From contig CANKJK010000006.1 in assembly GCA_947482665.1 (NCBI GenBank), positions 144,651 through 208,650 on the forward strand: DNA of 64,000 nt, in the 5' to 3' direction. Position 1 is the first letter of the stretch, and each line of letters opens with the position of its first letter. A model generated the notes under the pieces. That model was not told where the DNA came from. It did not search any database and saw only the letters and a list, made by a program, of their open reading frames with translations. This document shows, one piece after another, positions 1-64,000 of the stretch. A program made the translations under genes and the position numbers. The DNA comes from Acidobacteriota bacterium (GTDB lineage: Bacteria; Acidobacteriota; Vicinamibacteria; Vicinamibacterales; UBA2999).

Positions 1-322
1 CGAAGACCTCGAGGAGGCGCCCGACCTCTCGCCGCACGTCATCCCGCGCGTCCTGGTAGGGCGAGACGACCGCCGCGATGTTGGGCACGCCGCCCCTGGT
101 GAGCGTGCCGCACACGGCGCCGATCCGGCGAATGTTCGTCTCGCGGTCCTCCCGGCTGAATCCGAGGTCCCGGCTGAGGACCGCCCGTACCTCGTCACCG
201 TCGATGACCTCTGGCCGACAGTGCGTGCGTCCGGCGAGCACGTCAGCCAGGCGCCGCGCGACGGTGGTCTTTCCCGCGCCGGACAAGCCCGTCAGCCAGA
301 CTGTGAACCCCTGCTCCGTCAC
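1..322 (-). CDS. cysC: adenylyl-sulfate (APS) kinase, partial (3' end beyond left edge)
   Basis: Reverse-strand translation from GTG at 322..320 reads VTEQGFTVWLTGLSGAGKTTVARRLADVLAG...IDGDEVRAVLSRDLGFSREDRETNIRRIGAV...VSPYQDAR. This contains the P-loop GLSGAGKTT and the LGFS..DR.ENIRR block typical of CysC. The ORF runs off the window, so it is absent from the ORF track. Confidence 0.85.
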   Translation of the reverse strand, partial: MTEQGFTVWLTGLSGAGKTTVARRLADVLAGRTHCRPEVIDGDEVRAVLSRDLGFSREDRETNIRRIGAVCGTLTRGGVPNIAAVVSPYQDARDDVRREVGRLLEVF

Positions 323-506
323 GCTGCTGCCCCTCCTGAATAGCGTCGGTCCACCGACAGCCCCGTCACGACGCTGGACGTCCGACCACGCCCTGGCGCA
401 GTTTTCCGCCGCGAATTGACTCGCGCGTGCGGACGACCAGACGCCATCTGGAACCGTGGCAACATTGGTGCCGATGTCCCACCCGCCACGGCCCCTGGAG
501 ACGGTG

Positions 507-2243
507 ATGGAAGAGGCCGAGGTGCTCCGCGGCGCCGGACGCCTCGCGGAGGCCGCGGCCGCCTACGAACAGTGGCTGGCATCTGCCGAAGGGCCCGGCA
601 GGGCCGTGGCCCTGTTCAATCTCGGGGTGCTGCGCGCGGACCTGGGCGATCTGCCCGGGGCCGAGACCGCCTACGGGGACGCACTCACGGCCAATCCGCG
701 CCTCCACCAGGCCCGCATCAACGGGGGACTCGCGGCCGAGCGGCAGGGTCGCGATACCGATGCGGTGCGGCTGTGGCTCTCGGTCGCGGAGGCCGTTGCC
801 AATGGCGACCCGGACGCGGTGCCGCTGGCCGCCGTCGCGCTCAACCACGTGGGCCGGCTTCAGGAAGCCCGGCGGCACTTCGCGGCGGCCGAGTCCGCCC
901 TGGCCCACAGCCTCCGCCTCGACCCCACGCAGCCGGACGCGATTCAGCACTGGGTGCATCTGCGTCAGAAGCAGTGCACGTGGCCGGTCTACGCGCCGCC
1001 GCCCGGCCTGACAGTGAACCGCCTGATGGCCGCCACCTCGCCGCTCGCGATGCTGGCGCTGGCCGATGACCCGGCGATGCAGTGGTTTGCCGCGCAGTCC
1101 TTCGTGGCGCGGAAGTACCCGGCGCCGGCCGAGCGGCTCGGCCCCGGTCCGCGCGCGGCGGACGGCCGCCTGCGGATCGGCTACCTCTCGGGTGATCTCT
1201 GCACGCACGCCGTCGGGCTCCTGCTGCCGGACCTGATCGAGGCCCACGATCGCACGCGCGTGCACGTCACGGCCTTCGACTTCAGCCCGGAGGATCGGAC
1301 CGCGCACCGCGCGCGGCTCCTGGCCGCCTTTGATGACGTCGTGCCCGTGCACGCCCTCACGGATCGCGCGGCTGCCGACGCCATACGTGCGCGCGGCCTC
1401 GACGTGCTCATCGATCTGCATGGACTCAGCTCGGGCGCACGCCCAGGCATCCTCGCCTACCGGCCCGCACGGGTCATCGCGACCTATCTTGGCTTCATCG
1501 GCACGACCGCGCTGCCCTGGGTGGACGTCGTGGTCACCGACCGCTGGACCATGCCCGAGTCGGTGACGCCCTACATCACCGAGACGCCGCTCTACATCGA
1601 CGGCTCGATGATTCCGCTCGTGCACCAGCCGGTGGGACCGGTCCGCGTCTCCCGCGCCGACGTGGGTCTGCCGGAGGGCCGTGTCGTGGTGGCCTGCTTC
1701 AACAACATCTACAAGCTCACGCCCCAGATCTTCGGCGCCTGGTTGCGCCTGCTCCAGCGCGCGGACGAGACGGTGCTCTGGCTCCTCGACGACAACCCGT
1801 GGGCCACCGCCGCCCTGCGCGGGCACGCCCAGGCCGCCGGCATCGACCCGGCGCGGTTGGTGTTTCTCTCACGCGCCACCCACGCGGAGTACCGCGAGCG
1901 GCTCACGCTGGCCGATCTCTATCTGGATACCTTCCCCTACAACGCGGGCTCCACCGCGCGGGATGTCCTGGATGCGGGCGTGCCGCTGGTGACACTGGCC
2001 GGCCGCACACCGGTCTCACGCATGGCTGGCAGCCTCCTCCACGCCGCGGGCCTGGATGAACTGGTGGCCACCAGCTGGGAGAGCTACGAGCAGCTCGCGC
2101 TGCAGCTGGCCACGGACCCGGCGCGCCGGCTCGCCATCCGCGATCGGATGCGCGCGCTGGCGCCGACGTGGACCTCCGCGCCGGCGCGGCTGATGCGCAG
2201 CCTCGAAGATCAGCTCCTACAGCTGGTCTCCAAGGCCTCCTGA
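507..2243 (+). CDS. TPR-repeat protein with C-terminal GT41 (SPINDLY/OGT-family) glycosyltransferase domain
   Basis: The N-terminal region is TPR-like (AAAAYEQWL..., AETAYGDAL...). The C-terminal region (RIGYLSGDL..H, VVACFNNIYKLTPQIFGAWLRLL, DLYLDTFPYNAGSTARDVLDAGVPLVTL) matches the bacterial SPINDLY-type OGT layout. The ORF opens at GTG 456. I prefer ATG 507 because GGAGA lies 5-6 nt upstream. Confidence 0.75.
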   Translation: MEEAEVLRGAGRLAEAAAAYEQWLASAEGPGRAVALFNLGVLRADLGDLPGAETAYGDALTANPRLHQARINGGLAAERQGRDTDAVRLWLSVAEAVANGDPDAVPLAAVALNHVGRLQEARRHFAAAESALAHSLRLDPTQPDAIQHWVHLRQKQCTWPVYAPPPGLTVNRLMAATSPLAMLALADDPAMQWFAAQSFVARKYPAPAERLGPGPRAADGRLRIGYLSGDLCTHAVGLLLPDLIEAHDRTRVHVTAFDFSPEDRTAHRARLLAAFDDVVPVHALTDRAAADAIRARGLDVLIDLHGLSSGARPGILAYRPARVIATYLGFIGTTALPWVDVVVTDRWTMPESVTPYITETPLYIDGSMIPLVHQPVGPVRVSRADVGLPEGRVVVACFNNIYKLTPQIFGAWLRLLQRADETVLWLLDDNPWATAALRGHAQAAGIDPARLVFLSRATHAEYRERLTLADLYLDTFPYNAGSTARDVLDAGVPLVTLAGRTPVSRMAGSLLHAAGLDELVATSWESYEQLALQLATDPARRLAIRDRMRALAPTWTSAPARLMRSLEDQLLQLVSKAS

Positions 2244-2253
2244 CCCGACGCCG

Positions 2254-5200
2254 CTAGGCGAGGCCCAGAATCGAGAGCTGGTCGGAGCTGAGCGCCGCCA
2301 CCTGCGCCGGGGTGAGCGCAGCGATCTGACCTGCGGTGAAGGCGGCCAGCTGCATCGTATTCATCGCAGCCACCTGCGCGGCGTGCATCGCCGCAATGCC
2401 CTCGAGCGTGATGAAGGACACCTGGCCCGGCGTGAAGCCGCCGATCTGCTCGTCACTGAGCACGCGGAGCTGCGCCGTGCGCAGTGCCGCGACACCCGTG
2501 TCGCTGATGGCGCCGAGCTGGTCGGACGAGAGGGCGCCGACCTGCGCGGTGGAGAGCGCGGCGACCTGTGCGGACTGGAGCGCCGCCACCTGTTCCGCGG
2601 AGAGCGCCTGCACGCCGGAGACGGTCAGCCCACCGATGGCCGATGTCGTCAGCGTCACGAGCTGCCCGGCGCTGATCGCCGCCACCTGGTCGGTGCCCAG
2701 CGCGGCCACCTGCTGACTCGCCAGCACGCCGAAGTCGTCCACACCCAACGCGCCGACCTGTTCCGCGGTGAGCGCGGCGACCTGGGTGGTCGTCAGCGCG
2801 GCAACCTGGGTCGTCGTGAACGCCTCGACCTGCTCGGCTGAGAGGGCGCGCAAGGCCGCCGTGCCGAGCGCATTCAGATCCGCCGTCTCGAACGCCGCCA
2901 CCTGTCCGGTCGACAGGCCCAGCACCTGCGCGGTCGAGAGTGTGGCGGCCTGCGCCGTCGTCAGCGCGGCCACGCCGCCGTTGCTGATGGCGCCCAGCTG
3001 GGCTGCGCTCAGCGCACCAATCTGGGCGGTGGTGAAGGCCGCCACCTGGTCGGTGCCGAGTGCGGCCACCTGCGCCGTCTCCAACGCCGCCACCTGACCC
3101 GTGCTCATGACGGCCAGGTCGACTGTCTCGATGGCCGCCACCTGACCGGTGGTGAGCGACGCGACCTGCTCGGTCGTGAGCGCCATCACCTGCGCCGTGG
3201 TCAGCGCCGGCACGACGCCGGCGTCGAGCGCGGCCACCTGGTCGCTGGTCAGGGCCGCAACCTGGCCGGTCGAGAGCGCGGCCACCTGCGCCGAGCCGAG
3301 GATGCCCACCTGGGCCGTGCCCAACGCGGCGATCTGCGTGGTCGTCAGGGCCGCGAGCTTCGTTGGCGAGAATCCGGACACCTGCGCCGTGGTGAGCGCC
3401 GCCACCTGATCGGTGTCGAGCGCGCCCAACTGCGTGGTGGAGAGTGCGCCGACGCTCGCCGTGCCCAGCGCGGCCACCTGCGCCGTGGTGAACGCGGCCA
3501 CCTGCGCCGTGCCCAGCGCCTGCACCTGCGCCGTCGTCAGGGCCGAGGCCTGTTCCGTCGTCAGGGCGGCAATCGACCCTGCCGGGAGCGCCGCCACGCC
3601 GGACGTGGACAGCCAGGTGATCTGGTCCGTCGACAGTGCCACCACCTGCGCGGTGGGCAGCACGCTCACCTGCGCGGTGCTGAGCGCGCCGATCTGGCCG
3701 GAGCCCAGCGCCGCGACCTGCGCGGTCGTCAGCGCATCGAGCTGGGTCGTCGTCAGCGCATTCAGCTGGCCACTGGTCAGCGCCGCTACCTGGTCGGTCG
3801 TCAGGGCCATCACCTGCCCGGTGCCCAGTGCCGTCAACGCGCTGGTCGTCAGGGCCGCCACGCCGTCGGTCGCCAGCGCGGCCAGCTGGGCCGTGGTCAG
3901 CACCACGGTCTGGTCCGAGGTCAGACCGGCCAGGTCCGCCGCCTCGAGATTGCCCATCTCGGCCACCGGCAAGGCTTCGATCTGCGCCGTGGTCAGGGCC
4001 GCGTATTGCGTCGAGGTCAGCGCGCGCAGCTGGTCGCTGGACAGGGCCGCGACCTGCGCGGTGGTCAGCGACACGAGGTTGTCCGTCGCAAGCCCATTCA
4101 CCTGCGCCGTGGTCAGGCCCGGCAGCTGCGTCGTCAGCAGCTGCGGCAGTTGCGCCGTGCCGAGCGCGTTCACCTGGCTCGGCGTCAGGGCCGCCACCTG
4201 GTCCGTCGAGAGCGCGTTCAGCTGCGCCGAACTCAGCACCGCGAGGGACGCCGAGGTCAGCGCCGCCACCTGATCGCTGATGAGCGCGGCCACCTGGGCC
4301 GTCGTCAGCGCACCGGTCTGATCCGTGGAGAGCGCGGCGACGTGCGCCGTGGTCAACGCCTGCATTTCATCGGTCGTCAGGGCCGCCACCTGCTCCGTCG
4401 CAAGGCGACCGAGCGTGACCGTCGTCAGCGCCGCCACCTGCGCGGTGTCGAGTCCAGCCACCTGCGCGGTGGTCAGGCTGGCCACCTGGTCGCTGGTGAA
4501 CGCGTTGAACTGCGCGGTGGTCAGCTCGCTCAAGCGTGACGCCGACAGCGTCGTCACCTGGTCGGTGCCGAGCGCCGCCACCTGGGTCGTCGTGAACGCC
4601 TGCAGCTGCGCGGTGGAGACCGCGTCGAGCTGGGCGCTGGTGAGCGCCTGCATCTGTCGCGTCGTCAGCGCGCGGAGCTGGTCTGTTTCCACGGCGACGA
4701 GCTGCGTCGTGGTCAGCGCACCAATCTGGTCAGTCCGGAACGCCGCGACCTGGTTCGTCGCGAAGGCCGTCAATTGCTCGGTCGTGAACCCGACCACCTG
4801 CGAGGTGGTCAGCCCCGCGAGGTCGAGCGTCTCAATGGCCCGGACCTGCGCGGTGCCCAGCGCGCCCAGCTGCGTCGTGGTCAGCGACGCCCACTGCGCG
4901 GCGGTCAGCGCGACCAGGTCGCGCGTTTCTACCGCGGCCATCTGCTCAGTGGTGAGCGCAGCCACCTGGTCGTTGCTGAGCGCCGCGTACTGCCGCTCGG
5001 TCAGCGCCACGACCTGGTCTGTCGTCAGCGCCGCCAGCTGCGTGGTGCTCAGTCCGGCAAGCGCCCCCGTGGCCAGTGCGCCGAGGTGCGTACTGTCGAG
5101 CGCGGTGAGCTGAGCCGTCGTCAGTGCCGCCACCTGGCCGGAGGTGAGCGCGGCCATGTCGACCGTCTCCATCGCGTCGAACTGGCCCGTGGTCACGACG

Positions 5201-8200
5201 GCGACCTGCTCGGGCGTCAGCGCGGCGACCTGCGCCGTGGAGAGCCCGATGATCTGCGCCGTCGTCAGCGCCTGGACCTGCGCGCTCCCCAGCGCCACGA
5301 CCTGCGCTGTCGAAAGACCCGGCAGGTTGATCGTCGGAATGGCGGCCACCTGATCGGTCGTCAGCGCCGCGACCTGGTCCGTGGCCAGCGCGGTCAGCTG
5401 CACCCGCCGCAGGGCGCCGATCTGGTCCGTCGTGAGCGCGGCCACCTGGGCCGTGCCCAGCGCGCGAATCTGCGCGGAGGCGAGCGTGCGCACGTCATCC
5501 GTCTCGAGGGCGGCTACCTGCTCGGTGGTCAGCGCGCCCACCTGGTCCGTCGTCAGGCTCCGCACCTGCCGGGTCGTGAGGGCCACCACCTGGTCGGTCG
5601 TCAGCGCCGCCACGCGGTCAAGATCCAGTGCGGCCACCTGTCCGGCGGTCAGCGCCGCGACCTGGGCTGTGGTGAACGCGGCGACCTGTTCGGTGGCGAG
5701 GCCATTGAGCTGGTCGGAGGTGAGCGCGGGAACGTCGGTGACCTCGAAGGCCGCGACCTGCCCCGTCGTCAGGGCCAGCAGCTGGCTGGTCGTCAGCGCG
5801 CGCACGCCCGTGCTGGTCAGCGCTACCACCTGATCCGTCGTCAGTACATTGACCTGTGTGGTGGTCAGCGCGGCGAGCATCGCGGTCCGGAAACCGGCCA
5901 CCTGTGCCGTCGTGAATGCCGTGATCTGATCCGTGGTGAAGGCCTGCACCTGCCCGGTTGTGAGCGCCGCCAGCGTCCCAATCGTCAGCGCCGCCACCTG
6001 GTCGGTCGCCAGGGCCGCCACCTGTGTCGTCGTCAGCGCGCGCACCTGGTCTGCCCGGAGCGCCGCCAGCTGGCCGCTCGCCAGGGCGGTAACCTGGCCG
6101 GTCGTCAGCGCCGCCACCTGCGCGGTCGCCAGGCCGCGCACCTGCGTGCTGAGCAGGCTCTGGACCTGCTCGGTGGTCAGGCTCTGGACCTGGTCGGTGG
6201 TGAGGGCAACCAGCTGGAACGACCTGAGCGTCTGGAGGTCGCCGGTCTCGATGGCCACCAACTGCGCCGTGCCGAGCGCACTCAACTGCGCGGTGCTCAG
6301 GGCGCCCACCTGATCGGCCGTCAAGGCCCCCACTTGGTCGCTCGACAGCGCGTTCAGGTCATCGGACTCGATGACAGAGACCTGCCGGACGCTGAAGCCC
6401 TGGATCTGGTCGGTGGTGAGGGCCGCGGCCTGAGCCGTCGAGAGCGCGATGACTTGCGTGCCCGTCAGACCGCGCATGGCCGAGGGGTCGAGCGCCGCGA
6501 TGCGGGCCGTGTCGAGCGCCGCGATCTGCGCCGTGGTCATGGCGCCGAGCTGGCGTGAGGTCCAGGCGGCCATGTGGTCCGTGGACAGGGCACCCATCAC
6601 CGCAGTGCGGATCGCCGCCACCTGGCTGACGTCGAGGGCCCGGAGTTGCGTGGAGTCAGTCGCGCCGAGCTGATCACTCGACAGCGCCGCCACCTGCGCG
6701 GTCCCGAACGCCCGCACCTGCGCCGTCGAGAGGGATGCCAGATGGCCCGTCGTGAGCGCCGACACCTGCGCGGTGGTCAGCACGCGCACCTGCGTGCTCC
6801 GGAGCGCACCGACCTGCCCCGTGCCCAGCCAGCCCACCTGGTCGGTCGTCAGGGCCTGAACCTGTGGGCTGGTGAAGGCCGCCACGCCGGCCGAGGACAG
6901 CGCCACCAGGTGGTCACTGTCGAGCGAGACCACCTGGGCGGTGGTCAGGTGAGCGGCCTGATCCGAGGTCAGTGCGCCGATCTGCTCCGTCGTCATGACA
7001 GCGAGACGCGAGGCCGCGATGGTCGCCACCTGGTCCGGCCGGAGTCCAGCCACCTGGTCGGTGGTGAGCGCGGTCAGCTGCTCTGTCGTCAGCGCCGCCA
7101 CCTGGGCCATCGTGAGGCTCTGCAGGCGGCTGCCCGTCAGGGCCGCCATCTGGTCCGTCGTCAGCGCGGCCACGGCCGTGGTCGACAGCAGCGCAAACTG
7201 CGCCTTGCGGAGGCTGCTCACCTGGTCGGTGGTCAACGCGTGAATCTGCGTGGTCGACAGGGCGTCCCACTGCGTCTTTTTGAGGGCCGCCAGGTCCGTG
7301 GTCTCAATGGCCGCCACCTGACCATCCGTCAGGGCCTGGACCTGCGCCGAGGTCAGACTCGCCGTCTGCGCGCTGGTCAGAGCGGCAATCTTGTCGGTCG
7401 ACAGACTCGCGACGTCCGCTGTGTCGATGGCGGCAATCTGGCGCTGCGTCAGGGCCGCCAGCTGCGACGTCTCCAATGCGTCGAAGGCATCGCTCGAGAG
7501 CGCCGCAATCTGGGCGTTGGTGAGACCGGCCAGCTGCGCTGGCGAGAGCGCCCGCAGCTGATCCGAGGTCAGCGCGGCGACGCCGGCGGTGCCCAGGGCC
7601 GCCAGCTTGCCCGGTGTCAGGCTGGCGATCTGATCGGTCGAGAGCGCCTGCACCTGCGCCGAAGTGAGCGACGCCATTTGCTGGGCCGACCAGGCGGCCA
7701 GATCCCCCGTCTCAAGGGCCGACACCTGCGACGTGGCGAGCGCCGCCACCTGGGCATAGGTGAAGGCCGCCATCTGCGGACGCGTGAGCGCGGCCAGCTG
7801 ACCCGCGCCCAGCGCCCGAAGGTCCGCGGTTTCGATCGCGCGGATCTGCGACGCCTTGAGGCTGGCCACCTGATCGGTCTCGAGCGCGCCCACCTGCGCA
7901 CTGGCGAGACCGGCAATCTGCGCGGTCGTCAGCGCCTGCATCTGGCCGGTGCTCAGCTGCGCGAGCTGGTCCGTGGCGAGGGCAGCCAGGGCCGCCGTGC
8001 CCAGCGAGGCAATCTGTCCAGTGCCAAGGGCGGCAATCTGGTCGGAGCCGAGTGCGTTGAGCTGGTCGCTTGAGAGCGTGGCCATCTGCGCCCGCGTCAA
8101 CGCGTTCAACTGCCCCGTCGAGAGGGCCTGGATCTGGTCCGTCGTGAGCACGGTCACGCCGCGAGTCGCCAGGGAGTGCAGGTGCCGGCTGCCCAGGCCC

Positions 8201-8370
8201 GCGATCGCACCGGTCGCAATCGAGGCGATCTGCGCGGTCGTCAGCGCCGCGACCTGGCGATTGCTGAGCGCGCCGATCTCGGCGGAGGTAAACGACGAGA
8301 TATCCGTCGTCGTGGAGACGGCCGGCGGTGTGGTGTAGAGGCCTCCGCCAAGCGGCGCGACGCTGCCCAC
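2254..8370 (-). CDS. giant octapeptide-repeat protein (2038 aa; consensus A-L-T-T-x-Q-V-A, about 250 tandem units)
   Basis: A single 6.1-kb ORF. The GTG start at 8370 is preceded by GGAGGA 8 nt upstream and by an in-frame TAA. A 33-aa non-repeat head is followed by octads to the last residue (..LSILGLA). I see no signal peptide. Confidence 0.85.
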   Translation of the reverse strand: MGSVAPLGGGLYTTPPAVSTTTDISSFTSAEIGALSNRQVAALTTAQIASIATGAIAGLGSRHLHSLATRGVTVLTTDQIQALSTGQLNALTRAQMATLSSDQLNALGSDQIAALGTGQIASLGTAALAALATDQLAQLSTGQMQALTTAQIAGLASAQVGALETDQVASLKASQIRAIETADLRALGAGQLAALTRPQMAAFTYAQVAALATSQVSALETGDLAAWSAQQMASLTSAQVQALSTDQIASLTPGKLAALGTAGVAALTSDQLRALSPAQLAGLTNAQIAALSSDAFDALETSQLAALTQRQIAAIDTADVASLSTDKIAALTSAQTASLTSAQVQALTDGQVAAIETTDLAALKKTQWDALSTTQIHALTTDQVSSLRKAQFALLSTTAVAALTTDQMAALTGSRLQSLTMAQVAALTTEQLTALTTDQVAGLRPDQVATIAASRLAVMTTEQIGALTSDQAAHLTTAQVVSLDSDHLVALSSAGVAAFTSPQVQALTTDQVGWLGTGQVGALRSTQVRVLTTAQVSALTTGHLASLSTAQVRAFGTAQVAALSSDQLGATDSTQLRALDVSQVAAIRTAVMGALSTDHMAAWTSRQLGAMTTAQIAALDTARIAALDPSAMRGLTGTQVIALSTAQAAALTTDQIQGFSVRQVSVIESDDLNALSSDQVGALTADQVGALSTAQLSALGTAQLVAIETGDLQTLRSFQLVALTTDQVQSLTTEQVQSLLSTQVRGLATAQVAALTTGQVTALASGQLAALRADQVRALTTTQVAALATDQVAALTIGTLAALTTGQVQAFTTDQITAFTTAQVAGFRTAMLAALTTTQVNVLTTDQVVALTSTGVRALTTSQLLALTTGQVAAFEVTDVPALTSDQLNGLATEQVAAFTTAQVAALTAGQVAALDLDRVAALTTDQVVALTTRQVRSLTTDQVGALTTEQVAALETDDVRTLASAQIRALGTAQVAALTTDQIGALRRVQLTALATDQVAALTTDQVAAIPTINLPGLSTAQVVALGSAQVQALTTAQIIGLSTAQVAALTPEQVAVVTTGQFDAMETVDMAALTSGQVAALTTAQLTALDSTHLGALATGALAGLSTTQLAALTTDQVVALTERQYAALSNDQVAALTTEQMAAVETRDLVALTAAQWASLTTTQLGALGTAQVRAIETLDLAGLTTSQVVGFTTEQLTAFATNQVAAFRTDQIGALTTTQLVAVETDQLRALTTRQMQALTSAQLDAVSTAQLQAFTTTQVAALGTDQVTTLSASRLSELTTAQFNAFTSDQVASLTTAQVAGLDTAQVAALTTVTLGRLATEQVAALTTDEMQALTTAHVAALSTDQTGALTTAQVAALISDQVAALTSASLAVLSSAQLNALSTDQVAALTPSQVNALGTAQLPQLLTTQLPGLTTAQVNGLATDNLVSLTTAQVAALSSDQLRALTSTQYAALTTAQIEALPVAEMGNLEAADLAGLTSDQTVVLTTAQLAALATDGVAALTTSALTALGTGQVMALTTDQVAALTSGQLNALTTTQLDALTTAQVAALGSGQIGALSTAQVSVLPTAQVVALSTDQITWLSTSGVAALPAGSIAALTTEQASALTTAQVQALGTAQVAAFTTAQVAALGTASVGALSTTQLGALDTDQVAALTTAQVSGFSPTKLAALTTTQIAALGTAQVGILGSAQVAALSTGQVAALTSDQVAALDAGVVPALTTAQVMALTTEQVASLTTGQVAAIETVDLAVMSTGQVAALETAQVAALGTDQVAAFTTAQIGALSAAQLGAISNGGVAALTTAQAATLSTAQVLGLSTGQVAAFETADLNALGTAALRALSAEQVEAFTTTQVAALTTTQVAALTAEQVGALGVDDFGVLASQQVAALGTDQVAAISAGQLVTLTTSAIGGLTVSGVQALSAEQVAALQSAQVAALSTAQVGALSSDQLGAISDTGVAALRTAQLRVLSDEQIGGFTPGQVSFITLEGIAAMHAAQVAAMNTMQLAAFTAGQIAALTPAQVAALSSDQLSILGLA
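2257..8271 (-). repeat. in-frame 24-nt periodic coding repeat array (about 250 units)
   Basis: The plus strand shows a recurring unit of the type GGCCACCTGCGCGGTGGTCAGCGC. The protein parses into 8-residue units with no register break that I could find by eye. Confidence 0.85.
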
Positions 8371-8632
8371 TTAGCGGGTCCTCCCGGACGGCCCGCCGAC
8401 ACACGTGTCGGTACACCGGTCCACCGGGCACTCTCGGCCGGCGTACCGGGCCTGTTTTCCACAGGAACCCGACACGAATGCGAACGAACCTCTCACCTGA
8501 GGGGGCAGAGACCAAGATCCCTGCCACCTGTACGGCCCGCGCTTGCCGGCCTGCTCCTGCTCGACGAGAATGACGCCTCCGGCGCCCGCGTCACTCCGGT
8601 GCGCGCGCCCGGTCGAAGAGGAGTTGTCCGTG

Positions 8633-9175
8633 ATGGGCTCGTTCCGGATTGCGTCGTTGCTCAGTCTTGCAGCGGGCGTGGTGGTCAGCACCGCCCAGGC
8701 ACAGACGCCTGCCAGCGTCGTCGTGGCCAACCCGACCTACGTCACCGTCCCGCTGGAGGTCACGGTGAACAAGCCGGCCGCCGAGGTCTGGGCGCGGATC
8801 GGGAAATACTGTGCCATCCGGGACTGGTTCCCCCTGCCCTGCACGATCGTGAGCGGGAACGAGGAGGAGATTGGCGCGATGCGCTCGGTGGCGAGCGAGA
8901 TCATGGTGGGCAAGACCGCGCTCTCCTACACCTACACACAGGCGCCGAAAGAGGGCAAGCCCTACAACCTGTACCACGGCACCCTGGAAGCGCGGCCGCT
9001 GACCGCGACGACCTCGAAGCTGCTCTACACGCTGTTCTACGACAACTCGATGCTGCCCGATGAGGCCGCCAGGGCGAAGGATCGCGCCGGGAAGGTGGCC
9101 ACCTTCCAGAAGGGGCTGGAGAACATGAAACTGCTGGCCGAGGGCGGAACGCTCCCGCCGGCACCGGCCAAGTAG
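8633..9175 (+). CDS. secreted SRPBCC (START/Bet v1-like, polyketide cyclase/dehydrase fold) protein
   Basis: ATG 8633 has GAGGAG upstream. Signal peptide MGSFRIASLLSLAAGVVVSTAQAQ. The motif AEVWARIGKYCAIRDWFP is typical of SRPBCC proteins. Confidence 0.6.
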   Translation: MGSFRIASLLSLAAGVVVSTAQAQTPASVVVANPTYVTVPLEVTVNKPAAEVWARIGKYCAIRDWFPLPCTIVSGNEEEIGAMRSVASEIMVGKTALSYTYTQAPKEGKPYNLYHGTLEARPLTATTSKLLYTLFYDNSMLPDEAARAKDRAGKVATFQKGLENMKLLAEGGTLPPAPAK

Positions 9176-9183
9176 GACCGCAT

Positions 9184-9218
9184 CGTCCTGCCGTGGCGAG
9201 GGGCGCGACGGCAGGACG
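9184..9218. terminator. bidirectional hairpin between convergent genes
   Basis: CGTCCTGCCGT (9184..9194) pairs perfectly with ACGGCAGGACG (9208..9218), giving an 11-bp stem and a 13-nt loop. It lies between the 3' ends of the SRPBCC and SYLF genes. Confidence 0.5.
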
Positions 9219-9244
9219 GACGGGTGTGACGCATCGGGGCGTGT

Positions 9245-9928
9245 CTACTGCTCCCGGGGCGAGTACTTGTTCAGCAGGGCCAGCAGGGGCGCAGCCATCG
9301 GAGGCGCGACCGTTCCCTTGCCCACGATTTCCCTGGTCTCCATCCCCCGGCCATACATGGCCGCGTTCTCATCCACGTCCGGGCGGAGCGTGGCGCCCTG
9401 CAGGGCGACGCCTGCGAAGAGGCCCCGGGTCCTCGACCACGACAGGATGTCGGCGTGCATCTGCGCATCCGTCTGCGCCGCCGCGGTGCGTCCCACGGGA
9501 CCCGCTGCCACCGAGGCCTCACCGCCCAGGGTGAACTTGTTCTCCATCAGCTTGTCCGCGCCGCGCTGGTTCATGACCAGCATGACCAGGTCGGTCGAGG
9601 ACCCGCCGATCTGAAAGCCCACGCTCCCGCCCTCGATCCGTACGGTGGCTGGCGCCGACCAGCCGACATTGCCGGCCTGCCGGCAGATCACGTAGCCCTT
9701 CCCGAACTTCGCGCCGACCACGAACGCGGCCGTCTTGAGTTCGGGCACGATCACGACGCAGTGGGCCTTCTCCAGCAGGTCCACGGGAATACCCTTGTCC
9801 GGCGTCTCCATGACTTCGGACAGCACCGTCGCCGCATCCCTCAACCGGCGCGCCGGTTCGTCATCAGCCGCCAGCAGCGGCGCCATGGCCACACTGGTCA
9901 GCAGCACCGTGGCGATTATCTTGTTCAT
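9245..9928 (-). CDS. SYLF (Ysc84/DUF500) lipid-binding domain protein, secreted
   Basis: ATG 9928 with AAAGGA upstream. Signal peptide MNKIIATVLLTSVAMAPLLA. Motifs: CVVIVPELKTAAFVVGAKFGKGYV...GGSVGFQIGGSSTDLVMLVMN...FTLGGEASVAAGPVGR. Confidence 0.7.
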   Translation of the reverse strand: MNKIIATVLLTSVAMAPLLAADDEPARRLRDAATVLSEVMETPDKGIPVDLLEKAHCVVIVPELKTAAFVVGAKFGKGYVICRQAGNVGWSAPATVRIEGGSVGFQIGGSSTDLVMLVMNQRGADKLMENKFTLGGEASVAAGPVGRTAAAQTDAQMHADILSWSRTRGLFAGVALQGATLRPDVDENAAMYGRGMETREIVGKGTVAPPMAAPLLALLNKYSPREQ

Positions 9929-10091
9929 TGGATTCCTTTCGGCATTGCAGGTCTCACGCTCCGGGCAGCGCGGCGGCAGAAGAGCCTTCTCATCCTGACG
10001 GCGCACTATTCCGCACGCCTTCGACAGTAAAGGGTTGCGGCGGCGACGGCTGTCCCGGGTGGGACACCACGCGGGCGCCAGGCGTCAGGCG

Positions 10092-10372
10092 TCAGGCCGC
10101 GATGGTCCACTGCGGGAGATCGACGCGCTCGGGCATCCCCTCCCACGTGGCCACGGCTTCCGCCGCCACTTCTTCAGAGCCGCTGATGGCCTCGCGCACA
10201 TCTGCGCCATCAAGGCTCTCGGCAATCAAGAGCCTGCCGGCGAGGCCTACCAGCGCGTCGCGGTAGGTCAACAGCAGGCGAGCGGCCCTGTCGGACTGCT
10301 CGCCCACGATGCGCTGGATCTCGGCATCGATGGCGGCGGTGGTCGCCGCACTGCACTCGCCAGGCTCCTCCG
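10092..10372 (-). pseudogene. ftsH: displaced C-terminal segment of FtsH (frame offset by one base relative to the main ORF)
   Basis: Adding one G to the G9 run (minus strand, 10373..10381) gives ..[61 protein letters not shown].., which is the normal FtsH C-terminal helical region. Confidence 0.75.
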
Positions 10373-12064
10373 CCCCCCCCCGAGGTACCGGGCGCGACCA
10401 CCCGCATAGCGCACGGCACCCAGCCGCTCGCTCATGCCGAACTCCGTCACCATGCGGCGCGCGATCTGCGTGGCGCGCTGGATGTCATCCGCCGCGCCCG
10501 TGCTCACCGTGCCATGCATCAGACGCTCGGCCTCCCGGCCGCCCATCATGACCGCCACATGGCCTTCGAGCTCTTCTCGCGACAGGAGATACCGGTCTTC
10601 CGTCGGCATCTGCATCGTGTAGCCCAACGCCCCGCGGCTGCGCGGAATGAGGCTGATCTTGCTGACCGGGTCGCCACCGGGCAGCACCGACGCCACAATG
10701 GCGTGGCCGCATTCGTGGTACGCGATCGTCTCGCGCTCGCGGGGATTGAGCACGCGGCTGCGCTGCTCCAGTCCACCGACGACGCGTTCGATGGCGGCTT
10801 CGAAGTCCGCGAAGGTGATGCCGGTGCCGTTGCGCCGCGCTGAGAGGAGCGCCGCCTCATTCACGAGGTTCCCCAGGTCAGCGCCGCTGAATCCGGGGGT
10901 CACCCGCGCGGCCCGTGCGACGTCGAATCCTGGCGCGAGCACCACGCGCCGGCAGTGGATGCGCAGAATCTGGATGCGGCCACTGAGGTCCGGATTGCCG
11001 AGCACGACCTGGCGGTCGAATCGCCCCGCGCGCAGGAGCGCCTGGTCCAGGACCTCGGGCCGGTTCGTCGCCGCCATGATGATCACGGGCCGATCCACGC
11101 CCGTGTGAAACCCGTCGATTTCGGCCAGCAACTGGTTCAGGGTCTGCTCTCGCTCGTCATTACCCATGAAGCGCGCGACGCCGCCTCGACTCTGGCCAAT
11201 CGCGTCAATCTCGTCGATGAAGACAATCGCCGGGGCGGCTGAGCGCGCCTGCTCGAACAGGTCGCGCACGCGGGCCGCACCCACACCCACGAACATCTCC
11301 ACGAAGGCCGACCCGCTGGTCTCAAAGAAGCGGACGCCCGCTTCACCGGCCGTGGCCTTCGCAATGAGGGTCTTGCCCGTGCCGGGCGGGCCGACCAGCA
11401 GCACGCCCTTCGGAATCCGGCCGCCCAGCCGCGCGAAGCGCTCTGGTGTCTTCAGAAACTGGATGATCTCCTGCAGTTCACCGATCGCCTCGTCTGCGCC
11501 GCCCACATCCGCGAAGGTGACGCCGATCGTCTCCGCCTTCACTTCCGTCGCCTTGCTCTTCCCGATGCCGAACATGCCGCCGCCGCTGCCCATCCGCTCC
11601 GAGAGCCCGCGGCTCACCATGGGCCAGAGGGTCACGACGAGCAGCACGGGAAACAGCCAGTTGAGTGCCAGTGCCACGAGCGGACTGGGCGGCGGGTCGG
11701 CCTCGTATCGCACCCGTGCCGCCCCGAGTTCCCGCAACAGATCCGGATCGCCGCCCGGCGGCATGACCGCCGAGAACCGCGTGGCCGGCACCGCCGGCGG
11801 CTTCTGATTCGCGGCCGTCATCAGCCCGGTCACGGCTAACCCGACGGTGACGTCGGCCACCTGGCCCGACGCCACCTTCGTCTTGAACTCGCTGTAGGGA
11901 ATCTGCGTACTGCGTGACCATAGCGGCCCCGCCAGCAACTGAAACCCCCAGGCCACCGCCATGGCCACCGTCAGATACCAGAGTCCCGAGTGAACCTGAC
12001 GCGACACCGGGGGGTCCGATCCCGGACCGGCCCCCGGTGGCCCTGCGCTCAACGACGTCCGCAT
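10268..12064 (-). CDS. ftsH: ATP-dependent zinc metalloprotease FtsH (reading frame broken near the 3' end)
   Basis: Two TM segments, Walker A GPPGTGKT, Walker [10 protein letters not shown], second region of homology, and Zn site HECGHA. After ..RYLGGG the frame turns into an Arg/Pro-rich tail. The authentic continuation lies in another frame (next feature). Confidence 0.9.
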
Positions 12065-12070
12065 CGTGTC

Positions 12071-12757
12071 TTACGCCAGCACGCGGACCACGACGCGACG
12101 ATTCTGCGCACGGCCCGCGGCCGTGGTGTTGGGCGCCACCGGCTTGGTCGACCCGTAGCTGATGACGCTCATCTTGTGCAGCGGCACCTGATGGTGTTCG
12201 TAGAGATAGCGCTTCGCTGCCTCGGCCCGGCCGAGACCCAACCGCTCGTTGTAGTCCGCCGCACCCTGGCTATCCGTGTGTCCCTCAATCTCGATGAACA
12301 CGGACCGCGCGTCGGTCTTCAGCCCGCCCACCATCTGGTCCAGGCGCAGCTTCACGTCGTCCGGCAGATCCGTGGTGTTGGACTTGAAGCGGTCCTGGCC
12401 CTCGCTGAGCGTCACCTCATAGATCAGCTTGCGTGACGCCTGTGCCGCCTGCTCCACGCCCGCCACTCGGCCCGTCAGGCGTGTATCCACTTCCTTCGAG
12501 GCCGAGGCCGCGCCGTCCGCTGCTGTGCGCGCATCGGTCGCCGAACGCCCCGCCGCATCCGCCTTGGCATCCACCGCGGCGATGCCCTTCTCGTTCTGCT
12601 GGGTCCGCGCCTGCGTGCCCTCGAGGGCCGTGGTCAGGCTCCCGACCTTCTTGTTCACATCGTCGACTTCCGCGTGCACGAACTTCTTCGTGGCACAGCC
12701 GGACACGGCCATCGCCGTCACGACGATTACTACTGCTCCGGTTGCGATATGTCGCAT
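12071..12757 (-). CDS. OmpA/MotB-family lipoprotein
   Basis: Lipobox AVSGC. C-terminal OmpA domain IEGHTDSQGAADYNERLGLGRAEAAKRYL...NRRVVVRV. GGAGA ribosome-binding site upstream. Confidence 0.85.
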   Translation of the reverse strand: MRHIATGAVVIVVTAMAVSGCATKKFVHAEVDDVNKKVGSLTTALEGTQARTQQNEKGIAAVDAKADAAGRSATDARTAADGAASASKEVDTRLTGRVAGVEQAAQASRKLIYEVTLSEGQDRFKSNTTDLPDDVKLRLDQMVGGLKTDARSVFIEIEGHTDSQGAADYNERLGLGRAEAAKRYLYEHHQVPLHKMSVISYGSTKPVAPNTTAAGRAQNRRVVVRVLA

Positions 12758-13063
12758 GTTGTGTCTCCATCTGGATCATCCGCACGCTGCGCGATCACCC
12801 GTTCCGGAGCATGGCATGGCGCTGTCACGCTGCCTGTGCACAACTGCACGACTCGCTCGCCAGGCTGCGCCGACTGACGTGTGACTGTGCATTCGCGCGG
12901 GCGCTTCAGGGGCGCGCGTCACCAGGCGGGCAGGCACCTGCCAGTGGAGAAGGGGGCGGAGTACGGTGCGCATCGCCATGCCGTGATCCCCGCGGGCACC
13001 CGGCTCTTCGACACTCCCCGGACCGCGTGTGACGCTGTGCTGAATCGCACAACCTGAGGCGGG

Positions 13064-14272
13064 CTAGCCGCGCCGATGGTGGGCGCTCATGCCGAGCTGC
13101 TGCAGGTGATCGATGATCGCCTGCGCGTGCTCCGCGCCGCGCGTCTCGAGCACCACCTCCACCGGCACGACCTGGACCGGCAGGCTGCTGAAGGTCCGCT
13201 GGTGGACGATCTCCTGGATATTGGCGCCCAGCTCGCTCAGCGCGGCGGTCAACTGCGCCAGCGCCCCGGGGCGATCGGCGAGCTCGACCGTCAGCCGCGT
13301 GAGGCGCCCCGCGCGCACCAGGCCGCGCTCCACAATCCCTGCCAGGACCAGCGGGTCGATGTTGCCGCCGCTCAGCACCACGCCGACGCGACGACCGCGG
13401 AAGCGATCCGGGTGCGCGAGGATGGCCGCAAGGCCCGCCGCGCCCGCACCCTCGACGACGGTCTTCTCGACATTGAGCAGCAGCAGGATCGCGTGCTCGA
13501 TCTCACGCTCGTCCACGAGCAGGATGTCGCGTACGTGCTCCCGGATGATCGGCACGGTCAGCGTGCCCGGCCGCTTGACCGCGATGCCTTCGGCAATGGT
13601 GCTGCCGCCCCAGGTGGCGGGCAGGCCGCGCACGGCGGCATATATCGAGGGGAAGCGCGTCGTCTGCACGCCAATCACCTGCACCTTCGGCGCCACCGCC
13701 GCCGCGGCCACAGCGATGCCGGCGATGAGGCCGCCGCCGCCCACCGGCACCACGAGCGTATCGAGGGTCGGGTCCGCCACGAGCATCTCCAGGGCGACCG
13801 TCCCCTGCCCCGCCATCACGGCCGCGTCGTCATAGGGGTCGATCCAGACCAGGCCACGGGCCTCCGCGATGCCCTGCGCGTGCTGCCGGGCGTCATCGAA
13901 GACCTCGCCGTGCAGCACGACCTCGGCGCCGTGCTCCTGCGTGTGCTCCACCTTGACGGTGGGCGTGAAGCGCGGCATCACGATGACCGCCGGCACGCCG
14001 AGGCGCTGCGCGTGATACGCCACGGCCTGCGCGTGATTGCCGGCCGAGGCCGCGATCACGCCGGCTCGCCGCTCGGCCTCCGTCAGCGCGAGCAGGCGGT
14101 TCAGCGCACCGCGCTCCTTGAAGGAACCGGTGAACTGGAGGTTCTCGAACTTGAAGGAGACGGTCGCGCCGGTCAGGTTCGAGAGCGTGCGCGAGGCCAG
14201 CAGCGGCGTCCCCAGGACACTTCCCGAGATGGCCGACCCGGCGCGGCGCACGTCGTCGATGGTGATGGGCAT
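13064..14272 (-). CDS. ilvA: threonine ammonia-lyase (threonine dehydratase) with C-terminal ACT-like domain
   Basis: PLP-lysine motif FKFENLQFTGSFKERGA, glycine loop VPVGGGGLIAG, and a C-terminal regulatory domain of about 80 aa. Confidence 0.85.
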   Translation of the reverse strand: MPITIDDVRRAGSAISGSVLGTPLLASRTLSNLTGATVSFKFENLQFTGSFKERGALNRLLALTEAERRAGVIAASAGNHAQAVAYHAQRLGVPAVIVMPRFTPTVKVEHTQEHGAEVVLHGEVFDDARQHAQGIAEARGLVWIDPYDDAAVMAGQGTVALEMLVADPTLDTLVVPVGGGGLIAGIAVAAAAVAPKVQVIGVQTTRFPSIYAAVRGLPATWGGSTIAEGIAVKRPGTLTVPIIREHVRDILLVDEREIEHAILLLLNVEKTVVEGAGAAGLAAILAHPDRFRGRRVGVVLSGGNIDPLVLAGIVERGLVRAGRLTRLTVELADRPGALAQLTAALSELGANIQEIVHQRTFSSLPVQVVPVEVVLETRGAEHAQAIIDHLQQLGMSAHHRRG

Positions 14273-14386
14273 CGTTCGACCGGAGTATAGCCGTGGGAGA
14301 GGCTGCCCCTCCTCATTCAGGAATGGCTGTGGTAGCGTCCACGCCTGAGCCGATCATCCTCCAGGCTCCCCAAGGAGACAGACCGC

Positions 14387-15049
14387 ATGAAAACGCACGC
14401 GATCCTCGCAGCCGTGATCCTCACGACCGCGGCATCCACGGCGCTGGCGCAGACCCCCGCGCAGCCCATGAGCTTTTTCGTCACCAGCACCGGTGCCGGC
14501 AACGGCGCCAATCTCGGCGGGCTTGAGGGCGCCGACAAACACTGCCAGACACTGGCCACTGCCGCTGGCAGCACGAAGACGTGGCACGCCTACCTGAGCA
14601 CCCAGGCCGAGGGCGGCAAGGCCGCCGTGAATGCCCGCGACCGCATCGGCGCCGGTCCGTGGGTCAACACCAAGGGCATGAAGGTCGCAGACAACGTGGC
14701 GCATCTGCACGGCGACACGCTGGACCAGGCGCGGCTCGGCAATAACCTCAGCCGCACGACCGTCATGACGGAAAAGGGTGAGACGGTGAAGGGCGCCGGC
14801 GACACGCCGAACCAGCACGACATCCTCACGGGCTCGAAGCCGGACGGCACGGCCTTCCCAGCCGGCGAGGACCGCACGTGCAAGAACTGGACGAGCGGCG
14901 CCGACGGTACCGCGATGCTCGGCCACTTTGACCGCACCGGCGGCGGCAACACCTCGTGGAACTCCGCCCACCCGAGCAAGGGCTGCAGCCAGCCGAACCT
15001 CGTCGCCACGGGTGGCGCGGGCCTGCTGTACTGCTTCGCGACCAATTAG
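14387..15049 (+). CDS. secreted endostatin-like (collagen XV/XVIII NC1-type, C-type-lectin-like fold) protein
   Basis: AAGGAGA ribosome-binding site and signal peptide ..AASTALAQ. Blocks GGLEGADKHC..., W.AYLST, C.NW and LLYCFATN align from memory with human endostatin GIRGADFQC..., FRAFLSS, CETW and IVLCIEN. All four Cys positions are included. Confidence 0.55.
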   Translation: MKTHAILAAVILTTAASTALAQTPAQPMSFFVTSTGAGNGANLGGLEGADKHCQTLATAAGSTKTWHAYLSTQAEGGKAAVNARDRIGAGPWVNTKGMKVADNVAHLHGDTLDQARLGNNLSRTTVMTEKGETVKGAGDTPNQHDILTGSKPDGTAFPAGEDRTCKNWTSGADGTAMLGHFDRTGGGNTSWNSAHPSKGCSQPNLVATGGAGLLYCFATN

Positions 15050-15051
15050 GC

Positions 15052-15876
15052 CTACGAGGCCTGCTCGACGCCGGGATCAGGCCGACCGGCCTGGTCCTGG
15101 CGCGCACACTGCGCGAGCAGCTCGCGCACGAGCCGGCGGCTCGCCTGATACCGCGGGTGCGCCAGCACCCCGGCCCGAGTCCGCGGTCGCGTGAACGGCA
15201 CGTCGAACACGGCGTGCACGCGCGAGGCCGGGCCATCGGTCAGCAGCACGATCCGATCGGCCAGATAGAGCGCCTCATCCACATCCCCTGTCGCCATCAC
15301 GAGGCTGCGACCAGGCTCCTCATCCCACACCTGCGCCAGCAGGTCCTGCAATTCACAACGGCCCGAGGGCGGCAGGGGCGAGAACGGGTCGTCCAGCAGG
15401 AGCACGTGCGGCGTGAGCGCAAGAGCCCGCGCCAGGGCCACCGCCTGCAACGTGGCCGCATCCAGTTCCGCCGGCCGCTCATCGGCCACGTTCCCGATAC
15501 CCATCAGGTCGAGGTATCGCTCCACCCGCTCCACACGTTCCGCCCGGCTCTCCGTGCTGCCGCCCTCATCAACCGCGAGCCGCACATTCTGCCGTGCCGT
15601 CAGCGATGGCAGCAGACTCGGTGAGGACGGCACGAGCACGCGCGTTGGACCCGCCCCTCCCGAGCCCACCCCTCCCACCAGCACCTCGCCCTCTGTTGGC
15701 GCCTCCGTCCCGGCCAGTAGTGCGAGCAGGGTGGATTTGCCGCACGCGGCATGCCCCAGCAGGCTGACGCACTCACCCATTCTGACGGCCAGACTGACCG
15801 CTGCGACGGCCGTGACGACTGCGTCCTGGGTGGAGAAGACCTTCGTGACGTGGGAGAGTTCAAGCAACGCGGACAT
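15052..15876 (-). CDS. orphan ABC-type nucleotide-binding domain (NitT/TauT nitrate/sulfonate/bicarbonate subfamily) with degenerate catalytic motifs
   Basis: ATG 15876 with GGAAGGGG upstream. Walker A GHAACGKST is retained. Other motifs are degenerate: Q-loop Q->S (VPSSPSLLP), signature LSGGQ->LDAAT, Walker B LLLDDP (catalytic E->D), D-loop PLP, switch H->G (MATGDVDEA). No permease or binding-protein gene is nearby. Confidence 0.7.
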   Translation of the reverse strand: MSALLELSHVTKVFSTQDAVVTAVAAVSLAVRMGECVSLLGHAACGKSTLLALLAGTEAPTEGEVLVGGVGSGGAGPTRVLVPSSPSLLPSLTARQNVRLAVDEGGSTESRAERVERVERYLDLMGIGNVADERPAELDAATLQAVALARALALTPHVLLLDDPFSPLPPSGRCELQDLLAQVWDEEPGRSLVMATGDVDEALYLADRIVLLTDGPASRVHAVFDVPFTRPRTRAGVLAHPRYQASRRLVRELLAQCARQDQAGRPDPGVEQAS

Positions 15877-16464
15877 GGGTTCCCCTTCCACCAACGCGCG
15901 TCTGATTGCGCGAGCGTGGGTCAACGTGCGCAGGGCCGTGGCGCGACGGTGCCAGACAGGGGCGGGGGTCAGACTCTGGGGCTGACCACACGTCTACGGC
16001 AGCAAGCACCATTCCGGAGCGCCGCCCCCCCCGCACGCGCAGCCCAAGCCAGACGTTCCTTCGAAATCCGGCCCAACCTCAGCGGAAATGGCCTTGAAGG
16101 CTGCGGGCGACCTATGTGGCCATCTTTGTTCCGCTATTTATTTTGCGAGACATATCCGTCTCTCCTGAGATTCCCTCGCCAGCCGCGTCTCCCCGGCCGG
16201 GTGCCGACTGGCCCCAGTTGGAGGGGCGCGAATGCCACGCCGACGACCCTGCGTGGCCACTCCGCACACGTTAAGTACATCTTCGTCCGATTCGATTTCC
16301 GAACAGACCTTTTCGTCAGGCTTAGAAACTTGCCATCACGGGAGCCGGTCGCTACCGTGAATAGGCCGATGCCCCTGCTCCGCGACGAACCGGGATCCTG
16401 CGACGGGCATCACGCGGATACCGCCAGGAGCGAGCCACACGCCGCGCGGCCGGCGGAGGACTAA

Positions 16465-17211
16465 GTGATGTTGCAGGACCACACGCCCAGGACGACCGTT
16501 CTCACCGCTACTTCCGACGCCACCGCGGCGTCCAAGCTGCAGCTCGTCCACGAAATCGGCAGCCGCCTGGCCGCCGACCTCCCACTGCACTCGGTGCTCC
16601 AGCGGATCGTGGAGGTGGTCTCCACCATCGTCCCGGGCGACTCGTGCTTCATCTACGTGCTGGAGGACGACGCGCTGGTGCTGCGGGCGTCGATGACGCC
16701 CCACCCAGACGAGTTGAACCGGCTCTCACTCAAGATGGGCCAGGGCATCACCGGCTGGGTGGCCGCTCACCGTGAGCCGGTGGCTGTGTCCACGCACGCC
16801 TTTGAGGATCCGCGCTTCGAGATCTTCACGAACCTCCCGGAAGACCGCTACGAAGCCATCCTCTCTGTGCCGCTCTTGAGCCGCGGCCAGGTCGTGGGCG
16901 TGATCAACGTGCAGCACCGGCAACCGCATGCCTACACGGCGACCGAGGTCCGTGCCGTCGCCACGCTCGGGTTTCTCGTCGGGGCGGAGGTCGAGATGGC
17001 GCGGCTGGAGGCCGCCAACTCTCAACTCTCGGAGCAACTGGAGACACGGAAGATCCTCGACCGCGCCAAGGGCATCCTGCAACGCGACATGGGCCTGACA
17101 GAGGAGGAGGCGTATCTGACGATTCAGCGCCAGAGCCGCCAGCGGCGCCGCTCCAAGAGGGAAATCGGCGAGGCCATCATCCTCGCGGAGGATCTGCGCC
17201 GGTCACGGTAG
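16465..17211 (+). CDS. GAF + ANTAR RNA-binding antiterminator-type regulator
   Basis: GAF region (..CFIYVLEDDALVLRAS...GQGITGWVAAHREPV..PLLSRGQVVGVINVQH) followed by ANTAR (LETRKILDRAKGILQRDMGLTEEEAYLTIQRQSRQRRRSKREIGEAII). Confidence 0.85.
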   Translation: MMLQDHTPRTTVLTATSDATAASKLQLVHEIGSRLAADLPLHSVLQRIVEVVSTIVPGDSCFIYVLEDDALVLRASMTPHPDELNRLSLKMGQGITGWVAAHREPVAVSTHAFEDPRFEIFTNLPEDRYEAILSVPLLSRGQVVGVINVQHRQPHAYTATEVRAVATLGFLVGAEVEMARLEAANSQLSEQLETRKILDRAKGILQRDMGLTEEEAYLTIQRQSRQRRRSKREIGEAIILAEDLRRSR

Positions 17212-17254
17212 GCGCGACAGGCACCGCGCGACACCAGACCCAGCGCCACGGCGC

Positions 17255-17284
17255 TTGCGATCTGGCGAGCCCGCTGGGTAGAAT
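17255..17284 (+). promoter_or_regulatory. candidate sigma70-type promoter for tRNA-Lys
   Basis: TTGCGA (17255..17260), an 18-nt spacer, then TAGAAT (17279..17284), about 58 nt upstream of the tRNA. Confidence 0.35.
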
Positions 17285-17341
17285 AGGGGTTCGTCGGTTC
17301 CGCACCAATCGCCACAGGAACCGGCAAGCCCTTCCCCCAAC

Positions 17342-17417
17342 GGGCCGGTAGCTCAATTGGCAGAGCAGCAGACTCTTAATCTGCGGGTTGACGGTTCGAT
17401 TCCGTCCCGGCTCACCA
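17342..17417 (+). tRNA. tRNA-Lys (anticodon CUU), CCA encoded
   Basis: Manual cloverleaf: acceptor GGGCCGG/CCGGCTC, D arm GCTC..GAGC, anticodon stem GCAGA/TCTGC with loop CTCTTAA, T arm GACGG-TTCGATT-CCGTC, discriminator A, then CCA. Confidence 0.95.
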
Positions 17418-17771
17418 CTTTGCGTACGTAAAGTGCTTCACCACCCAGTCTTCAGTCTGACTGGCTTCAGACGCTGATCGCGCCCTGATCAGGGCAACTC
17501 CTTACGGGCCCGCCACGGCTGCGTCGATACGCTCGCTCGCACCGGTGGGCCGTGCGCGCCTGAACGAACGGAAGAAGAAGAAGACGCTCTCTCGACGTCT
17601 CGCCCCTCGCCGTCACCCCGCGCCATCCGGCGCCGCAGGCGTTCTGCCTGTCTCCACGGGTTCTCACGTCCTTCTCATCTCAGAGGTCCACGATTCACCA
17701 GAGACCCTGACGATGACTACACCCGATCTCGCGGCGTCCGGATGAGGTGTCACCGGCGCAATCGGTAGCAG

Positions 17772-17846
17772 TGTCCACAATTTTCAACCTCAGCCTTCTG
17801 CGGGTGACACATGGTGAATCGGCGATTTGTCGGGTTTCTGTGGACA
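17772..17846 (+). promoter_or_regulatory. inverted-repeat pair in the lower-GC leader of the cytochrome operon
   Basis: TGTCCACA (17772..17779) and its exact complement TGTGGACA (17839..17846). A second pair is GATTCACC (17692..17699) / GGTGAATC (17813..17820). Confidence 0.25.
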
Positions 17847-17923
17847 AAGGTTCACCTTTCATCGCGCAGTCGCTCATGGCCCCGGCCTTGCAGCCGAGGC
17901 GTGCACCTCTCGAGGGCGTCGTC

Positions 17924-19249
17924 ATGCTGACTGAAACCACTGGTCCCGCTTCGCTCACGGCGCTGCATCTCGCACTCGGGATGTTCAGACGCCATCGCGC
18001 TGCGGGGCGCAGCTGGTTCAGTCCGTTCGTGTTGCCGTCGTTTCTCTTCATCCTGGTTCCGTGGGTCTGGCCTACACCGGCGGGTCTCGCCGCAGGAGTG
18101 GCCGCACATCTGTTGTGGCTGCTGCTGTGTGAACGCATGGCGCCCACCCCGAAGCACCTGACTCCCGCGCCGGAGGCACACATGCACGCGCCGACTCCCA
18201 GCGTCAGGCCCGTGCCCGCGCCTCCCACCTCTGGCTTCACGCCCGTCTCCGTGCTGGCGGTGCTCGAGGAAGCACCGGGCATCAAGACCTTCCGCCTGGC
18301 GCGACCGGCGGGCTTCGACTTCCTCCCAGGCCAGTGCGTACCAGTCCGCGTCCAGATTGACGGGCGACCTCACGTGCGCTGCTACTCCATCAGCTCAGCG
18401 CCGGACGTGGCCGGCTACATCGAAATCTCTGTCAGGCGTCAGGGGCTCGTCTCCGGCGCCCTGCACGGCACCCTCCGGTCCGGCTCGACGCTGACCATCG
18501 GCCACCCCGCTGGGGCGTTCACCTATCCCGCCGGGGATGACCGCCCGTTGGCGCTCGTGGCCGGAGGCATCGGCATTACGCCGCTGCTCTCTATGGCGCG
18601 ACATGCCATCGCGGCCCAGCCGTCCCGTCCACTGACGCTCCTCTACTCGGTGCGGGGTGAAGGGGACGTCGCCTTCCGCAGTGACCTGCAGCTCCTCGCC
18701 GAGCGGCACCCACAGGTCCGCGTGGTCATCACGCTGTCGGACCAGCCCGACTCAGTACGGTTCCGCGCGGGCCGCATCGACGCCGACCTGCTCCGGCAGC
18801 ATGTGCCCGCGGCCACCGACACGCTCTTCTACCTGTGCGGCCCGGAGCCGATGATCCAGGCCCTGCGCGGCGTACTCATGGGCATCGGCGTCCCGGACGG
18901 CCAGATCCGGTTCGAGCGGTTCGACATGGCGATCGCGGCCGCCCTGGTCAACGACGCGGACGGTCCGGTCTCATCGCCCAAGGCGTCCGCGACGGTCCAG
19001 GTCACCTTCGGTGCAAGCCACCGCACAGTGGCCGCGTCCTGTTCGCGCACGCTGCTGGAAACCGCGGAGGACGCCGGCGTGGCGCTGCCGTCGATCTGCC
19101 GGTCGGGCGTGTGCCTCTCCTGCCGCACCCGGCTGACGTCCGGCACGGCGGACTGCCGCTCCGATGTGCTGGATGCAGCGGACCGCGCGGCCGGATTCGT
19201 GCTGCCGTGCGTCACCCGCCCGACGAGCGACTGCGTCCTGGAGGTCTGA
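17924..19249 (+). CDS. membrane-anchored ferredoxin-NAD(P)+ reductase-family flavoprotein with C-terminal plant-type [2Fe-2S] domain
   Basis: Two N-terminal hydrophobic helices, FAD motif RCYSISS, NAD(P)H motif LVAGGIGITPLLSM, CGP motif YLCGPEPM, and the C-terminal pattern CRSGVCLSCR...LPC (C-x4-C-x2-C...C). The start is uncertain (ATG 17924 preferred; ATG 17876 or 17747 possible). Confidence 0.75.
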   Translation: MLTETTGPASLTALHLALGMFRRHRAAGRSWFSPFVLPSFLFILVPWVWPTPAGLAAGVAAHLLWLLLCERMAPTPKHLTPAPEAHMHAPTPSVRPVPAPPTSGFTPVSVLAVLEEAPGIKTFRLARPAGFDFLPGQCVPVRVQIDGRPHVRCYSISSAPDVAGYIEISVRRQGLVSGALHGTLRSGSTLTIGHPAGAFTYPAGDDRPLALVAGGIGITPLLSMARHAIAAQPSRPLTLLYSVRGEGDVAFRSDLQLLAERHPQVRVVITLSDQPDSVRFRAGRIDADLLRQHVPAATDTLFYLCGPEPMIQALRGVLMGIGVPDGQIRFERFDMAIAAALVNDADGPVSSPKASATVQVTFGASHRTVAASCSRTLLETAEDAGVALPSICRSGVCLSCRTRLTSGTADCRSDVLDAADRAAGFVLPCVTRPTSDCVLEV

Positions 19250-19252
19250 CGG

Positions 19253-20152
19253 ATGGCTCGCGGCACTCCATCGGCACGCGCCTTCAACGCACTGGCGTTC
19301 GCGGGACTCTTCTGCGCGGTGGCGGTTCCGCTGGTGTTGTTCACCTTCGGAGGATGGGAGTACTACCGGGCACCGATTGGCACGCGCGGCTACATGGAGG
19401 CCCATGCCCTGCTCCGGCCCTCAGGCACGATCGGCCTTCCGCTGGGCATCGCCGGTGCCGTCGCGATGTTCTGCACGTTGCCCTACGCAGCCCGGAAGCG
19501 CTCACGCCTGCTCGCCAGGTTTGGCTCCATGCCACGGTGGCTGGAGGTCCACATCTTCTTCGGGACGGTCGGCCCCGTGCTCGTGACGCTGCACACCTCC
19601 TTCAAGTTCAACGGCGTCATTTCGGTCGGCTACTGGCTGATGGCCGCGGTGTGGTCCTCCGGATTCGTGGGGCGCTATCTCTACGTCCGCATCCCGAAGA
19701 CGCTCAGGGGCATTGAGCTGTCCCAGGAGGAGATGAAGGCCGAGATGGCCGAGGCGGACGCGGCGCTGGCCGCCATGGACCTCCCGCCGGATGCGCGGAC
19801 GGCGCTGGATGCGTTCACGCGGGCTGCGTCACCGCAGGACGGCCGCGCCCCTGGGATCGTCGATCTCTTCTTCGGGGAGCTCGCCGTCCGCATCCGCCTG
19901 TTCACGATGCGCAGCCGCCTGCGCGCGGCAGGGGTAGACCTCGCGGTGCTGGACACGGCCGTGGCCAGCGCCACCAGCCGCGCGATCCTGGCGCGCCGGG
20001 TGGCACACCTTCGGCGCACCCGGCAACTCTTCGGTCTGTGGCACGTCTTCCACCGGCCGCTGGTCTACGCGATGTTCGTGATCGTCGGGCTGCACGTGGG
20101 CATCGCCATCTACCTGGGTTACGCCCAGCTGCTGGGATTGGGGGCGCCGTGA
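19253..20152 (+). CDS. polytopic membrane protein with two intramembrane His pairs (putative di-haem b, ferric-reductase-domain-like)
   Basis: About five TM helices. TM3 WLEVHIFFGTVGPVLVTLHTSF has two His 14 residues apart, and the last TM LWHVFHRPLVYAMFVIVGLHVGI also has a pair 14 apart. Only 3 nt separate it from the upstream gene. Its stop overlaps the next gene's start (GTGA). Confidence 0.45.
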   Translation: MARGTPSARAFNALAFAGLFCAVAVPLVLFTFGGWEYYRAPIGTRGYMEAHALLRPSGTIGLPLGIAGAVAMFCTLPYAARKRSRLLARFGSMPRWLEVHIFFGTVGPVLVTLHTSFKFNGVISVGYWLMAAVWSSGFVGRYLYVRIPKTLRGIELSQEEMKAEMAEADAALAAMDLPPDARTALDAFTRAASPQDGRAPGIVDLFFGELAVRIRLFTMRSRLRAAGVDLAVLDTAVASATSRAILARRVAHLRRTRQLFGLWHVFHRPLVYAMFVIVGLHVGIAIYLGYAQLLGLGAP

Positions 20153-21993
20153 GTTCCGTGCCGCGCCCGCGCCACCGTCTGACGAGGCTGACGATCGCTG
20201 TGGTGGCACTGGCCTGCCTGCTGGGCCCGCGCGCCGCGTTCGCGCAACTCGGGGCGCTGGTGTCGCCAGGCCGGCTCCATCGGACGCATGCGGCCCTCGA
20301 GGGCCTCGACAAGTGCCTGCAGTGCCACTCGAAGGGGCGCCAGGTGTCTGTCGAGAAGTGCCTCTCCTGCCACAAGCCCGTGGCCGAACGCATCGCCCTG
20401 AAGAAGGGCATCCACCGTGCGGCAGCCGGGGACTGCGTGCGGTGCCACGTGGAGCATGCCGGAGCGGATAGTCAACTGCGGCCCTTCGATCAATCGAAGT
20501 TCGATCACGCCCGCGACACGGGCTGGGCCATCGACGGCCTCCACGCACCACTGGCGGCCAAGTGCGTGACCTGTCACAAGGAGCGTTCGTTCCTGACAGC
20601 GGGGACGACGTGCATCTCGTGCCATGCGGATCCGCACAAGCCATCCCTCGGCGCACAGTGCACGACGTGTCACAGCACGAGCGCGAAGTTCAAGGCCGCC
20701 ACCGAAACATTTGATCACGCGCGCGCGAGGTTCCGGCTCTCCGGGGCGCATGCCAAGGCGGCGTGCACCGCGTGCCACGTCAAGGGTCAATACAAGGGCG
20801 TCGCCTTCGAGACCTGCGCAAGCTGCCACAAGGACCCGCACCAGTCGCGGATGGGCACCGCCTGCCAGTCCTGCCATTCGGACACCTCGTGGCGGACGGG
20901 CAAGCTCGATCACGCCAGGACGGCCTTCCCCCTGCGCGGCAAGCACGCGGCCGTGGACTGCGTGAAGTGCCACGTCAAGCCGGCGGCGGTCGTAAAAGTG
21001 CGGGCAGACACGTGTGCGGTGTGCCACACGGACCCGCACCAGGGCGGATTCAAGCAGGACTGCGTGGCCTGCCACACGGAGACGACCTTCCAGAAGGGCA
21101 CGTTCGACCACGGCACCACGAAGTTCGCGCTGGCCGACAAGCATGGGGGCCTCACCTGCGTGACGTGCCACAAGGCCGTGCAGGGGAAGAACCTGGACTA
21201 CCGGGGCCTGAAGACCACGTGCGTCTCATGCCACGCGGACGTGCATCAGGGCGAGCTGGGCGCCACCTGTGAGAGTTGCCACTCGGCCAGGACGTGGGAC
21301 GTCAAGGCCTACACGCACCTCAAGCCGCGTAGCTTCTTTGATGGACGCCACCAGCCGTTGACCTGCACGCAGTGCCATCCCAGCACGCTGCAGCCCACGC
21401 GGACCTCCGCGGCGGTGCCCGCCTTGCGCGTCGGCTTCCCGGGAACGGCCACGGCCTGCGTGGCGTGCCACCAGGATGTGCATCTGGGCCAGCTCAAGAC
21501 GGACTGCGAGCGGTGCCACACGATCGACACACCGAAGTTTGCCGTCGCGGTGTTTGACCATGGCCGCACGGCGTTTCCGCTCACAGGGAAACACGGCCCC
21601 GTGAAGTGCGAGGGGTGCCACAAGACCGAGACCGGCGCCTTCCCGTCCGGCCATGGTTCGGCGCGGAAGTTCACTGGCGTCGGCACAGCCTGCGTGGCCT
21701 GCCATGTGGATCCCCACGCCGGGCAACTCGATCGCGCCTGCGAGACCTGCCACACCGTCGACCGCTTTACGCTGCCGGCCTACGTGCATCGGAACGCGAA
21801 GGGACTCAAGAGCTTCTTCTCGGGCCAACACGCTTCCGCGAAGTGCGCGGCGTGTCACAAGCCATCGCCCGCGGACCGCCCTGACAGGCGGGTGCTGGCC
21901 AGCTACGCCACCGTCACGACGTGCACGTCGTGCCACACCGACATTCACCGCGGCGCGCTCGGGCCCGCCTGCAGCAATTGTCACAAGCCATGA
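20149..21993 (+). CDS. multihaem cytochrome c, 24 CXXCH motifs (eight c7/c3-like triheme modules)
   Basis: GTG 20149 overlaps the upstream TGA. Signal peptide ..LLGPRAAFAQ. I counted 24 CXXCH by eye, with a recurring unit FDH..F.L.G.H...CxxCH...CxxCH.D(P/V)H....G..CxxCH. Confidence 0.9.
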   Translation: MSSVPRPRHRLTRLTIAVVALACLLGPRAAFAQLGALVSPGRLHRTHAALEGLDKCLQCHSKGRQVSVEKCLSCHKPVAERIALKKGIHRAAAGDCVRCHVEHAGADSQLRPFDQSKFDHARDTGWAIDGLHAPLAAKCVTCHKERSFLTAGTTCISCHADPHKPSLGAQCTTCHSTSAKFKAATETFDHARARFRLSGAHAKAACTACHVKGQYKGVAFETCASCHKDPHQSRMGTACQSCHSDTSWRTGKLDHARTAFPLRGKHAAVDCVKCHVKPAAVVKVRADTCAVCHTDPHQGGFKQDCVACHTETTFQKGTFDHGTTKFALADKHGGLTCVTCHKAVQGKNLDYRGLKTTCVSCHADVHQGELGATCESCHSARTWDVKAYTHLKPRSFFDGRHQPLTCTQCHPSTLQPTRTSAAVPALRVGFPGTATACVACHQDVHLGQLKTDCERCHTIDTPKFAVAVFDHGRTAFPLTGKHGPVKCEGCHKTETGAFPSGHGSARKFTGVGTACVACHVDPHAGQLDRACETCHTVDRFTLPAYVHRNAKGLKSFFSGQHASAKCAACHKPSPADRPDRRVLASYATVTTCTSCHTDIHRGALGPACSNCHKP

Positions 21994-24074
21994 CGAGGGC
22001 CACCATGACGCGCCTGCTCCGTCTTCTCACGTTGCTGTCCGGCGTCTGGCTGATGGCTGCGCCAGCGTCAGCGCAGTTCGACACGCCGAATCGCCAGTTC
22101 CACGACAAAACCACCTTCCGGCTCGAGGGTAAGCACCTCTCGACGCCCTGTGCGTCCTGCCACCTGAACGAGGTGTACAAGGGCACGCCGCGGCAGTGTG
22201 TCGACTGCCATTGGGTCCGCCGGCAGGATGACCGGTTCAAGCTCCAACTCGGCCGCCAGTGCGAGCAGTGCCACCGGCCCACGGCGTGGACAGGCGCGCG
22301 GTTCGACCATGCCGCCTTGACGTCCATGCCACTCGGCGGCGCGCACCGGCAACTGGCCTGTCAGACCTGCCACAAGAACGGCGACTTCCGCGGCGTACAG
22401 GGTGGCGGCTGCGTGAGTTGTCATCTGAAGGACTACCAGGCGGCCCGCACGCCGAACCACGTCACCGCTGCGTTCCCCACGACCTGCGAGGTCTGCCACC
22501 GGGTCAATGACACCTCATTCCACCAGGCTGGGTTCAACCACGCGGCGGCGTTTCCCCTGGTCGGCCCGCACGCCACGCAGACCTGCGCGGCCTGCCACGC
22601 CAACGGCGTCTACAAGGGCACGGCCCGCGACTGTGTGGGCTGCCACCGCACGGACTACAACCGGACCACGACCCCGAATCACGCCGCCGCTGGCTTCTCG
22701 ACCGACTGCCAGTCGTGCCACAAGGCGACAGAAAGCAGTTTCCGCGGGGCCGGGTTCAACCACACGGCCGTCTTCGCGCTCGTTGGCCAGCACGCGACGC
22801 AGACCTGCACGGCCTGTCACGTCAACAACGTCTACAAGGGCACGGCCCGCGACTGCGTGGGCTGCCACCGCACAGCCTACGACCGGACCACCACGCCCAA
22901 TCACGCCGCCGCCGGCTTCTCGACCGACTGTCAGTCGTGCCATAAGGCGACTGAGAGCAGCTTCCGCGGGGCCGGGTTCAACCACGCGGCCGTCTTCGCG
23001 CTGGTTGGCCAGCACGCCACGCAGACCTGCACGGCCTGCCACATCAACAACGTCTACAAGGGCACGGCGCGCGACTGCGTGGGCTGCCACCGCACGGCCT
23101 ACGACCGGACCACCACGCCCAATCACGCCGCGGCCGGCTTCTCCACCGACTGTCAGTCGTGCCATAAGGCGACGGACAGCAGCTTCCGCGGCGCGAGCTT
23201 CAATCACGCAGCCGTCTTCCCCTTGGTCGGCCAGCACGCCTCACAGACGTGCACCGCCTGCCACGTCAACAGCGTCTTCAAAGGCACGGCCCGCGACTGC
23301 GTGGGTTGTCACCGAGCCGCCTACAACAAGACGAGTGCGCCCAATCACGCCGCCGCTGGCTTCTCCACCGACTGTCAGTCGTGCCATAAAGCGACGGACA
23401 GCAGCTTCCGCGGCGCAAGCTTCAATCACGCGGCCGTCTTCCCCCTGGTTGGCCAGCACGCGACGCAAACCTGCGCGGCCTGCCACGCCAACGGCGTCTA
23501 CAAGGGCACCGCACGCGACTGCGTGGGTTGTCACCGCTCGGTCTACGACAAGACCAGCGCGCCCAATCACGCCGCCGCCGGCTTCTCCACCGACTGTCAG
23601 TCGTGCCACAAGGCGACGGACAACAGCTTCCGCGGCGCGAGCTTCAATCACGCGGCCGTCTTCCCCCTGGTTGGCCAGCACGCCTCGCAGACCTGCACCG
23701 CCTGTCACGCCAACGGCGTCTACAAGGGCACCGCCCGTGACTGCCTCGGCTGTCACCGCTCGAAGTACGACCGGACCAGCTCGCCGAATCACGCCGCCGC
23801 CGGCTTCTCCACCGACTGTCAGTCGTGCCACAGGGCCACCGACTCGTCGTGGGGACAGGGCACCTTCAATCACCGGTTCCCGATCGCATCCGGGCGCCAC
23901 AAGGCGCCGTGCTCGAGCTGCCATCAGAGCGGCACGGCCTACGCCAACTTCACCTGTCTGACGTGCCATGAGCATGCCCAGGCGTCGATGGATAGCAAGC
24001 ATCGAGGCCGCAATGGTTATCGCTATGAGTCACGCGCCTGTTACAGCTGCCACCCGACCGGGCGCGGCGACTAG
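21990..24074 (+). CDS. multihaem cytochrome c, 27 CXXCH motifs (nine triheme modules, six near-identical)
   Basis: ATG 21990 overlaps the upstream TGA (ATGA). Signal peptide ..WLMAAPASAQ. I counted 27 CXXCH by eye, with unit FNH..F.LVGQH...CxACH.N.VYKGTARDCVGCHR..Y..T..PNHAAAGFSTDCQSCH. Confidence 0.9.
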   Translation: MTRATMTRLLRLLTLLSGVWLMAAPASAQFDTPNRQFHDKTTFRLEGKHLSTPCASCHLNEVYKGTPRQCVDCHWVRRQDDRFKLQLGRQCEQCHRPTAWTGARFDHAALTSMPLGGAHRQLACQTCHKNGDFRGVQGGGCVSCHLKDYQAARTPNHVTAAFPTTCEVCHRVNDTSFHQAGFNHAAAFPLVGPHATQTCAACHANGVYKGTARDCVGCHRTDYNRTTTPNHAAAGFSTDCQSCHKATESSFRGAGFNHTAVFALVGQHATQTCTACHVNNVYKGTARDCVGCHRTAYDRTTTPNHAAAGFSTDCQSCHKATESSFRGAGFNHAAVFALVGQHATQTCTACHINNVYKGTARDCVGCHRTAYDRTTTPNHAAAGFSTDCQSCHKATDSSFRGASFNHAAVFPLVGQHASQTCTACHVNSVFKGTARDCVGCHRAAYNKTSAPNHAAAGFSTDCQSCHKATDSSFRGASFNHAAVFPLVGQHATQTCAACHANGVYKGTARDCVGCHRSVYDKTSAPNHAAAGFSTDCQSCHKATDNSFRGASFNHAAVFPLVGQHASQTCTACHANGVYKGTARDCLGCHRSKYDRTSSPNHAAAGFSTDCQSCHRATDSSWGQGTFNHRFPIASGRHKAPCSSCHQSGTAYANFTCLTCHEHAQASMDSKHRGRNGYRYESRACYSCHPTGRGD
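22533..23864 (+). repeat. six tandem 222-bp (74-codon) repeats inside the 27-haem cytochrome gene
   Basis: The TTCAACCAC / TTCAATCAC (FNH) codons that open each unit occur at 22533, 22755, 22977, 23199, 23421 and 23643, exactly 222 nt apart. Long identical nucleotide runs are shared between units. Confidence 0.9.
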
Positions 24075-24092
24075 GACGAGGAGGAACACGCC

Positions 24093-25412
24093 ATGATGCG
24101 CGACCGCTTTCACTGGCTGGCACTCGGGATGACCCTTGGTCTGGCCGCGCCGCTCTGGGCACAGTCCGCACCGCGCCCTGACGCCCGCATCTCGTTCTTT
24201 TTCACCACGGCACGACGGAGCCCTGAGGGCGGGCCGGCACACAACGATGCCGACTTCGCGACCTCCTTTACGTTCAGGACACCGGACCAGGATGCGCCCG
24301 GTCTCGACGCGGGGATCGATATGCGCCACACGGCCTACACGGTCACCGGTCGGCCGCAGCGGATCTCGCTCTACAACCTCTTCGCCGGTGCCCGGCTCGG
24401 GGATCGGGGGCAGGTTCGCGTCCGGGCAGGCCATCTCTGGCTGCCGGACCTGGGCACGGCGGGCGCACTGGCCGGAGGCCTGGCCGAATATCGCAGCCAG
24501 CCGGCCGGGGCGAAGAGCCGACTGGTGACGGGCATCTTCGCCGGGGCAGAGCCCCTCGGGTATGAAGCGGGCTACGCGCCAGGAGTCCGGAAGTTCGGCG
24601 GCTATGCCGCGCTCGAGAGCGGGTTCCTCCGTCGGCATGTGATCGGCTTCGCGAACATCTCGCAGGCAGGCATCACCCAACGGTCGCTGCTGACCGTGAC
24701 CAACTACCTCCCCGCGGGGAAATCCTTCTTTGCCTACCAGGCCCTGGAGTACGACCTGCGCGGGCCGGCCAACGGCGCGGCCACGGGCGGTCTCTCCTAC
24801 TTCCTCGTCAACGCCCGTCAGTCCGCGGGCTCAAAAGTGGAGGTGCAGGGCACCTACAATCGCGGGCGCTCACTCGATGTCCGGCGCCTGGCCGACGACG
24901 TCCTCAATGGCCGCGCGCTCACACCCCAGGCGGTCGACGGTCTCCGCTACGAAAGCGCGGGAGGCCGGGTGAGCGTGAAGGCCTGGCCGCACGTTGAGGT
25001 CTACGCGGGATACGCGCGCGACCGCAATAACAGGGATGACGCCCCGACCGGCCGCCTGACCGTTGGCGGCTACGGCTCGAACCTCTTCGGCGCGGGGCTC
25101 GACATCTCCGCGTCGGACGCACGGATTGATCGGCCCACCGGCCCCTACCACTCACGCTACGTCTCGGTTGGCCGGGCCATGGGCCGGTCGCTCTACGTGT
25201 CGGGCGACTACTCGACGTCACTGGCCGTCGTGCGCTTCCTCCGGAGCGACGGGGTCACCATCGAGACGCGCCCCTGGTCTCGGCGGGTCTCCGGCAGCAT
25301 CTCGGCCACACTCACCCGACAGCTCTCCCTCACCGGCGTCGTCGATGTCACCCGCGATGCGGACATGACCGACGTGCGCATGATGACCGGACTCTCCTAT
25401 CGCTTCAGGTAG
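24093..25412 (+). CDS. putative outer-membrane beta-barrel protein
   Basis: GAGGAGGA ribosome-binding site and signal peptide ..GLAAPLWAQ. There are many short alternating hydrophobic/polar strands with aromatic girdle residues. The C-terminus ..MMTGLSYRFR is barrel-like. Confidence 0.55.
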   Translation: MMRDRFHWLALGMTLGLAAPLWAQSAPRPDARISFFFTTARRSPEGGPAHNDADFATSFTFRTPDQDAPGLDAGIDMRHTAYTVTGRPQRISLYNLFAGARLGDRGQVRVRAGHLWLPDLGTAGALAGGLAEYRSQPAGAKSRLVTGIFAGAEPLGYEAGYAPGVRKFGGYAALESGFLRRHVIGFANISQAGITQRSLLTVTNYLPAGKSFFAYQALEYDLRGPANGAATGGLSYFLVNARQSAGSKVEVQGTYNRGRSLDVRRLADDVLNGRALTPQAVDGLRYESAGGRVSVKAWPHVEVYAGYARDRNNRDDAPTGRLTVGGYGSNLFGAGLDISASDARIDRPTGPYHSRYVSVGRAMGRSLYVSGDYSTSLAVVRFLRSDGVTIETRPWSRRVSGSISATLTRQLSLTGVVDVTRDADMTDVRMMTGLSYRFR

Positions 25413-25417
25413 CCCCC

Positions 25418-26092
25418 ATGTGCATGCTTCGGATCATTCGCGTCTGCTCTCTGGCCGCCCTGGCGGCCATGCCGCTCCTGGCCCGCACGGCCGGGGCACA
25501 GTCCGCTCCCCCTCACGGCGCCAGCAACGCCACACAGATGGTGCGCGCCGCGGGCATGCCCCTCAATGACGGAACCCTTCCTCCTGGCTCCCTGACGGTC
25601 CGCGTGGTGGCCGGAGCCTTCACCGGCGACCTGCGCGGCATCAGCGTCGCACTCGCCGTAGAAGGAGCGCCCGTGCAACGGGCGCTGACCGGCGAGAAGG
25701 GCCGGGCCGAGTTTGCGCACCTGCCGGTGGGTTCGCGGGTTCGAGTATCGACTGTCGTCGGCTCGGAGCCGTTGCAGTCCGAGCTCTTCCCGATGCCTGC
25801 GGAGAGCGGCGTGCGCATCCTGCTGGTGGCGCAAGGCAGCGCCGAGGGCGGCGAGGCTGGCGCCACACCCTCTCTCCCGCTCCCGGCACCGGCCACCTCG
25901 CCCGCGGCACCGGGTGCACCCGCACCAACGGTTCCTGGCCCAGTCGCTGGCCACACCACGGGAGACATATTGATCGTGGCGTTCTTCGGACTCGCCACGC
26001 TCGTCGCGGCGGTCCTGTTTCTGCGCCGGCGCCCGCGCCGCACTCCCGCCGGCACAACGACGCACCACGACACGGCGGCCCCACCGTCGTGA
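25418..26092 (+). CDS. secreted CarboxypepD_reg-like (Ig/prealbumin-fold) domain protein with Pro/Ala-rich linker and C-terminal TM anchor
   Basis: Signal peptide ..ARTAGAQ. Domain block GSLTVRVV..G..L.GISVAL...TGEKGRAEFAHLPVGSRVRV. Linker PSLPLPAPATSPAAPGAPAPTVPGP. TM ILIVAFFGLATLVAAVLFL followed by RRRPRR. Confidence 0.5.
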   Translation: MCMLRIIRVCSLAALAAMPLLARTAGAQSAPPHGASNATQMVRAAGMPLNDGTLPPGSLTVRVVAGAFTGDLRGISVALAVEGAPVQRALTGEKGRAEFAHLPVGSRVRVSTVVGSEPLQSELFPMPAESGVRILLVAQGSAEGGEAGATPSLPLPAPATSPAAPGAPAPTVPGPVAGHTTGDILIVAFFGLATLVAAVLFLRRRPRRTPAGTTTHHDTAAPPS

Positions 26093-26109
26093 TCGGGACG
26101 CGCCCTCGT

Positions 26110-26131
26110 CCTGCCTCCTGAGGAAGGCAGG
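26110..26131 (+). terminator. possible hairpin terminator after the cytochrome operon
   Basis: CCTGCCT..CC-TGA-GG.AGGCAGG forms a 7+2 bp stem with one bulge, 18 nt after the stop codon. There is no T-tract. Confidence 0.3.
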
Positions 26132-26298
26132 CCCGGCCGGTGCCACATCGGCTCCGCCCTCATTGGTCCCCTGTGGTCGCCGCTTGACCGGCCACGGGCC
26201 GCCTGTCGCACCGCCTCGCCTCATCCCGCTTTCCTCCTCATCCTGGTCCGGTCAGAGACGGCCACCAGCCCGTACAATCCGTCATGTGACCGTCGGCC

Positions 26299-26487
26299 AT
26301 GACCTTTGCTGAACTCGTGCTCTTTGGCGTGGCCCTGGCCGGCCTGATCCGACTGCTACGGCCGGTCGAACACAGACTGGAACGGGTGTTCCGCCGTGCG
26401 CTGAAGCCCGCGCGGCGGGCGTCGTCGCGCCCCATCATCGACATCACCGACTACAGCACGAAGGATCACGACCATGACGCCGATTGA
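26299..26487 (+). CDS. small hypothetical membrane protein (62 aa)
   Basis: One hydrophobic helix (FAELVLFGVALAGLIRLL). It overlaps the start of the SPFH gene by 14 nt. No clear ribosome-binding site. Confidence 0.3.
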   Translation: MTFAELVLFGVALAGLIRLLRPVEHRLERVFRRALKPARRASSRPIIDITDYSTKDHDHDAD

Positions 26488-27382
26488 ATATGACCCCGCA
26501 GAACTCTCCGCGAAAGTCCTGAGCAAGGCCGGCGTCATCGTCGTGGCCATCGCCGTCCTGGCGTTCTTCTTCAGCTCCTATTCGATCATCTCGCCCGGTA
26601 ACACCGGCGTGATCTTCAACGTGTGGACGGGCTCGCTCCGCACCGTGCCCCAGGGCATCGCCTGGCGCGTGCCGTTCATCACCCAGGTGCAGAGCTACCC
26701 GACGGCGCTGCGCACCTACACGATGGTGCGGCGTGCGACGGAAGGCTCGGCCACGGGTGACGACAGCATCGACCTGCCGACCCGCGAGGGGCAGCACATC
26801 ACCCAGGACATCTCAGTAACCTTCAACACCTCGGAGGGCCAGGCGGCGCAGGTCTTCAAAGCCTTCCGTGGTGCCGACATCTCGGAGATTGAAGCGACGT
26901 TCATCCGCCGCACGATCATCACCGTCGCGCAGAACACCGCCGGGCAGATGGACCTCTCGGAGGTCATCTCATCGAAGCGCAGTCAGCTGCAGGAAGGCAT
27001 CCAGGCCAACCTCGGCGCCGAGCTCACCAAGATGGGCTTTCACCTCGACAAGGTGAACCTGGGCGCCAGCCATCTGCCCCAGTCGCTTGAAGTGCAGATG
27101 CAGCAGAAGATGGCGGCGCAACAGCAGGCCCAGCAAGCCGAGTACGAGCTCCAGAAGAACCAGATGCTCGCCAAGGCGGAAGTGGCCAAGGCCGAGGGCG
27201 AGGCGCAAGCGACGCTCGTGCGGGCCAAGGCGCAGGCCGAGGCGAACCGGCTGCTCCAGGCCACGCTCACGGCCAACCTGATCCAGGGGAAGGCCATCGA
27301 CAAGTGGAACGGCGTGCTGCCGCAGGTCTCCGGTGGCGCCACGCCGTTCATCGATCTCCGCGCGCTCGCCACCACGAAGTAA
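26474..27382 (+). CDS. SPFH/Band 7/prohibitin-family membrane protein
   Basis: N-terminal TM, SPFH core (PGNTGVIFNVWTGSL...VPFITQVQSYP...) and a C-terminal coiled-coil (QQAQQAEYELQKNQMLAKAEVAKAEGEAQA). AAGGA ribosome-binding site. Confidence 0.85.
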   Translation: MTPIEYDPAELSAKVLSKAGVIVVAIAVLAFFFSSYSIISPGNTGVIFNVWTGSLRTVPQGIAWRVPFITQVQSYPTALRTYTMVRRATEGSATGDDSIDLPTREGQHITQDISVTFNTSEGQAAQVFKAFRGADISEIEATFIRRTIITVAQNTAGQMDLSEVISSKRSQLQEGIQANLGAELTKMGFHLDKVNLGASHLPQSLEVQMQQKMAAQQQAQQAEYELQKNQMLAKAEVAKAEGEAQATLVRAKAQAEANRLLQATLTANLIQGKAIDKWNGVLPQVSGGATPFIDLRALATTK

Positions 27383-27426
27383 GACCACCGCCTCTCGTAT
27401 CGCGCCACTGGCCGTCCACCAGCGTC

Positions 27427-29610
27427 ATGCCACAGCTTCGTCTGCTCGCCTTCGCAACCGCGGTCTGGGCCGCGCTGTCCCTGAACACCTTTGCCGCAGG
27501 CCCTCCTCCGTCGGTCACGCCCACGCGGGCCACGACGCCGCCGCAGATTGACGGCCGGCTGGACGAACCCCTCTGGGCCACGGCTGCCCGCATCACCTCG
27601 TTCACGCAGCAGCAGCCCGTCGAGGGCGCACCGGCCTCCGAGGCCACGGAGGTGCTACTCGCCTACGATGCGTCGTTCATCTACGTGGGCCTGCGCGTGC
27701 ACTACTCGGACCCGTCGCTGGTGCGCGCCAACCGGTCCGACCGCGACCAGACCTCGGCGGACGACACCATCACCATCTCCATCGACCCGTTTCGCGACGC
27801 CCAGCGGGGCTACGCCTTTTCGGTGAACGGGTACGGCGTGCAGGCGGATTCGCTCCTCATCACGAACCCTGCGGGCATCACCGTCGACACGTCCTGGAAC
27901 GTGCTCTATCAAACAGCCGGGCAACTCGTTGCGGACGGGTGGGTGGCCGAGATGGCGATCCCCTTCAAGAGCTTGCGCTATCCGGCGGTCGGCAAGGGCA
28001 AGGCCCACCGCTGGGGCTTCCAGATCCAGCGTGATATCCGCGGCAAGAATGAGCTCGCCACGTGGGCGCCGCTCCCCAACACCTCGGCAACAGCCCTCGG
28101 CCAGATGGGCCTGCTCGAAGGCATGCAGGATCTCGCGATCCAGCGCATCACCGAACTGATGCCCACGCTCACGAGTCAGCGGGTGGACGTGCGGTCGGCG
28201 TCGGGTGCGCTCACCACCACGAGCGTCACGGAGGCCGGTCTGACGGCCAAGTACGGCGTGACGTCGAACCTGACGCTGGACCTCACCGTGAATCCGGACT
28301 TCTCCCAGGTGGAGACGGACATCCCGCAGATTCAGGTCAACCAGCGCTTCCCGCTCTTCTTCACGGAGCTGCGGCCGTTCTTCCTCGAAGGGCAGGAAGC
28401 CTTCCGCACCAACGGCCCCTTCCCCTTCCTGCACACGCGCACGATCATCGACCCGCAGTTCGGGGTGAAGCTCACGGGCAAGATGGGCCGGTGGCTGATT
28501 GGCGCGCTGGCCGCCAGCGATGCGTCCTCCGGCAAGGTGGACGACCCCGCCGACCCGGCCTCTGGCCACAGCGCCACGGTCACCGCACTGCGCCTCCGGT
28601 ACGACATCTACCGCGAGGCCTACAGCGGCATCCTCCTCGTGGACCGGGAGTTCATGGACACGCACAGCCGGCTCGCCATGTTCGACAACAACCTCAAGAT
28701 TGGCCGCAGCCGCACCCTCGGCATCGCCGGCGTCCTGACCGACCACCGCGACGCCGCCGGCATCAGCCGCACGGGGCACTTTGTCGACATTGGCTTCATC
28801 GGCCAGAGCCGCCACACCGGCTACAGCGCGGCCTATCACGACGCCAGCCCTGACTACCGCAATGACTCGGGTTTTGCGCAGCGCGTGGACTACCGGCGCA
28901 TCTTCGGCAATGCGTCATACCGCTGGTGGCCCGAAGGCACCATCGTCAACTGGGGGCCACGCGGAAACTACGAGCGCTGGTACGACTACGCCGGAACCCT
29001 CACCGACGAGATTCGCGGGGCGACGTGGAACACGCTGCTCGCGCACAGCATCACGCTCTCGGCCTCGGCCAACCGCAACATGGAGCGCTACCGGGGTATC
29101 GACTTCGACAAGACCCGCTGGCAGGCCAAAGCCGTCATCAACGCCAGCCGCAAGGCGGCCCTGACCGTGGACTGGAACCACGGCGGAGAGATCCGCATCG
29201 TTGCGTCCCCCTTCCTCGGCAGCACCACGGCCTACAACGCCACGCTGGTGCTCCGGCCCACCGCGCGATTCCAGAGCGAGGTCCGTCTCAACACCACGCG
29301 CTTCCTCGACGTCCGCACGGGCAGTGAGGCCTTCAACGTGAAGATCCTCTATGCCAAGTCCACCTACCAGCTCTCACCGCGCCTGCTCGTCCGCAACATC
29401 GTCGAGTTCAACACGCTCACTCGCACGGTACTGGCGAACATCGTGGGGACGTATCGCGTCAATGCCGGCACGGTCTTCTTCGCCGGCTACGACGACCGCT
29501 ACAAGGACTTCGGCGCAACCACCCCCACGACGGCCGAGGACCGCACCCAGGGCTACGAGCGGACCAACCGGGCCATCTTCGCCAAGCTGCAGTACCTCTA
29601 CCGGCGCTGA
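27427..29610 (+). CDS. CBM9/DOMON-like + DUF5916-family outer-membrane-associated protein
   Basis: Signal peptide, then PPQIDGRLDEPLWATAARITSFTQQQPVEGAPASE..., ending ..FAKLQYLYRR. It is a paralog of 50670..52943. Confidence 0.6.
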   Translation: MPQLRLLAFATAVWAALSLNTFAAGPPPSVTPTRATTPPQIDGRLDEPLWATAARITSFTQQQPVEGAPASEATEVLLAYDASFIYVGLRVHYSDPSLVRANRSDRDQTSADDTITISIDPFRDAQRGYAFSVNGYGVQADSLLITNPAGITVDTSWNVLYQTAGQLVADGWVAEMAIPFKSLRYPAVGKGKAHRWGFQIQRDIRGKNELATWAPLPNTSATALGQMGLLEGMQDLAIQRITELMPTLTSQRVDVRSASGALTTTSVTEAGLTAKYGVTSNLTLDLTVNPDFSQVETDIPQIQVNQRFPLFFTELRPFFLEGQEAFRTNGPFPFLHTRTIIDPQFGVKLTGKMGRWLIGALAASDASSGKVDDPADPASGHSATVTALRLRYDIYREAYSGILLVDREFMDTHSRLAMFDNNLKIGRSRTLGIAGVLTDHRDAAGISRTGHFVDIGFIGQSRHTGYSAAYHDASPDYRNDSGFAQRVDYRRIFGNASYRWWPEGTIVNWGPRGNYERWYDYAGTLTDEIRGATWNTLLAHSITLSASANRNMERYRGIDFDKTRWQAKAVINASRKAALTVDWNHGGEIRIVASPFLGSTTAYNATLVLRPTARFQSEVRLNTTRFLDVRTGSEAFNVKILYAKSTYQLSPRLLVRNIVEFNTLTRTVLANIVGTYRVNAGTVFFAGYDDRYKDFGATTPTTAEDRTQGYERTNRAIFAKLQYLYRR

Positions 29611-29742
29611 CACTCAGGGGCCGTGCGGCTCCGCGCCTGATGCGTGACCGGTACCCACTGCCGCCCCGGCATAGGACTGGGCACGCGCCCACCGCCAGGT
29701 GCGCGCAACTCCTGAATCGCCGCAACCCTCCGTACACAGAGA

Positions 29743-29776
29743 AACGGCAGGCGCCCCCGAGGGAACGCCTGCCGTT
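29743..29776. terminator. hairpin between convergent genes
   Basis: AACGGCAGGCG (29743..29753) pairs with CGCCTGCCGTT (29766..29776), giving an 11-bp stem. It lies between the DUF5916 and TonB-receptor 3' ends. Confidence 0.45.
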
Positions 29777-29817
29777 CAGTGGAACCGTTCAGCCGGCCGA
29801 GGCCGGCCCGCCTGCTG

Positions 29818-32800
29818 TTACCAGGCCACCTGACCGCCGAACTTGAAGAGGCGGCCGCCGAGAATCGAGAGCGGGAACTGGAACTGGCCGGGCGCGCCGA
29901 CGAAGTTCAGATTGCCCTGTGACACGCGCTGGTTCATCGCGTTGTAGACGTCCAGCACCGCCGTGATCTTGCTCTTCCCGACGCTGACCTTCTTCGTGAG
30001 GCGCAGGTCCGTCTGGAAGAGACGGCTGTCGTGGTACGGCGAAATCGCCGCGCCGCCGCCGATACCACCCGGGTTCCCGATCGGGATGATCGAGGCCGGC
30101 AGGAAGCCGAACGGCAGCGTGAAGCCCTTCGGGTCAAAGGAGAACTGCGTGGCCTCGAGCGGAATGCCGGGCAGCGTCTTGAACGTGCCGCTGATGCTGA
30201 AATCGAGCGGCAGCGGGTAGATGACCTGCGCCTTGGCCTGCGAGCCAATCCCCAGCCACCACGGCGTGTTCACGTTGCAATAGGTCTCGCCGCTGCCCGT
30301 GGTCTGCGGATAGCTCGGGAACGTGGTGATGGTCGACGCGTAGACGTAGGTGCCGTGCATGCCGAACGGCCGGAGTTCCGGGTGGCCGTTCGCGTAGCAC
30401 ACGTTCACACCCTCACGGCCCACCGTCACGCCGCCCGTCACGAGACCGCCCTTGCCGAAGCGGGCATTCACCGCGATGTCGACGCCGTTGTAGATTTCCT
30501 TCGGCTCGGGGAAGCCCGCGTCTGTCACCTTGACGATCTGGTAACGCGCCGCGGCCAGGCTCTTCGGCGCGTAGTAGCCGCAGATCGTGGAACCCGACAC
30601 CGACCCAAGGGCCGGGTCGGTCGGCGCCGTCACGCACATCTCGTTGAAGGCGGCAGCACTGGTGTTGGTCAGGTCCTTCAGCGCGGTGGCATTGCCCCAC
30701 GCGGTGTGGAAGTAGCCAACCGCCAGGCCGATGCCCGGGTGGAGTTCCTGCTGGAGCTGGATGGACAGCTGGTTGTTGTACTCACGGTTGCCCCAGCCCT
30801 GGGAGGTGGCTGGCGAGTAGCTGATGATCGGGTTCGCGCTGCCGAAGCTCGGGTTCGCAATCGCACCGCATTCGCCGTTGGCGCCGGGATTGGTCAGCGT
30901 GCACTGCGGAATGAAGTCGCCGTTGGCGTCGGCCCACGTGCGGCTTGTCGAGGTCACGATGGAGGTCGCCGGGTCGATGTTGCGGGTTGTGCCGCCACCC
31001 TGCCCGTAGAGGTAGTGACCCCAGGAGACCTTGACGGCCGTCTTGCCGTTGCCAAACACGTCATACGCCGCGCCGATGCGCGGGCTGAGGTCCTTGTAGT
31101 TCGGGATGCCCTTGACGGCATCCACGTGACGCGCGGCCACGAACGTGCCGGCCGGAATGTCCTGCGCCAGCGTGCGACCGGTGAAGTGGTCGAAGCGGAT
31201 GCCGGCGTTCACCGTCAGCTTCTTCAACGTCCACTGATCCTGCGCGTAGAGGCTCTGGCCCGCCACGCGCGTCTTCGACTGGAACGGACCAGCCAGCTGG
31301 ATGATCGTCGTCGGGACGCCACCGTAGAACTGGTAGTTGAACTGGTTCACGCTGGAGGGCTGACCTGAGGTGTCGTACTTGCCGAAGATGTTCTGGAAGC
31401 CCAGCTTCATCGCGTGCGAACCGGTGATGTAGGAGGCCACGAACCGCTGGTTGTAGTTGTTCGAGTTGTCGCCGTCGCCGTAGGTGTCGGTGCTCCCGGC
31501 CAGGCCGTTGAACGCCATCTGGGTCAGGTTGTCCTTGATCGGCACATGCTGCGCATCCGGCAGAAACGCCGTGCCCTTACCGGTGAAGTAATTCGGATTC
31601 ACGCCGCTGCCGTTGGTGAAGTTCACGCCCTGCAGCATGAACGTGGCGCCGGCCTGAAGGAGGAGCTTGCTGGTGCGCGCCGAGCTCCACGTCGTCTGAA
31701 TCAGATACTGCGGACCGTAGTTGAAGTCCTGCGTGGCTTCGGGCGACTGCGTGGCACTGACCGAGTCCATGCACTGGCAGCCGTGCTGGAGGTGCAGTTC
31801 CTGGGTGAACTTGTTCTTGTCGTTCGCCTGAATGGTGAAGCGGACGGCGTTGTCGACGAAGAAGTCGTTGCCGTAGGCCGGCTTGCTCAGGTCCGCCTCG
31901 TACTTGTACCAGACTTTCGACTTGTTGAAGTAGGCGCCGGGCACGTTGTTCTGCGCGCCCCACCACCGGTTGGCCGTGTAGAACCAGACCTTGTCTTGCT
32001 TGATTGGGCCACCGACGCCGACGCCGTAGTCCCAGATCTGTTTCACGGACGCGGTCGGCTGCACGCCCCGCTTGGCCAGGGCGTCCGGAATGGACTTGCT
32101 GGAGAGGCTGGAGTTGGTGAAGTTGGCCGAGCCGTAGACGGACAACTTGTTGCTGCCGTCCTTCGGGACGATGTTCATGTTGGCGCCGCCGGTCTCCGTT
32201 TCGGCCGAGGCCGTGCCGGTGTCGATGACGACTTCTTCGATGCCGACGGCGTTGAACACGTAGACGCGCTGCTGGCCGCCACCGTTGCCGAAGAACACGT
32301 TCGTGTTCATGCCGTCGTAGTTCAGACGGCCGTCGTCACCACGGCTGCCGTGCAGCAGGATGCCGGAGCTGAGCTCGCCCTTGTCACCGCCGACGTCGTT
32401 ACGGCCGGAGCTCGACGGCACGGCGCCAAGCGTGAGCGACGCCATAGCCGCGACGCTGCGTGTGCCGGGGAGCTGGTTGAGCGTTTCGGACTTCATGACC
32501 TGCTGCGTGCGGACGTTCTGCACGTCAACGATCGGGCTCGCGCCAGACACGGTCACGGTCTCTTCGAGGCCACCGACCTTGAGTTCGGCATTGGCCGCGG
32601 CCGTGAAGCCGGAGGTCAGGTTGATGCCCTCGCGCTTGAACGGCGCGAAACCACCGAGCGTGAACGTCACCGTGTAGGTGCCCGGACGCAGGTCGGTGAT
32701 CTTGTAGTTGCCCTGACCGTCAGTGACGACCGTACGGACCTTCTCGATGAGGGCCGGGCTGGCCGCCTCGACGGTTACGCCAGGCAGTACCGCGCCGGAC

Positions 32801-32910
32801 GCGTCCTTGACCGTACCGGCGATACCGCCGTTGGTCTGGGCCGCAACGAGGTGCGGCAGAAGCAGCAGGAGCGCTGCACAGCACGAAACACGCAAAAACC
32901 TAGTCAGCAT
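29818..32910 (-). CDS. TonB-dependent receptor with N-terminal carboxypeptidase-regulatory-like domain
   Basis: ATG 32910 with GGAGGA 8 nt upstream. N-terminal block GGIAGTVKDASGAVLPGVTVEA...GNYKITDLRPGTYTVTF, followed by a roughly 900-aa barrel ending ..FKFGGQVAW. Confidence 0.85.
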   Translation of the reverse strand: MLTRFLRVSCCAALLLLLPHLVAAQTNGGIAGTVKDASGAVLPGVTVEAASPALIEKVRTVVTDGQGNYKITDLRPGTYTVTFTLGGFAPFKREGINLTSGFTAAANAELKVGGLEETVTVSGASPIVDVQNVRTQQVMKSETLNQLPGTRSVAAMASLTLGAVPSSSGRNDVGGDKGELSSGILLHGSRGDDGRLNYDGMNTNVFFGNGGGQQRVYVFNAVGIEEVVIDTGTASAETETGGANMNIVPKDGSNKLSVYGSANFTNSSLSSKSIPDALAKRGVQPTASVKQIWDYGVGVGGPIKQDKVWFYTANRWWGAQNNVPGAYFNKSKVWYKYEADLSKPAYGNDFFVDNAVRFTIQANDKNKFTQELHLQHGCQCMDSVSATQSPEATQDFNYGPQYLIQTTWSSARTSKLLLQAGATFMLQGVNFTNGSGVNPNYFTGKGTAFLPDAQHVPIKDNLTQMAFNGLAGSTDTYGDGDNSNNYNQRFVASYITGSHAMKLGFQNIFGKYDTSGQPSSVNQFNYQFYGGVPTTIIQLAGPFQSKTRVAGQSLYAQDQWTLKKLTVNAGIRFDHFTGRTLAQDIPAGTFVAARHVDAVKGIPNYKDLSPRIGAAYDVFGNGKTAVKVSWGHYLYGQGGGTTRNIDPATSIVTSTSRTWADANGDFIPQCTLTNPGANGECGAIANPSFGSANPIISYSPATSQGWGNREYNNQLSIQLQQELHPGIGLAVGYFHTAWGNATALKDLTNTSAAAFNEMCVTAPTDPALGSVSGSTICGYYAPKSLAAARYQIVKVTDAGFPEPKEIYNGVDIAVNARFGKGGLVTGGVTVGREGVNVCYANGHPELRPFGMHGTYVYASTITTFPSYPQTTGSGETYCNVNTPWWLGIGSQAKAQVIYPLPLDFSISGTFKTLPGIPLEATQFSFDPKGFTLPFGFLPASIIPIGNPGGIGGGAAISPYHDSRLFQTDLRLTKKVSVGKSKITAVLDVYNAMNQRVSQGNLNFVGAPGQFQFPLSILGGRLFKFGGQVAW

Positions 32911-33126
32911 CAAGGCGTCCTCCAAACGGGCGTACGAGGCCCGGCGGGAGATAGTAGATCACGCCCACGGTGCCAATATCAGGGAATCCCGTGACTTTCT
33001 TGGGTTGACGTCTGAGCGAGGCGGCACCATGGCCTTCGGGGAAAGACGGAAGAGTCCGTCACATGCGCACTGCGTCACCCTGGCTCGGCCAGGACTTTAT
33101 GGCCGGCACTCAACAGTCAGGCCGCG

Positions 33127-34098
33127 CTAAACGTGATTCCGGAGCATCAGCTCCTTCGGATGGGGCTCAAGGTAAACCTGCCCCGCCAGATATGCCACGT
33201 TGTAGAGCCGCACGAAGTGGCGAATGAGCGTGACCGGGACCACCAGCGGAATCTGCCCGAGCCGGTAGTCGGTGATGGTCTGCGCCAGTTCCGCGCGCGA
33301 CGCCGGGTCGAGCGCGTCCGAGAAGTAGCCGACCATGTGCTGCAACACGTTGGCCTGGCGGCGCGGCGTCGCCATCACGCGGAGTGCCGCCATGAACTCG
33401 GAGATATAGCGCGATCGCAGCGTCTCGCGGTCCATCCCTTTGGCCTGGGCCACCAGCCGGCCGATCTCCTGATAGGCCTTGGGTGAATGCGCCATCAGCA
33501 CCAGCTTCTGGCGCGTGTGGAAGGCGACGAGGCCTCCCATCGTCCAGCGTGGCGCGAAGAAGTCGCGCACGCGGCGGTAGGCAAACACCCGTTCGATGAA
33601 GTTCTCCCGGAGACGTGGATCGGAGAGTCGGCCCTCCTCCTCCACCGGCAGATCGGGATAGGCATCCAACAACGCGCCGGTAAAGACCCCACGGCCATGC
33701 CGTCCTGCCGAGCCCGTAGTCCCGGGCGGGCCATACACCTTCACGCGCACCATGCCGCAGCTGGGCGAATCCTTCTTGACGACGAAGCCCGACAGCTCTT
33801 CGGCGGCCAGCTCCCGCACGCGCCGCGCGGCCCAGGTGGTGAGCGAAGCGGTGTGCTCGATGCCGGTGCGCACCGTCAGCACCCGAAGCCGTCCGTCCTC
33901 CTCGACCAGCCGGATCGACTCGCGGGGAGTCCCCATGCCGGACTCCACCTCGGGGCACACCTTGAGCCACTCGACGAACGGGCCGACGGTATCAATGAGA
34001 AACGGGTCCCGCTTGTGGCCACCGTCGAAGCGCACCTGGTCGCCCAGGAGGCACGCGGAGATGCCGAGGCGAATAGGAGAGGGGGGCGCGGTCGTCAT
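33127..34098 (-). CDS. DUF523 + DUF1722 (YbbK/YbgA-like) fusion protein
   Basis: ATG 34098 with GGAGGA upstream. DUF523 block IRLGISACLLGDQVRFDGGHK. The C-terminal half is YbgA-like (..LVAFHTRQKLVLMAHSPKAY..LQHMVGYF). Confidence 0.6.
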   Translation of the reverse strand: MTTAPPSPIRLGISACLLGDQVRFDGGHKRDPFLIDTVGPFVEWLKVCPEVESGMGTPRESIRLVEEDGRLRVLTVRTGIEHTASLTTWAARRVRELAAEELSGFVVKKDSPSCGMVRVKVYGPPGTTGSAGRHGRGVFTGALLDAYPDLPVEEEGRLSDPRLRENFIERVFAYRRVRDFFAPRWTMGGLVAFHTRQKLVLMAHSPKAYQEIGRLVAQAKGMDRETLRSRYISEFMAALRVMATPRRQANVLQHMVGYFSDALDPASRAELAQTITDYRLGQIPLVVPVTLIRHFVRLYNVAYLAGQVYLEPHPKELMLRNHV

Positions 34099-34151
34099 CC
34101 CCCGATCCTCCCACGACTTCACCCGCGATGACGGTGCTAGCATCACCAGCC

Positions 34152-36320
34152 ATGCGCTTCCCCATCCGCTCACGCGTCCGCGTGGCTGTGCTCCTGGTGC
34201 TTCCGCTGACGCTTGTCACACTCTCGGGCCGGCAGACCGAGACCGTGCGCGTCGACGCCGACGACATCGGCGGCGTGGTCACCGGCCCCCACGGCCCCGA
34301 AGCGGGCGTGTGGGTGATCGCTGAAACCCAGGAACTGCCGACCGGCTTCCGGAAGATCGTCGTCACCGACGAGCGTGGGCGGTATCTCGTGCCGGACTTG
34401 CCGCGAGCGAGCTACAACCTGTGGGTGCGAGGCTACGGCCTGGTCGACTCTTCGCGCACGCCGGCCTCGCCCGGGCGCACGGTGAACCTCACGGCCGTGG
34501 CCGCGTCCACGCCACGCGCGGCGGCCTTCTACTACCCCGCCAGCTACTGGCTCTCGCTTATCACCATCCCGGCGGACCGCGAGTTTCCGCCCACACCGGC
34601 CAATGGCTTTGGCGAGGCGATGAAGAGCCAGGCGCACTGGATGGACCTGATGAAGAGCCAGTGCATGCAGTGCCATCAGCTCGGCACGAAGGCCACGCGG
34701 GAACTCCCCGCCGCGCTGGGCACCTTCCCCACGTCCGTCGCCGCCTGGGACCACCGCGTGCAGGCGTCGCAGGCCGCCCCGGTGATGACGGGTGCGATGA
34801 ATGCCTTCGGCCGCGCGCGCGGGCTGGCCATGTTCGCCGACTGGTCGGACCGCATCGCCGCCGGCGAGGTGCCGCAGGCGCCGCCACGCCCGACGGGCGT
34901 CGAGCGCAACGTCGTCATCACGCAGTGGGACTGGGCGAATGACAAGTCGTTCGTGCACGACATCACCGCCACCGATCGCCGGCACCCCACGAGCAACGCC
35001 TACGGCATCGTCTACGGCAACGACCGCTACAACATGCCGGACATCCTCTCGCTTGATCCGACCCGGAACATCGTCGAGAAGAAGATCGCCCTGCCGGTGG
35101 ATGCGGCCGCCAGCTACTCGCAGCCGCAGTCGCTGCTGGGCCCCTCTCCCTATTGGGCCGACGAGCTCATCTGGCGCGGCAAGGCCAGCATGCACAACCC
35201 CATGCTCGACAGCCGGGGCCGCGTCTGGATGACCTCCGTCACCCGCGCGGCCGCCAACCCGGCGTTCTGCCAGGCCGGGTCGTCGCATACCTCGGCGGCG
35301 GCCTTTCCGCTCGCGACCAGTTCGCGGCAGGCCTCGATGTACAACCCGGAGACCGGCCAGACCATCCCGATCGACCTGTGCTTCTCCACGCACCATCTGC
35401 AGTTTGGCCACGACCCGGACAACACGCTCTGGTTCAGTGGCGGCGGCCAGGTGATCGGCTGGCTCAACACACGGGTCTTCGAGGAAACCCACGACGCCGC
35501 GAAGGCGCAGGGCTGGTCGCCCTTCATCCTCGACACAAATGGCAATGGCCGGCGCGATGCCTACGTGGAGCCCGGTCAGCCCGCGGATCCCGCCAGGGAC
35601 ACGCGCGTCGGTGGACGCAGCACCGGGTATGAGACGGGCTTCGGCCTGGGGCTCTACGGCATCGAGCCGCATCCGTTTGACGGCAGCATCTGGGGCGCGA
35701 TCAGCGCCGTGCCGGGGATGCTCGTCCGCTTCGACCCGAAGACCGGCCTCTCCGAGGTTTACGAGCCGCCGTTCGGCGAAGGCAATGCCGTGCGCGGCTT
35801 CGGACCGCGTGGCGTCGATGTTGACCGCAACGGCCTGGTGTGGACGGGACTGCAGAGCGGCCATCTCGCCAGCTTCGACCGGAAGAAGTGCCACGTGCTC
35901 AAGGGACCGACCGCCACCGGCACGCACTGCCCGGAAGGCTGGACGCTGCACCAGACGCCGGGCCCTCGCTTCAAGGGCGACACGACGTGGGGAAGCTCCG
36001 ACATGCACTATTACAACTGGGTCGACAAGTTCGACACGTTCGGGCTCGGCGCCAACACACCATTCGTGAATGGCACCAACTCGGATTCGCTCATCGCGCT
36101 CAGGCCCGACGGCCACTTCGTCACGATCCGAGTGCCGTATCCCATCGGCTACTACAGCCGCGGCCTCGACGGCCGCATCGACAACCCGAAGGGCGGCTGG
36201 AAGGGGCGCGGGCTCTGGTCCTCCTACAGCAGCCAGGCGCCGTGGCACACCGAAGGCGGCCGCGGCACCACCAGCAAGGTCATGCAGATTCAGCTCCGGC
36301 CTGATCCTCTGGCCCGGTAG
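34152..36320 (+). CDS. secreted CarboxypepD_reg-like domain + single c-type haem (CMQCH) + beta-propeller (Vgb/SMP-30-like) protein
   Basis: Signal/anchor sequence. Ig-like block GGVVTGPHGPEAGVWVIAE..TDERGRYLVPDLPRASYNLWVRG. One CXXCH (KSQCMQCHQLG). Repeated blades: NTLWFSGGGQVIGWL, GSIWGAIS, NGLVWTGLQSGHLASFD. Confidence 0.55.
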   Translation: MRFPIRSRVRVAVLLVLPLTLVTLSGRQTETVRVDADDIGGVVTGPHGPEAGVWVIAETQELPTGFRKIVVTDERGRYLVPDLPRASYNLWVRGYGLVDSSRTPASPGRTVNLTAVAASTPRAAAFYYPASYWLSLITIPADREFPPTPANGFGEAMKSQAHWMDLMKSQCMQCHQLGTKATRELPAALGTFPTSVAAWDHRVQASQAAPVMTGAMNAFGRARGLAMFADWSDRIAAGEVPQAPPRPTGVERNVVITQWDWANDKSFVHDITATDRRHPTSNAYGIVYGNDRYNMPDILSLDPTRNIVEKKIALPVDAAASYSQPQSLLGPSPYWADELIWRGKASMHNPMLDSRGRVWMTSVTRAAANPAFCQAGSSHTSAAAFPLATSSRQASMYNPETGQTIPIDLCFSTHHLQFGHDPDNTLWFSGGGQVIGWLNTRVFEETHDAAKAQGWSPFILDTNGNGRRDAYVEPGQPADPARDTRVGGRSTGYETGFGLGLYGIEPHPFDGSIWGAISAVPGMLVRFDPKTGLSEVYEPPFGEGNAVRGFGPRGVDVDRNGLVWTGLQSGHLASFDRKKCHVLKGPTATGTHCPEGWTLHQTPGPRFKGDTTWGSSDMHYYNWVDKFDTFGLGANTPFVNGTNSDSLIALRPDGHFVTIRVPYPIGYYSRGLDGRIDNPKGGWKGRGLWSSYSSQAPWHTEGGRGTTSKVMQIQLRPDPLAR

Positions 36321-36338
36321 CCGAAAGGACAACACGCG

Positions 36339-36869
36339 ATGCGTTCGAGTGGCACGAAGTGGATGGTGCGCGCGGTGGCAGCCGTGGCGCTGATGGGATT
36401 GGGCGCCGGGCTGGAGTCGCTGCGCGCCCAGAAGACGCAGACCTTTGACGGCACGTTCCGCCACGTGGGCTTCGTGGTGAAGGACGTCGACGCCTCGGCG
36501 CGGCACTTCGCGGACGTCTTCGGCGCAACCTATGCGCCAATTCACGCCGTCGTGCCGCCGGGGCCAGTGCCCAAGGGCTACCCGGGCGATCCGAAGGCGG
36601 GCGTCAAGACCACCGAGATTCGGACCAACGGCGTCGAGATGCACCTGCTGGAACCGACAGGCGGCAAGAGTCCGTGGCGCGATGGGCTGGAGCGCCACGG
36701 CGACGGCTCCATCCAGCACATCTCATTCGGCGTGAAGAATCTGGCGGGAACGGTCGCGACGCTGGAGAAGCTCGGCGGCCACCTGACGACCGGCTCCGGA
36801 GACAGCTTCTTCGCCTACGTGGAATTTCCGAACCTGCCCTTCACCATCGAGCTCGAGAAGGTGCCGTAG
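36339..36869 (+). CDS. secreted VOC (glyoxalase/bleomycin-resistance/dioxygenase) family protein
   Basis: Signal peptide, then FRHVGFVVKDVDASARHF...MHLLEP...GSIQHISFGVKNL. Confidence 0.6.
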   Translation: MRSSGTKWMVRAVAAVALMGLGAGLESLRAQKTQTFDGTFRHVGFVVKDVDASARHFADVFGATYAPIHAVVPPGPVPKGYPGDPKAGVKTTEIRTNGVEMHLLEPTGGKSPWRDGLERHGDGSIQHISFGVKNLAGTVATLEKLGGHLTTGSGDSFFAYVEFPNLPFTIELEKVP

Positions 36870-38672
36870 CTACTTCCAGTACGTGATGTCGCGGCGCTCG
36901 AGCATCAGAACCTGGGCCCCCTTCATCGTGGTGCGATTCACCCAGTTGCCGCGGGCATCGAACCGATAGACCCACGTCGTCTCGCTCCCGTCCGGCTCGA
37001 CCCGCTTGATGATGTTGCCCAGGACGTCGAGCTCCACGACTGGTTCCAGCGTGCCGTCAACCACCAGGTGAGGCCATCGGGCCTCCTCGTAGTGCCAGCG
37101 CCGGATCACGGCCGGGGTGTCACCCGTCTGCGCGCGTTCCTCCACGAGACGGCCCCGCTGGTCGTAGGCCAGTTCGCGGATGCCCCCACCGTGCAGGTCG
37201 GTGGCCCTGGTCCGGCTGGCGTCGACAGGGACGAAGCGCCACGTGTAGAGCAGCGTGTCACCCTCAAAGCCCGGCTCGGTCTCGAGGCGTTTGTTGTCGT
37301 CGTAGAAGTACCGGACCGCCGTCCTGTCATCCGCGAAGGACTTGTCGACGAGCTGACCGATCTGGTCGAACCGCAACCGTGTCCACGCCTCGAGGAGCGC
37401 TTCACGGTCCGCGCGTCGCTCCGCTTCGGAGGGCCGCATCGTTCTGCCGTACTCCGCGACGAGACGGCCCCGGCGGGTCGTCAGACTCTCGGGCGAGTAC
37501 GTGGTGACGAGCTTGACCTGTCCCATCAATTCGTTTCGTTCACGATCATCGGCGGCACCCCTGGCCATTCTCGCCAGGGGCTGCACCGCTCCTCGGTTGG
37601 CGAGCAATGCGCGAACGAAGCGGACCGGAGCGGCGAAGTTGATCGCCTGCCCGGTGATCTGGATAGCCGTCACCACCCCGATGACCTCGCCCGATGGCGT
37701 CATGACGGGGCTCCCGCTGCTGCCGGGCGAAATTGGCGCACTGATCTGCAGCCGGTTCTGATTCGCGTCAGGCGCCGCGCTGACAATCCCCGTGGATAGG
37801 GTGCCACTCAGCCCGAGCGGTGCGCCATAGACCGAGACCGCGTCGCCGATCTGAGGCTCGGCCGTCGCCAGCGCCAGTTGTGCGGGCCCCGGCCGCACCG
37901 TCTGCAACGCGACCAGGTCATGCACCCGATCGACCGCGAGGACCCCGGCTATGGGAATGGTGACATTGCCCCCGACGGTCACGGTGGCCTGGATGCCGCC
38001 ATCAATCACATGGTGGTCGGTGATGAACACGTCCGGTTCGACAAAGAACCCGGACCCCTGCGCGAGATTCCCGCCCGCCTGGTCGAAGACACGCACCACC
38101 CCGCTGGCCGAGGACACCAGGCGGACCGTGTCCACGCGGGGGAATCGGAGGTACGCGCTCACCGCCCCCAGCACCACCACGACGGCCAGCACCGTGACCC
38201 AGAGACCTCGCCGGGCCAACACGCCGGCGACGCCCTCGCGCCACCGTCCCGCGGACGGCGATTCGTCCTCCTCCTCGAAGGGCACGCCACTCGAACGCGC
38301 GGACCACTCGCGCGCTTCGATGACCGCCTTCAGCACGGTGGCCTTGTCGAGCGGCTTGACGATGTACTCGATGATGCCGGGCTTGAAACTGGCGCTGGCG
38401 GGCACGTCGGCATCGGCGGTGGCCAGGATCATTGCCGCATGGGGGGACGCCAGTCGCACCTGGTCCGCCAGCCAGAGTCCGCTCCGGCCCGGCATGTGAA
38501 TGTCGATGATGACGACGGCTGGCCTGAACCCGTCCAGCACGGCCAGCGCCGACTCCGCATCGTGCGCCGTCTGGACCACATAGCCAGCCGGCACCAGCAT
38601 GCGCCTGAGGAGCTCGCGGATCCCCTCTTCGTCATCGACGACCAGTACGTGATTCGTGCTCAGTGCTGGCAT
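36870..38672 (-). CDS. response-regulator receiver - TM - trypsin-like (S1C/HtrA-type) serine protease - YD-repeat-like C-terminal domain
   Basis: REC domain (VLVVDDEEG..., phospho-acceptor in VVIIDIHMPG, VKPLD). One TM (LWVTVLAVVVVLGAVSAYL). Protease triad contexts ITDHHVI / VHDLVALQ / GSSGSPV. C-terminal YD-like hairpins (YFYDDNKRL, LAYDQRGRLVEE, VYRFDARGNWV). Confidence 0.75.
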   Translation of the reverse strand: MPALSTNHVLVVDDEEGIRELLRRMLVPAGYVVQTAHDAESALAVLDGFRPAVVIIDIHMPGRSGLWLADQVRLASPHAAMILATADADVPASASFKPGIIEYIVKPLDKATVLKAVIEAREWSARSSGVPFEEEDESPSAGRWREGVAGVLARRGLWVTVLAVVVVLGAVSAYLRFPRVDTVRLVSSASGVVRVFDQAGGNLAQGSGFFVEPDVFITDHHVIDGGIQATVTVGGNVTIPIAGVLAVDRVHDLVALQTVRPGPAQLALATAEPQIGDAVSVYGAPLGLSGTLSTGIVSAAPDANQNRLQISAPISPGSSGSPVMTPSGEVIGVVTAIQITGQAINFAAPVRFVRALLANRGAVQPLARMARGAADDRERNELMGQVKLVTTYSPESLTTRRGRLVAEYGRTMRPSEAERRADREALLEAWTRLRFDQIGQLVDKSFADDRTAVRYFYDDNKRLETEPGFEGDTLLYTWRFVPVDASRTRATDLHGGGIRELAYDQRGRLVEERAQTGDTPAVIRRWHYEEARWPHLVVDGTLEPVVELDVLGNIIKRVEPDGSETTWVYRFDARGNWVNRTTMKGAQVLMLERRDITYWK

Positions 38673-38675
38673 CCG

Positions 38676-38888
38676 TTACTCCCGCCCCGGCCTGCCCTGC
38701 TTCAATTCGGCCTGGAGCGCCGGCAGCATGGCCTGCATCTGCTGCAGGGCCTCGTGAATCCGCTGTGCATCCTCGCGCCTGACATCGCCTGGCTCAAGGT
38801 CCTCGATCAACAGCCGACAGAACCCCTCGGCAACCGCCACCTTGTTCTTGAACCTATGGATCAGGTCTGGCTCGAGCGTGTCCGCCAC
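38676..38888 (-). CDS. 70-aa stand-alone H-box (DHp-like) protein, putative histidine phosphotransfer or kinase-modulating protein
   Basis: GTG start with AAGGAG 6 nt upstream. DLIHRFKNKVAVAEGFCRLL resembles the HisKA_2/HWE H-box (E.HHRVKNNLQ). Two predicted helices and no ATPase domain. It ends 3 nt before the REC-protease start. Confidence 0.55.
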   Translation of the reverse strand: MADTLEPDLIHRFKNKVAVAEGFCRLLIEDLEPGDVRREDAQRIHEALQQMQAMLPALQAELKQGRPGRE

Positions 38889-39056
38889 CGGGAACTCCTT
38901 CTTCGAACGGCCTCACTCGACCGGTTCAGTTCATAATAGCTACCAACTCCGTCGGAGTGCCATGCCGATCTTCCTCTACTGGTTCTCCGTGCCGACCTGC
39001 TCCTCGCACGAAGGAGGACCGCACCGACTGGGGCCCACGCCTCCGAGGTTCCGCGC

Positions 39057-40577
39057 GTGACGGCCATCACTCTGCTACGCGATGCGACCCGCCTCCTGTT
39101 CGAGGAGCCGCTGGGGCCAGAGACGCTACAGCGGCTGGTCGACCACCTCGCGGCCGCCTGCCGGTTTCCCGCGCTCTGCTGTGCGCGTATCGCCATCGGG
39201 CCGATCACCGTCACCTCGGGTGCTGGTCCGCGCGCATCCGCCGTCATGGCCACTCAGTTCGCGGTGGCAGGCGCAACCGGCACCATTGAGGTCTGGTACA
39301 CCCAGGCCGATCTGCCAGTCGCGGACGAGGGCCCGTTTCTGACGGAGGAACGGCAGACGATTGAAGCGCTCGGGGAGTTGATCCGCCACGCATCCAGCAG
39401 CCGTGCCTCAATCGAGGACCGGCGCACGCTGGACGCGAGGTGGGACCAGGCTCAGAAGATGGAGACGCTCGGCACGCTCGCCGGCGGAATCGCCCACGAC
39501 TTCAACAACATCCTGGCGACGGTGATCGGCAATACCCGGCTCGCCCTCGAAGAGACCGGAGACACACCGGTCCGCGGGTATCTGCAGGAGATTGCGCGAG
39601 CCGCACAGCGCGCGGCGGATCTGGTCCAGCGGATCCTGGTGTTCAGCCGGGCCACCCACGGCACGCCGGTTGCCATCGGCATGGGCCAGGCCATCGAGGA
39701 CGCCCTTGGCCTGATCAAGGTGGGACTGACGCCCACCGTGGAGGTGACGACGGACATCGCCGCCGACCTCCCGCTGGCGCTGGTCGACCCGGCGCAGCTG
39801 CGCGAAGTCCTCATGAGCCTCTCCAGCAATGCGGCCGACGCCATGCGCGACACCGGGGGAGCGCTGCGGGTGACCGTTCAGGCTGTGACCGTCACCAGGA
39901 ACGACGCGCCCGCCCCGGAGCTCACGCCCGGCCGCTACCTGTGTCTCACCGTCGCCGATACCGGACGCGGCATCGCACCCGAGCACCTGGACCGCATCTT
40001 CGAGCCCTTCTTCTCGACGAAGGGTGCGCGGGGATCGGGACTTGGCCTGTCCACGGTGTACGGCATGGTGCACGACCATCACGGCGCGATTACGGTGGAG
40101 AGTCACGTCGGTGTGGGGACTGCCTTCCACATCTATCTGCCCACCGCGCCATCCGCGACGCCCTCGGCCTCGGCGACACCGACCGGCATCGTGCGCGGAC
40201 GCAATGAGCACATCCTCTACGTCGACGATGAGGAGCCGCTTGGCGTGCTGACCACGCGGGTGCTGACCCGCATGGGCTATCGGTGTACCAGCTTCAGCGA
40301 TCCACGCACGGCGTTGCGCGCCTTTACCGCGGACCCTATGGCGTTCGACGCCGTCGTGACGGATCTGGCGATGCCGGACCTTGACGGCGCCTCCCTGCTC
40401 AGGGCCATGCGCGACATCCGGCCCGACGTGCCGATGGCCGTGACCTCTGGCTTCGGAGACACCGCGGCCGAACAGGCCATGCACGGCCTGGTAGTGCCAC
40501 GCATTCCGAAACCGGCGTCGCCCGAGGCACTGAGCGCGGCGCTCTACGCGCTGCTCGCACCACGCCGCCAGGGGTAG
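39057..40577 (+). CDS. hybrid sensor histidine kinase (HisKA-HATPase_c-REC)
   Basis: H-box LAGGIAHDFNNILATV. N/G boxes (SNAADAM.., DTGRGI, GSGLGLS). C-terminal REC (ILYVDDEEP...VVTDLAMPDLDG). No HPt domain. Confidence 0.85.
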   Translation: MTAITLLRDATRLLFEEPLGPETLQRLVDHLAAACRFPALCCARIAIGPITVTSGAGPRASAVMATQFAVAGATGTIEVWYTQADLPVADEGPFLTEERQTIEALGELIRHASSSRASIEDRRTLDARWDQAQKMETLGTLAGGIAHDFNNILATVIGNTRLALEETGDTPVRGYLQEIARAAQRAADLVQRILVFSRATHGTPVAIGMGQAIEDALGLIKVGLTPTVEVTTDIAADLPLALVDPAQLREVLMSLSSNAADAMRDTGGALRVTVQAVTVTRNDAPAPELTPGRYLCLTVADTGRGIAPEHLDRIFEPFFSTKGARGSGLGLSTVYGMVHDHHGAITVESHVGVGTAFHIYLPTAPSATPSASATPTGIVRGRNEHILYVDDEEPLGVLTTRVLTRMGYRCTSFSDPRTALRAFTADPMAFDAVVTDLAMPDLDGASLLRAMRDIRPDVPMAVTSGFGDTAAEQAMHGLVVPRIPKPASPEALSAALYALLAPRRQG

Positions 40578-40581
40578 CCCC

Positions 40582-42879
40582 TTACGCCTGGTGCGCCGCG
40601 CCGGCCTCTCCTGCGGCCCCGGAGGACGAGTCAAGCGTCCGGCGGATCTGGGCCGTCAACGCATTCGGAACGAAGGGCTTGGCAATGAACGCGGCGCCCG
40701 ACAGCGCCTCTGGAGGCAGACGATCTCCCGTGTAGCCGGACATGTAGATCACTTTCAGCAAGGGCGTGCGGGCGGTGAGACGCGCCGCCAGTTCCACCCC
40801 GTTCATGCCAGGCAGGACGACATCGGTCAGCAGCAGATGGACCGCCCCCTGGCCACGCTCGAACATCTCCACGGCCTGCTCGCCATCCGATGCCGCCAGC
40901 ACGGTGTACCCAGCCTTCTTCAACATGCGCTCGGTGAGCGCCTGGAGCGCGACGTCGTCCTCCACGAGCAGGATGGTCTCGGTGCCGTGGCCGCTACGCA
41001 CCTGGTCTGGCGGAGCCGCTCCGGCGCTCCCCGCCTGTTGCGGCAGTTCGATCGTGAAGACGGCTCCAGCGCCCGGCTCGCTCGTCACAGAGACCGTGCC
41101 CCGGGACTGGCGCACGATTTCGGCCACGGTCGCCAGTCCCAGCCCCGTCCCCTTCCCATGTTCCTTGGTCGTAAAGAATGGCTCGAACAGATGCGGCAGG
41201 ACGTCGGGAGCGATGCCTGTTCCGGTATCCGAGACCGTCAGGCGGACCATCTGACGGTCGCCCCCCGATGCCGCAGGGTCCGACCACGCCGAGTTGACCA
41301 CCTGCGACGCGACCGTGAGCACACCGCCAGACGGCATGGCGTCGCGCGCATTGACCACGAGGTTCATCAATAACTGGTCAAAGTGCCCCGGATCAATCCG
41401 GACCGTGTCGGAGCCGCCACCGGATTCGACCACGAGATCGATGTCCTCGCCGATGAGACGCTGCAGCATCTTGGCCGACGCCCGGACGTGATCGCTGACG
41501 CTCAGGATGACTGGCACCGCTATCTGCTTCCGCGAGAAGGCCAGCAATTGCCGGGTGATGCCGGCTGCGCGATCGCCCGCGTCCTTGATCTGCTGCAGAT
41601 CCTCCCGTGCGGCATGGTCAGGTGGCAGGTCCTCGAGCGCCAGCGCGCTGGTACCGGCGATGATGGCCAGCAGGTTATTGAAGTCGTGCGCAACGCCCGC
41701 AACCAGACGACCGACCACCTCCATCTTCTGCGCCTGCAGGTACGCCGCGCTCCGCTGCTTCTCCTCGGTCAAATCACGCTTGATGGCGATGAAGTGCGTG
41801 ATGGCACCCTGGCCGTCACGGACGGGCGTGATGCTCTGCTGTTCTGGATAGTGGCTGCCGTCCTTCCGCCTGTTGGTCAGTTCGCCCGTCCACACAGCAC
41901 CGCCGGTAATCGTCGTCCACAGGTTCTGATAGAAGGCCTGGTCGTGCACACCAGACTTGACCAGTTCACGGGGATTGCGGCCGACGGCCTCGTACAACGT
42001 GTAGCCGGTCATTTCGGAGAATGCCGCGTTCACCCACACAATCGTGCCCGCGACATCCGTGATCGCGATGCCCTCGGCGGCCGCCTCCAGGGCGGCGCTC
42101 TGCAACTGAATCAGGGCCTCCCGCCGGTTGCGCTCGGAGATATCTCGGATGATGCCGGTGACATAGGTCCCCTCCTGCGCGGTCCACACGGACAGGGACA
42201 ACTCGATCTCGACTTCATGCCCGTCACGACAGAGGCCCACCAGCGCCAAGGGCTTCCCCTGATGTTTCAGGATTCCCTGGCTATGCATCTGCGCCAGGCC
42301 GGCTTGATGCGCCGCGCTGAATCGCTCTGGCATCAGTCTCGTGAGCGACTGACCAAGGATGTCGGCCTCGGCGTACCCGAAGATCCGCTCCGCGGCGGGG
42401 TTCCAGCCCACGAGGCGGCCTTCGCGGTCAACCGTCAGGATGGCGTCGTGGGCTGACTCGATGACCGACCGATACCGGGCCTCGCTGGCACGGAGGCGTT
42501 CGTCGGCCGCCGCCCGGTGCAGTGCGATCTCAATGGCGGAGCGGAGGGCACGCTCATCGAACGGCTTCGTGAGATAGCCGAGGGGTTCGGCCTGCTTGGC
42601 CCGCTCGACGATGTCATCCGTCGCGTAGGCCGTGACAAAGATGCTCGGGATCGTGAAGCGCTCCCGGATGATCGTCGCGGCCTCGATGCCGTCCATCGTG
42701 CCCGCGAGGTGGATGTCCATCAGCACGAGCGCGGGCTTGAACTGCCCGGCAAGCGTGATTGCCTCCTCGCCCGTGACGGCGACGCCGACGGGGCGATAGC
42801 CAAGATTCCGTAACTGCCACTCGAGATCAGTGGCCACGATGCCCTCGTCCTCTGCGACCAGAATGGAGATCGGATCCAT
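40582..42879 (-). CDS. hybrid sensor kinase REC-PAS-PAS-HisKA-HATPase_c-REC
   Basis: N-terminal REC (ILVAEDEGI..LVLMDIHLAG), two PAS modules, H-box VAGVAHDFNNLLAII, ATPase boxes, and a C-terminal REC (ILLVEDDVA..LLLTDVVLPGMNG). No HPt domain. Confidence 0.85.
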   Translation of the reverse strand: MDPISILVAEDEGIVATDLEWQLRNLGYRPVGVAVTGEEAITLAGQFKPALVLMDIHLAGTMDGIEAATIIRERFTIPSIFVTAYATDDIVERAKQAEPLGYLTKPFDERALRSAIEIALHRAAADERLRASEARYRSVIESAHDAILTVDREGRLVGWNPAAERIFGYAEADILGQSLTRLMPERFSAAHQAGLAQMHSQGILKHQGKPLALVGLCRDGHEVEIELSLSVWTAQEGTYVTGIIRDISERNRREALIQLQSAALEAAAEGIAITDVAGTIVWVNAAFSEMTGYTLYEAVGRNPRELVKSGVHDQAFYQNLWTTITGGAVWTGELTNRRKDGSHYPEQQSITPVRDGQGAITHFIAIKRDLTEEKQRSAAYLQAQKMEVVGRLVAGVAHDFNNLLAIIAGTSALALEDLPPDHAAREDLQQIKDAGDRAAGITRQLLAFSRKQIAVPVILSVSDHVRASAKMLQRLIGEDIDLVVESGGGSDTVRIDPGHFDQLLMNLVVNARDAMPSGGVLTVASQVVNSAWSDPAASGGDRQMVRLTVSDTGTGIAPDVLPHLFEPFFTTKEHGKGTGLGLATVAEIVRQSRGTVSVTSEPGAGAVFTIELPQQAGSAGAAPPDQVRSGHGTETILLVEDDVALQALTERMLKKAGYTVLAASDGEQAVEMFERGQGAVHLLLTDVVLPGMNGVELAARLTARTPLLKVIYMSGYTGDRLPPEALSGAAFIAKPFVPNALTAQIRRTLDSSSGAAGEAGAAHQA

Positions 42880-42884
42880 GTGCC

Positions 42885-45545
42885 CTAGCTCCTGACGGGC
42901 GCCGCGTCAGCGGCCACCGCGGGTTCAAACGACAGCGTGACGGAGGCGCCGGGCGCCTGTCCAAATGCGAGCGTGCCCCGCAACTGTCGCGCGAGGGATG
43001 CGACCAGCTTCAGGCCCAGGGTGTCGCCATGCAGCGGGTCACACCCTTGAGGAAACCCGACGCCCGTGTCCGCTACCGACAGATGCACGATCGTCCCTCC
43101 GGGGTCTGCCTTCAGGCTCACTGTGACCTGTCCCTGCCGGCCGTCAGGGAAGGCATGCTTGAGGGCGTTCGAGATCAACTCGTTGAGCAGCAATCCGCAC
43201 GGAACCGCCGTGTCCATATCGACAGACAGCGGGCACAGGTCGACGGCAACGGTCACGCCCGAGCGCGGCGCCACCGTACTACCCAACTGGCTCACCAGGC
43301 GTCCCAGGTATCCGCCAAGGTCGACCGTGGCGAACGTGCCCGTCCGATAGAGCATCTCGTGCAGCAGCGCCATCGACAGCAGGCGGGTCTGCATGTCGTC
43401 TGTCACCCGCGTCACCAGCGGACTCGCCGCCCGCGCACTCTCCAGCCGCAGCAGGCTGACGATGACCTGCAGGTTGTTCTTTACCCGGTGATGGACTTCC
43501 CCGAGCAGGGCATCCTTCTCGAGCAACGCGCGCTGGATGGCGGCCTCGGCCACACGCTGCTGCTCGGCCAGCACGAATCGGTCGAGGGCGAGGCCCAGAT
43601 TGGCGGCGAGCTCCGTGAGCAGCCGACGGTCATCAACGTCAAACGACGGGACCGCACTGGTATAGAACATCAGCGCACCAATCGCCCGCCCGCTCCGCCT
43701 GATGGGCAAGGCCACCGCCGCCGCCCACCCATATTTTCGGCCCCGCTCGTGCCACGGCCGCATGATGGCGTTGGTGGAGAAATCCTCGACCCAGACAGGT
43801 CGGCCTTCGCGGATGGCGGTGCCGGCCGGGCCCTGTCCGTGCGGATCGTCGACGCGCGCTGTAATGACAATGTCCTGAAGGTAGTCGGTCTCCCCTGCGG
43901 TGGCAGCGACCCGCACACGCCCAGTCTCGTCATCGGTCAGGCCAACCCAGGCCAGTCCCATGCCGCCGTAGGCGACGGCCGCCTTACACACTTGCGCGTA
44001 GAGCTCCTCTGGCCCGGAGCACCCGACCATGGCGTCGTTGCTGTGGCTGAGCGTGGCGTACAACTGGGCAAACCGGAGGCTCCGCAGCTCCGCGAGCTTC
44101 AAATCCGTGAGGTCGGTTGTCAGGCCAATGGCGCGGAGTGGATGCCCCTCAGGATCTCTCTCTGACAGGTGCATCCGCAGGTTGAGCCAGGTCCAGGGTT
44201 CGCTCCCGGCCCCCACTCGGAACAGGATGGGCTGTTCATCGCTGTCGCCCTTCCGCAGGGTGTCGAGCAGGCCCCTGACCACTGGCTGGTCAGCAGGATG
44301 CACGCGGTCCATCAGGGCCGCAAAGGGCTGGCGCTGGAACACGGGGTTCAAACCCAGCTGGGTGGCGAACTCAACACTCACGTCGGCATCGCCGGTCGCG
44401 ATGTCCAGTTCCCAGATCGCATGTCCGCCTCCACGCGTGACCATCTGGAGCTGCTCCAGCTGTTGTTGCACCACCACGGCGAGGCCCAGTTCCCGCTGCA
44501 GATATGCCGCGCGCTGACCACGCGCGACCACCCAGCGGATCAACAGGCCGACGAACAGAATCAGGACCACCGAAGAGGAAATCGCAATCCGCCACTGTGA
44601 AAGCGGCGCCCGGATCTCCGCGAGGTCCGACTTGGCCACGAGATACCACGGGCTCTCGGACACGGGGAGGAGCGAGCCGAGGACCCTCCCCCCCCGGTAG
44701 TCCCTTCCCTCCCTCGGACCGATCTCCCCCATCGCGGCCTGAACGGCGAGCACATCCTGACGAGCCATGGGTATCCGCATCCTCAACGCGGCTCCAGCAT
44801 CGAAGCGAGTCGGGTTGAGGAAGAGGACCTCAGCGCCCTCGCGCCTGACCAGGAGCGTTTCCGAACTTTCCGTCAACGTCGGCCAGGATTGGAGGTAATC
44901 GTTCAGGAAGAGCGTGGGATTGATGCTCATCACGACCGTGCCCAACACCACACCCGCGTCGTCGAGCAGCGGCGCCAGCACGGCCAGACGCACGGTCTGG
45001 TCGCGCTCATCTCGAAAGAAGTCCAGCATCCTGACTCGGCCAACTCTCTCGGTGTCCATCGACGCACGGACGGCGAGCGGCACGAGGACTCTCCCGGTAG
45101 GAACCGACACCCGCACCCGGCCGGCCTGGTCCACCAGATAGATCGAGTCGTATTGTCCGTAGGCCAGCCGGCTCCCCAGCCACCGCGCGACAGGGGCGGC
45201 CCCTGGATCGCTCGCGGCTGTTGCAGGGGTGTCTTGTAAGAGGCGCGCGGCCACGACGCTCCCTGGACTCGACTGCATCACCTGCCCATCGGCCAGACGT
45301 TCCCTCCGCCAACGGGCAAGCTCCGACGCCTTCAGAGCCGAGACGGTGGTCAGATCCCGTCGCGCCGCTGACTCTATCTGAGCGGCGACCCGGCGGTAGA
45401 ACGCATACGCGCCCGCCAGCACCGCAGCCACGATGAGCGCGGCAGCAATGGCCTGAGCGCGGCGCGCGGGCAGAGGCTTACGCAGGCCTCTACGCAGACC
45501 GGTTGTGTTCTGCCCCTGGGAGGAGTGATCGCGGTGCTGGGTCAT
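42885..45545 (-). CDS. sensor histidine kinase: Cache-like periplasmic domain-PAS-GAF-HisKA_2(HWE-type)-HATPase_c
   Basis: ATG 45545 with GGAGGG upstream. Two TMs flank a roughly 270-aa extracytoplasmic domain. H-box EVHHRVKNNLQVIVSLLRL. ATPase block LLNELISNALKHAF...VADTGVGFP. Confidence 0.8.
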   Translation of the reverse strand: MTQHRDHSSQGQNTTGLRRGLRKPLPARRAQAIAAALIVAAVLAGAYAFYRRVAAQIESAARRDLTTVSALKASELARWRRERLADGQVMQSSPGSVVAARLLQDTPATAASDPGAAPVARWLGSRLAYGQYDSIYLVDQAGRVRVSVPTGRVLVPLAVRASMDTERVGRVRMLDFFRDERDQTVRLAVLAPLLDDAGVVLGTVVMSINPTLFLNDYLQSWPTLTESSETLLVRREGAEVLFLNPTRFDAGAALRMRIPMARQDVLAVQAAMGEIGPREGRDYRGGRVLGSLLPVSESPWYLVAKSDLAEIRAPLSQWRIAISSSVVLILFVGLLIRWVVARGQRAAYLQRELGLAVVVQQQLEQLQMVTRGGGHAIWELDIATGDADVSVEFATQLGLNPVFQRQPFAALMDRVHPADQPVVRGLLDTLRKGDSDEQPILFRVGAGSEPWTWLNLRMHLSERDPEGHPLRAIGLTTDLTDLKLAELRSLRFAQLYATLSHSNDAMVGCSGPEELYAQVCKAAVAYGGMGLAWVGLTDDETGRVRVAATAGETDYLQDIVITARVDDPHGQGPAGTAIREGRPVWVEDFSTNAIMRPWHERGRKYGWAAAVALPIRRSGRAIGALMFYTSAVPSFDVDDRRLLTELAANLGLALDRFVLAEQQRVAEAAIQRALLEKDALLGEVHHRVKNNLQVIVSLLRLESARAASPLVTRVTDDMQTRLLSMALLHEMLYRTGTFATVDLGGYLGRLVSQLGSTVAPRSGVTVAVDLCPLSVDMDTAVPCGLLLNELISNALKHAFPDGRQGQVTVSLKADPGGTIVHLSVADTGVGFPQGCDPLHGDTLGLKLVASLARQLRGTLAFGQAPGASVTLSFEPAVAADAAPVRS

Positions 45546-45632
45546 TGGAGGACCCTCCGCCGCTAGTATGCGCCCCTCACAGCCAGCCGCAGAGGCTCTC
45601 TCGGATGGCCCCGTCGCCAACCGCCAGCGGAT

Positions 45633-45860
45633 TCAGATAATGAAGCAGCCGAGGTGCCCCTCGAAGCCCTGCTCGACACGCCCGTCCGGCCAGACCACAA
45701 TCGGCACCGCATCGCCGTAGGACCGCGCCTCGTCCAGCGTGGCCTGGCTCAGCTCTGCCCGGCGCTCCTCATAGGCCCGGCCCTCCGCGTCCCACGCCGC
45801 CAGCAGCTTCACGCAGGCGTCACACCCGCGAATCGTATAGACGACCGGCACCTCAGCCAT
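45633..45860 (-). CDS. glutaredoxin-like small protein (CxxC = CDAC)
   Basis: VVYTIRGCDACVKLL...VPIVVWPDGRV.GF fits the Grx/NrdH fold pattern. It starts 2 nt after the upstream stop. Confidence 0.6.
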   Translation of the reverse strand: MAEVPVVYTIRGCDACVKLLAAWDAEGRAYEERRAELSQATLDEARSYGDAVPIVVWPDGRVEQGFEGHLGCFII

Positions 45861-45862
45861 GG

Positions 45863-46477
45863 CTAGAGCCCGGGCACGGTCCGCGTGAGCAACTCGCGGA
45901 TCTCGCGGATGGTCTCCACCTGCCACTCGGGATAGAACTGCGGCAGTCGTGCATCGAAATAGCCGGTGACGATCTTCATGCCGTCCGGACCGGGCGCCTT
46001 CAGATTGACCTCGGGATGCGCCGTCGCGAAATCCGCCTTGATGCGGGCAAGGGCCTCGTGTGCCACGGCCGGACGCTCGGTCCAGTGCGCAAGATAGCGG
46101 TGGTCCCGCGTGTAGAACACGGCGACAGGCACAGCCCGGGCGGTGCCGTTCAGCAGGAACTCATTCATGATGTCGGGATTGTCATCGCGCCCGACGACCC
46201 GCATGGTCATGCCCGCCGCCTCGGCCATCGCCGCAAAGACCGGCACGCCCCGATAGACGTCCGGGCACCACGGCTCACCAATCACGAGCATCCGCGCCGG
46301 ACCCTCGGGCAGCGCCGCGGCGCGACGGAAGAACGCGGTGTCGTCCTCCGACAGCGTAAACGTCTTCGCATAGCGGTCGAACTGATCGCGGTTGATGACC
46401 AGCGACGCCAGATAGTCGGCATAGGTCACGGCCTGGTCAAACCGTTCCGGGGTCACAACGCTCGTGGAGGTCGGCAT
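45863..46477 (-). CDS. thioredoxin-fold family protein (monothiol WCPDV site)
   Basis: LVIGEPWCPDVYRGVPVF...VPVAVFY matches the thioredoxin-like beta-alpha-beta core. Start ATG 46477. Confidence 0.55.
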   Translation of the reverse strand: MPTSTSVVTPERFDQAVTYADYLASLVINRDQFDRYAKTFTLSEDDTAFFRRAAALPEGPARMLVIGEPWCPDVYRGVPVFAAMAEAAGMTMRVVGRDDNPDIMNEFLLNGTARAVPVAVFYTRDHRYLAHWTERPAVAHEALARIKADFATAHPEVNLKAPGPDGMKIVTGYFDARLPQFYPEWQVETIREIRELLTRTVPGL

Positions 46478-46565
46478 AGGGCTGATTATGCACGGCCACA
46501 TCAGTCTCCTGCAGCCGCGGCGCCTGCTATGCTCAACGGAGATGTCCATCGAGCAGGAGACCCAG

Positions 46566-47384
46566 ATGCCAGTATCGGGCTCAGGCGTTGGCCCGATCCT
46601 GTGCGCCGTGGATGGTTCGACCCACGCCCAGGCAGTCGCCTACACCGCGGCCGGACTCGCGCTGCAGTTGGAGACCAGCGTCACGCTGGTGCGCGCCGAT
46701 GAGCGCGCCGCCGGGTCCGAGGCGGCACAGCTCCAGGCGCACGCAGAGCTGGAGACATTGGTCAAACAGTCCATGACACGGCCCGCCGGGAATCGAATTC
46801 TGGTGGCGCCCCGCGTGGTAGCGGGCCACCCCGGTGACGTCATCAGGCAGGCTATTGAATCCACGCACCCCTCGATGGTGGTCATGGGGTCGCGAGGACG
46901 CCGCCTGCTGTCGCGGTCGCTCCTGGGCTCGACCGGCCTCGCGCTGCTGCGCGACACCGCGGTGCCACTGGTGCTGGTTCCACCGTCGGATCCCGAAGTG
47001 ATGTCCGTGGTGTCGGCCGGCTCACGGCCGCACGTCGGAGGGATTCTGATTCCCGTGGATTTGAACGGCCCGGCTGATGCACAGCTCCGCCTGGCGGGCC
47101 TCTTCGCACGCGGGGGCAACCCGCGGGTGACGTTACTCCATGCCACCCGCGAGGCTGACCGGGGGCACGCGGAAACGATGCTCAACGGCCTGAAATCGCG
47201 CATCCCGTTCAGTGAATCGGTGGACGTCGTCGTCGTGACTGGCGACGCCACATCGGCAGTGACGAACCTGATCTCGGAGTTCGAGTTCGGTGTGGTGGTG
47301 CTCGGTCGCGACCGGCATCACGCCGGCGCGCTGGCGTCCGAGATCCTCCACAACTCCAACGCCCTGGTGGCGATCGCCCCCTAG
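46566..47384 (+). CDS. tandem universal stress protein (UspA) domains
   Basis: AGGAGA ribosome-binding site. Two USP halves (ILCAVDGS.. / MVVMGSRGRRLLSRSLLGSTG and ILIPVDLNG.. / VVVLGRDRH..GALASEILHNSNALV). Confidence 0.8.
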   Translation: MPVSGSGVGPILCAVDGSTHAQAVAYTAAGLALQLETSVTLVRADERAAGSEAAQLQAHAELETLVKQSMTRPAGNRILVAPRVVAGHPGDVIRQAIESTHPSMVVMGSRGRRLLSRSLLGSTGLALLRDTAVPLVLVPPSDPEVMSVVSAGSRPHVGGILIPVDLNGPADAQLRLAGLFARGGNPRVTLLHATREADRGHAETMLNGLKSRIPFSESVDVVVVTGDATSAVTNLISEFEFGVVVLGRDRHHAGALASEILHNSNALVAIAP

Positions 47385-47432
47385 ACCGGCGGGCTCGCCC
47401 GCCCGCCACGCACGCGTGGCACAATCGACGGC

Positions 47433-48539
47433 GTGTCCCTGATCGACTGGGCCGGCATCGCGTGCCGAGGCATCGTCGGCGCCACCTTCCTCATCGCGGG
47501 CCTTGCCAAGCTGTCGAGCCCCCGCGCCTCCGCCATGGCGGTCGCCGAATTCGGCGCGCCGGCGTTCGCGCGACCTCTTCTGCGCGGTCTCCCTCTCGTG
47601 GAAGTCGCCGTCGCCATTTCGCTCGCGCTGGCGGTCTCCTCCTGGTACGGGGCCTCGGTCGCGGCGGTGCTCCTCGTCATCTTCATTGTCGCGATGCTGG
47701 TCAACCTGGCGCGTGGCCGGCGGCCCGCCTGTAACTGCTTCGGGCAGGTCCGCCCGTCGCCCATCAGCGGCGGCACCGTGGTCCGCAACGTCGTGCTGCT
47801 CGGCCTGGCAGGCTGGCTCATCGCCGCCGGGCCACCCGCACCGTCGGCCGACCTCTGGCACTGGGTTCGCAGCCTGAGCAGCCACGCCCAGCAATCAGCC
47901 GCGCTCGTCAGCGTGGGACTCCTCATCGCGTTGCGCCTGCTCCTGCCAGGCGACGCTGAGGCGGAGCCAGAGCCCGAGGACGACGAGGCCGCGCCAGCCC
48001 CGAGAAGGCCGAGCCCCGCGGCCCCCGCCATGAGTACCGCCGGAGCTGTGCCCGCGGCGACGCCCACGCAATCGGCCAACGCCTCGTCGGGCCGGCGCCT
48101 GACCGGCAACGGCCTGCCAGAGGGCGATGCGGCCCCGGTGTTCGCGCTGCCCGATCTCTCGGGAACCATCCACACGCTCGAAAGCGTCCTGGCACAAGGC
48201 ACGCCCGTCGTGCTGATCTTCAGCAGCCCGGGCTGCGAATCCTGCCAGGCGCTGGCGCCCAGGCTGCCTCCGCTGGTGGCCACGCACCGCGACCGCCTGA
48301 CAATCGTGCTGGTGAGCCGCGACACGGCGGAACGCAACCTGGCCAAGCTCCCGGATCCGGGCGACCTGCTGGTGCTGCGTCAGCAGAATTACGAGGTCGC
48401 GGAGGACTACGACATCACGACGAGTCCCGCGGGCATTCTGGTCGGCACCGATGGCCGAATCGCGAGTCCGTTGGCCTGGGGTGGCGTGGCGATCCTGGAT
48501 TTGATTCGTACGCACGGCGCAGACACCGCCCATGCTTGA
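47433..48539 (+). CDS. MauE/DoxX-type membrane domain fused to TlpA/MauD-like thioredoxin domain
   Basis: N-terminal 4-5 TM region with the conserved CNCFG, a Pro/Ala/Glu-rich linker, and a C-terminal redoxin domain VVLIFSSPGCESCQAL. Confidence 0.7.
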   Translation: MSLIDWAGIACRGIVGATFLIAGLAKLSSPRASAMAVAEFGAPAFARPLLRGLPLVEVAVAISLALAVSSWYGASVAAVLLVIFIVAMLVNLARGRRPACNCFGQVRPSPISGGTVVRNVVLLGLAGWLIAAGPPAPSADLWHWVRSLSSHAQQSAALVSVGLLIALRLLLPGDAEAEPEPEDDEAAPAPRRPSPAAPAMSTAGAVPAATPTQSANASSGRRLTGNGLPEGDAAPVFALPDLSGTIHTLESVLAQGTPVVLIFSSPGCESCQALAPRLPPLVATHRDRLTIVLVSRDTAERNLAKLPDPGDLLVLRQQNYEVAEDYDITTSPAGILVGTDGRIASPLAWGGVAILDLIRTHGADTAHA

Positions 48540-49365
48540 GACCCTGCACGGCGCGGCATCGCGCCTGCTGCAGGCGACCGGGGCCACGAATCCGCTGCGC
48601 CGGCTCTCGCGGCCGATCTCCCGCCGCATTGCGCGGTACTACGACCGCCACGGCGTGCGCACCCTGGTCAATGGCGACTACCTGCGCCTGGATGTCTCCT
48701 GCGGACAGCCCTATGGACGCTTCGCCGCACAGGGCTACGAAGACGCGCTCTATCGGGACTTCGTCGCCCGCATCACCCGCGCGTCACAGGTGCTGGACAT
48801 CGGCGCCTATGTCGGCCTGTTCACCGTCGGCGCGGCGTTGCGCGCGGGTCGAGGCCGCGTGATCGCCTTCGAGCCCACGCCGGCGTCTGCCGCTCTCGTC
48901 CGCCGGCACGCCCTGCTCAACGGCGTGGCAGGCCGCGTCCGCGTGGTCGAGGCCGCCGTCGGCCGCGAGGCTGGCACCACGCAGCTCCATCTGCCCCCCA
49001 ACGCCAATATGGCGTCCCTGGTGCGCGCGAACACGCTCACGCTCAATGCCTGGGACACCTCGGCCGTGCGCGCGCTCACCGTCGCGCTGACTTCGCTCGA
49101 CACGTTCGCCGCGTCGGAGGCCTCTGCACCGGAGGTCGTCAAGATTGATGTGGAGGGCGCCGAACTCGACGTGCTGACCGGCGGGCGGGACATGCTCCTG
49201 CGACACCGGCCGCTCGTGTTCTGCGAGATTCACCCGTCGGAGCTTGCGGGGTTCGGTGCGACGCCTGCTGATGTGCACGCCTTCATGGACAACCTCGGCT
49301 ACCGGGCTCACCCCATCGGCACACCACGCCCGAGCGGGATCTACCACATCCGCTTCGAACCCTAG
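48532..49365 (+). CDS. FkbM-family SAM-dependent methyltransferase
   Basis: VLDIGAYVGLFTV...VIAFEP...LTSLDTF...VKIDVEGAELDVL. It overlaps the upstream gene by 8 nt. Confidence 0.8.
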   Translation: MLETLHGAASRLLQATGATNPLRRLSRPISRRIARYYDRHGVRTLVNGDYLRLDVSCGQPYGRFAAQGYEDALYRDFVARITRASQVLDIGAYVGLFTVGAALRAGRGRVIAFEPTPASAALVRRHALLNGVAGRVRVVEAAVGREAGTTQLHLPPNANMASLVRANTLTLNAWDTSAVRALTVALTSLDTFAASEASAPEVVKIDVEGAELDVLTGGRDMLLRHRPLVFCEIHPSELAGFGATPADVHAFMDNLGYRAHPIGTPRPSGIYHIRFEP

Positions 49366-49393
49366 TCGCCGCACGGCATAATCAACGGACCCG

Positions 49394-50587
49394 ATGCGTC
49401 TCTCGACGGCCCGCGCCACCGCGGCCTGCATCCTGCTCACCGCCCTGGCCCTTGCGGGCGGCGCCTGCTTTAGCCGTCCCGGAGGGCCACACGCCCCGCC
49501 CGGATATCTCGTGGGCGCCTATTACTACCCCTGGTACTACTCGGGCCATTGGGCCTCGCACGACTACGTCGGCAAGCACCTGCCAGAACCGCTGGAGCCG
49601 CAGTTCGGCGAGTACGTCTCGGACGACCCGAAGGTCATCGCGAACCATCTCGACCTCGCGTCGAAGTACGGCATCGATTTCTTCATTCTCAGCTGGTCCC
49701 TGAAGGACAGCTTCGCGGACCTGACGCTGCGGAAGTACGTCCTGCCCGCAATGGCGCAGACAGCGGTCAAGCACGTGGTCTACCTGGAGGTGCCGGCGTA
49801 CAGGAAGCGCGACCTGGGCGACCCGGTGTTCCGACAGCGGCTGTTGGACGACCTCCGGTTTCTCGGCACCGAGTTCCTGTCGCATCCCTCGGCGCTCAGA
49901 ATCAACGGCCGGCCGGTCCTCATCCTCTACGCCTCGCGTGTGCTCACGGGCGACATCCCGGGATTGATGAAGGAGGCTCGGGCCATGTATGCCGGCATGG
50001 GCCTCAACCCGTTCATCATCGCGGACGAAGCCTTCTGGTACCAGCCGGATGTCACCCGGGTCAAGGCCTACGACGCCATCACGTCCTATAACGTCTACGA
50101 CTGGCCGCGCACCGGCGACAAAGGCTACGCGGCCACGTCGGGCTTTCTCGCGGGAGCGGAATCCCTCTTCACGACGTGGCAGGCCGCCACGCGTGCCGCG
50201 GGTACGGCGTTCGTGCCCAACGCGATGCCTGGCTTCAACGACCGCGGCGTCCGGCTCCAGGAGAACCACTTTGTGATTCCACGCCGCCTGAATCCCGAGG
50301 CCTCGCCCACCAGCCTCTTCGAGCGGTCCGTTGATCTGGCAAAGCGATTCGCTGACCCCTCGCTGCGGATGATCACGATTACGAGCTTCAACGAGTGGAA
50401 TGAGTGGACGGCCATCGAGCCGACGCGCAAGGCCGTTACCCGGACGCCACTGCCCAACCCCGAGGCCTACACGCAAGGCTACCCGCACGACGACTTCGGC
50501 ACGGCGTATCTCGAGGTCGTGCGCGATCGGCTTGGCGATGGACGGCCCGCCCCACCCCCTGGCGCCGCGGCCCCGCCTGCGCACTGA
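49394..50587 (+). CDS. glycoside hydrolase family 99-like (endo-alpha-mannosidase-like) secreted protein or lipoprotein
   Basis: Signal peptide with Cys (ALAGGAC), then GAYYYPWY...GEYVSDDPKVIANHLDLASKYGIDFFILSW...ITSFNEWNEWT. Confidence 0.5.
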   Translation: MRLSTARATAACILLTALALAGGACFSRPGGPHAPPGYLVGAYYYPWYYSGHWASHDYVGKHLPEPLEPQFGEYVSDDPKVIANHLDLASKYGIDFFILSWSLKDSFADLTLRKYVLPAMAQTAVKHVVYLEVPAYRKRDLGDPVFRQRLLDDLRFLGTEFLSHPSALRINGRPVLILYASRVLTGDIPGLMKEARAMYAGMGLNPFIIADEAFWYQPDVTRVKAYDAITSYNVYDWPRTGDKGYAATSGFLAGAESLFTTWQAATRAAGTAFVPNAMPGFNDRGVRLQENHFVIPRRLNPEASPTSLFERSVDLAKRFADPSLRMITITSFNEWNEWTAIEPTRKAVTRTPLPNPEAYTQGYPHDDFGTAYLEVVRDRLGDGRPAPPPGAAAPPAH

Positions 50588-50669
50588 GTCAGATGACGCG
50601 GGTCATGCGACACAACACGACGAAGCGCTTGCGCTGAACCCGGCGCCGACCCTCTATAGTCGAACGGAT

Positions 50670-52943
50670 ATGCGCGTCGTTCGGTCCCTGCTCTGCACGC
50701 TGATGCTGGCGTGTGCGGCCACGCCCGCCTGGTCACAGGCGCCAGCGGTCCCAGCGTCTCTGCCTGGTCCGCCCGCCCCGGTGGCGCCTGCCGTGCTGAA
50801 CCGTGACGCCGAGGGCCGCGCCACCGTGCGCGCGGTCCGCACGCCGGTGTCCATCAAGCTGGACGGCAAACTCGACGAGGCGGTCTACCGCGACATCCCG
50901 CCAATCTCGGGATTCATCCAGACCGAGCCTACGGCCGGTGCGCCCTCGACCGAGAAGACCGAGGCGTGGGTCCTCTTTGACGATAAGGCGCTCTATCTCA
51001 GCTTCCGGTGCTGGGAAACCGAAGTCGGCCATCGCGCGGCCAACGAGATGCGACGCGACTCTCTGGCCCTGATCGACAACGACAGTGTGGCTTTTGTCCT
51101 CGACACCTTTCTCGACCACACGAGCGCAGCGTTCTTCCTCGTGAACTCGCTCGGCGGACGCATGGATGGCCAGTTTGCCGGCGCCCAGTACAACGGCGAC
51201 TGGAATCCCGTGTGGGACGCCCGCGCCGGGCAGTTTGAGGGCGGTTGGACAGTCGAGGTCGTGATGCCCTTCAGCTCGCTGCGCTACCCGCAGGGCCGTG
51301 AGCAGACCTGGGGCATCAACCTGCAGCGGACGATCCGGCTGAAGAACGAGCTCTCGTATCTGACGCGTCTCGGCAATGCGCGCGGGCCGTCAGCCATCAG
51401 CCAGTTGAACCAGGAAGGCACGCTGGTCGGACTCGAACTCCCGGAGGCCTCGCCGCATGTCGACGTCAAGCCGTACGCCGCGTCGAGCCTCACCACGGAC
51501 CGCACGGCGCGGCCGCCCTTCAGCAATGACGGCGCGGCCACGGCCGGCCTGGATGTGAAGTACGGCGTCACGCAGAACCTGGCCGCCGACCTGACCGTGA
51601 ACACCGACTTCGCTCAGGTGGAAGCCGACGAGCAGCAGGTGAATCTGACGCGCTTCAGCCTCTTCTTTCCGGAGAAGCGCGATTTCTTCCTCGAGAACCA
51701 GGGCACGTTCAACTTCGGCCTGGGCGGATCGGCGTCTGGGACGAGCGTGTCCTCGACCTCGGACTTCCCCGTCCTCTTCTACAGCCGCCGCATCGGCCTG
51801 CAGCAGGGGCTCGAGGTCCCACTGCGTCTGGGAGGCCGGCTGACCGGACGCGTCGGTAAGTTCGCTCTGGGCGTGATCACGATGCGCACAGGCGAGAGCG
51901 AGGCCCTCCACACACTAGGCACGACGTTCGCTGTGTTTCGACTGAAGCGCGACATCCTCCGTCGGAGCGCGATTGGCGCCATCGCGACCAGCCGGTCCCG
52001 GCAGGAGGGACGCCCCGGCCGGAACGATGTGGCCGGCGCGGACGGACTCTTCTACTTCTACTCGAACCTCTCCATCAACACGCTCTTTGCCCGCAGCATC
52101 TCCACCGACACCGCGGGCACTGGCAACACCTACCGCGGCCAGCTCGACTACTCGGGCGACCGGTACTCCGTACAGGCGGAGCACCTGACGGTCGACCCGT
52201 ACTTCCGGCCCGACACGGGGTTCCTGCGCCGGGCCGACATCCGGAAGAACTACGGCAGTTTCAAGTTCAGCCCCAGACCGAGGAAGCGAAGCCGCGTCCG
52301 GAAGTACTACGCGCAAGCCTCCGTCAACCACATCGAGAATGCGGCCGGCCGCCTCGAACTCCGCGAGGGCACGACCGAAGCGGGCATCGAGTTCCAGGAC
52401 GGCGGGAAGCTTTCCGCGGGCACGCTCAGCACGTATGAATACCTGCCGCGGCCCTTTCCCATCGCCACCGGCATCACCGTGCCGACCGGCGGCTACAGCT
52501 ACGACGTCCTCCGCCTGAGCTACCTGGTGGCGCGCCAGAAGAAGGTGTCCGGTCAGGTCACCCTTGAACGCGGCACGCTCTACGGGGGCGACCGCACCGG
52601 GCTCAGTCTGACCCGGGGGCGGCTCATCGTCTCGCGCCAGCTCTCGGTCGAGCCGTCAGTGACGCTCAATCACGTGGCGCTCACACAGGGCACGTTCACC
52701 AACACGCTCGTCGGGTCGCGCATCACCGACACGCTCTCGCCACGGCTCTTTGTGAGCGCCCTGATCCAGTACAACTCGGGCACGACGAGCCTGGCCAGCA
52801 ACGTCCGCCTGCGGTGGGAGTATCAGCCGGGCAGCGAGCTCTTCGTCGTCTACAACGACGGGCGCGATACGCGCGGCGCGGGCGTTCCCGACCTGCTGAA
52901 CCGGTCGGTCATCGTGAAGCTGAACAAGCTGGTCCGGTTTTAG
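50670..52943 (+). CDS. CBM9/DOMON-like + DUF5916-family protein (paralog of 27427..29610)
   Basis: ATG 50670. Signal peptide MRVVRSLLCTLMLACAATPAWSQ. Blocks SIKLDGKLDEAVYRDIPPISGFIQTEPTAGAPSTE, GLDVKYGVTQNLAADLTVNTDFAQVEADEQQVNLTRF, and C-terminus ..VKLNKLVRF. Confidence 0.6.
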   Translation: MRVVRSLLCTLMLACAATPAWSQAPAVPASLPGPPAPVAPAVLNRDAEGRATVRAVRTPVSIKLDGKLDEAVYRDIPPISGFIQTEPTAGAPSTEKTEAWVLFDDKALYLSFRCWETEVGHRAANEMRRDSLALIDNDSVAFVLDTFLDHTSAAFFLVNSLGGRMDGQFAGAQYNGDWNPVWDARAGQFEGGWTVEVVMPFSSLRYPQGREQTWGINLQRTIRLKNELSYLTRLGNARGPSAISQLNQEGTLVGLELPEASPHVDVKPYAASSLTTDRTARPPFSNDGAATAGLDVKYGVTQNLAADLTVNTDFAQVEADEQQVNLTRFSLFFPEKRDFFLENQGTFNFGLGGSASGTSVSSTSDFPVLFYSRRIGLQQGLEVPLRLGGRLTGRVGKFALGVITMRTGESEALHTLGTTFAVFRLKRDILRRSAIGAIATSRSRQEGRPGRNDVAGADGLFYFYSNLSINTLFARSISTDTAGTGNTYRGQLDYSGDRYSVQAEHLTVDPYFRPDTGFLRRADIRKNYGSFKFSPRPRKRSRVRKYYAQASVNHIENAAGRLELREGTTEAGIEFQDGGKLSAGTLSTYEYLPRPFPIATGITVPTGGYSYDVLRLSYLVARQKKVSGQVTLERGTLYGGDRTGLSLTRGRLIVSRQLSVEPSVTLNHVALTQGTFTNTLVGSRITDTLSPRLFVSALIQYNSGTTSLASNVRLRWEYQPGSELFVVYNDGRDTRGAGVPDLLNRSVIVKLNKLVRF

Positions 52944-53033
52944 GGGTTCGAGGGCGCCGCGGGGCAGTTGTAACGCAGTCGTAACATCAGGGATACGGCC
53001 GTGAAACGCGCGGGCGTTACAACGTATTCACAC

Positions 53034-54152
53034 ATGCGACAGCGCCGGATCGTCCTCGCGTTCCTCATCCTCGGTCTCGCTCACACCGCCTCGGCCCAGA
53101 AGGCCCACGCCAGCGTCTACGACAAGGCCTGGAAGCGGGTGACGGACCTCTACGTGAACGACAAGAACCCCGTCGTGGAGAAGGTCCTCTTTACGGGCCG
53201 GTTCCAGTACGACTTCAACCTGCTCGATGCCGACCAGGGGCACCGCACGGAGCACAACGTCCGCCGGATGCGCGTCGGGCCAAAGATCACGTTCCTGCAC
53301 ACCTGGACCCTCCACGTGGAGGCGGACCTGAATCCCCAGGAGCACGACCCGTTCTATGCGCGCCTGACCGACGCCTACGTGCAGTGGAGCCGCAATCCTA
53401 AAGCGGTGGTGACGCTCGGCAAGCACGGGGTCGCGTTCACGATGGACGGCGCCACATCGTCCAAGGAATTGCTGACCATCGACCGCAGCAATCTGGCGAA
53501 CAACATCTGGTTTCCCCAGGAGTACATCCCCGGGGCGAGCGTCTCCGGCAAGGTGAACCAGTGGACCTATCGCGGGGGCTTCTACTCCGCCGGCACCGCC
53601 AACCGGGAGCTCGGGCGGTTTGACGGGAGCGTCTTCTACCTGGCATCCGGCGGCTACGACTTCAAGAAGCCACTCAAGGCCAAGGAGGCGCTGCTGTCCG
53701 TGAGCTACGTCCACCAGCCGGCGAACACGCACAATACCTTCACCCGCCAGCTCGAGGACGTCGTCTCCACCAACTTCAAGTTCGAGCGCAAGACCTGGGG
53801 CCTCCGCGCGGATGTCGCGGCCGCCTCAGGGTATCTGGGGCAGGGCGGACTGCGCAGCATGATGGTGATGCCGTTCTACAACCTGACGCCGAAGCTGCAG
53901 GGCGTGGCGCGCTACACCTACATCTCGAGCCCCGTGGCCAACGGTGTACGCCTGGCGACCTACGAGACACGCCTCGCCTCCGGGCGCGGCGACCGGTACC
54001 AGGAGACGTATGTGGGCGCGAACTACTTCGTCTACGGCCACAAGCTCAAGCTGCAGACGGGGCTCCAGTGGACGGATCTGAAGGACCACACGCGCGGCCG
54101 CTCCATCTTCGACGGCTTCTCCTGGACGTCTGGACTTCGGGTCGGCTGGTAG
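53034..54152 (+). CDS. phosphate-selective porin O/P (OprO/OprP) family porin
   Basis: Signal peptide ..LAHTASAQ. Beta-strand-rich sequence with ..GANYFVYGHKLKLQTGLQW..., ending ..GLRVGW. Confidence 0.6.
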   Translation: MRQRRIVLAFLILGLAHTASAQKAHASVYDKAWKRVTDLYVNDKNPVVEKVLFTGRFQYDFNLLDADQGHRTEHNVRRMRVGPKITFLHTWTLHVEADLNPQEHDPFYARLTDAYVQWSRNPKAVVTLGKHGVAFTMDGATSSKELLTIDRSNLANNIWFPQEYIPGASVSGKVNQWTYRGGFYSAGTANRELGRFDGSVFYLASGGYDFKKPLKAKEALLSVSYVHQPANTHNTFTRQLEDVVSTNFKFERKTWGLRADVAAASGYLGQGGLRSMMVMPFYNLTPKLQGVARYTYISSPVANGVRLATYETRLASGRGDRYQETYVGANYFVYGHKLKLQTGLQWTDLKDHTRGRSIFDGFSWTSGLRVGW

Positions 54153-54191
54153 TCGCCGGCGAATCGGACCACGGGCTGAGCAGGCGGGTCG

Positions 54192-54200
54192 TGTTACAAT
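54192..54200 (+). promoter_or_regulatory. extended -10 element (TGTTACAAT) upstream of tRNA-Leu
   Basis: TGnTAcAAT lies 35 nt upstream of the tRNA 5' end. I found no convincing -35 element. Confidence 0.35.
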
Positions 54201-54234
54201 CTAAACTTTCCTGCTCGGAACGGTCCTCCCACGT

Positions 54235-54321
54235 GCGGAAGTGGCGGAATTGGCAGACGCGCTAGCCTCAGGAGCTAGTGGGGGCAACCCCATGAAGGTT
54301 CGAGTCCTTTCTTCCGCACCA
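54235..54321 (+). tRNA. tRNA-Leu (anticodon CAG), long variable arm, CCA encoded
   Basis: Acceptor GCGGAAG/CTTCCGC, anticodon stem CTAGC/GCTAG with loop CTCAGGA, variable arm GTGGGGGCAACCCCAT, T arm GAAGG-TTCGAGT-CCTTT, then A-CCA. Confidence 0.93.
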
Positions 54322-54342
54322 CTCATCAGTCATCCCAGGTAA

Positions 54343-55119
54343 ATGCCACCGGGACAACCCGGGCGGCCCCAGGCACCCGGGACTCGCCCTCTCAAGACAC
54401 TGGAACGCGTGATCTCGAAGTCCGGCCTGGGTTCGCGGACCGAGGCGCGGTCCTGGATCCACGCGGGTCGCGTACGCGTCAATGGCCGGGTCACCGAGAA
54501 TCCGGACCAGTGGGTCGACCTGGTCCTCGACGTCGTGCTCTTTGACGACAGGCCGCTGGCGAAACGGGAGCACGTCTACGTACTCCTCTACAAGCCGACC
54601 GGCTACATCACCACCTACAAGGATCCCGAGGGCCGGCCCACGGTCTACGACCTGCTGGCCGATGTCGACACGTTCGTCGCGCCCGTCGGCCGGCTCGACC
54701 TCGACACGTCAGGGCTGCTGCTCCTGACCAACGACACACAGCTGACCGAGCGCATCACCAACCCGGACTCCCATGTGCCGAAGACCTATCTGGTCAAGGC
54801 GTCGATGCGGCTCTCCGATGAACAGCTCCAGCAGCTGCGGGATGGAGTGCTGCTCAGCGACGGCCCGACGCGGCCCGCCGAGGTCACCCGCGTACGGGAC
54901 TCCGGCAAGTACACGCACCTGGAAATCACGCTCACGGAAGGCCGCTACCGCCAGGTGCGCCGCATGATCGAGGCGCTCGGCGCCGTGGCCCTCAAGCTGG
55001 TCAGGCTGCGCATCGGATCGCTGCGCATCGGTGCCTTGCCCATCGGGCACTGGCGGCCGCTGACGGCGCGCGAGGTCAGCCAGCTCCGAGGCGAGACGGC
55101 GGCGCCGCCTCAGCGCTGA
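54343..55119 (+). CDS. S4-domain pseudouridine synthase (RsuA/RluB/RluF family)
   Basis: S4 domain (LERVISKSGLGSRTEARSWIHAGRVRVNG) and catalytic motif VGRLDLDTSGLLLLTND. Confidence 0.85.
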   Translation: MPPGQPGRPQAPGTRPLKTLERVISKSGLGSRTEARSWIHAGRVRVNGRVTENPDQWVDLVLDVVLFDDRPLAKREHVYVLLYKPTGYITTYKDPEGRPTVYDLLADVDTFVAPVGRLDLDTSGLLLLTNDTQLTERITNPDSHVPKTYLVKASMRLSDEQLQQLRDGVLLSDGPTRPAEVTRVRDSGKYTHLEITLTEGRYRQVRRMIEALGAVALKLVRLRIGSLRIGALPIGHWRPLTAREVSQLRGETAAPPQR

Positions 55120-56429
55120 GCCAGCACGCCCGGGGCCAACAGCGCCCGCGCGATCGCGTCAGCCAGCAGGTCGTTCCCCAGCCTGGTGTAGTGGCAGCAG
55201 TTGTCCAGATACACCTGCGCAGGGGTGCCATCAAAGATGCCGGTGGCGTCGAGGAAGCGGACACCGTGCGTCCGAAGGAGGCGCTGCGCCGCCTCACCTT
55301 TCAGCTGCGGATAGCCGTGCTCGGCACCCGGCTTGAAGGGTGACGCATCGATGAAGGCCACCTTCCGCTCCGCCTCGGAGAAGGCGCGCGTGGAGGCGTA
55401 TTGATTCGGCTGCAGCACGTGGAGATAGGCCACGCCGCGGGCGGCGAGCAGCGTCTGCATCTCGCCAGAGGCCTCGGCCCATTGCCGGGCAATCTCGGCG
55501 AAGAAGGCCTCTCCCGTCCGGTTCGCCGTCTTCGGCGTGACACGGATGAGGGAGGCGTTGACCGACTGTGACGGCAGCTGGCTGAACCGGAGCACGGCCG
55601 CACGGTACCGTTTCTCGACGAGGGCGTAGATCCGGTCCGCGATGAGGTGCGTCGCCGCAAACCGTGCGCCGTTGGAGCGGCGCGCCCAGCGGGCGAGCGC
55701 GCGCCGGCCGGTGCTGATCTCCCCGAGTGTCTCGGCCTTCTCGGGTGTGAGCGTGCCCTGATTGATCAGGTTCACCATCGGGTCCAGGTGCAGCACGCTC
55801 GGCATGCTGGAGTCGAAGCCGCGCTGGTCGTTCATCGCACCCAGCGCGACCTCATTGAAGCCGTCGATGGTGACGACCAGGTCGAAGGGCTGCCCCATCG
55901 AGAGGAAGTAGGCGAGCACGAGCAGCTGCTGCGGCTGCTTGTAGCCCTCGTGGGCGAGGCAGACGGGCACCAGCTCGCGGCCGGCGAGCGCGGGCTGACG
56001 GTGGAGCTGGGTGAGCAGCCGATCAGCTCCGAGCTGGCAGAACCAGAGACCGACGGACCCACCGAAGATCCCGACGAAATACTGCCGGTCGCTGGTGCGC
56101 GGGATCGGATAGTCCGTCGTCGAGACAAACCCGAAGTTATTGGTCCGCGCGGCCACCGCCGGTCGGTGGGCCGGTGTCGCGCCCTGCAGCTCGGGCGGCA
56201 TCTCAAAGGGCAGCCCGGGCTGATGGGTGGGGCCGAAGTAGGGATGCAGGGCGTCCCCCGTCAGTCCCGCCTGCACCGAGTCCGACCCGACAGGCCGGGA
56301 GACGCGATGTGGATTGAGGTAGAAGAGCCACCCTGTCTCCGCGTAATGCAGCACCAGTGCGGCCGCTTCGGCGAAGACCAGCAACGCCACGAGGCTGACG
56401 GCCAGGCGCACCAGGACGCGACGGGACAT
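55110..56429 (-). CDS. membrane-anchored hypothetical protein, possibly SGNH/GDSL-like hydrolase or acyltransferase
   Basis: N-terminal TM. Block-I-like FVGIFGGSVG and a C-terminal D..H-like motif (YLDNCCHYTRLGNDLLADAI). Support for the functional call is weak. Confidence 0.35.
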   Translation of the reverse strand: MSRRVLVRLAVSLVALLVFAEAAALVLHYAETGWLFYLNPHRVSRPVGSDSVQAGLTGDALHPYFGPTHQPGLPFEMPPELQGATPAHRPAVAARTNNFGFVSTTDYPIPRTSDRQYFVGIFGGSVGLWFCQLGADRLLTQLHRQPALAGRELVPVCLAHEGYKQPQQLLVLAYFLSMGQPFDLVVTIDGFNEVALGAMNDQRGFDSSMPSVLHLDPMVNLINQGTLTPEKAETLGEISTGRRALARWARRSNGARFAATHLIADRIYALVEKRYRAAVLRFSQLPSQSVNASLIRVTPKTANRTGEAFFAEIARQWAEASGEMQTLLAARGVAYLHVLQPNQYASTRAFSEAERKVAFIDASPFKPGAEHGYPQLKGEAAQRLLRTHGVRFLDATGIFDGTPAQVYLDNCCHYTRLGNDLLADAIARALLAPGVLAQR

Positions 56430-56645
56430 TGGCCACCGAGATTACCCCACCCAGGCAAAACACGCCCTGGTCCGGGCTATACTTTAGGTAGTCAGGAAGC
56501 AGCCCAGCCGCCTTACCCGCACAGTGTCGATTCGAGAGTTGGTTCTTTCGATCTCTTCTGCGCCCGTGAAGCCCGAGCATCCAGCTCAGGCGAGCCGTTT
56601 CCGTCCAGTGGCATCCGCAGGATGCGAAAGTGAGCCAGTCTCTCC

Positions 56646-56993
56646 ATGGGTAGCAAGCTCTACGTCGGCAATATCCCGTACGACACGAATGAAGCCGACC
56701 TCGAGGCGCTCTTTGCTGACGCGGGCGCGGTGGACTCCGTGACGGTTGTACGTGACCGCGATACTGGCCGTGCGCGCGGCTTCGCGTTTGTGACGATGGT
56801 GAGCGACGATGACGCCCAGAAGGCGATCTCGACGCTTCACGAGAAGCCCTTTGGTGGCCGCACGCTGACCGTCAATGAGGCCCGCCCGATGCAGCCCCGC
56901 GCGGGCGGCGGTGGTGGTGGTTTCGGTCGCGGTGGCGGCGGCGGCAATGACCGCGGCGGCGGCGGTGGCCGTCGGTCGGAACCCCGCTGGTAG
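56646..56993 (+). CDS. RRM-type RNA-binding protein with Gly-rich tail
   Basis: RNP2 KLYVGNI, RNP1 RGFAFVTM, and a C-terminal GGGGGFGRGGGGGNDRGGGGG tail. Confidence 0.9.
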   Translation: MGSKLYVGNIPYDTNEADLEALFADAGAVDSVTVVRDRDTGRARGFAFVTMVSDDDAQKAISTLHEKPFGGRTLTVNEARPMQPRAGGGGGGFGRGGGGGNDRGGGGGRRSEPRW

Positions 56994-57034
56994 GCTCACT
57001 CGGCAGAACCTTCTCTATCGATTCGAGGCGTTGC

Positions 57035-57262
57035 ATGGCGACCTTCACACCCGGTGACCGCGTGGTCCAGGCTTCCTATGGGCCCGGCACCATCACGGCG
57101 ACCAACGAACGGCACACCGTCATCGACTTCGACGACCACGGCATCAGGATGTTTTCCACGTCGGTCGTCCGGTTGGAAATGTCCGATGTGCCCGCGCCGG
57201 GCCGTCCGGTCAAACGCAAGACCACCCGCAAGCCCAAGGCGAAGGCGGTCGTTACCGAATAG
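57035..57262 (+). CDS. small hypothetical protein (75 aa) with a basic tail
   Basis: FTPGDRVVQASYGPGTITA...VIDFDDHG suggests an SH3/Tudor-like small domain, followed by KRKTTRKPKAK. It ends 1 nt before the porin start. Confidence 0.45.
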   Translation: MATFTPGDRVVQASYGPGTITATNERHTVIDFDDHGIRMFSTSVVRLEMSDVPAPGRPVKRKTTRKPKAKAVVTE

Positions 57263-57263
57263 C

Positions 57264-58496
57264 ATGGGTCGCGCATCCGTGCGCGCCGCCATCCTGACAC
57301 TGGCCGCCGTGACATCCGTCGCGGCGGCCGCTTTTGCGCAGACCGCGCCCTCCGGCGCCGGCGCCTACTCCCCCTCGCTGCACTGGCACGACGGCCTCAG
57401 GTTCGACTCGGCCGGCGGACGCCTCCAGTTGCAGACTGTCTCGCTCGTCCAGCTCGACACCCACACCTTCGGAACCCCGCGCCCGTCTGGCACAGACACG
57501 GTGCTGCTGCGCCGGTTGCGCACCACCATCTCCGGCAGGTTCGGATCGCGGGTCGAGTTCCGATTTCTCCCTGAGTTCGCGCAGGCACGCCGCGTCTATG
57601 ACGCCTACCTCGATGTGCGCCTCACACGCGCGCTGCACCTGCGAGTCGGCAAGGACCGCACGCCGTTCGGCTACGAGATGAGCCTCGGCGCACCGTACCT
57701 CGCCTTTCCTGAGCGAAGCCTCGTGACCGGCCTGGCGCCCAATCGGGACGTCGGCGTCCTGGTCATGGGCGAGGCGGGCCGGGTCTCCTACGCCGCGGGC
57801 CTCTTCAATGAGTCTCCCGACGGGACGAACGGCCCCGTGAGCCTTCACACCGGCGGCCATGGCGATTGGGCCGGACGAGTCGTCGTCCGCCCGTTTGGCG
57901 CCCGCACGCGCGGGCTCGGCGGCCTGAAGGTGCAGCTCGCCGGCACGCATGGCACACCGGACGCCGCGCCGCCGGTCTATCGCACGGCCGGACGCGCCAC
58001 CTACTTCCGGTATGCCTCGGACGTCACACACGCAGGCTGGCGCGGCAGACTCACACCGGCCGCCTCGTGGTTTCAGGGTCGCGTCGGCGCCTATGCGGAA
58101 GCCGTGCGGTCCTCCACCGGCCTTCAGCAGGATGGGCGTACCGCACGCACCGCAGGACGCGCGTGGGAGGCGACGGGCCTCTGGGTCGTCACCGGGGAAA
58201 CAGCCAGTGAACGCGATGTGACGCCGCGCCATCCGGTTGGTGCGGGAGGCTGGGGCGCGCTGCAAGTGCAGGCGAGGCACGCCGAGATCTCACTGGGTGA
58301 GGCGACCACGCTCGGCCCCCTCATGGCGCCCGGTTCCAGCCGGAGAGCCCGCGCCACGTCGCTCGGCGTGCTGTGGCTCCCAACGCACCTCGTGCGCGTG
58401 GACGTGGCCTGGGATCACACCGCCTTCGAACCGGGGCCTGACGCCGCACGACCCACGGAGCAGGCGTTCACCGTTCGCTACCACGTGACGTTCTAG
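57264..58496 (+). CDS. phosphate-selective porin O/P family porin
   Basis: ATG 57264. Signal peptide ..AAAAFAQ. Motif LLRRLRTTISGRFGSRVEFRFLPEFA...VGKDRTPFGYE, ending ..FTVRYHVTF. Confidence 0.65.
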   Translation: MGRASVRAAILTLAAVTSVAAAAFAQTAPSGAGAYSPSLHWHDGLRFDSAGGRLQLQTVSLVQLDTHTFGTPRPSGTDTVLLRRLRTTISGRFGSRVEFRFLPEFAQARRVYDAYLDVRLTRALHLRVGKDRTPFGYEMSLGAPYLAFPERSLVTGLAPNRDVGVLVMGEAGRVSYAAGLFNESPDGTNGPVSLHTGGHGDWAGRVVVRPFGARTRGLGGLKVQLAGTHGTPDAAPPVYRTAGRATYFRYASDVTHAGWRGRLTPAASWFQGRVGAYAEAVRSSTGLQQDGRTARTAGRAWEATGLWVVTGETASERDVTPRHPVGAGGWGALQVQARHAEISLGEATTLGPLMAPGSSRRARATSLGVLWLPTHLVRVDVAWDHTAFEPGPDAARPTEQAFTVRYHVTF

Positions 58497-59377
58497 TCCC
58501 CGAGGATGCGTCCCTCGGTTACAAACCGACGGTAGTTCGAGAACACCTGGCGGATGCGCATGCGCGGGATGCCGGCATCGCGAAACACCGTCAGCGTCTC
58601 GACCTCCGCCGGCAGCAACACCGTCTCGTCCGGATCATGAAACCGCACCGGGCGATAGCGGATCGATGAATCGGACCGCTCCAGCGTCATCGATGGCGCT
58701 CCGCCCTTGCGCTGCTGCGCGGCCGGCACCGGGATGTCGTACATCCCGATCAGGTGCTCGTCGACGCGCAGCACCTCGCCCGACTCGGGGTCGGCCCAGA
58801 CACGGCCCACGGACCGGCCCGGCAGCTCGATGCTGACGCAGTCGTCGTGCCACGTGATCTGCACGGCGCCCTTTGTGAGCGGCCGGTAGTCAATCATCAG
58901 CGCCGCGCGGCCGCCGACGCGCCCGGGCTTGAAGGGCGTGAAGGCGTAGTCGCGCTGCTGGCCGGGCAGAAACATCGCAAGCGGCTCCGGGGACACGCCG
59001 CGCGGATCCGAGCACCCGGGTTCGTCCTTCGGACGGGGCGGGCGGCCGTTCACCTTCACGAGCGTCCGGTGCACCTCGGCCTCACCAGACTGGCCGTCCG
59101 CCGAGGGCGTCCACTCGACACGCAGGTCGTATTCGAGGCGCCGCGGAAACTCGGCCGACGACAGGTCCGCGCGCAAGGGCTGGAGTGTCACCGTCTCGAC
59201 GGCGACGAGACGCTGGGCGGTGGCGTAGTAGCGCCCGACATAGGCCCCGATCCTGGTCAGCACACCGTCCACGCTGACCGGCGCGCCGGCACCCGGATGC
59301 GCGAGGCCGGGCCCTGCGAGCACCCAGGCCGCACAGACAATCACCCCTGAAAATAGCGCCGCGGGCCTGAATGACAT
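58493..59377 (-). CDS. hypothetical secreted protein
   Basis: ATG 59377 and a hydrophobic signal (ALFSGVIVCAAWVLAGPGLA). I recognise no motif. Confidence 0.5.
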   Translation of the reverse strand: MSFRPAALFSGVIVCAAWVLAGPGLAHPGAGAPVSVDGVLTRIGAYVGRYYATAQRLVAVETVTLQPLRADLSSAEFPRRLEYDLRVEWTPSADGQSGEAEVHRTLVKVNGRPPRPKDEPGCSDPRGVSPEPLAMFLPGQQRDYAFTPFKPGRVGGRAALMIDYRPLTKGAVQITWHDDCVSIELPGRSVGRVWADPESGEVLRVDEHLIGMYDIPVPAAQQRKGGAPSMTLERSDSSIRYRPVRFHDPDETVLLPAEVETLTVFRDAGIPRMRIRQVFSNYRRFVTEGRILGD

Positions 59378-59496
59378 TCGCGTAAACTGTGCCCCAATCC
59401 GTGGGGTTGTCAGTCTAATGCCACGGAGTTCATCGCCGACGGCGCACATCTGGCTCTGCCACGTGCCGGCGACCCACTCGCTCGAAAGGAGCTGAC

Positions 59497-59985
59497 ATGG
59501 CCCGGATGCGTGCGCTCGTCGTGGTCTTCCTCGTGGCCCTGTTGGGCACCGCGCTTCCCGCCCAGGCTCAGCAGGCCGAGGATGCCGACATCAGCGGCGT
59601 CTACCGGTGCGACGGCGTGAATCCGCAGGGGAAGCCCTATCGCGGCATGGTCGAGATCGTGAAGATGAACGATGCGTTCCAGTTGCGCTGGACCTTCCCG
59701 CAGAGCGACGACGCCGCGCTGGGCATCGGCATCGTCAGCCACGGCGTACTGGCGGTGAGCTACTACGGCGGCGACACGGCGGGTGTGGTCGTCTACAAGA
59801 TCAACGCGAACAAACCCATGGTCGGCACGTGGACGGTGGTGGGTTCCGAGGGTGGCGTGTTCCAGGAGACGCTGACCCGCCTGCCCGGCCACGGGGGGCC
59901 GAGCGACAGCGGTCAGCCGCCGTCCGAGCGGGCACCTCGGCGGCCGTCGACGCTGGGTGACCCCTCCACCGTCATCCAAGGTTGA
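59497..59985 (+). CDS. hypothetical secreted protein
   Basis: AAGGAG ribosome-binding site and signal peptide ..ALPAQAQ. A beta-rich core is followed by a Pro/Ser-rich tail. Confidence 0.55.
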   Translation: MARMRALVVVFLVALLGTALPAQAQQAEDADISGVYRCDGVNPQGKPYRGMVEIVKMNDAFQLRWTFPQSDDAALGIGIVSHGVLAVSYYGGDTAGVVVYKINANKPMVGTWTVVGSEGGVFQETLTRLPGHGGPSDSGQPPSERAPRRPSTLGDPSTVIQG

Positions 59986-60737
59986 CACGCACGCTCGTCG
60001 CGTTCGCGGCTGCCTTCGCGGCCGGCGCGATCAACTCCGTGGCAGGTGGGGGCACGCTCCTCACCTTCCCCACGCTCGTCTGGCTGGGCCTGCCCTCTAT
60101 CGTGGCCAATGCCACGAGTACCGTCTCCATCTGGCCAGGCTCCTTCGGCGCGATGTGGGGCTTCCGCCGTGAACTGCGCCAGGCGGATGCGCCGATCCTG
60201 GCGTTTGTGATCCCCAGCCTCGCCGGCGGCCTCCTGGGCGCGATGCTGCTGCGGCGGACACCTACACCGGTCTTTGACCACCTCGTCCCGTTCCTGATCC
60301 TCTTCGCCACGCTGCTCTTCATGGCGCAGGATCCGCTGCAGCGCCTCATCGGCCACAGCCCCGACCGGCATCGCGATACCCGCTGGCTCATCGGCGCGAT
60401 GGTCTTTCAGTTTGCCATCGGCCTTTACGGGGGCTACTTCGGCGCGGGCATCGGCATCCTGATGCTGGCCGGCCTCGGCATCCTCGGCATGCGCGACATC
60501 CACCAGATGAACGGCGTGAAGAACCTGCTCGCGCTCTCCATCAACGGCATCGCCGCGTGCTACTTCATGTCCACCGGCATGGTCCGCTGGACCGAAGTGG
60601 CCGTGATGGCGACGGGCGCCATCGCTGGGGGCATCGGCGGCGCGGGCCTCGCGCGCCGCGTGGGGCGGAAGACCGTGCGAGCGACGGTCATCGCCATTGG
60701 CCTTGGCATGGCCCTCTCGCTGGCGCTGCGCCAGTAG
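59982..60737 (+). CDS. TauE/SafE (TSUP) family anion exporter
   Basis: Seven to eight TMs with AGAINSVAGGGTLLTFP and a repeated half (GGYFGAGIGILML). The TTG start overlaps the upstream TGA. Confidence 0.8.
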   Translation: MTRTLVAFAAAFAAGAINSVAGGGTLLTFPTLVWLGLPSIVANATSTVSIWPGSFGAMWGFRRELRQADAPILAFVIPSLAGGLLGAMLLRRTPTPVFDHLVPFLILFATLLFMAQDPLQRLIGHSPDRHRDTRWLIGAMVFQFAIGLYGGYFGAGIGILMLAGLGILGMRDIHQMNGVKNLLALSINGIAACYFMSTGMVRWTEVAVMATGAIAGGIGGAGLARRVGRKTVRATVIAIGLGMALSLALRQ

Positions 60738-60765
60738 AATGGTGAGGGCCCCTCCCTCATAACCC

Positions 60766-62019
60766 ATGCTTCACGATCAACTCAAAGACGCCACCGCAGA
60801 CCAGCACGCGCGGCTTGATGCCCTGCCGTTCTTTCAAGCGCTGCAGGCAGGCACGCTGCCCGCGCCGGCGATTGTCACCCTGCTGCGCGGCCTGGCGATC
60901 GTGCATGCGGTCCTCGAGCGGGCCGTCACCCAGAGCGCTGATGCCCGGCTCGCCGCAGTGGCTTCAGCCACATCCCCGAAGTTGCCACTGATCGTCGCGG
61001 ACCTGGAGCGCCTCGATGTCGCACAGACACCGAGCATCACACCGGCCATTCACGCGGCCCTCGACTGCGGGGCCGCGATCCTCAGGCGTGCCGAGAATCC
61101 CCTGAGCCTGCTCGGCACGCTGTATGTGCTGGAGGGTTCGCAACGCGGCGGTGACGTCCTTCGAAAGGCCTACGCACAGTGTCTCGCCGTGCCGGCCGAC
61201 CAGCTCTCGTACTGGGGTTGCTACCGGCAGGACACTCAGGCGCGCTGGGCGCAGTTCACCCTCAGCCTGAATGCCCTGACCTGCGACGAAGGCGACGTCG
61301 CTGCGGTGACGGACGCCGCCGTCCGCGCCTTCGAATGGTTCACGCGTATTTGTTCCGCGCTCTATCCGTACACCGAGCAGCAACTGAAGCAGCACGTCAC
61401 GGCGGTCAATTTCGAAGCCGGCGACCACGCGATGCCCCAGGCCCCAGGAGAGATGGAGCTGGCCTTGCGCGCCGGCCGGGACGCCTGGGATCGGAATCCC
61501 TACCTGGAGATGCGCTTCGGCGACCGCGGGCGGCGATTCACCAGCAGTGACAGCTGCTGGCTGGTCACCCTGATCCATCTGCCAGAGACGCAGGGGGTTC
61601 GCAGTCTGGAATGGCTGCGGTCGGTACTTGCCAGCCGGGGCATTTCGACGGTCATCCTTGGAATCTATCTCCAGTGCATCCTGCGCCTCTGGATGGACGA
61701 GGGCTTTGGCGCGACAGCCTCGGGGCCCGGCTTGGCCAGGTTTCTCGCTGATCGGGAGGCAGAGCGGGCATCGCTCGGCTATGCGGTGCCGGTCGTCGAG
61801 CGGTATGAGCGGAGGCTGGCACGGTGCTCGGGACTCACCGTTCCATCGGCGGCGACACTCATCGCGTCCGCCTGGGTTGATGAGCGCGCCGGGATCGTCG
61901 GCGCCCTCTCGTCAACCCTCGACTGGTTCACGGACCAGAACCGTTTCACACCGGAATGGACGGACATCGTCCACAAACTGCTGGCGGAACTGGACACACT
62001 GACGGGGGCCGTATGCTGA
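60766..62019 (+). CDS. haem oxygenase (BphO/HO-1 fold) fused to an uncharacterised C-terminal domain of about 200 aa
   Basis: The N-terminal LKDATADQHARLD contains the proximal-His context. LYVLEGSQRGGDVLRKA matches the HO distal-helix Gly motif. Residues from about 210 to 417 match no motif I recognise. Confidence 0.65.
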   Translation: MLHDQLKDATADQHARLDALPFFQALQAGTLPAPAIVTLLRGLAIVHAVLERAVTQSADARLAAVASATSPKLPLIVADLERLDVAQTPSITPAIHAALDCGAAILRRAENPLSLLGTLYVLEGSQRGGDVLRKAYAQCLAVPADQLSYWGCYRQDTQARWAQFTLSLNALTCDEGDVAAVTDAAVRAFEWFTRICSALYPYTEQQLKQHVTAVNFEAGDHAMPQAPGEMELALRAGRDAWDRNPYLEMRFGDRGRRFTSSDSCWLVTLIHLPETQGVRSLEWLRSVLASRGISTVILGIYLQCILRLWMDEGFGATASGPGLARFLADREAERASLGYAVPVVERYERRLARCSGLTVPSAATLIASAWVDERAGIVGALSSTLDWFTDQNRFTPEWTDIVHKLLAELDTLTGAVC

Positions 62020-62798
62020 GGTGGTGCGGATACTGCCAGACGTTTCTGGGCGAGGCGCCGCCCTTCGACAAACTGGTGATCACGCACGGCGTGTGCGAGA
62101 CGTGCGCCGAGCTGGCGCTAGACTTCACGCCTCAGAACATCGAGCACGCACATACCCTGCAGGACATCCTCGCGGAACTGTCCCTGGCCGGCAGCCGCGC
62201 AGATATGCAGGCCGCCAAGGCGGCTATTCGCACCGCGACCGCCGCGCACATGCAGCCGGTCGACATGTTGCTGGGCCTGGTCGCACCGCTGCTCTTCGAG
62301 ATTGGAGAGGAGTGGCGGAAGGGCCGCATCACGGTGGCCACCGAGCATCGGTTCACAGAGTTCTTCGAGCAGGTCTTCGCACTACTGGAGCCCCGCGCCC
62401 TCGCGCTCGTGGGTACCCCCAGTGGCGCAACTGGGCAGCCTGATGCCCTGGTGATGAATGCCTGGGGCAATCGGCACACGCTGGCCGCTCGTGTGCTCTC
62501 GCTCTGGCTCGGGGCCAGGGGCCTTCGGACGCAGCTGCTGGAACCGCCGCCACCGCCGGAGGAAGTCGCCGCCATCATCATTCGCCTCCAGCCACGGATG
62601 GTCTTTGTCTCCGTGGCGCTCTCCGAGCACATAGAGAGCGTGCGAGCGCTCGCCGACATGGTCTCGTCGATACCCGAATCACACCGTCCACGATTCGTCG
62701 TCGGCGGAAGCGCCGTGAAGATGGGCCTGGTCCCGGACACGCCGGGCCTGGAACTGGTGCCGGACATTCACGACTTGAACCTCGAGGCGGCTGTCTAG
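62013..62798 (+). CDS. Zn-ribbon + CarH-like B12-binding module (four-helix bundle with Wx9EH, plus Rossmann B12-binding domain)
   Basis: N-terminal CGYC..x19..CETC. W101-x9-E111-H112 (WRKGRITVATEH; 62313..62348). GNRH155TLAA (62475..62477) aligns with CarH GERHEIGA. No HTH. The start overlaps the HO stop (ATGCTGA). Confidence 0.65.
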   Translation: MLRWCGYCQTFLGEAPPFDKLVITHGVCETCAELALDFTPQNIEHAHTLQDILAELSLAGSRADMQAAKAAIRTATAAHMQPVDMLLGLVAPLLFEIGEEWRKGRITVATEHRFTEFFEQVFALLEPRALALVGTPSGATGQPDALVMNAWGNRHTLAARVLSLWLGARGLRTQLLEPPPPPEEVAAIIIRLQPRMVFVSVALSEHIESVRALADMVSSIPESHRPRFVVGGSAVKMGLVPDTPGLELVPDIHDLNLEAAV

Positions 62799-62831
62799 GC
62801 AGGCGAGCCCAGCCTTCGCAGCCGGCGCGGC

Positions 62832-63371
62832 CTACTTCGCCACGGTGAACGGGAAGACCACTTCGGTCTTCTCCCATCGCATCGTGATGGTGCCGCCGGC
62901 CGGGGTGTCGGTCACGCTCAGGGTGAGCTGCTCGACGGGCGCCGCAAGACTCCCCGGCTTCGCCTTCAGGCTCGTCAGGTCCTTCGATGCCTCACGCTCC
63001 AGGCCAGACATGCCGGTCTCGCTGTTGATGATGAGCGTCCACACACCCTTCTCCGGCTTGGCGAAGAGGGAATACTTCCCCGCCTTCAGCCGGTACGTCC
63101 CGAATACGAGTGGCTTGTCCGTCACCAGCTGGGTCGCCTCGTCGGCACCCATGCGCCACACGTAGCCGAATGGCACCAGCTCGCCCATGATGGCGCGGCC
63201 GCGCATGAGCGGCCGGCCATAGGCGATCGTCAACGTGGCGCCATCGACGGTCGCCGTCGTCGACTCATGCGGGCTCTGGCGTGGCGGGGGCGCCTTCTGC
63301 GCCAACGCCATCGCCGGCATCAGCGTCAGGCCGAGGATGAGGAGCAGGCTCACGCCATTCGACCGGGCCAT
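62832..63371 (-). CDS. DUF2911 family secreted protein
   Basis: Signal peptide, then TIAYGRPLMRGRAIMGELVPFGYVWRMGADEATQL...FGTYRLKAGKYSLF...WTLIIN. Confidence 0.7.
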   Translation of the reverse strand: MARSNGVSLLLILGLTLMPAMALAQKAPPPRQSPHESTTATVDGATLTIAYGRPLMRGRAIMGELVPFGYVWRMGADEATQLVTDKPLVFGTYRLKAGKYSLFAKPEKGVWTLIINSETGMSGLEREASKDLTSLKAKPGSLAAPVEQLTLSVTDTPAGGTITMRWEKTEVVFPFTVAK

Positions 63372-63378
63372 GTGCACC

Positions 63379-64000
63379 CTACTCAATCACCAGTCCGAGC
63401 GTGTCGGACCAGTCGAGATACGCGAAGAAGCTGTCGGCACCGCCGTTGGTCCACTTGCCGCCCTTCTGCTGACCGATCCGCAGCCACTCGTCGCGCGGGA
63501 TCTTCCCCATGCCGACGGCGATGTGCATGATGGACGTGCCCTTCTGCTTCTCGATGTGGTGCGTCCACGGCGTGGGCGAGGCCACCGACATGATGAACTC
63601 GATGTTGATCCCCTGCTGCGTGAGCTGGTTCGTCAGCACGTAGGAGGTCTGCGACCACTTGTGCCCGGGCGGGTACGGGAACCAGCCCTCCGGCGGGAAG
63701 CGGCGGACGGGCACGAGCGACATCCCGAAGACCTCGATGTACTTCTGCAGCGACTTCTCGATGTCGAGGTTGGCGAGGCCAACGTGCCTAATAGCCTGCG
63801 CGCCAAAGAGACCCGTCTGCGTGGTGGGGGCCGGCGGCATCGTGGGCCGCGCCGTCGGGCCGATTTCCAGCGTCGCGCCAATCTCGGTGTGCCGGAAGTC
63901 GACGAATGCCTGGGTGCCGCCCTTCTTCCCGCCCGTGACCTTCCCGTCCTTGGAGACCAGCTCGGCCACGACCGCATCGATGTTGCCGTCCACGCCAACG
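63379..64000 (-). CDS. VOC-family-like protein, partial (5' end probably beyond the right edge)
   Basis: IRHVGLANLDIEKSLQKYIEVFG...IMHIAVGMG...FFAYLDWSDTLGLVIE resembles the VOC gene at 36339..36869. The frame is open to the window edge. Confidence 0.5.
   Translation of the reverse strand, partial: VGVDGNIDAVVAELVSKDGKVTGGKKGGTQAFVDFRHTEIGATLEIGPTARPTMPPAPTTQTGLFGAQAIRHVGLANLDIEKSLQKYIEVFGMSLVPVRRFPPEGWFPYPPGHKWSQTSYVLTNQLTQQGINIEFIMSVASPTPWTHHIEKQKGTSIMHIAVGMGKIPRDEWLRIGQQKGGKWTNGGADSFFAYLDWSDTLGLVIE

Follow-up and report, generated by a model that had tools for sequence, protein, structure and literature searches.

Two overlapping genes in the 64,000-nucleotide stretch of Acidobacteriota DNA analyzed here (the window) probably encode the two halves of a photocobilin-type photoreceptor that would make its own biliverdin (Table 1). 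The downstream product, which would supply the cobalamin half, is a predicted CarH-type AdoCbl light-sensing module with a Cys4 finger at the position of the MerR domain (the finger-B12 protein). The upstream product joins a canonical haem oxygenase to a photoglobin-like domain, for which biliverdin binding is predicted. Photocobilins, which bind both AdoCbl and biliverdin, are responsive to red light (PMC10979010). Because the upstream oxygenase is fused to a photoglobin-like domain, the gene pair resembles a photocobilin split into a B12 half and a biliverdin half, a reading based on sequence and predicted structure to which we assign a probability of about 0.6.

Table 1 Positions in the window of the partner gene, the finger-B12 gene and their predicted features
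Feature	Position	Strand	Basis
Partner gene, 417 aa, haem oxygenase + photoglobin-like unit	60766..62019	+	Pfam, homologues, AF2, hhalign
Haem oxygenase domain, residues 1-200	60766..61365	+	PF01126, HmuO profile alignment, Foldseek
Proximal His14 of haem oxygenase	60805..60807	+	on HmuO His20
Distal-helix motif G124-S-Q-R-G128-G129	61135..61152	+	HmuO alignment
Invariant N-x-E-A-G-x-H-x-x-P-Q, residues 215-225, between haem oxygenase and globin	61408..61440	+	
Photoglobin-like core (predicted biliverdin-binding globin), residues 227-318	61444..61719	+	hhalign
T259-S-S-D262	61540..61551	+	
C264 of photoglobin-like core	61555..61557	+	
W283 of photoglobin-like core	61612..61614	+	
C-terminal helical extension of globin unit, residues 319-417	61720..62016	+	AF2
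ATGCTGA stop/start overlap of the two genes	62013..62019	+	sequence
Finger-B12 gene, 261 aa, predicted Cys4-finger + CarH-type cobalamin-binding protein	62013..62798 (incl. stop codon)	+	ORF, Pfam, full-length homologues
N-terminal Cys4 finger, residues 1-35	62013..62117	+	cysteine/His conservation, AF2
C5xxC8 (C5-G-Y-C8)	62025..62036	+	sequence
H25 of finger	62085..62087	+	74/76 conserved
C28xxC31 (C28-E-T-C31), 19 residues after C8	62094..62105	+	76/76 conserved
Four-helix bundle (B12-binding_2), residues 40-133	62130..62411	+	Pfam, CarH alignment, AF2
G98-x-x-W101-x9-E111-H112	62304..62348	+	CarH alignment
Rossmann-type B12-binding domain, residues 145-248	62445..62756	+	Pfam
G152-N153-R-H155	62466..62477	+	CarH alignment, family conservation

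The predicted cobalamin-binding protein and its Cys4 finger

The ATG at 62013, taken as the start of the finger-B12 gene in a preliminary description of this DNA, overlaps the stop codon of the upstream gene and agrees with the N-termini of homologues. Because all of these homologues begin M-L/I-x-W-C, an earlier in-frame ATG at 61956 is not the start. Pfam assigns B12-binding_2 (PF02607) to residues 55-126 (38.8 bits, cut-off 23) and B12-binding (PF02310) to residues 147-235 (38.6 bits, cut-off 32.1), and the AF2 model forms the bundle from helices at residues 40-61, 65-77, 82-102 and 108-133. Among PDB sequences the top phmmer match is Thermus CarH (5c8a, E 1.1e-10), and the leading Foldseek matches of the model are all TtCarH (E 3e-10). 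In the phmmer alignment, W101, E111-H112 and G152-N-R-H155 fall on the W-x9-E-H and G-E-R-H elements of CarH. The preliminary description had identified the same W-x9-E-H motif (W101, 62313..62315; H112, 62346..62348) and a Rossmann B12 domain with His155 on the CarH GERH segment, and both assignments stand. His155 is a candidate lower axial ligand of cobalt.

The SignatureFinder light signature comprises GxxW, EH, GxxH and GxxxP (PMC11796333), and the finger-B12 protein contains the first three of these four elements. Only the Pro of GxxxP aligns (P181), with E177 at a Gly position that varies across the family. Within E/D-x-H-x-x-G, His155 is aligned, N153 occupies the acidic position and the Gly is replaced by Ala in the window protein. 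The NCBIfam CarH equivalog, for which the cut-off is 400 bits, gives 63.5 bits, and the match covers model positions 81-254 only. CarH/LitR proteins (Thermus thermophilus, Myxococcus xanthus; 5C8A-5C8F) share with the window protein the bundle, the Rossmann domain, W-x9-E-H and a His at the lower axial position, but they have a MerR helix-turn-helix where the window protein has its Cys4 finger, and E-x-H where it has N-x-H; also in contrast to CarH/LitR, the window gene is not beside carotenoid genes.

Across a family set of 76 members, in which tblastn best-segment identity falls to about 23-25 %, the B12 motifs are strongly maintained: E111 and H155 in 74 members each, H112 in 72, N153 as Asn in 72 and W101 in 66. 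Several homologues are named ‘methanogenic corrinoid protein MtbC1’ by JGI, and a methyltransferase corrinoid protein of this kind would have an identical Pfam domain pair. Nevertheless, the best matches are to CarH, with the MtaC-type protein 2i2x reaching only E 0.9 (phmmer against PDB sequences); the W-x9-E-H light signature is present; and methyltransferase genes adjoin the gene in none of the loci examined. We consider an MtbC1-like role extremely unlikely.

The preliminary description was also right that a Cys4 motif replaces the MerR helix-turn-helix. C5xxC8-x19-C28xxC31 is present, Pfam finds no MerR match, and C28 and C31 are retained in all 76 family members and H25 in 74. C5 and C8 are likewise found in 76 of 76, a count that is not independent because both belonged to the family search pattern. 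Conservation of the finger and B12 motif residues is beyond chance. In the AF2 model (pLDDT about 88 in the finger), strands at residues 2-5, 11-14 and 23-26 and a helix at 29-32 form a small, beta-rich scaffold that bears a pair of CxxC knuckles, with C5xxC8 following the first strand and C28xxC31 following the third, where the helix starts. The finger is acidic (mean net charge -1.5 over residues 1-35, n=76), which fits the earlier suggestion that output occurs by protein-protein contact.

Pfam matches to the finger are all sub-threshold, the best being FYVE (E 0.004 in one member), with PknG_rubred at E 0.08-0.14 in three members, below cut-off; PDB searches for relatives likewise gave sub-threshold matches only. 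We considered and rejected two specific identities, a thioredoxin-like WCxxC site (sub-threshold matches, with likeness confined to the motif) and a rubredoxin or known zinc ribbon (every match sub-threshold). The photoglobin and photocobilin papers searched contain no mention of a zinc or CxxC finger on a B12 partner. The finger is therefore a small, highly conserved domain with no Pfam family, undescribed in the literature searched.

Instead of sensing light, the gene pair could act in tetrapyrrole handling or in redox or metal sensing, for instance by linking haem breakdown to cobalamin, with the Cys4 site as a redox or iron centre, as might be suggested by the W-C-x-x-C sequence with its weak rubredoxin-like and thioredoxin-like matches, by the conservation of His25 beside the second CxxC, and by hosts that are non-phototrophic heterotrophs. 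However, W-x9-E-H, which serves the AdoCbl light response in CarH, is kept across phyla, and CarH itself is present in non-phototrophs. Moreover, all matches of the finger are below threshold, and its 35 residues are too few for a thioredoxin fold. We regard a function unrelated to light as improbable.

The haem oxygenase and photoglobin-like partner

The preliminary description correctly recognized a haem oxygenase upstream (PF01126 Heme_oxygenase, 52.7 bits, cut-off 23) but missed the photoglobin-like domain fused to it. In a profile alignment to HmuO, H14 falls on His20 and G124, G128 and G129 fall on G135, G139 and G140, with S125 standing at Asp136, and Foldseek gives the oxygenase domain a TM of about 0.77, normalized to HmuO. 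The partner protein, which has at least 131 homologues, is modelled by AF2 with a pLDDT of 90.6.

The globin was assigned by a profile-profile comparison spanning about 88 residues. Because the stand-alone photoglobin-like ORF of one locus (L040) matched only itself, the photoglobin profile was assembled from two locus ORFs and the matching segments of the photocobilins 8J2Y and 8J2W (AbPcob 223-330, SasPcob 234-317). Comparison of the partner core with this profile gave an hhalign probability of 93.2 % (E 2.9e-7), and a second comparison gave 88 % (E 3e-6), against 5 % and 0.1 % for controls. When a four-sequence photoglobin HMM was run over 9388 ORFs, the haem oxygenase fusions were the sole matches besides its seeds. 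D262 and W283 are invariant and share columns with Asp 264 and Trp 290 of the SasPcob chain, which we equate with the biliverdin-contacting Asp270 and Trp296 of PMC10979010 through an inferred +6 numbering offset. AF2 predicts five high-confidence helices over residues 227-336. Foldseek with the whole fusion model returned haem oxygenases only, as did a search of PDB sequences with the fusion profile, even at E <= 10, where 8J2W and 8J2Y were not matched directly.

Two further elements flank the core. The N-x-E-A-G-x-H-x-x-P-Q motif, near which AF2 pLDDT drops below 50 (residues 211-220), is also kept in a stand-alone form (P0147). The C-terminal extension is predicted to be helical over residues 321-412 and has invariant A369, D372 and W398; comparison with the photoglobin profile, Pfam and PDB sequences gave no match for it, and it shows no similarity to the B12 protein. 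A Pfam scan of seven globin-unit family members of atypical length found a B12 domain in none. Separately, at two loci (L065, L075) a 150-aa ORF overlaps the B12 gene at its 3' end; these ORFs were assessed as possible globins and dismissed (hhalign probability 0.2 %, no PDB match).

The partner resembles the photoglobin/BBAG-2 lineage in the profile match of its C-terminal unit, in having T-x-x-D at the place of C-x-[QR]-D and in its adjoining B12-binding gene. Haem oxygenase-photoglobin fusions, the architecture of the partner, have already been listed in PMC8717448, as has adjacency of globin and B12 genes. By contrast, the window family has invariant D-S-C-W and R-G-I-P where BBAG-2 has R-G-M-C, and the family adds the conserved N-x-E-A-G-x-H-x-x-P-Q and the C-terminal extension.

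With a haem oxygenase adjacent and AerR among the PDB matches, the B12-like domain could conceivably bind haem in the manner of SCHIC domains and sense the substrate of the neighboring enzyme, an idea raised in the preliminary description. This proposal is not supported by comparison with CarH, whose match (E 1e-10) is seven orders of magnitude better than that of AerR (7te2, E 3e-4) and whose cobalamin and adenosyl contacts are kept, among them the lower axial His and every residue of the adenosyl pocket. Moreover, because the oxygenase carries its own predicted bilin-binding globin, its adjacency to the B12 gene is explained without a haem-binding B12 domain. Haem binding by this domain is very improbable.

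Gene coupling and distribution of the family

The stop/start overlap in the window recurs across the family. Where both genes lie on the same strand, 20 of 22 loci have such an overlap, of 7 nt in 16 and of 4 nt (ATGA) in 4, an organization from which we conclude that the upstream gene is translationally coupled to the finger-B12 gene. The finger-B12 gene lies downstream in all four independently picked haem oxygenase fusions, and the identities of the two proteins to their window counterparts co-vary (r = 0.82). Near the operon we found no cobalamin riboswitch, promoter or terminator of note, and no output gene is evident within the window.

The finger-B12 module occurs widely among non-phototrophs of the Acidobacteriota, Proteobacteria, Myxococcota, Bdellovibrionota and further phyla. 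Roughly two-thirds of 77 genome loci with a finger-B12 gene have no haem oxygenase or photoglobin within 6 kb, and the finger-B12 protein can thus presumably work without an adjacent globin. Complete genomes with the gene but no neighboring globin include those of Bradyrhizobium frederickii and Granulicella sp. L46. Clustering of flanking ORFs gave no conserved neighbor beyond the haem oxygenase fusion and generic signalling genes, and no bilin reductase (pre-PcyA) clusters were found in the Myxococcota loci searched. Metagenomes from lakes and freshwater contain the window DNA; no RNA runs with the window region were found.

One might therefore ask whether the finger-B12 protein is a stand-alone CarH/AerR-like B12 photosensor whose finger targets either a transcription factor or a signalling protein, with the haem oxygenase-globin as a separate bilin protein sharing the operon. 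The loci without a globin partner favor such a role, as PAS, histidine-kinase, response-regulator and GGDEF genes are frequent neighbors there. A precedent is AerR, a B12 protein without a DNA-binding domain (PMC9144470) whose structure is also matched; like the finger-B12 protein, AerR/PpaA co-regulators of the SCHIC type have a B12-type domain without a DNA-binding domain, and they act by protein-protein contact. AerR/PpaA are far more distant than CarH by the E values given above, and no CrtJ/PpsR-type gene was found near the finger-B12 locus. The fixed downstream position of the finger-B12 gene in the fusions, the overlaps and the co-varying identities all argue against independent action of the two proteins. 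In addition, photoglobins are nearly always fused or adjacent to B12 modules, on which they pack (PMC8717448, PMC10979010). On balance, we think a stand-alone sensor unlikely.

A proposed split photocobilin

Photocobilins (SasPcob, AbDPcob; 8J2W/8J2X/8J2Y), reported as a class in PMC10979010 and anticipated by PMC8717448 and PMC10151467, have in common with the window pair a CarH-type B12 module, W-x-EH, a His at the lower axial position and a photoglobin-type domain with key Asp and Trp residues, and two chromophores would be expected in both. There are several differences. First, globin and B12 module share one polypeptide in photocobilins, whereas in the window they belong to two translationally coupled polypeptides. 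Second, in the window the globin is joined to a haem oxygenase and extended by roughly 100 residues. Finally, the window B12 protein has an N-terminal Cys4 finger and no DGC or other enzyme output domain.

In the split photocobilin that we favor, the oxygenase would convert haem to biliverdin IX-alpha. The fused globin would hold this bilin and dock on the B12 module encoded by the second gene, in the way that the fused globins of SasPcob and AbPcob do. Absorption of green light by AdoCbl, or of red to far-red light by biliverdin, could then break the Co-C bond, after which His112 would move onto cobalt. The changed complex or oligomer state might be relayed by protein-protein contacts in which the acidic Cys4 finger would most likely participate, and the signal could act either on the fused oxygenase or on a signalling protein whose gene lies elsewhere.

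More speculatively, the pair could form a self-charging two-chromophore receptor in which the finger-B12 protein gates the haem oxygenase-globin, placing haem breakdown and biliverdin release under the control of light. The finger would then be a new adaptor or output domain, which in genomes without the globin might link a CarH-type sensor to kinases or cyclic-di-GMP enzymes. We offer this extension tentatively, with the odds against it.

More broadly, B12-based photoreception is a young field, in which CarH was reportedly solved in 2015 and photocobilins are said to have been described in 2024; to our knowledge, experimental work so far has dealt with fused photocobilins only. The locus in the window appears to be a natural two-protein version, in which a predicted bilin-binding globin is joined to the enzyme that would make the bilin, and it corrects the database names ‘methanogenic corrinoid protein MtbC1’ and plain ‘heme oxygenase’. 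If the complex forms, it would illustrate the construction of green and red light sensing from separate components, would provide a compact optogenetic pair requiring only haem and B12, and would give a handle on the partner to which the finger connects.

A predicted cobalamin-binding module with a Cys4 finger

The open reading frame at 62013..62798 (+) proved genuine, and its ATG overlaps the upstream stop codon as ATGCTGA (62013..62019). An earlier in-frame ATG at 61956 can be ruled out as the start because every homologue begins with M-L/I-x-W-C. The preliminary description had read the product, here called the finger-B12 protein, as a CarH-type sensor. The top phmmer match among PDB sequences is indeed Thermus thermophilus CarH/LitR (E 1.1e-10), and this alignment bears out the proposed signature, placing W101 and E111-H112 on the W-x9-E-H of CarH and G152-N-R-H155 on its G-E-R-H. 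The AlphaFold2 model, made from 23 family sequences, has a pLDDT of 87.8, and the best 45 Foldseek matches are exclusively CarH cobalamin-binding domains (top E 3e-10). The NCBIfam CarH equivalog (cut-off 400 bits) scores 63.5 bits and matches the cobalamin-binding part alone. The module would work as in CarH, but the protein has no MerR domain, falls below the NCBIfam cut-off and is not a CarH. The name 'methanogenic corrinoid protein MtbC1', given to several homologues by JGI, is not supported.

A word-indexed search of 5.8 billion proteins returned only 22 full-length relatives, and a pattern scan with the N-terminal motif, using one genome per species, found 77 loci. The hosts include Acidobacteriota, Alpha- and Gammaproteobacteria (among them the cultured Bradyrhizobium frederickii and B. 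tropiciagri), Granulicella, Myxococcota, Bdellovibrionota, Elusimicrobia, Spirochaetes, Chlorobium, Gemmatimonadaceae and Chloroflexia. Since the pattern misses members with a GTG start, the family must exceed 77 species. Across 76 sequences, with tblastn best-segment identities down to about 23-25 %, the CarH adenosyl-pocket and axial-ligand residues are conserved: E111 and H155 each occur in 74, H112 in 72, and W101 in 66, most of the remainder having other aromatic residues. N153 occurs in 72.

The four-cysteine motif is exactly as first described, C5-G-Y-C8 followed after 19 residues by C28-E-T-C31, and the finger is the most conserved stretch of the protein (M-L-R-W-C-x-Y-C-Q-x-F-x-G-E...T-H-G-x-C-x-x-C). 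C28 and C31 are invariant in the 76 sequences and H25 is present in 74; conservation of the first CxxC is no evidence, because it belonged to the search pattern. In the AlphaFold2 model, three short strands and a short helix starting at the second CxxC give a predicted zinc-ribbon or treble-clef layout. Nine fingers scanned in isolation against Pfam gave sub-threshold matches throughout, to the PknG rubredoxin domain (three fingers, E about 0.1), to thioredoxin-like models drawn by W-C-x-x-C, and to FYVE or zinc-ribbon models. PDB sequences yielded nothing better, which places the finger outside every Pfam and PDB family. A mean net charge of -1.5 over residues 1-35 speaks against nucleic-acid binding and favours a role in protein contact or within the molecule. 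Being the sole extra domain and more conserved than the sensor itself, the finger stands out as the candidate for contacting a partner.

The upstream haem oxygenase fusion

The N-terminal half of the upstream protein has the conserved catalytic signature of a haem oxygenase. When a profile built from 54 homologues of this fusion was compared with Corynebacterium HmuO, His14 aligned with the proximal ligand His20, G124, G128 and G129 aligned with the distal-helix glycines, and S125 occupied the position of Asp136. The protein model has a pLDDT of 90.6; superposition of its N-terminal half on haem oxygenases gives a target-normalised TM of about 0.77.

The C-terminal 210 residues are more conserved than the oxygenase half, with invariant N-x-E-A-G-x-H-x-x-P and Y-L-x-x-R-x-x-x-R-G-x-R-F-x-x-S-D-x-C-W-L motifs as well as invariant W283, R291-G292, D372 and W398. 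They have no sequence match in Pfam, NCBIfam or PDB sequences. A profile of this unit, run with full HMMER against 1.84 billion cluster representatives, made 779 matches at E <= 1e-3, of which 353 reach E <= 1e-30. Most are oxygenase fusions of roughly 420 aa and some are stand-alone proteins of 210-240 aa; in one 632-aa protein (P0144), two tandem units follow the haem oxygenase. At one homologous locus, L040, a 138-aa ORF overlaps the start of that locus's finger-B12 gene. Its best sensible PDB match is the globin part of the photocobilin AbPcob (8j2y residues 223-330, E 0.17), which in turn matches a second photocobilin, SasPcob, at 234-317 (E 1e-4). We aligned both fragments of the crystal structures with the L040 ORF and its counterpart, a similar ORF at locus L058. 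In hhalign, the C-terminal-unit profile matched this alignment over 87 columns (Prob 93.2 %, E 2.9e-7) and the full-length 54-sequence profile matched it at residues 231-318 (88 %, E 3e-6); controls with the B12-protein profile gave 5 % and 0.1 %. Moreover, an HMM of the four sequences retrieved, beyond its own seeds, exclusively oxygenase fusions among 9388 stop-to-stop ORFs from 85 loci.

The bilin-contact residues are also conserved. T259-S-S-D262 is column-matched to SasPcob T-L-D-D, L040 S-L-R-D and the phycobiliprotein C-x-R-D. In SasPcob, we equate the final Asp of this motif with Asp270, which binds biliverdin, and the Trp aligned with W283 with Trp296; both assignments use an inferred +6 offset from chain positions 264 and 290. 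Neither D262 nor W283 varies within the oxygenase-fusion family; AbPcob has a His at the D262 column, a replacement of the bilin-binding Asp that has been reported (PMC10979010). With fair confidence, based on a profile-profile match over about 88 residues to a small reference alignment, we read the upstream protein as a haem oxygenase joined to a photoglobin-like, putatively biliverdin-binding domain. The photoglobin paper lists a Heme_oxygenase plus photoglobin architecture and finds stand-alone photoglobins nearly always adjoining B12-binding_2 plus B12-binding genes (PMC8717448). The preliminary description had suggested from the neighbouring oxygenase that the B12-like domain might instead bind haem in SCHIC fashion; this idea is not supported, because the CarH match is far better than that to AerR and the globin explains the adjacency.

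Two further elements flank the globin core. The motif that precedes it has six positions invariant among the 54 homologues and is retained in stand-alone forms, yet residues 211-220 are poorly modelled (pLDDT below 50); its ordering may require a complex, or His221 may act as a ligand. The four-helix extension that follows has invariant A369, D372 and W398 and no profile or solved-structure match by sequence.

Coupling of the two genes

The two genes are tightly translationally coupled. They lie on the same strand at 22 loci from the genome and metagenome sets, with a 7-nt overlap, (A/G)TG(C/T)TGA, at 16 and a 4-nt ATGA overlap at four; the other two look like frameshifted assemblies. Among loci L001-L088, the 7-nt overlap still occurs at 40-50 % protein identity. 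In the window, ATGCTGA doubles as the M-L start of the B12 gene, and this dictates the C-terminal Cys of the upstream protein (TGC TGA, 62014..62019). Four oxygenase fusions picked independently of the B12 gene were all followed by an overlapping, finger-encoding gene of 255-270 codons, and identities to the window proteins co-vary between the partners (r = 0.82, n = 22). Among the 77 genome loci, only about 24 have an oxygenase fusion or photoglobin <= 6 kb from the finger-B12 gene. In a Chlorobium MAG (L065, 6812..7264) and an Elusimicrobia MAG (L075, 5909..6370), homologous and probably helical ORFs of about 150 aa overlap the finger-B12 3' end; they show no similarity to photoglobin or anything in the PDB.

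Other neighbours of the pair are not conserved. The secreted-protein and permease genes end 28 nt before the oxygenase gene on the same strand, making a four-gene operon possible, and this context is not conserved at other loci. Downstream is a convergent DUF2911 gene; at other loci, PAS, histidine-kinase, response-regulator or GGDEF-EAL proteins are frequent neighbours.

Features of the gene pair and, in the last five rows, other parts of the window
Feature	Nucleotides	Strand	Residues	Remarks
Small secreted protein and TauE/SafE-family permease	59497..60737	+		Immediately upstream of the pair
Oxygenase-fusion gene	60766..62019	+	417
Heme_oxygenase (Pfam)			3-196	52.7 bits, cut-off 23
N-F-E-A-G-D-H-A-M-P-Q motif	61408..61440	+	215-225	Between haem oxygenase and globin
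Conserved four-helix extension	61720..62016	+	319-417	After photoglobin-like core
Finger-B12 gene	62013..62798	+	261
B12-binding_2 (Pfam)			55-126	Above gathering score
B12-binding (Pfam)			147-235	Above gathering score
Repeat protein	2254..8370	-	2038	49 ALTTAQ repeats (PF20080)
GAF-ANTAR regulator	16465..17211	+		Adjoins tRNA gene (17342..17414)
tRNA gene	17342..17414
Reductase and cytochrome genes	17747..24074	+		FAD/NAD/2Fe-2S reductase, one unassigned 299-aa ORF, two large multihaem c-type cytochromes (Cytochrome_C7, MtrC/MtrF-like domains)
Signalling cluster	36870..45620			Response-regulator receiver fused to trypsin-like peptidase and RHS repeat; hybrid histidine kinase; RR-PAS-PAS kinase; Cache-GAF HWE/HisKA_2 kinase

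A possible two-protein photoreceptor

Bioinformatic work has noted globins in association with haem oxygenase and B12-binding proteins (PMC8717448). Biliverdin is bound by BBAG-2 globins, which belong to the same lineage (PMC10151467), and by photocobilin globins, which hold it against the corrin edge of a module of CarH type (PMC10979010). In the literature searched, we found no description of a B12 partner bearing a Cys4 finger, of N-x-H in the axial-ligand motif, of the invariant N-x-E-A-G-x-H-x-x-P-Q motif or of the roughly 100-residue extension of the globin unit.

By analogy with CarH and the photocobilins, we propose that the oxygenase would make biliverdin, which the fused globin would retain while docking onto the B12 module of the partner protein. 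The Co-C bond could then be cleaved by light, absorbed either by AdoCbl (wavelengths up to green) or by biliverdin (red to far-red), after which His112 would ligate the cobalt and the oligomeric state of the assembly would change. The pair would resemble photocobilins in its working, but is not a photocobilin under the fused-polypeptide definition. The fused oxygenase could itself be the regulated enzyme. Metagenomes of lakes and fresh water, from at least three studies, contain DNA of the window, and such waters are a lit habitat.
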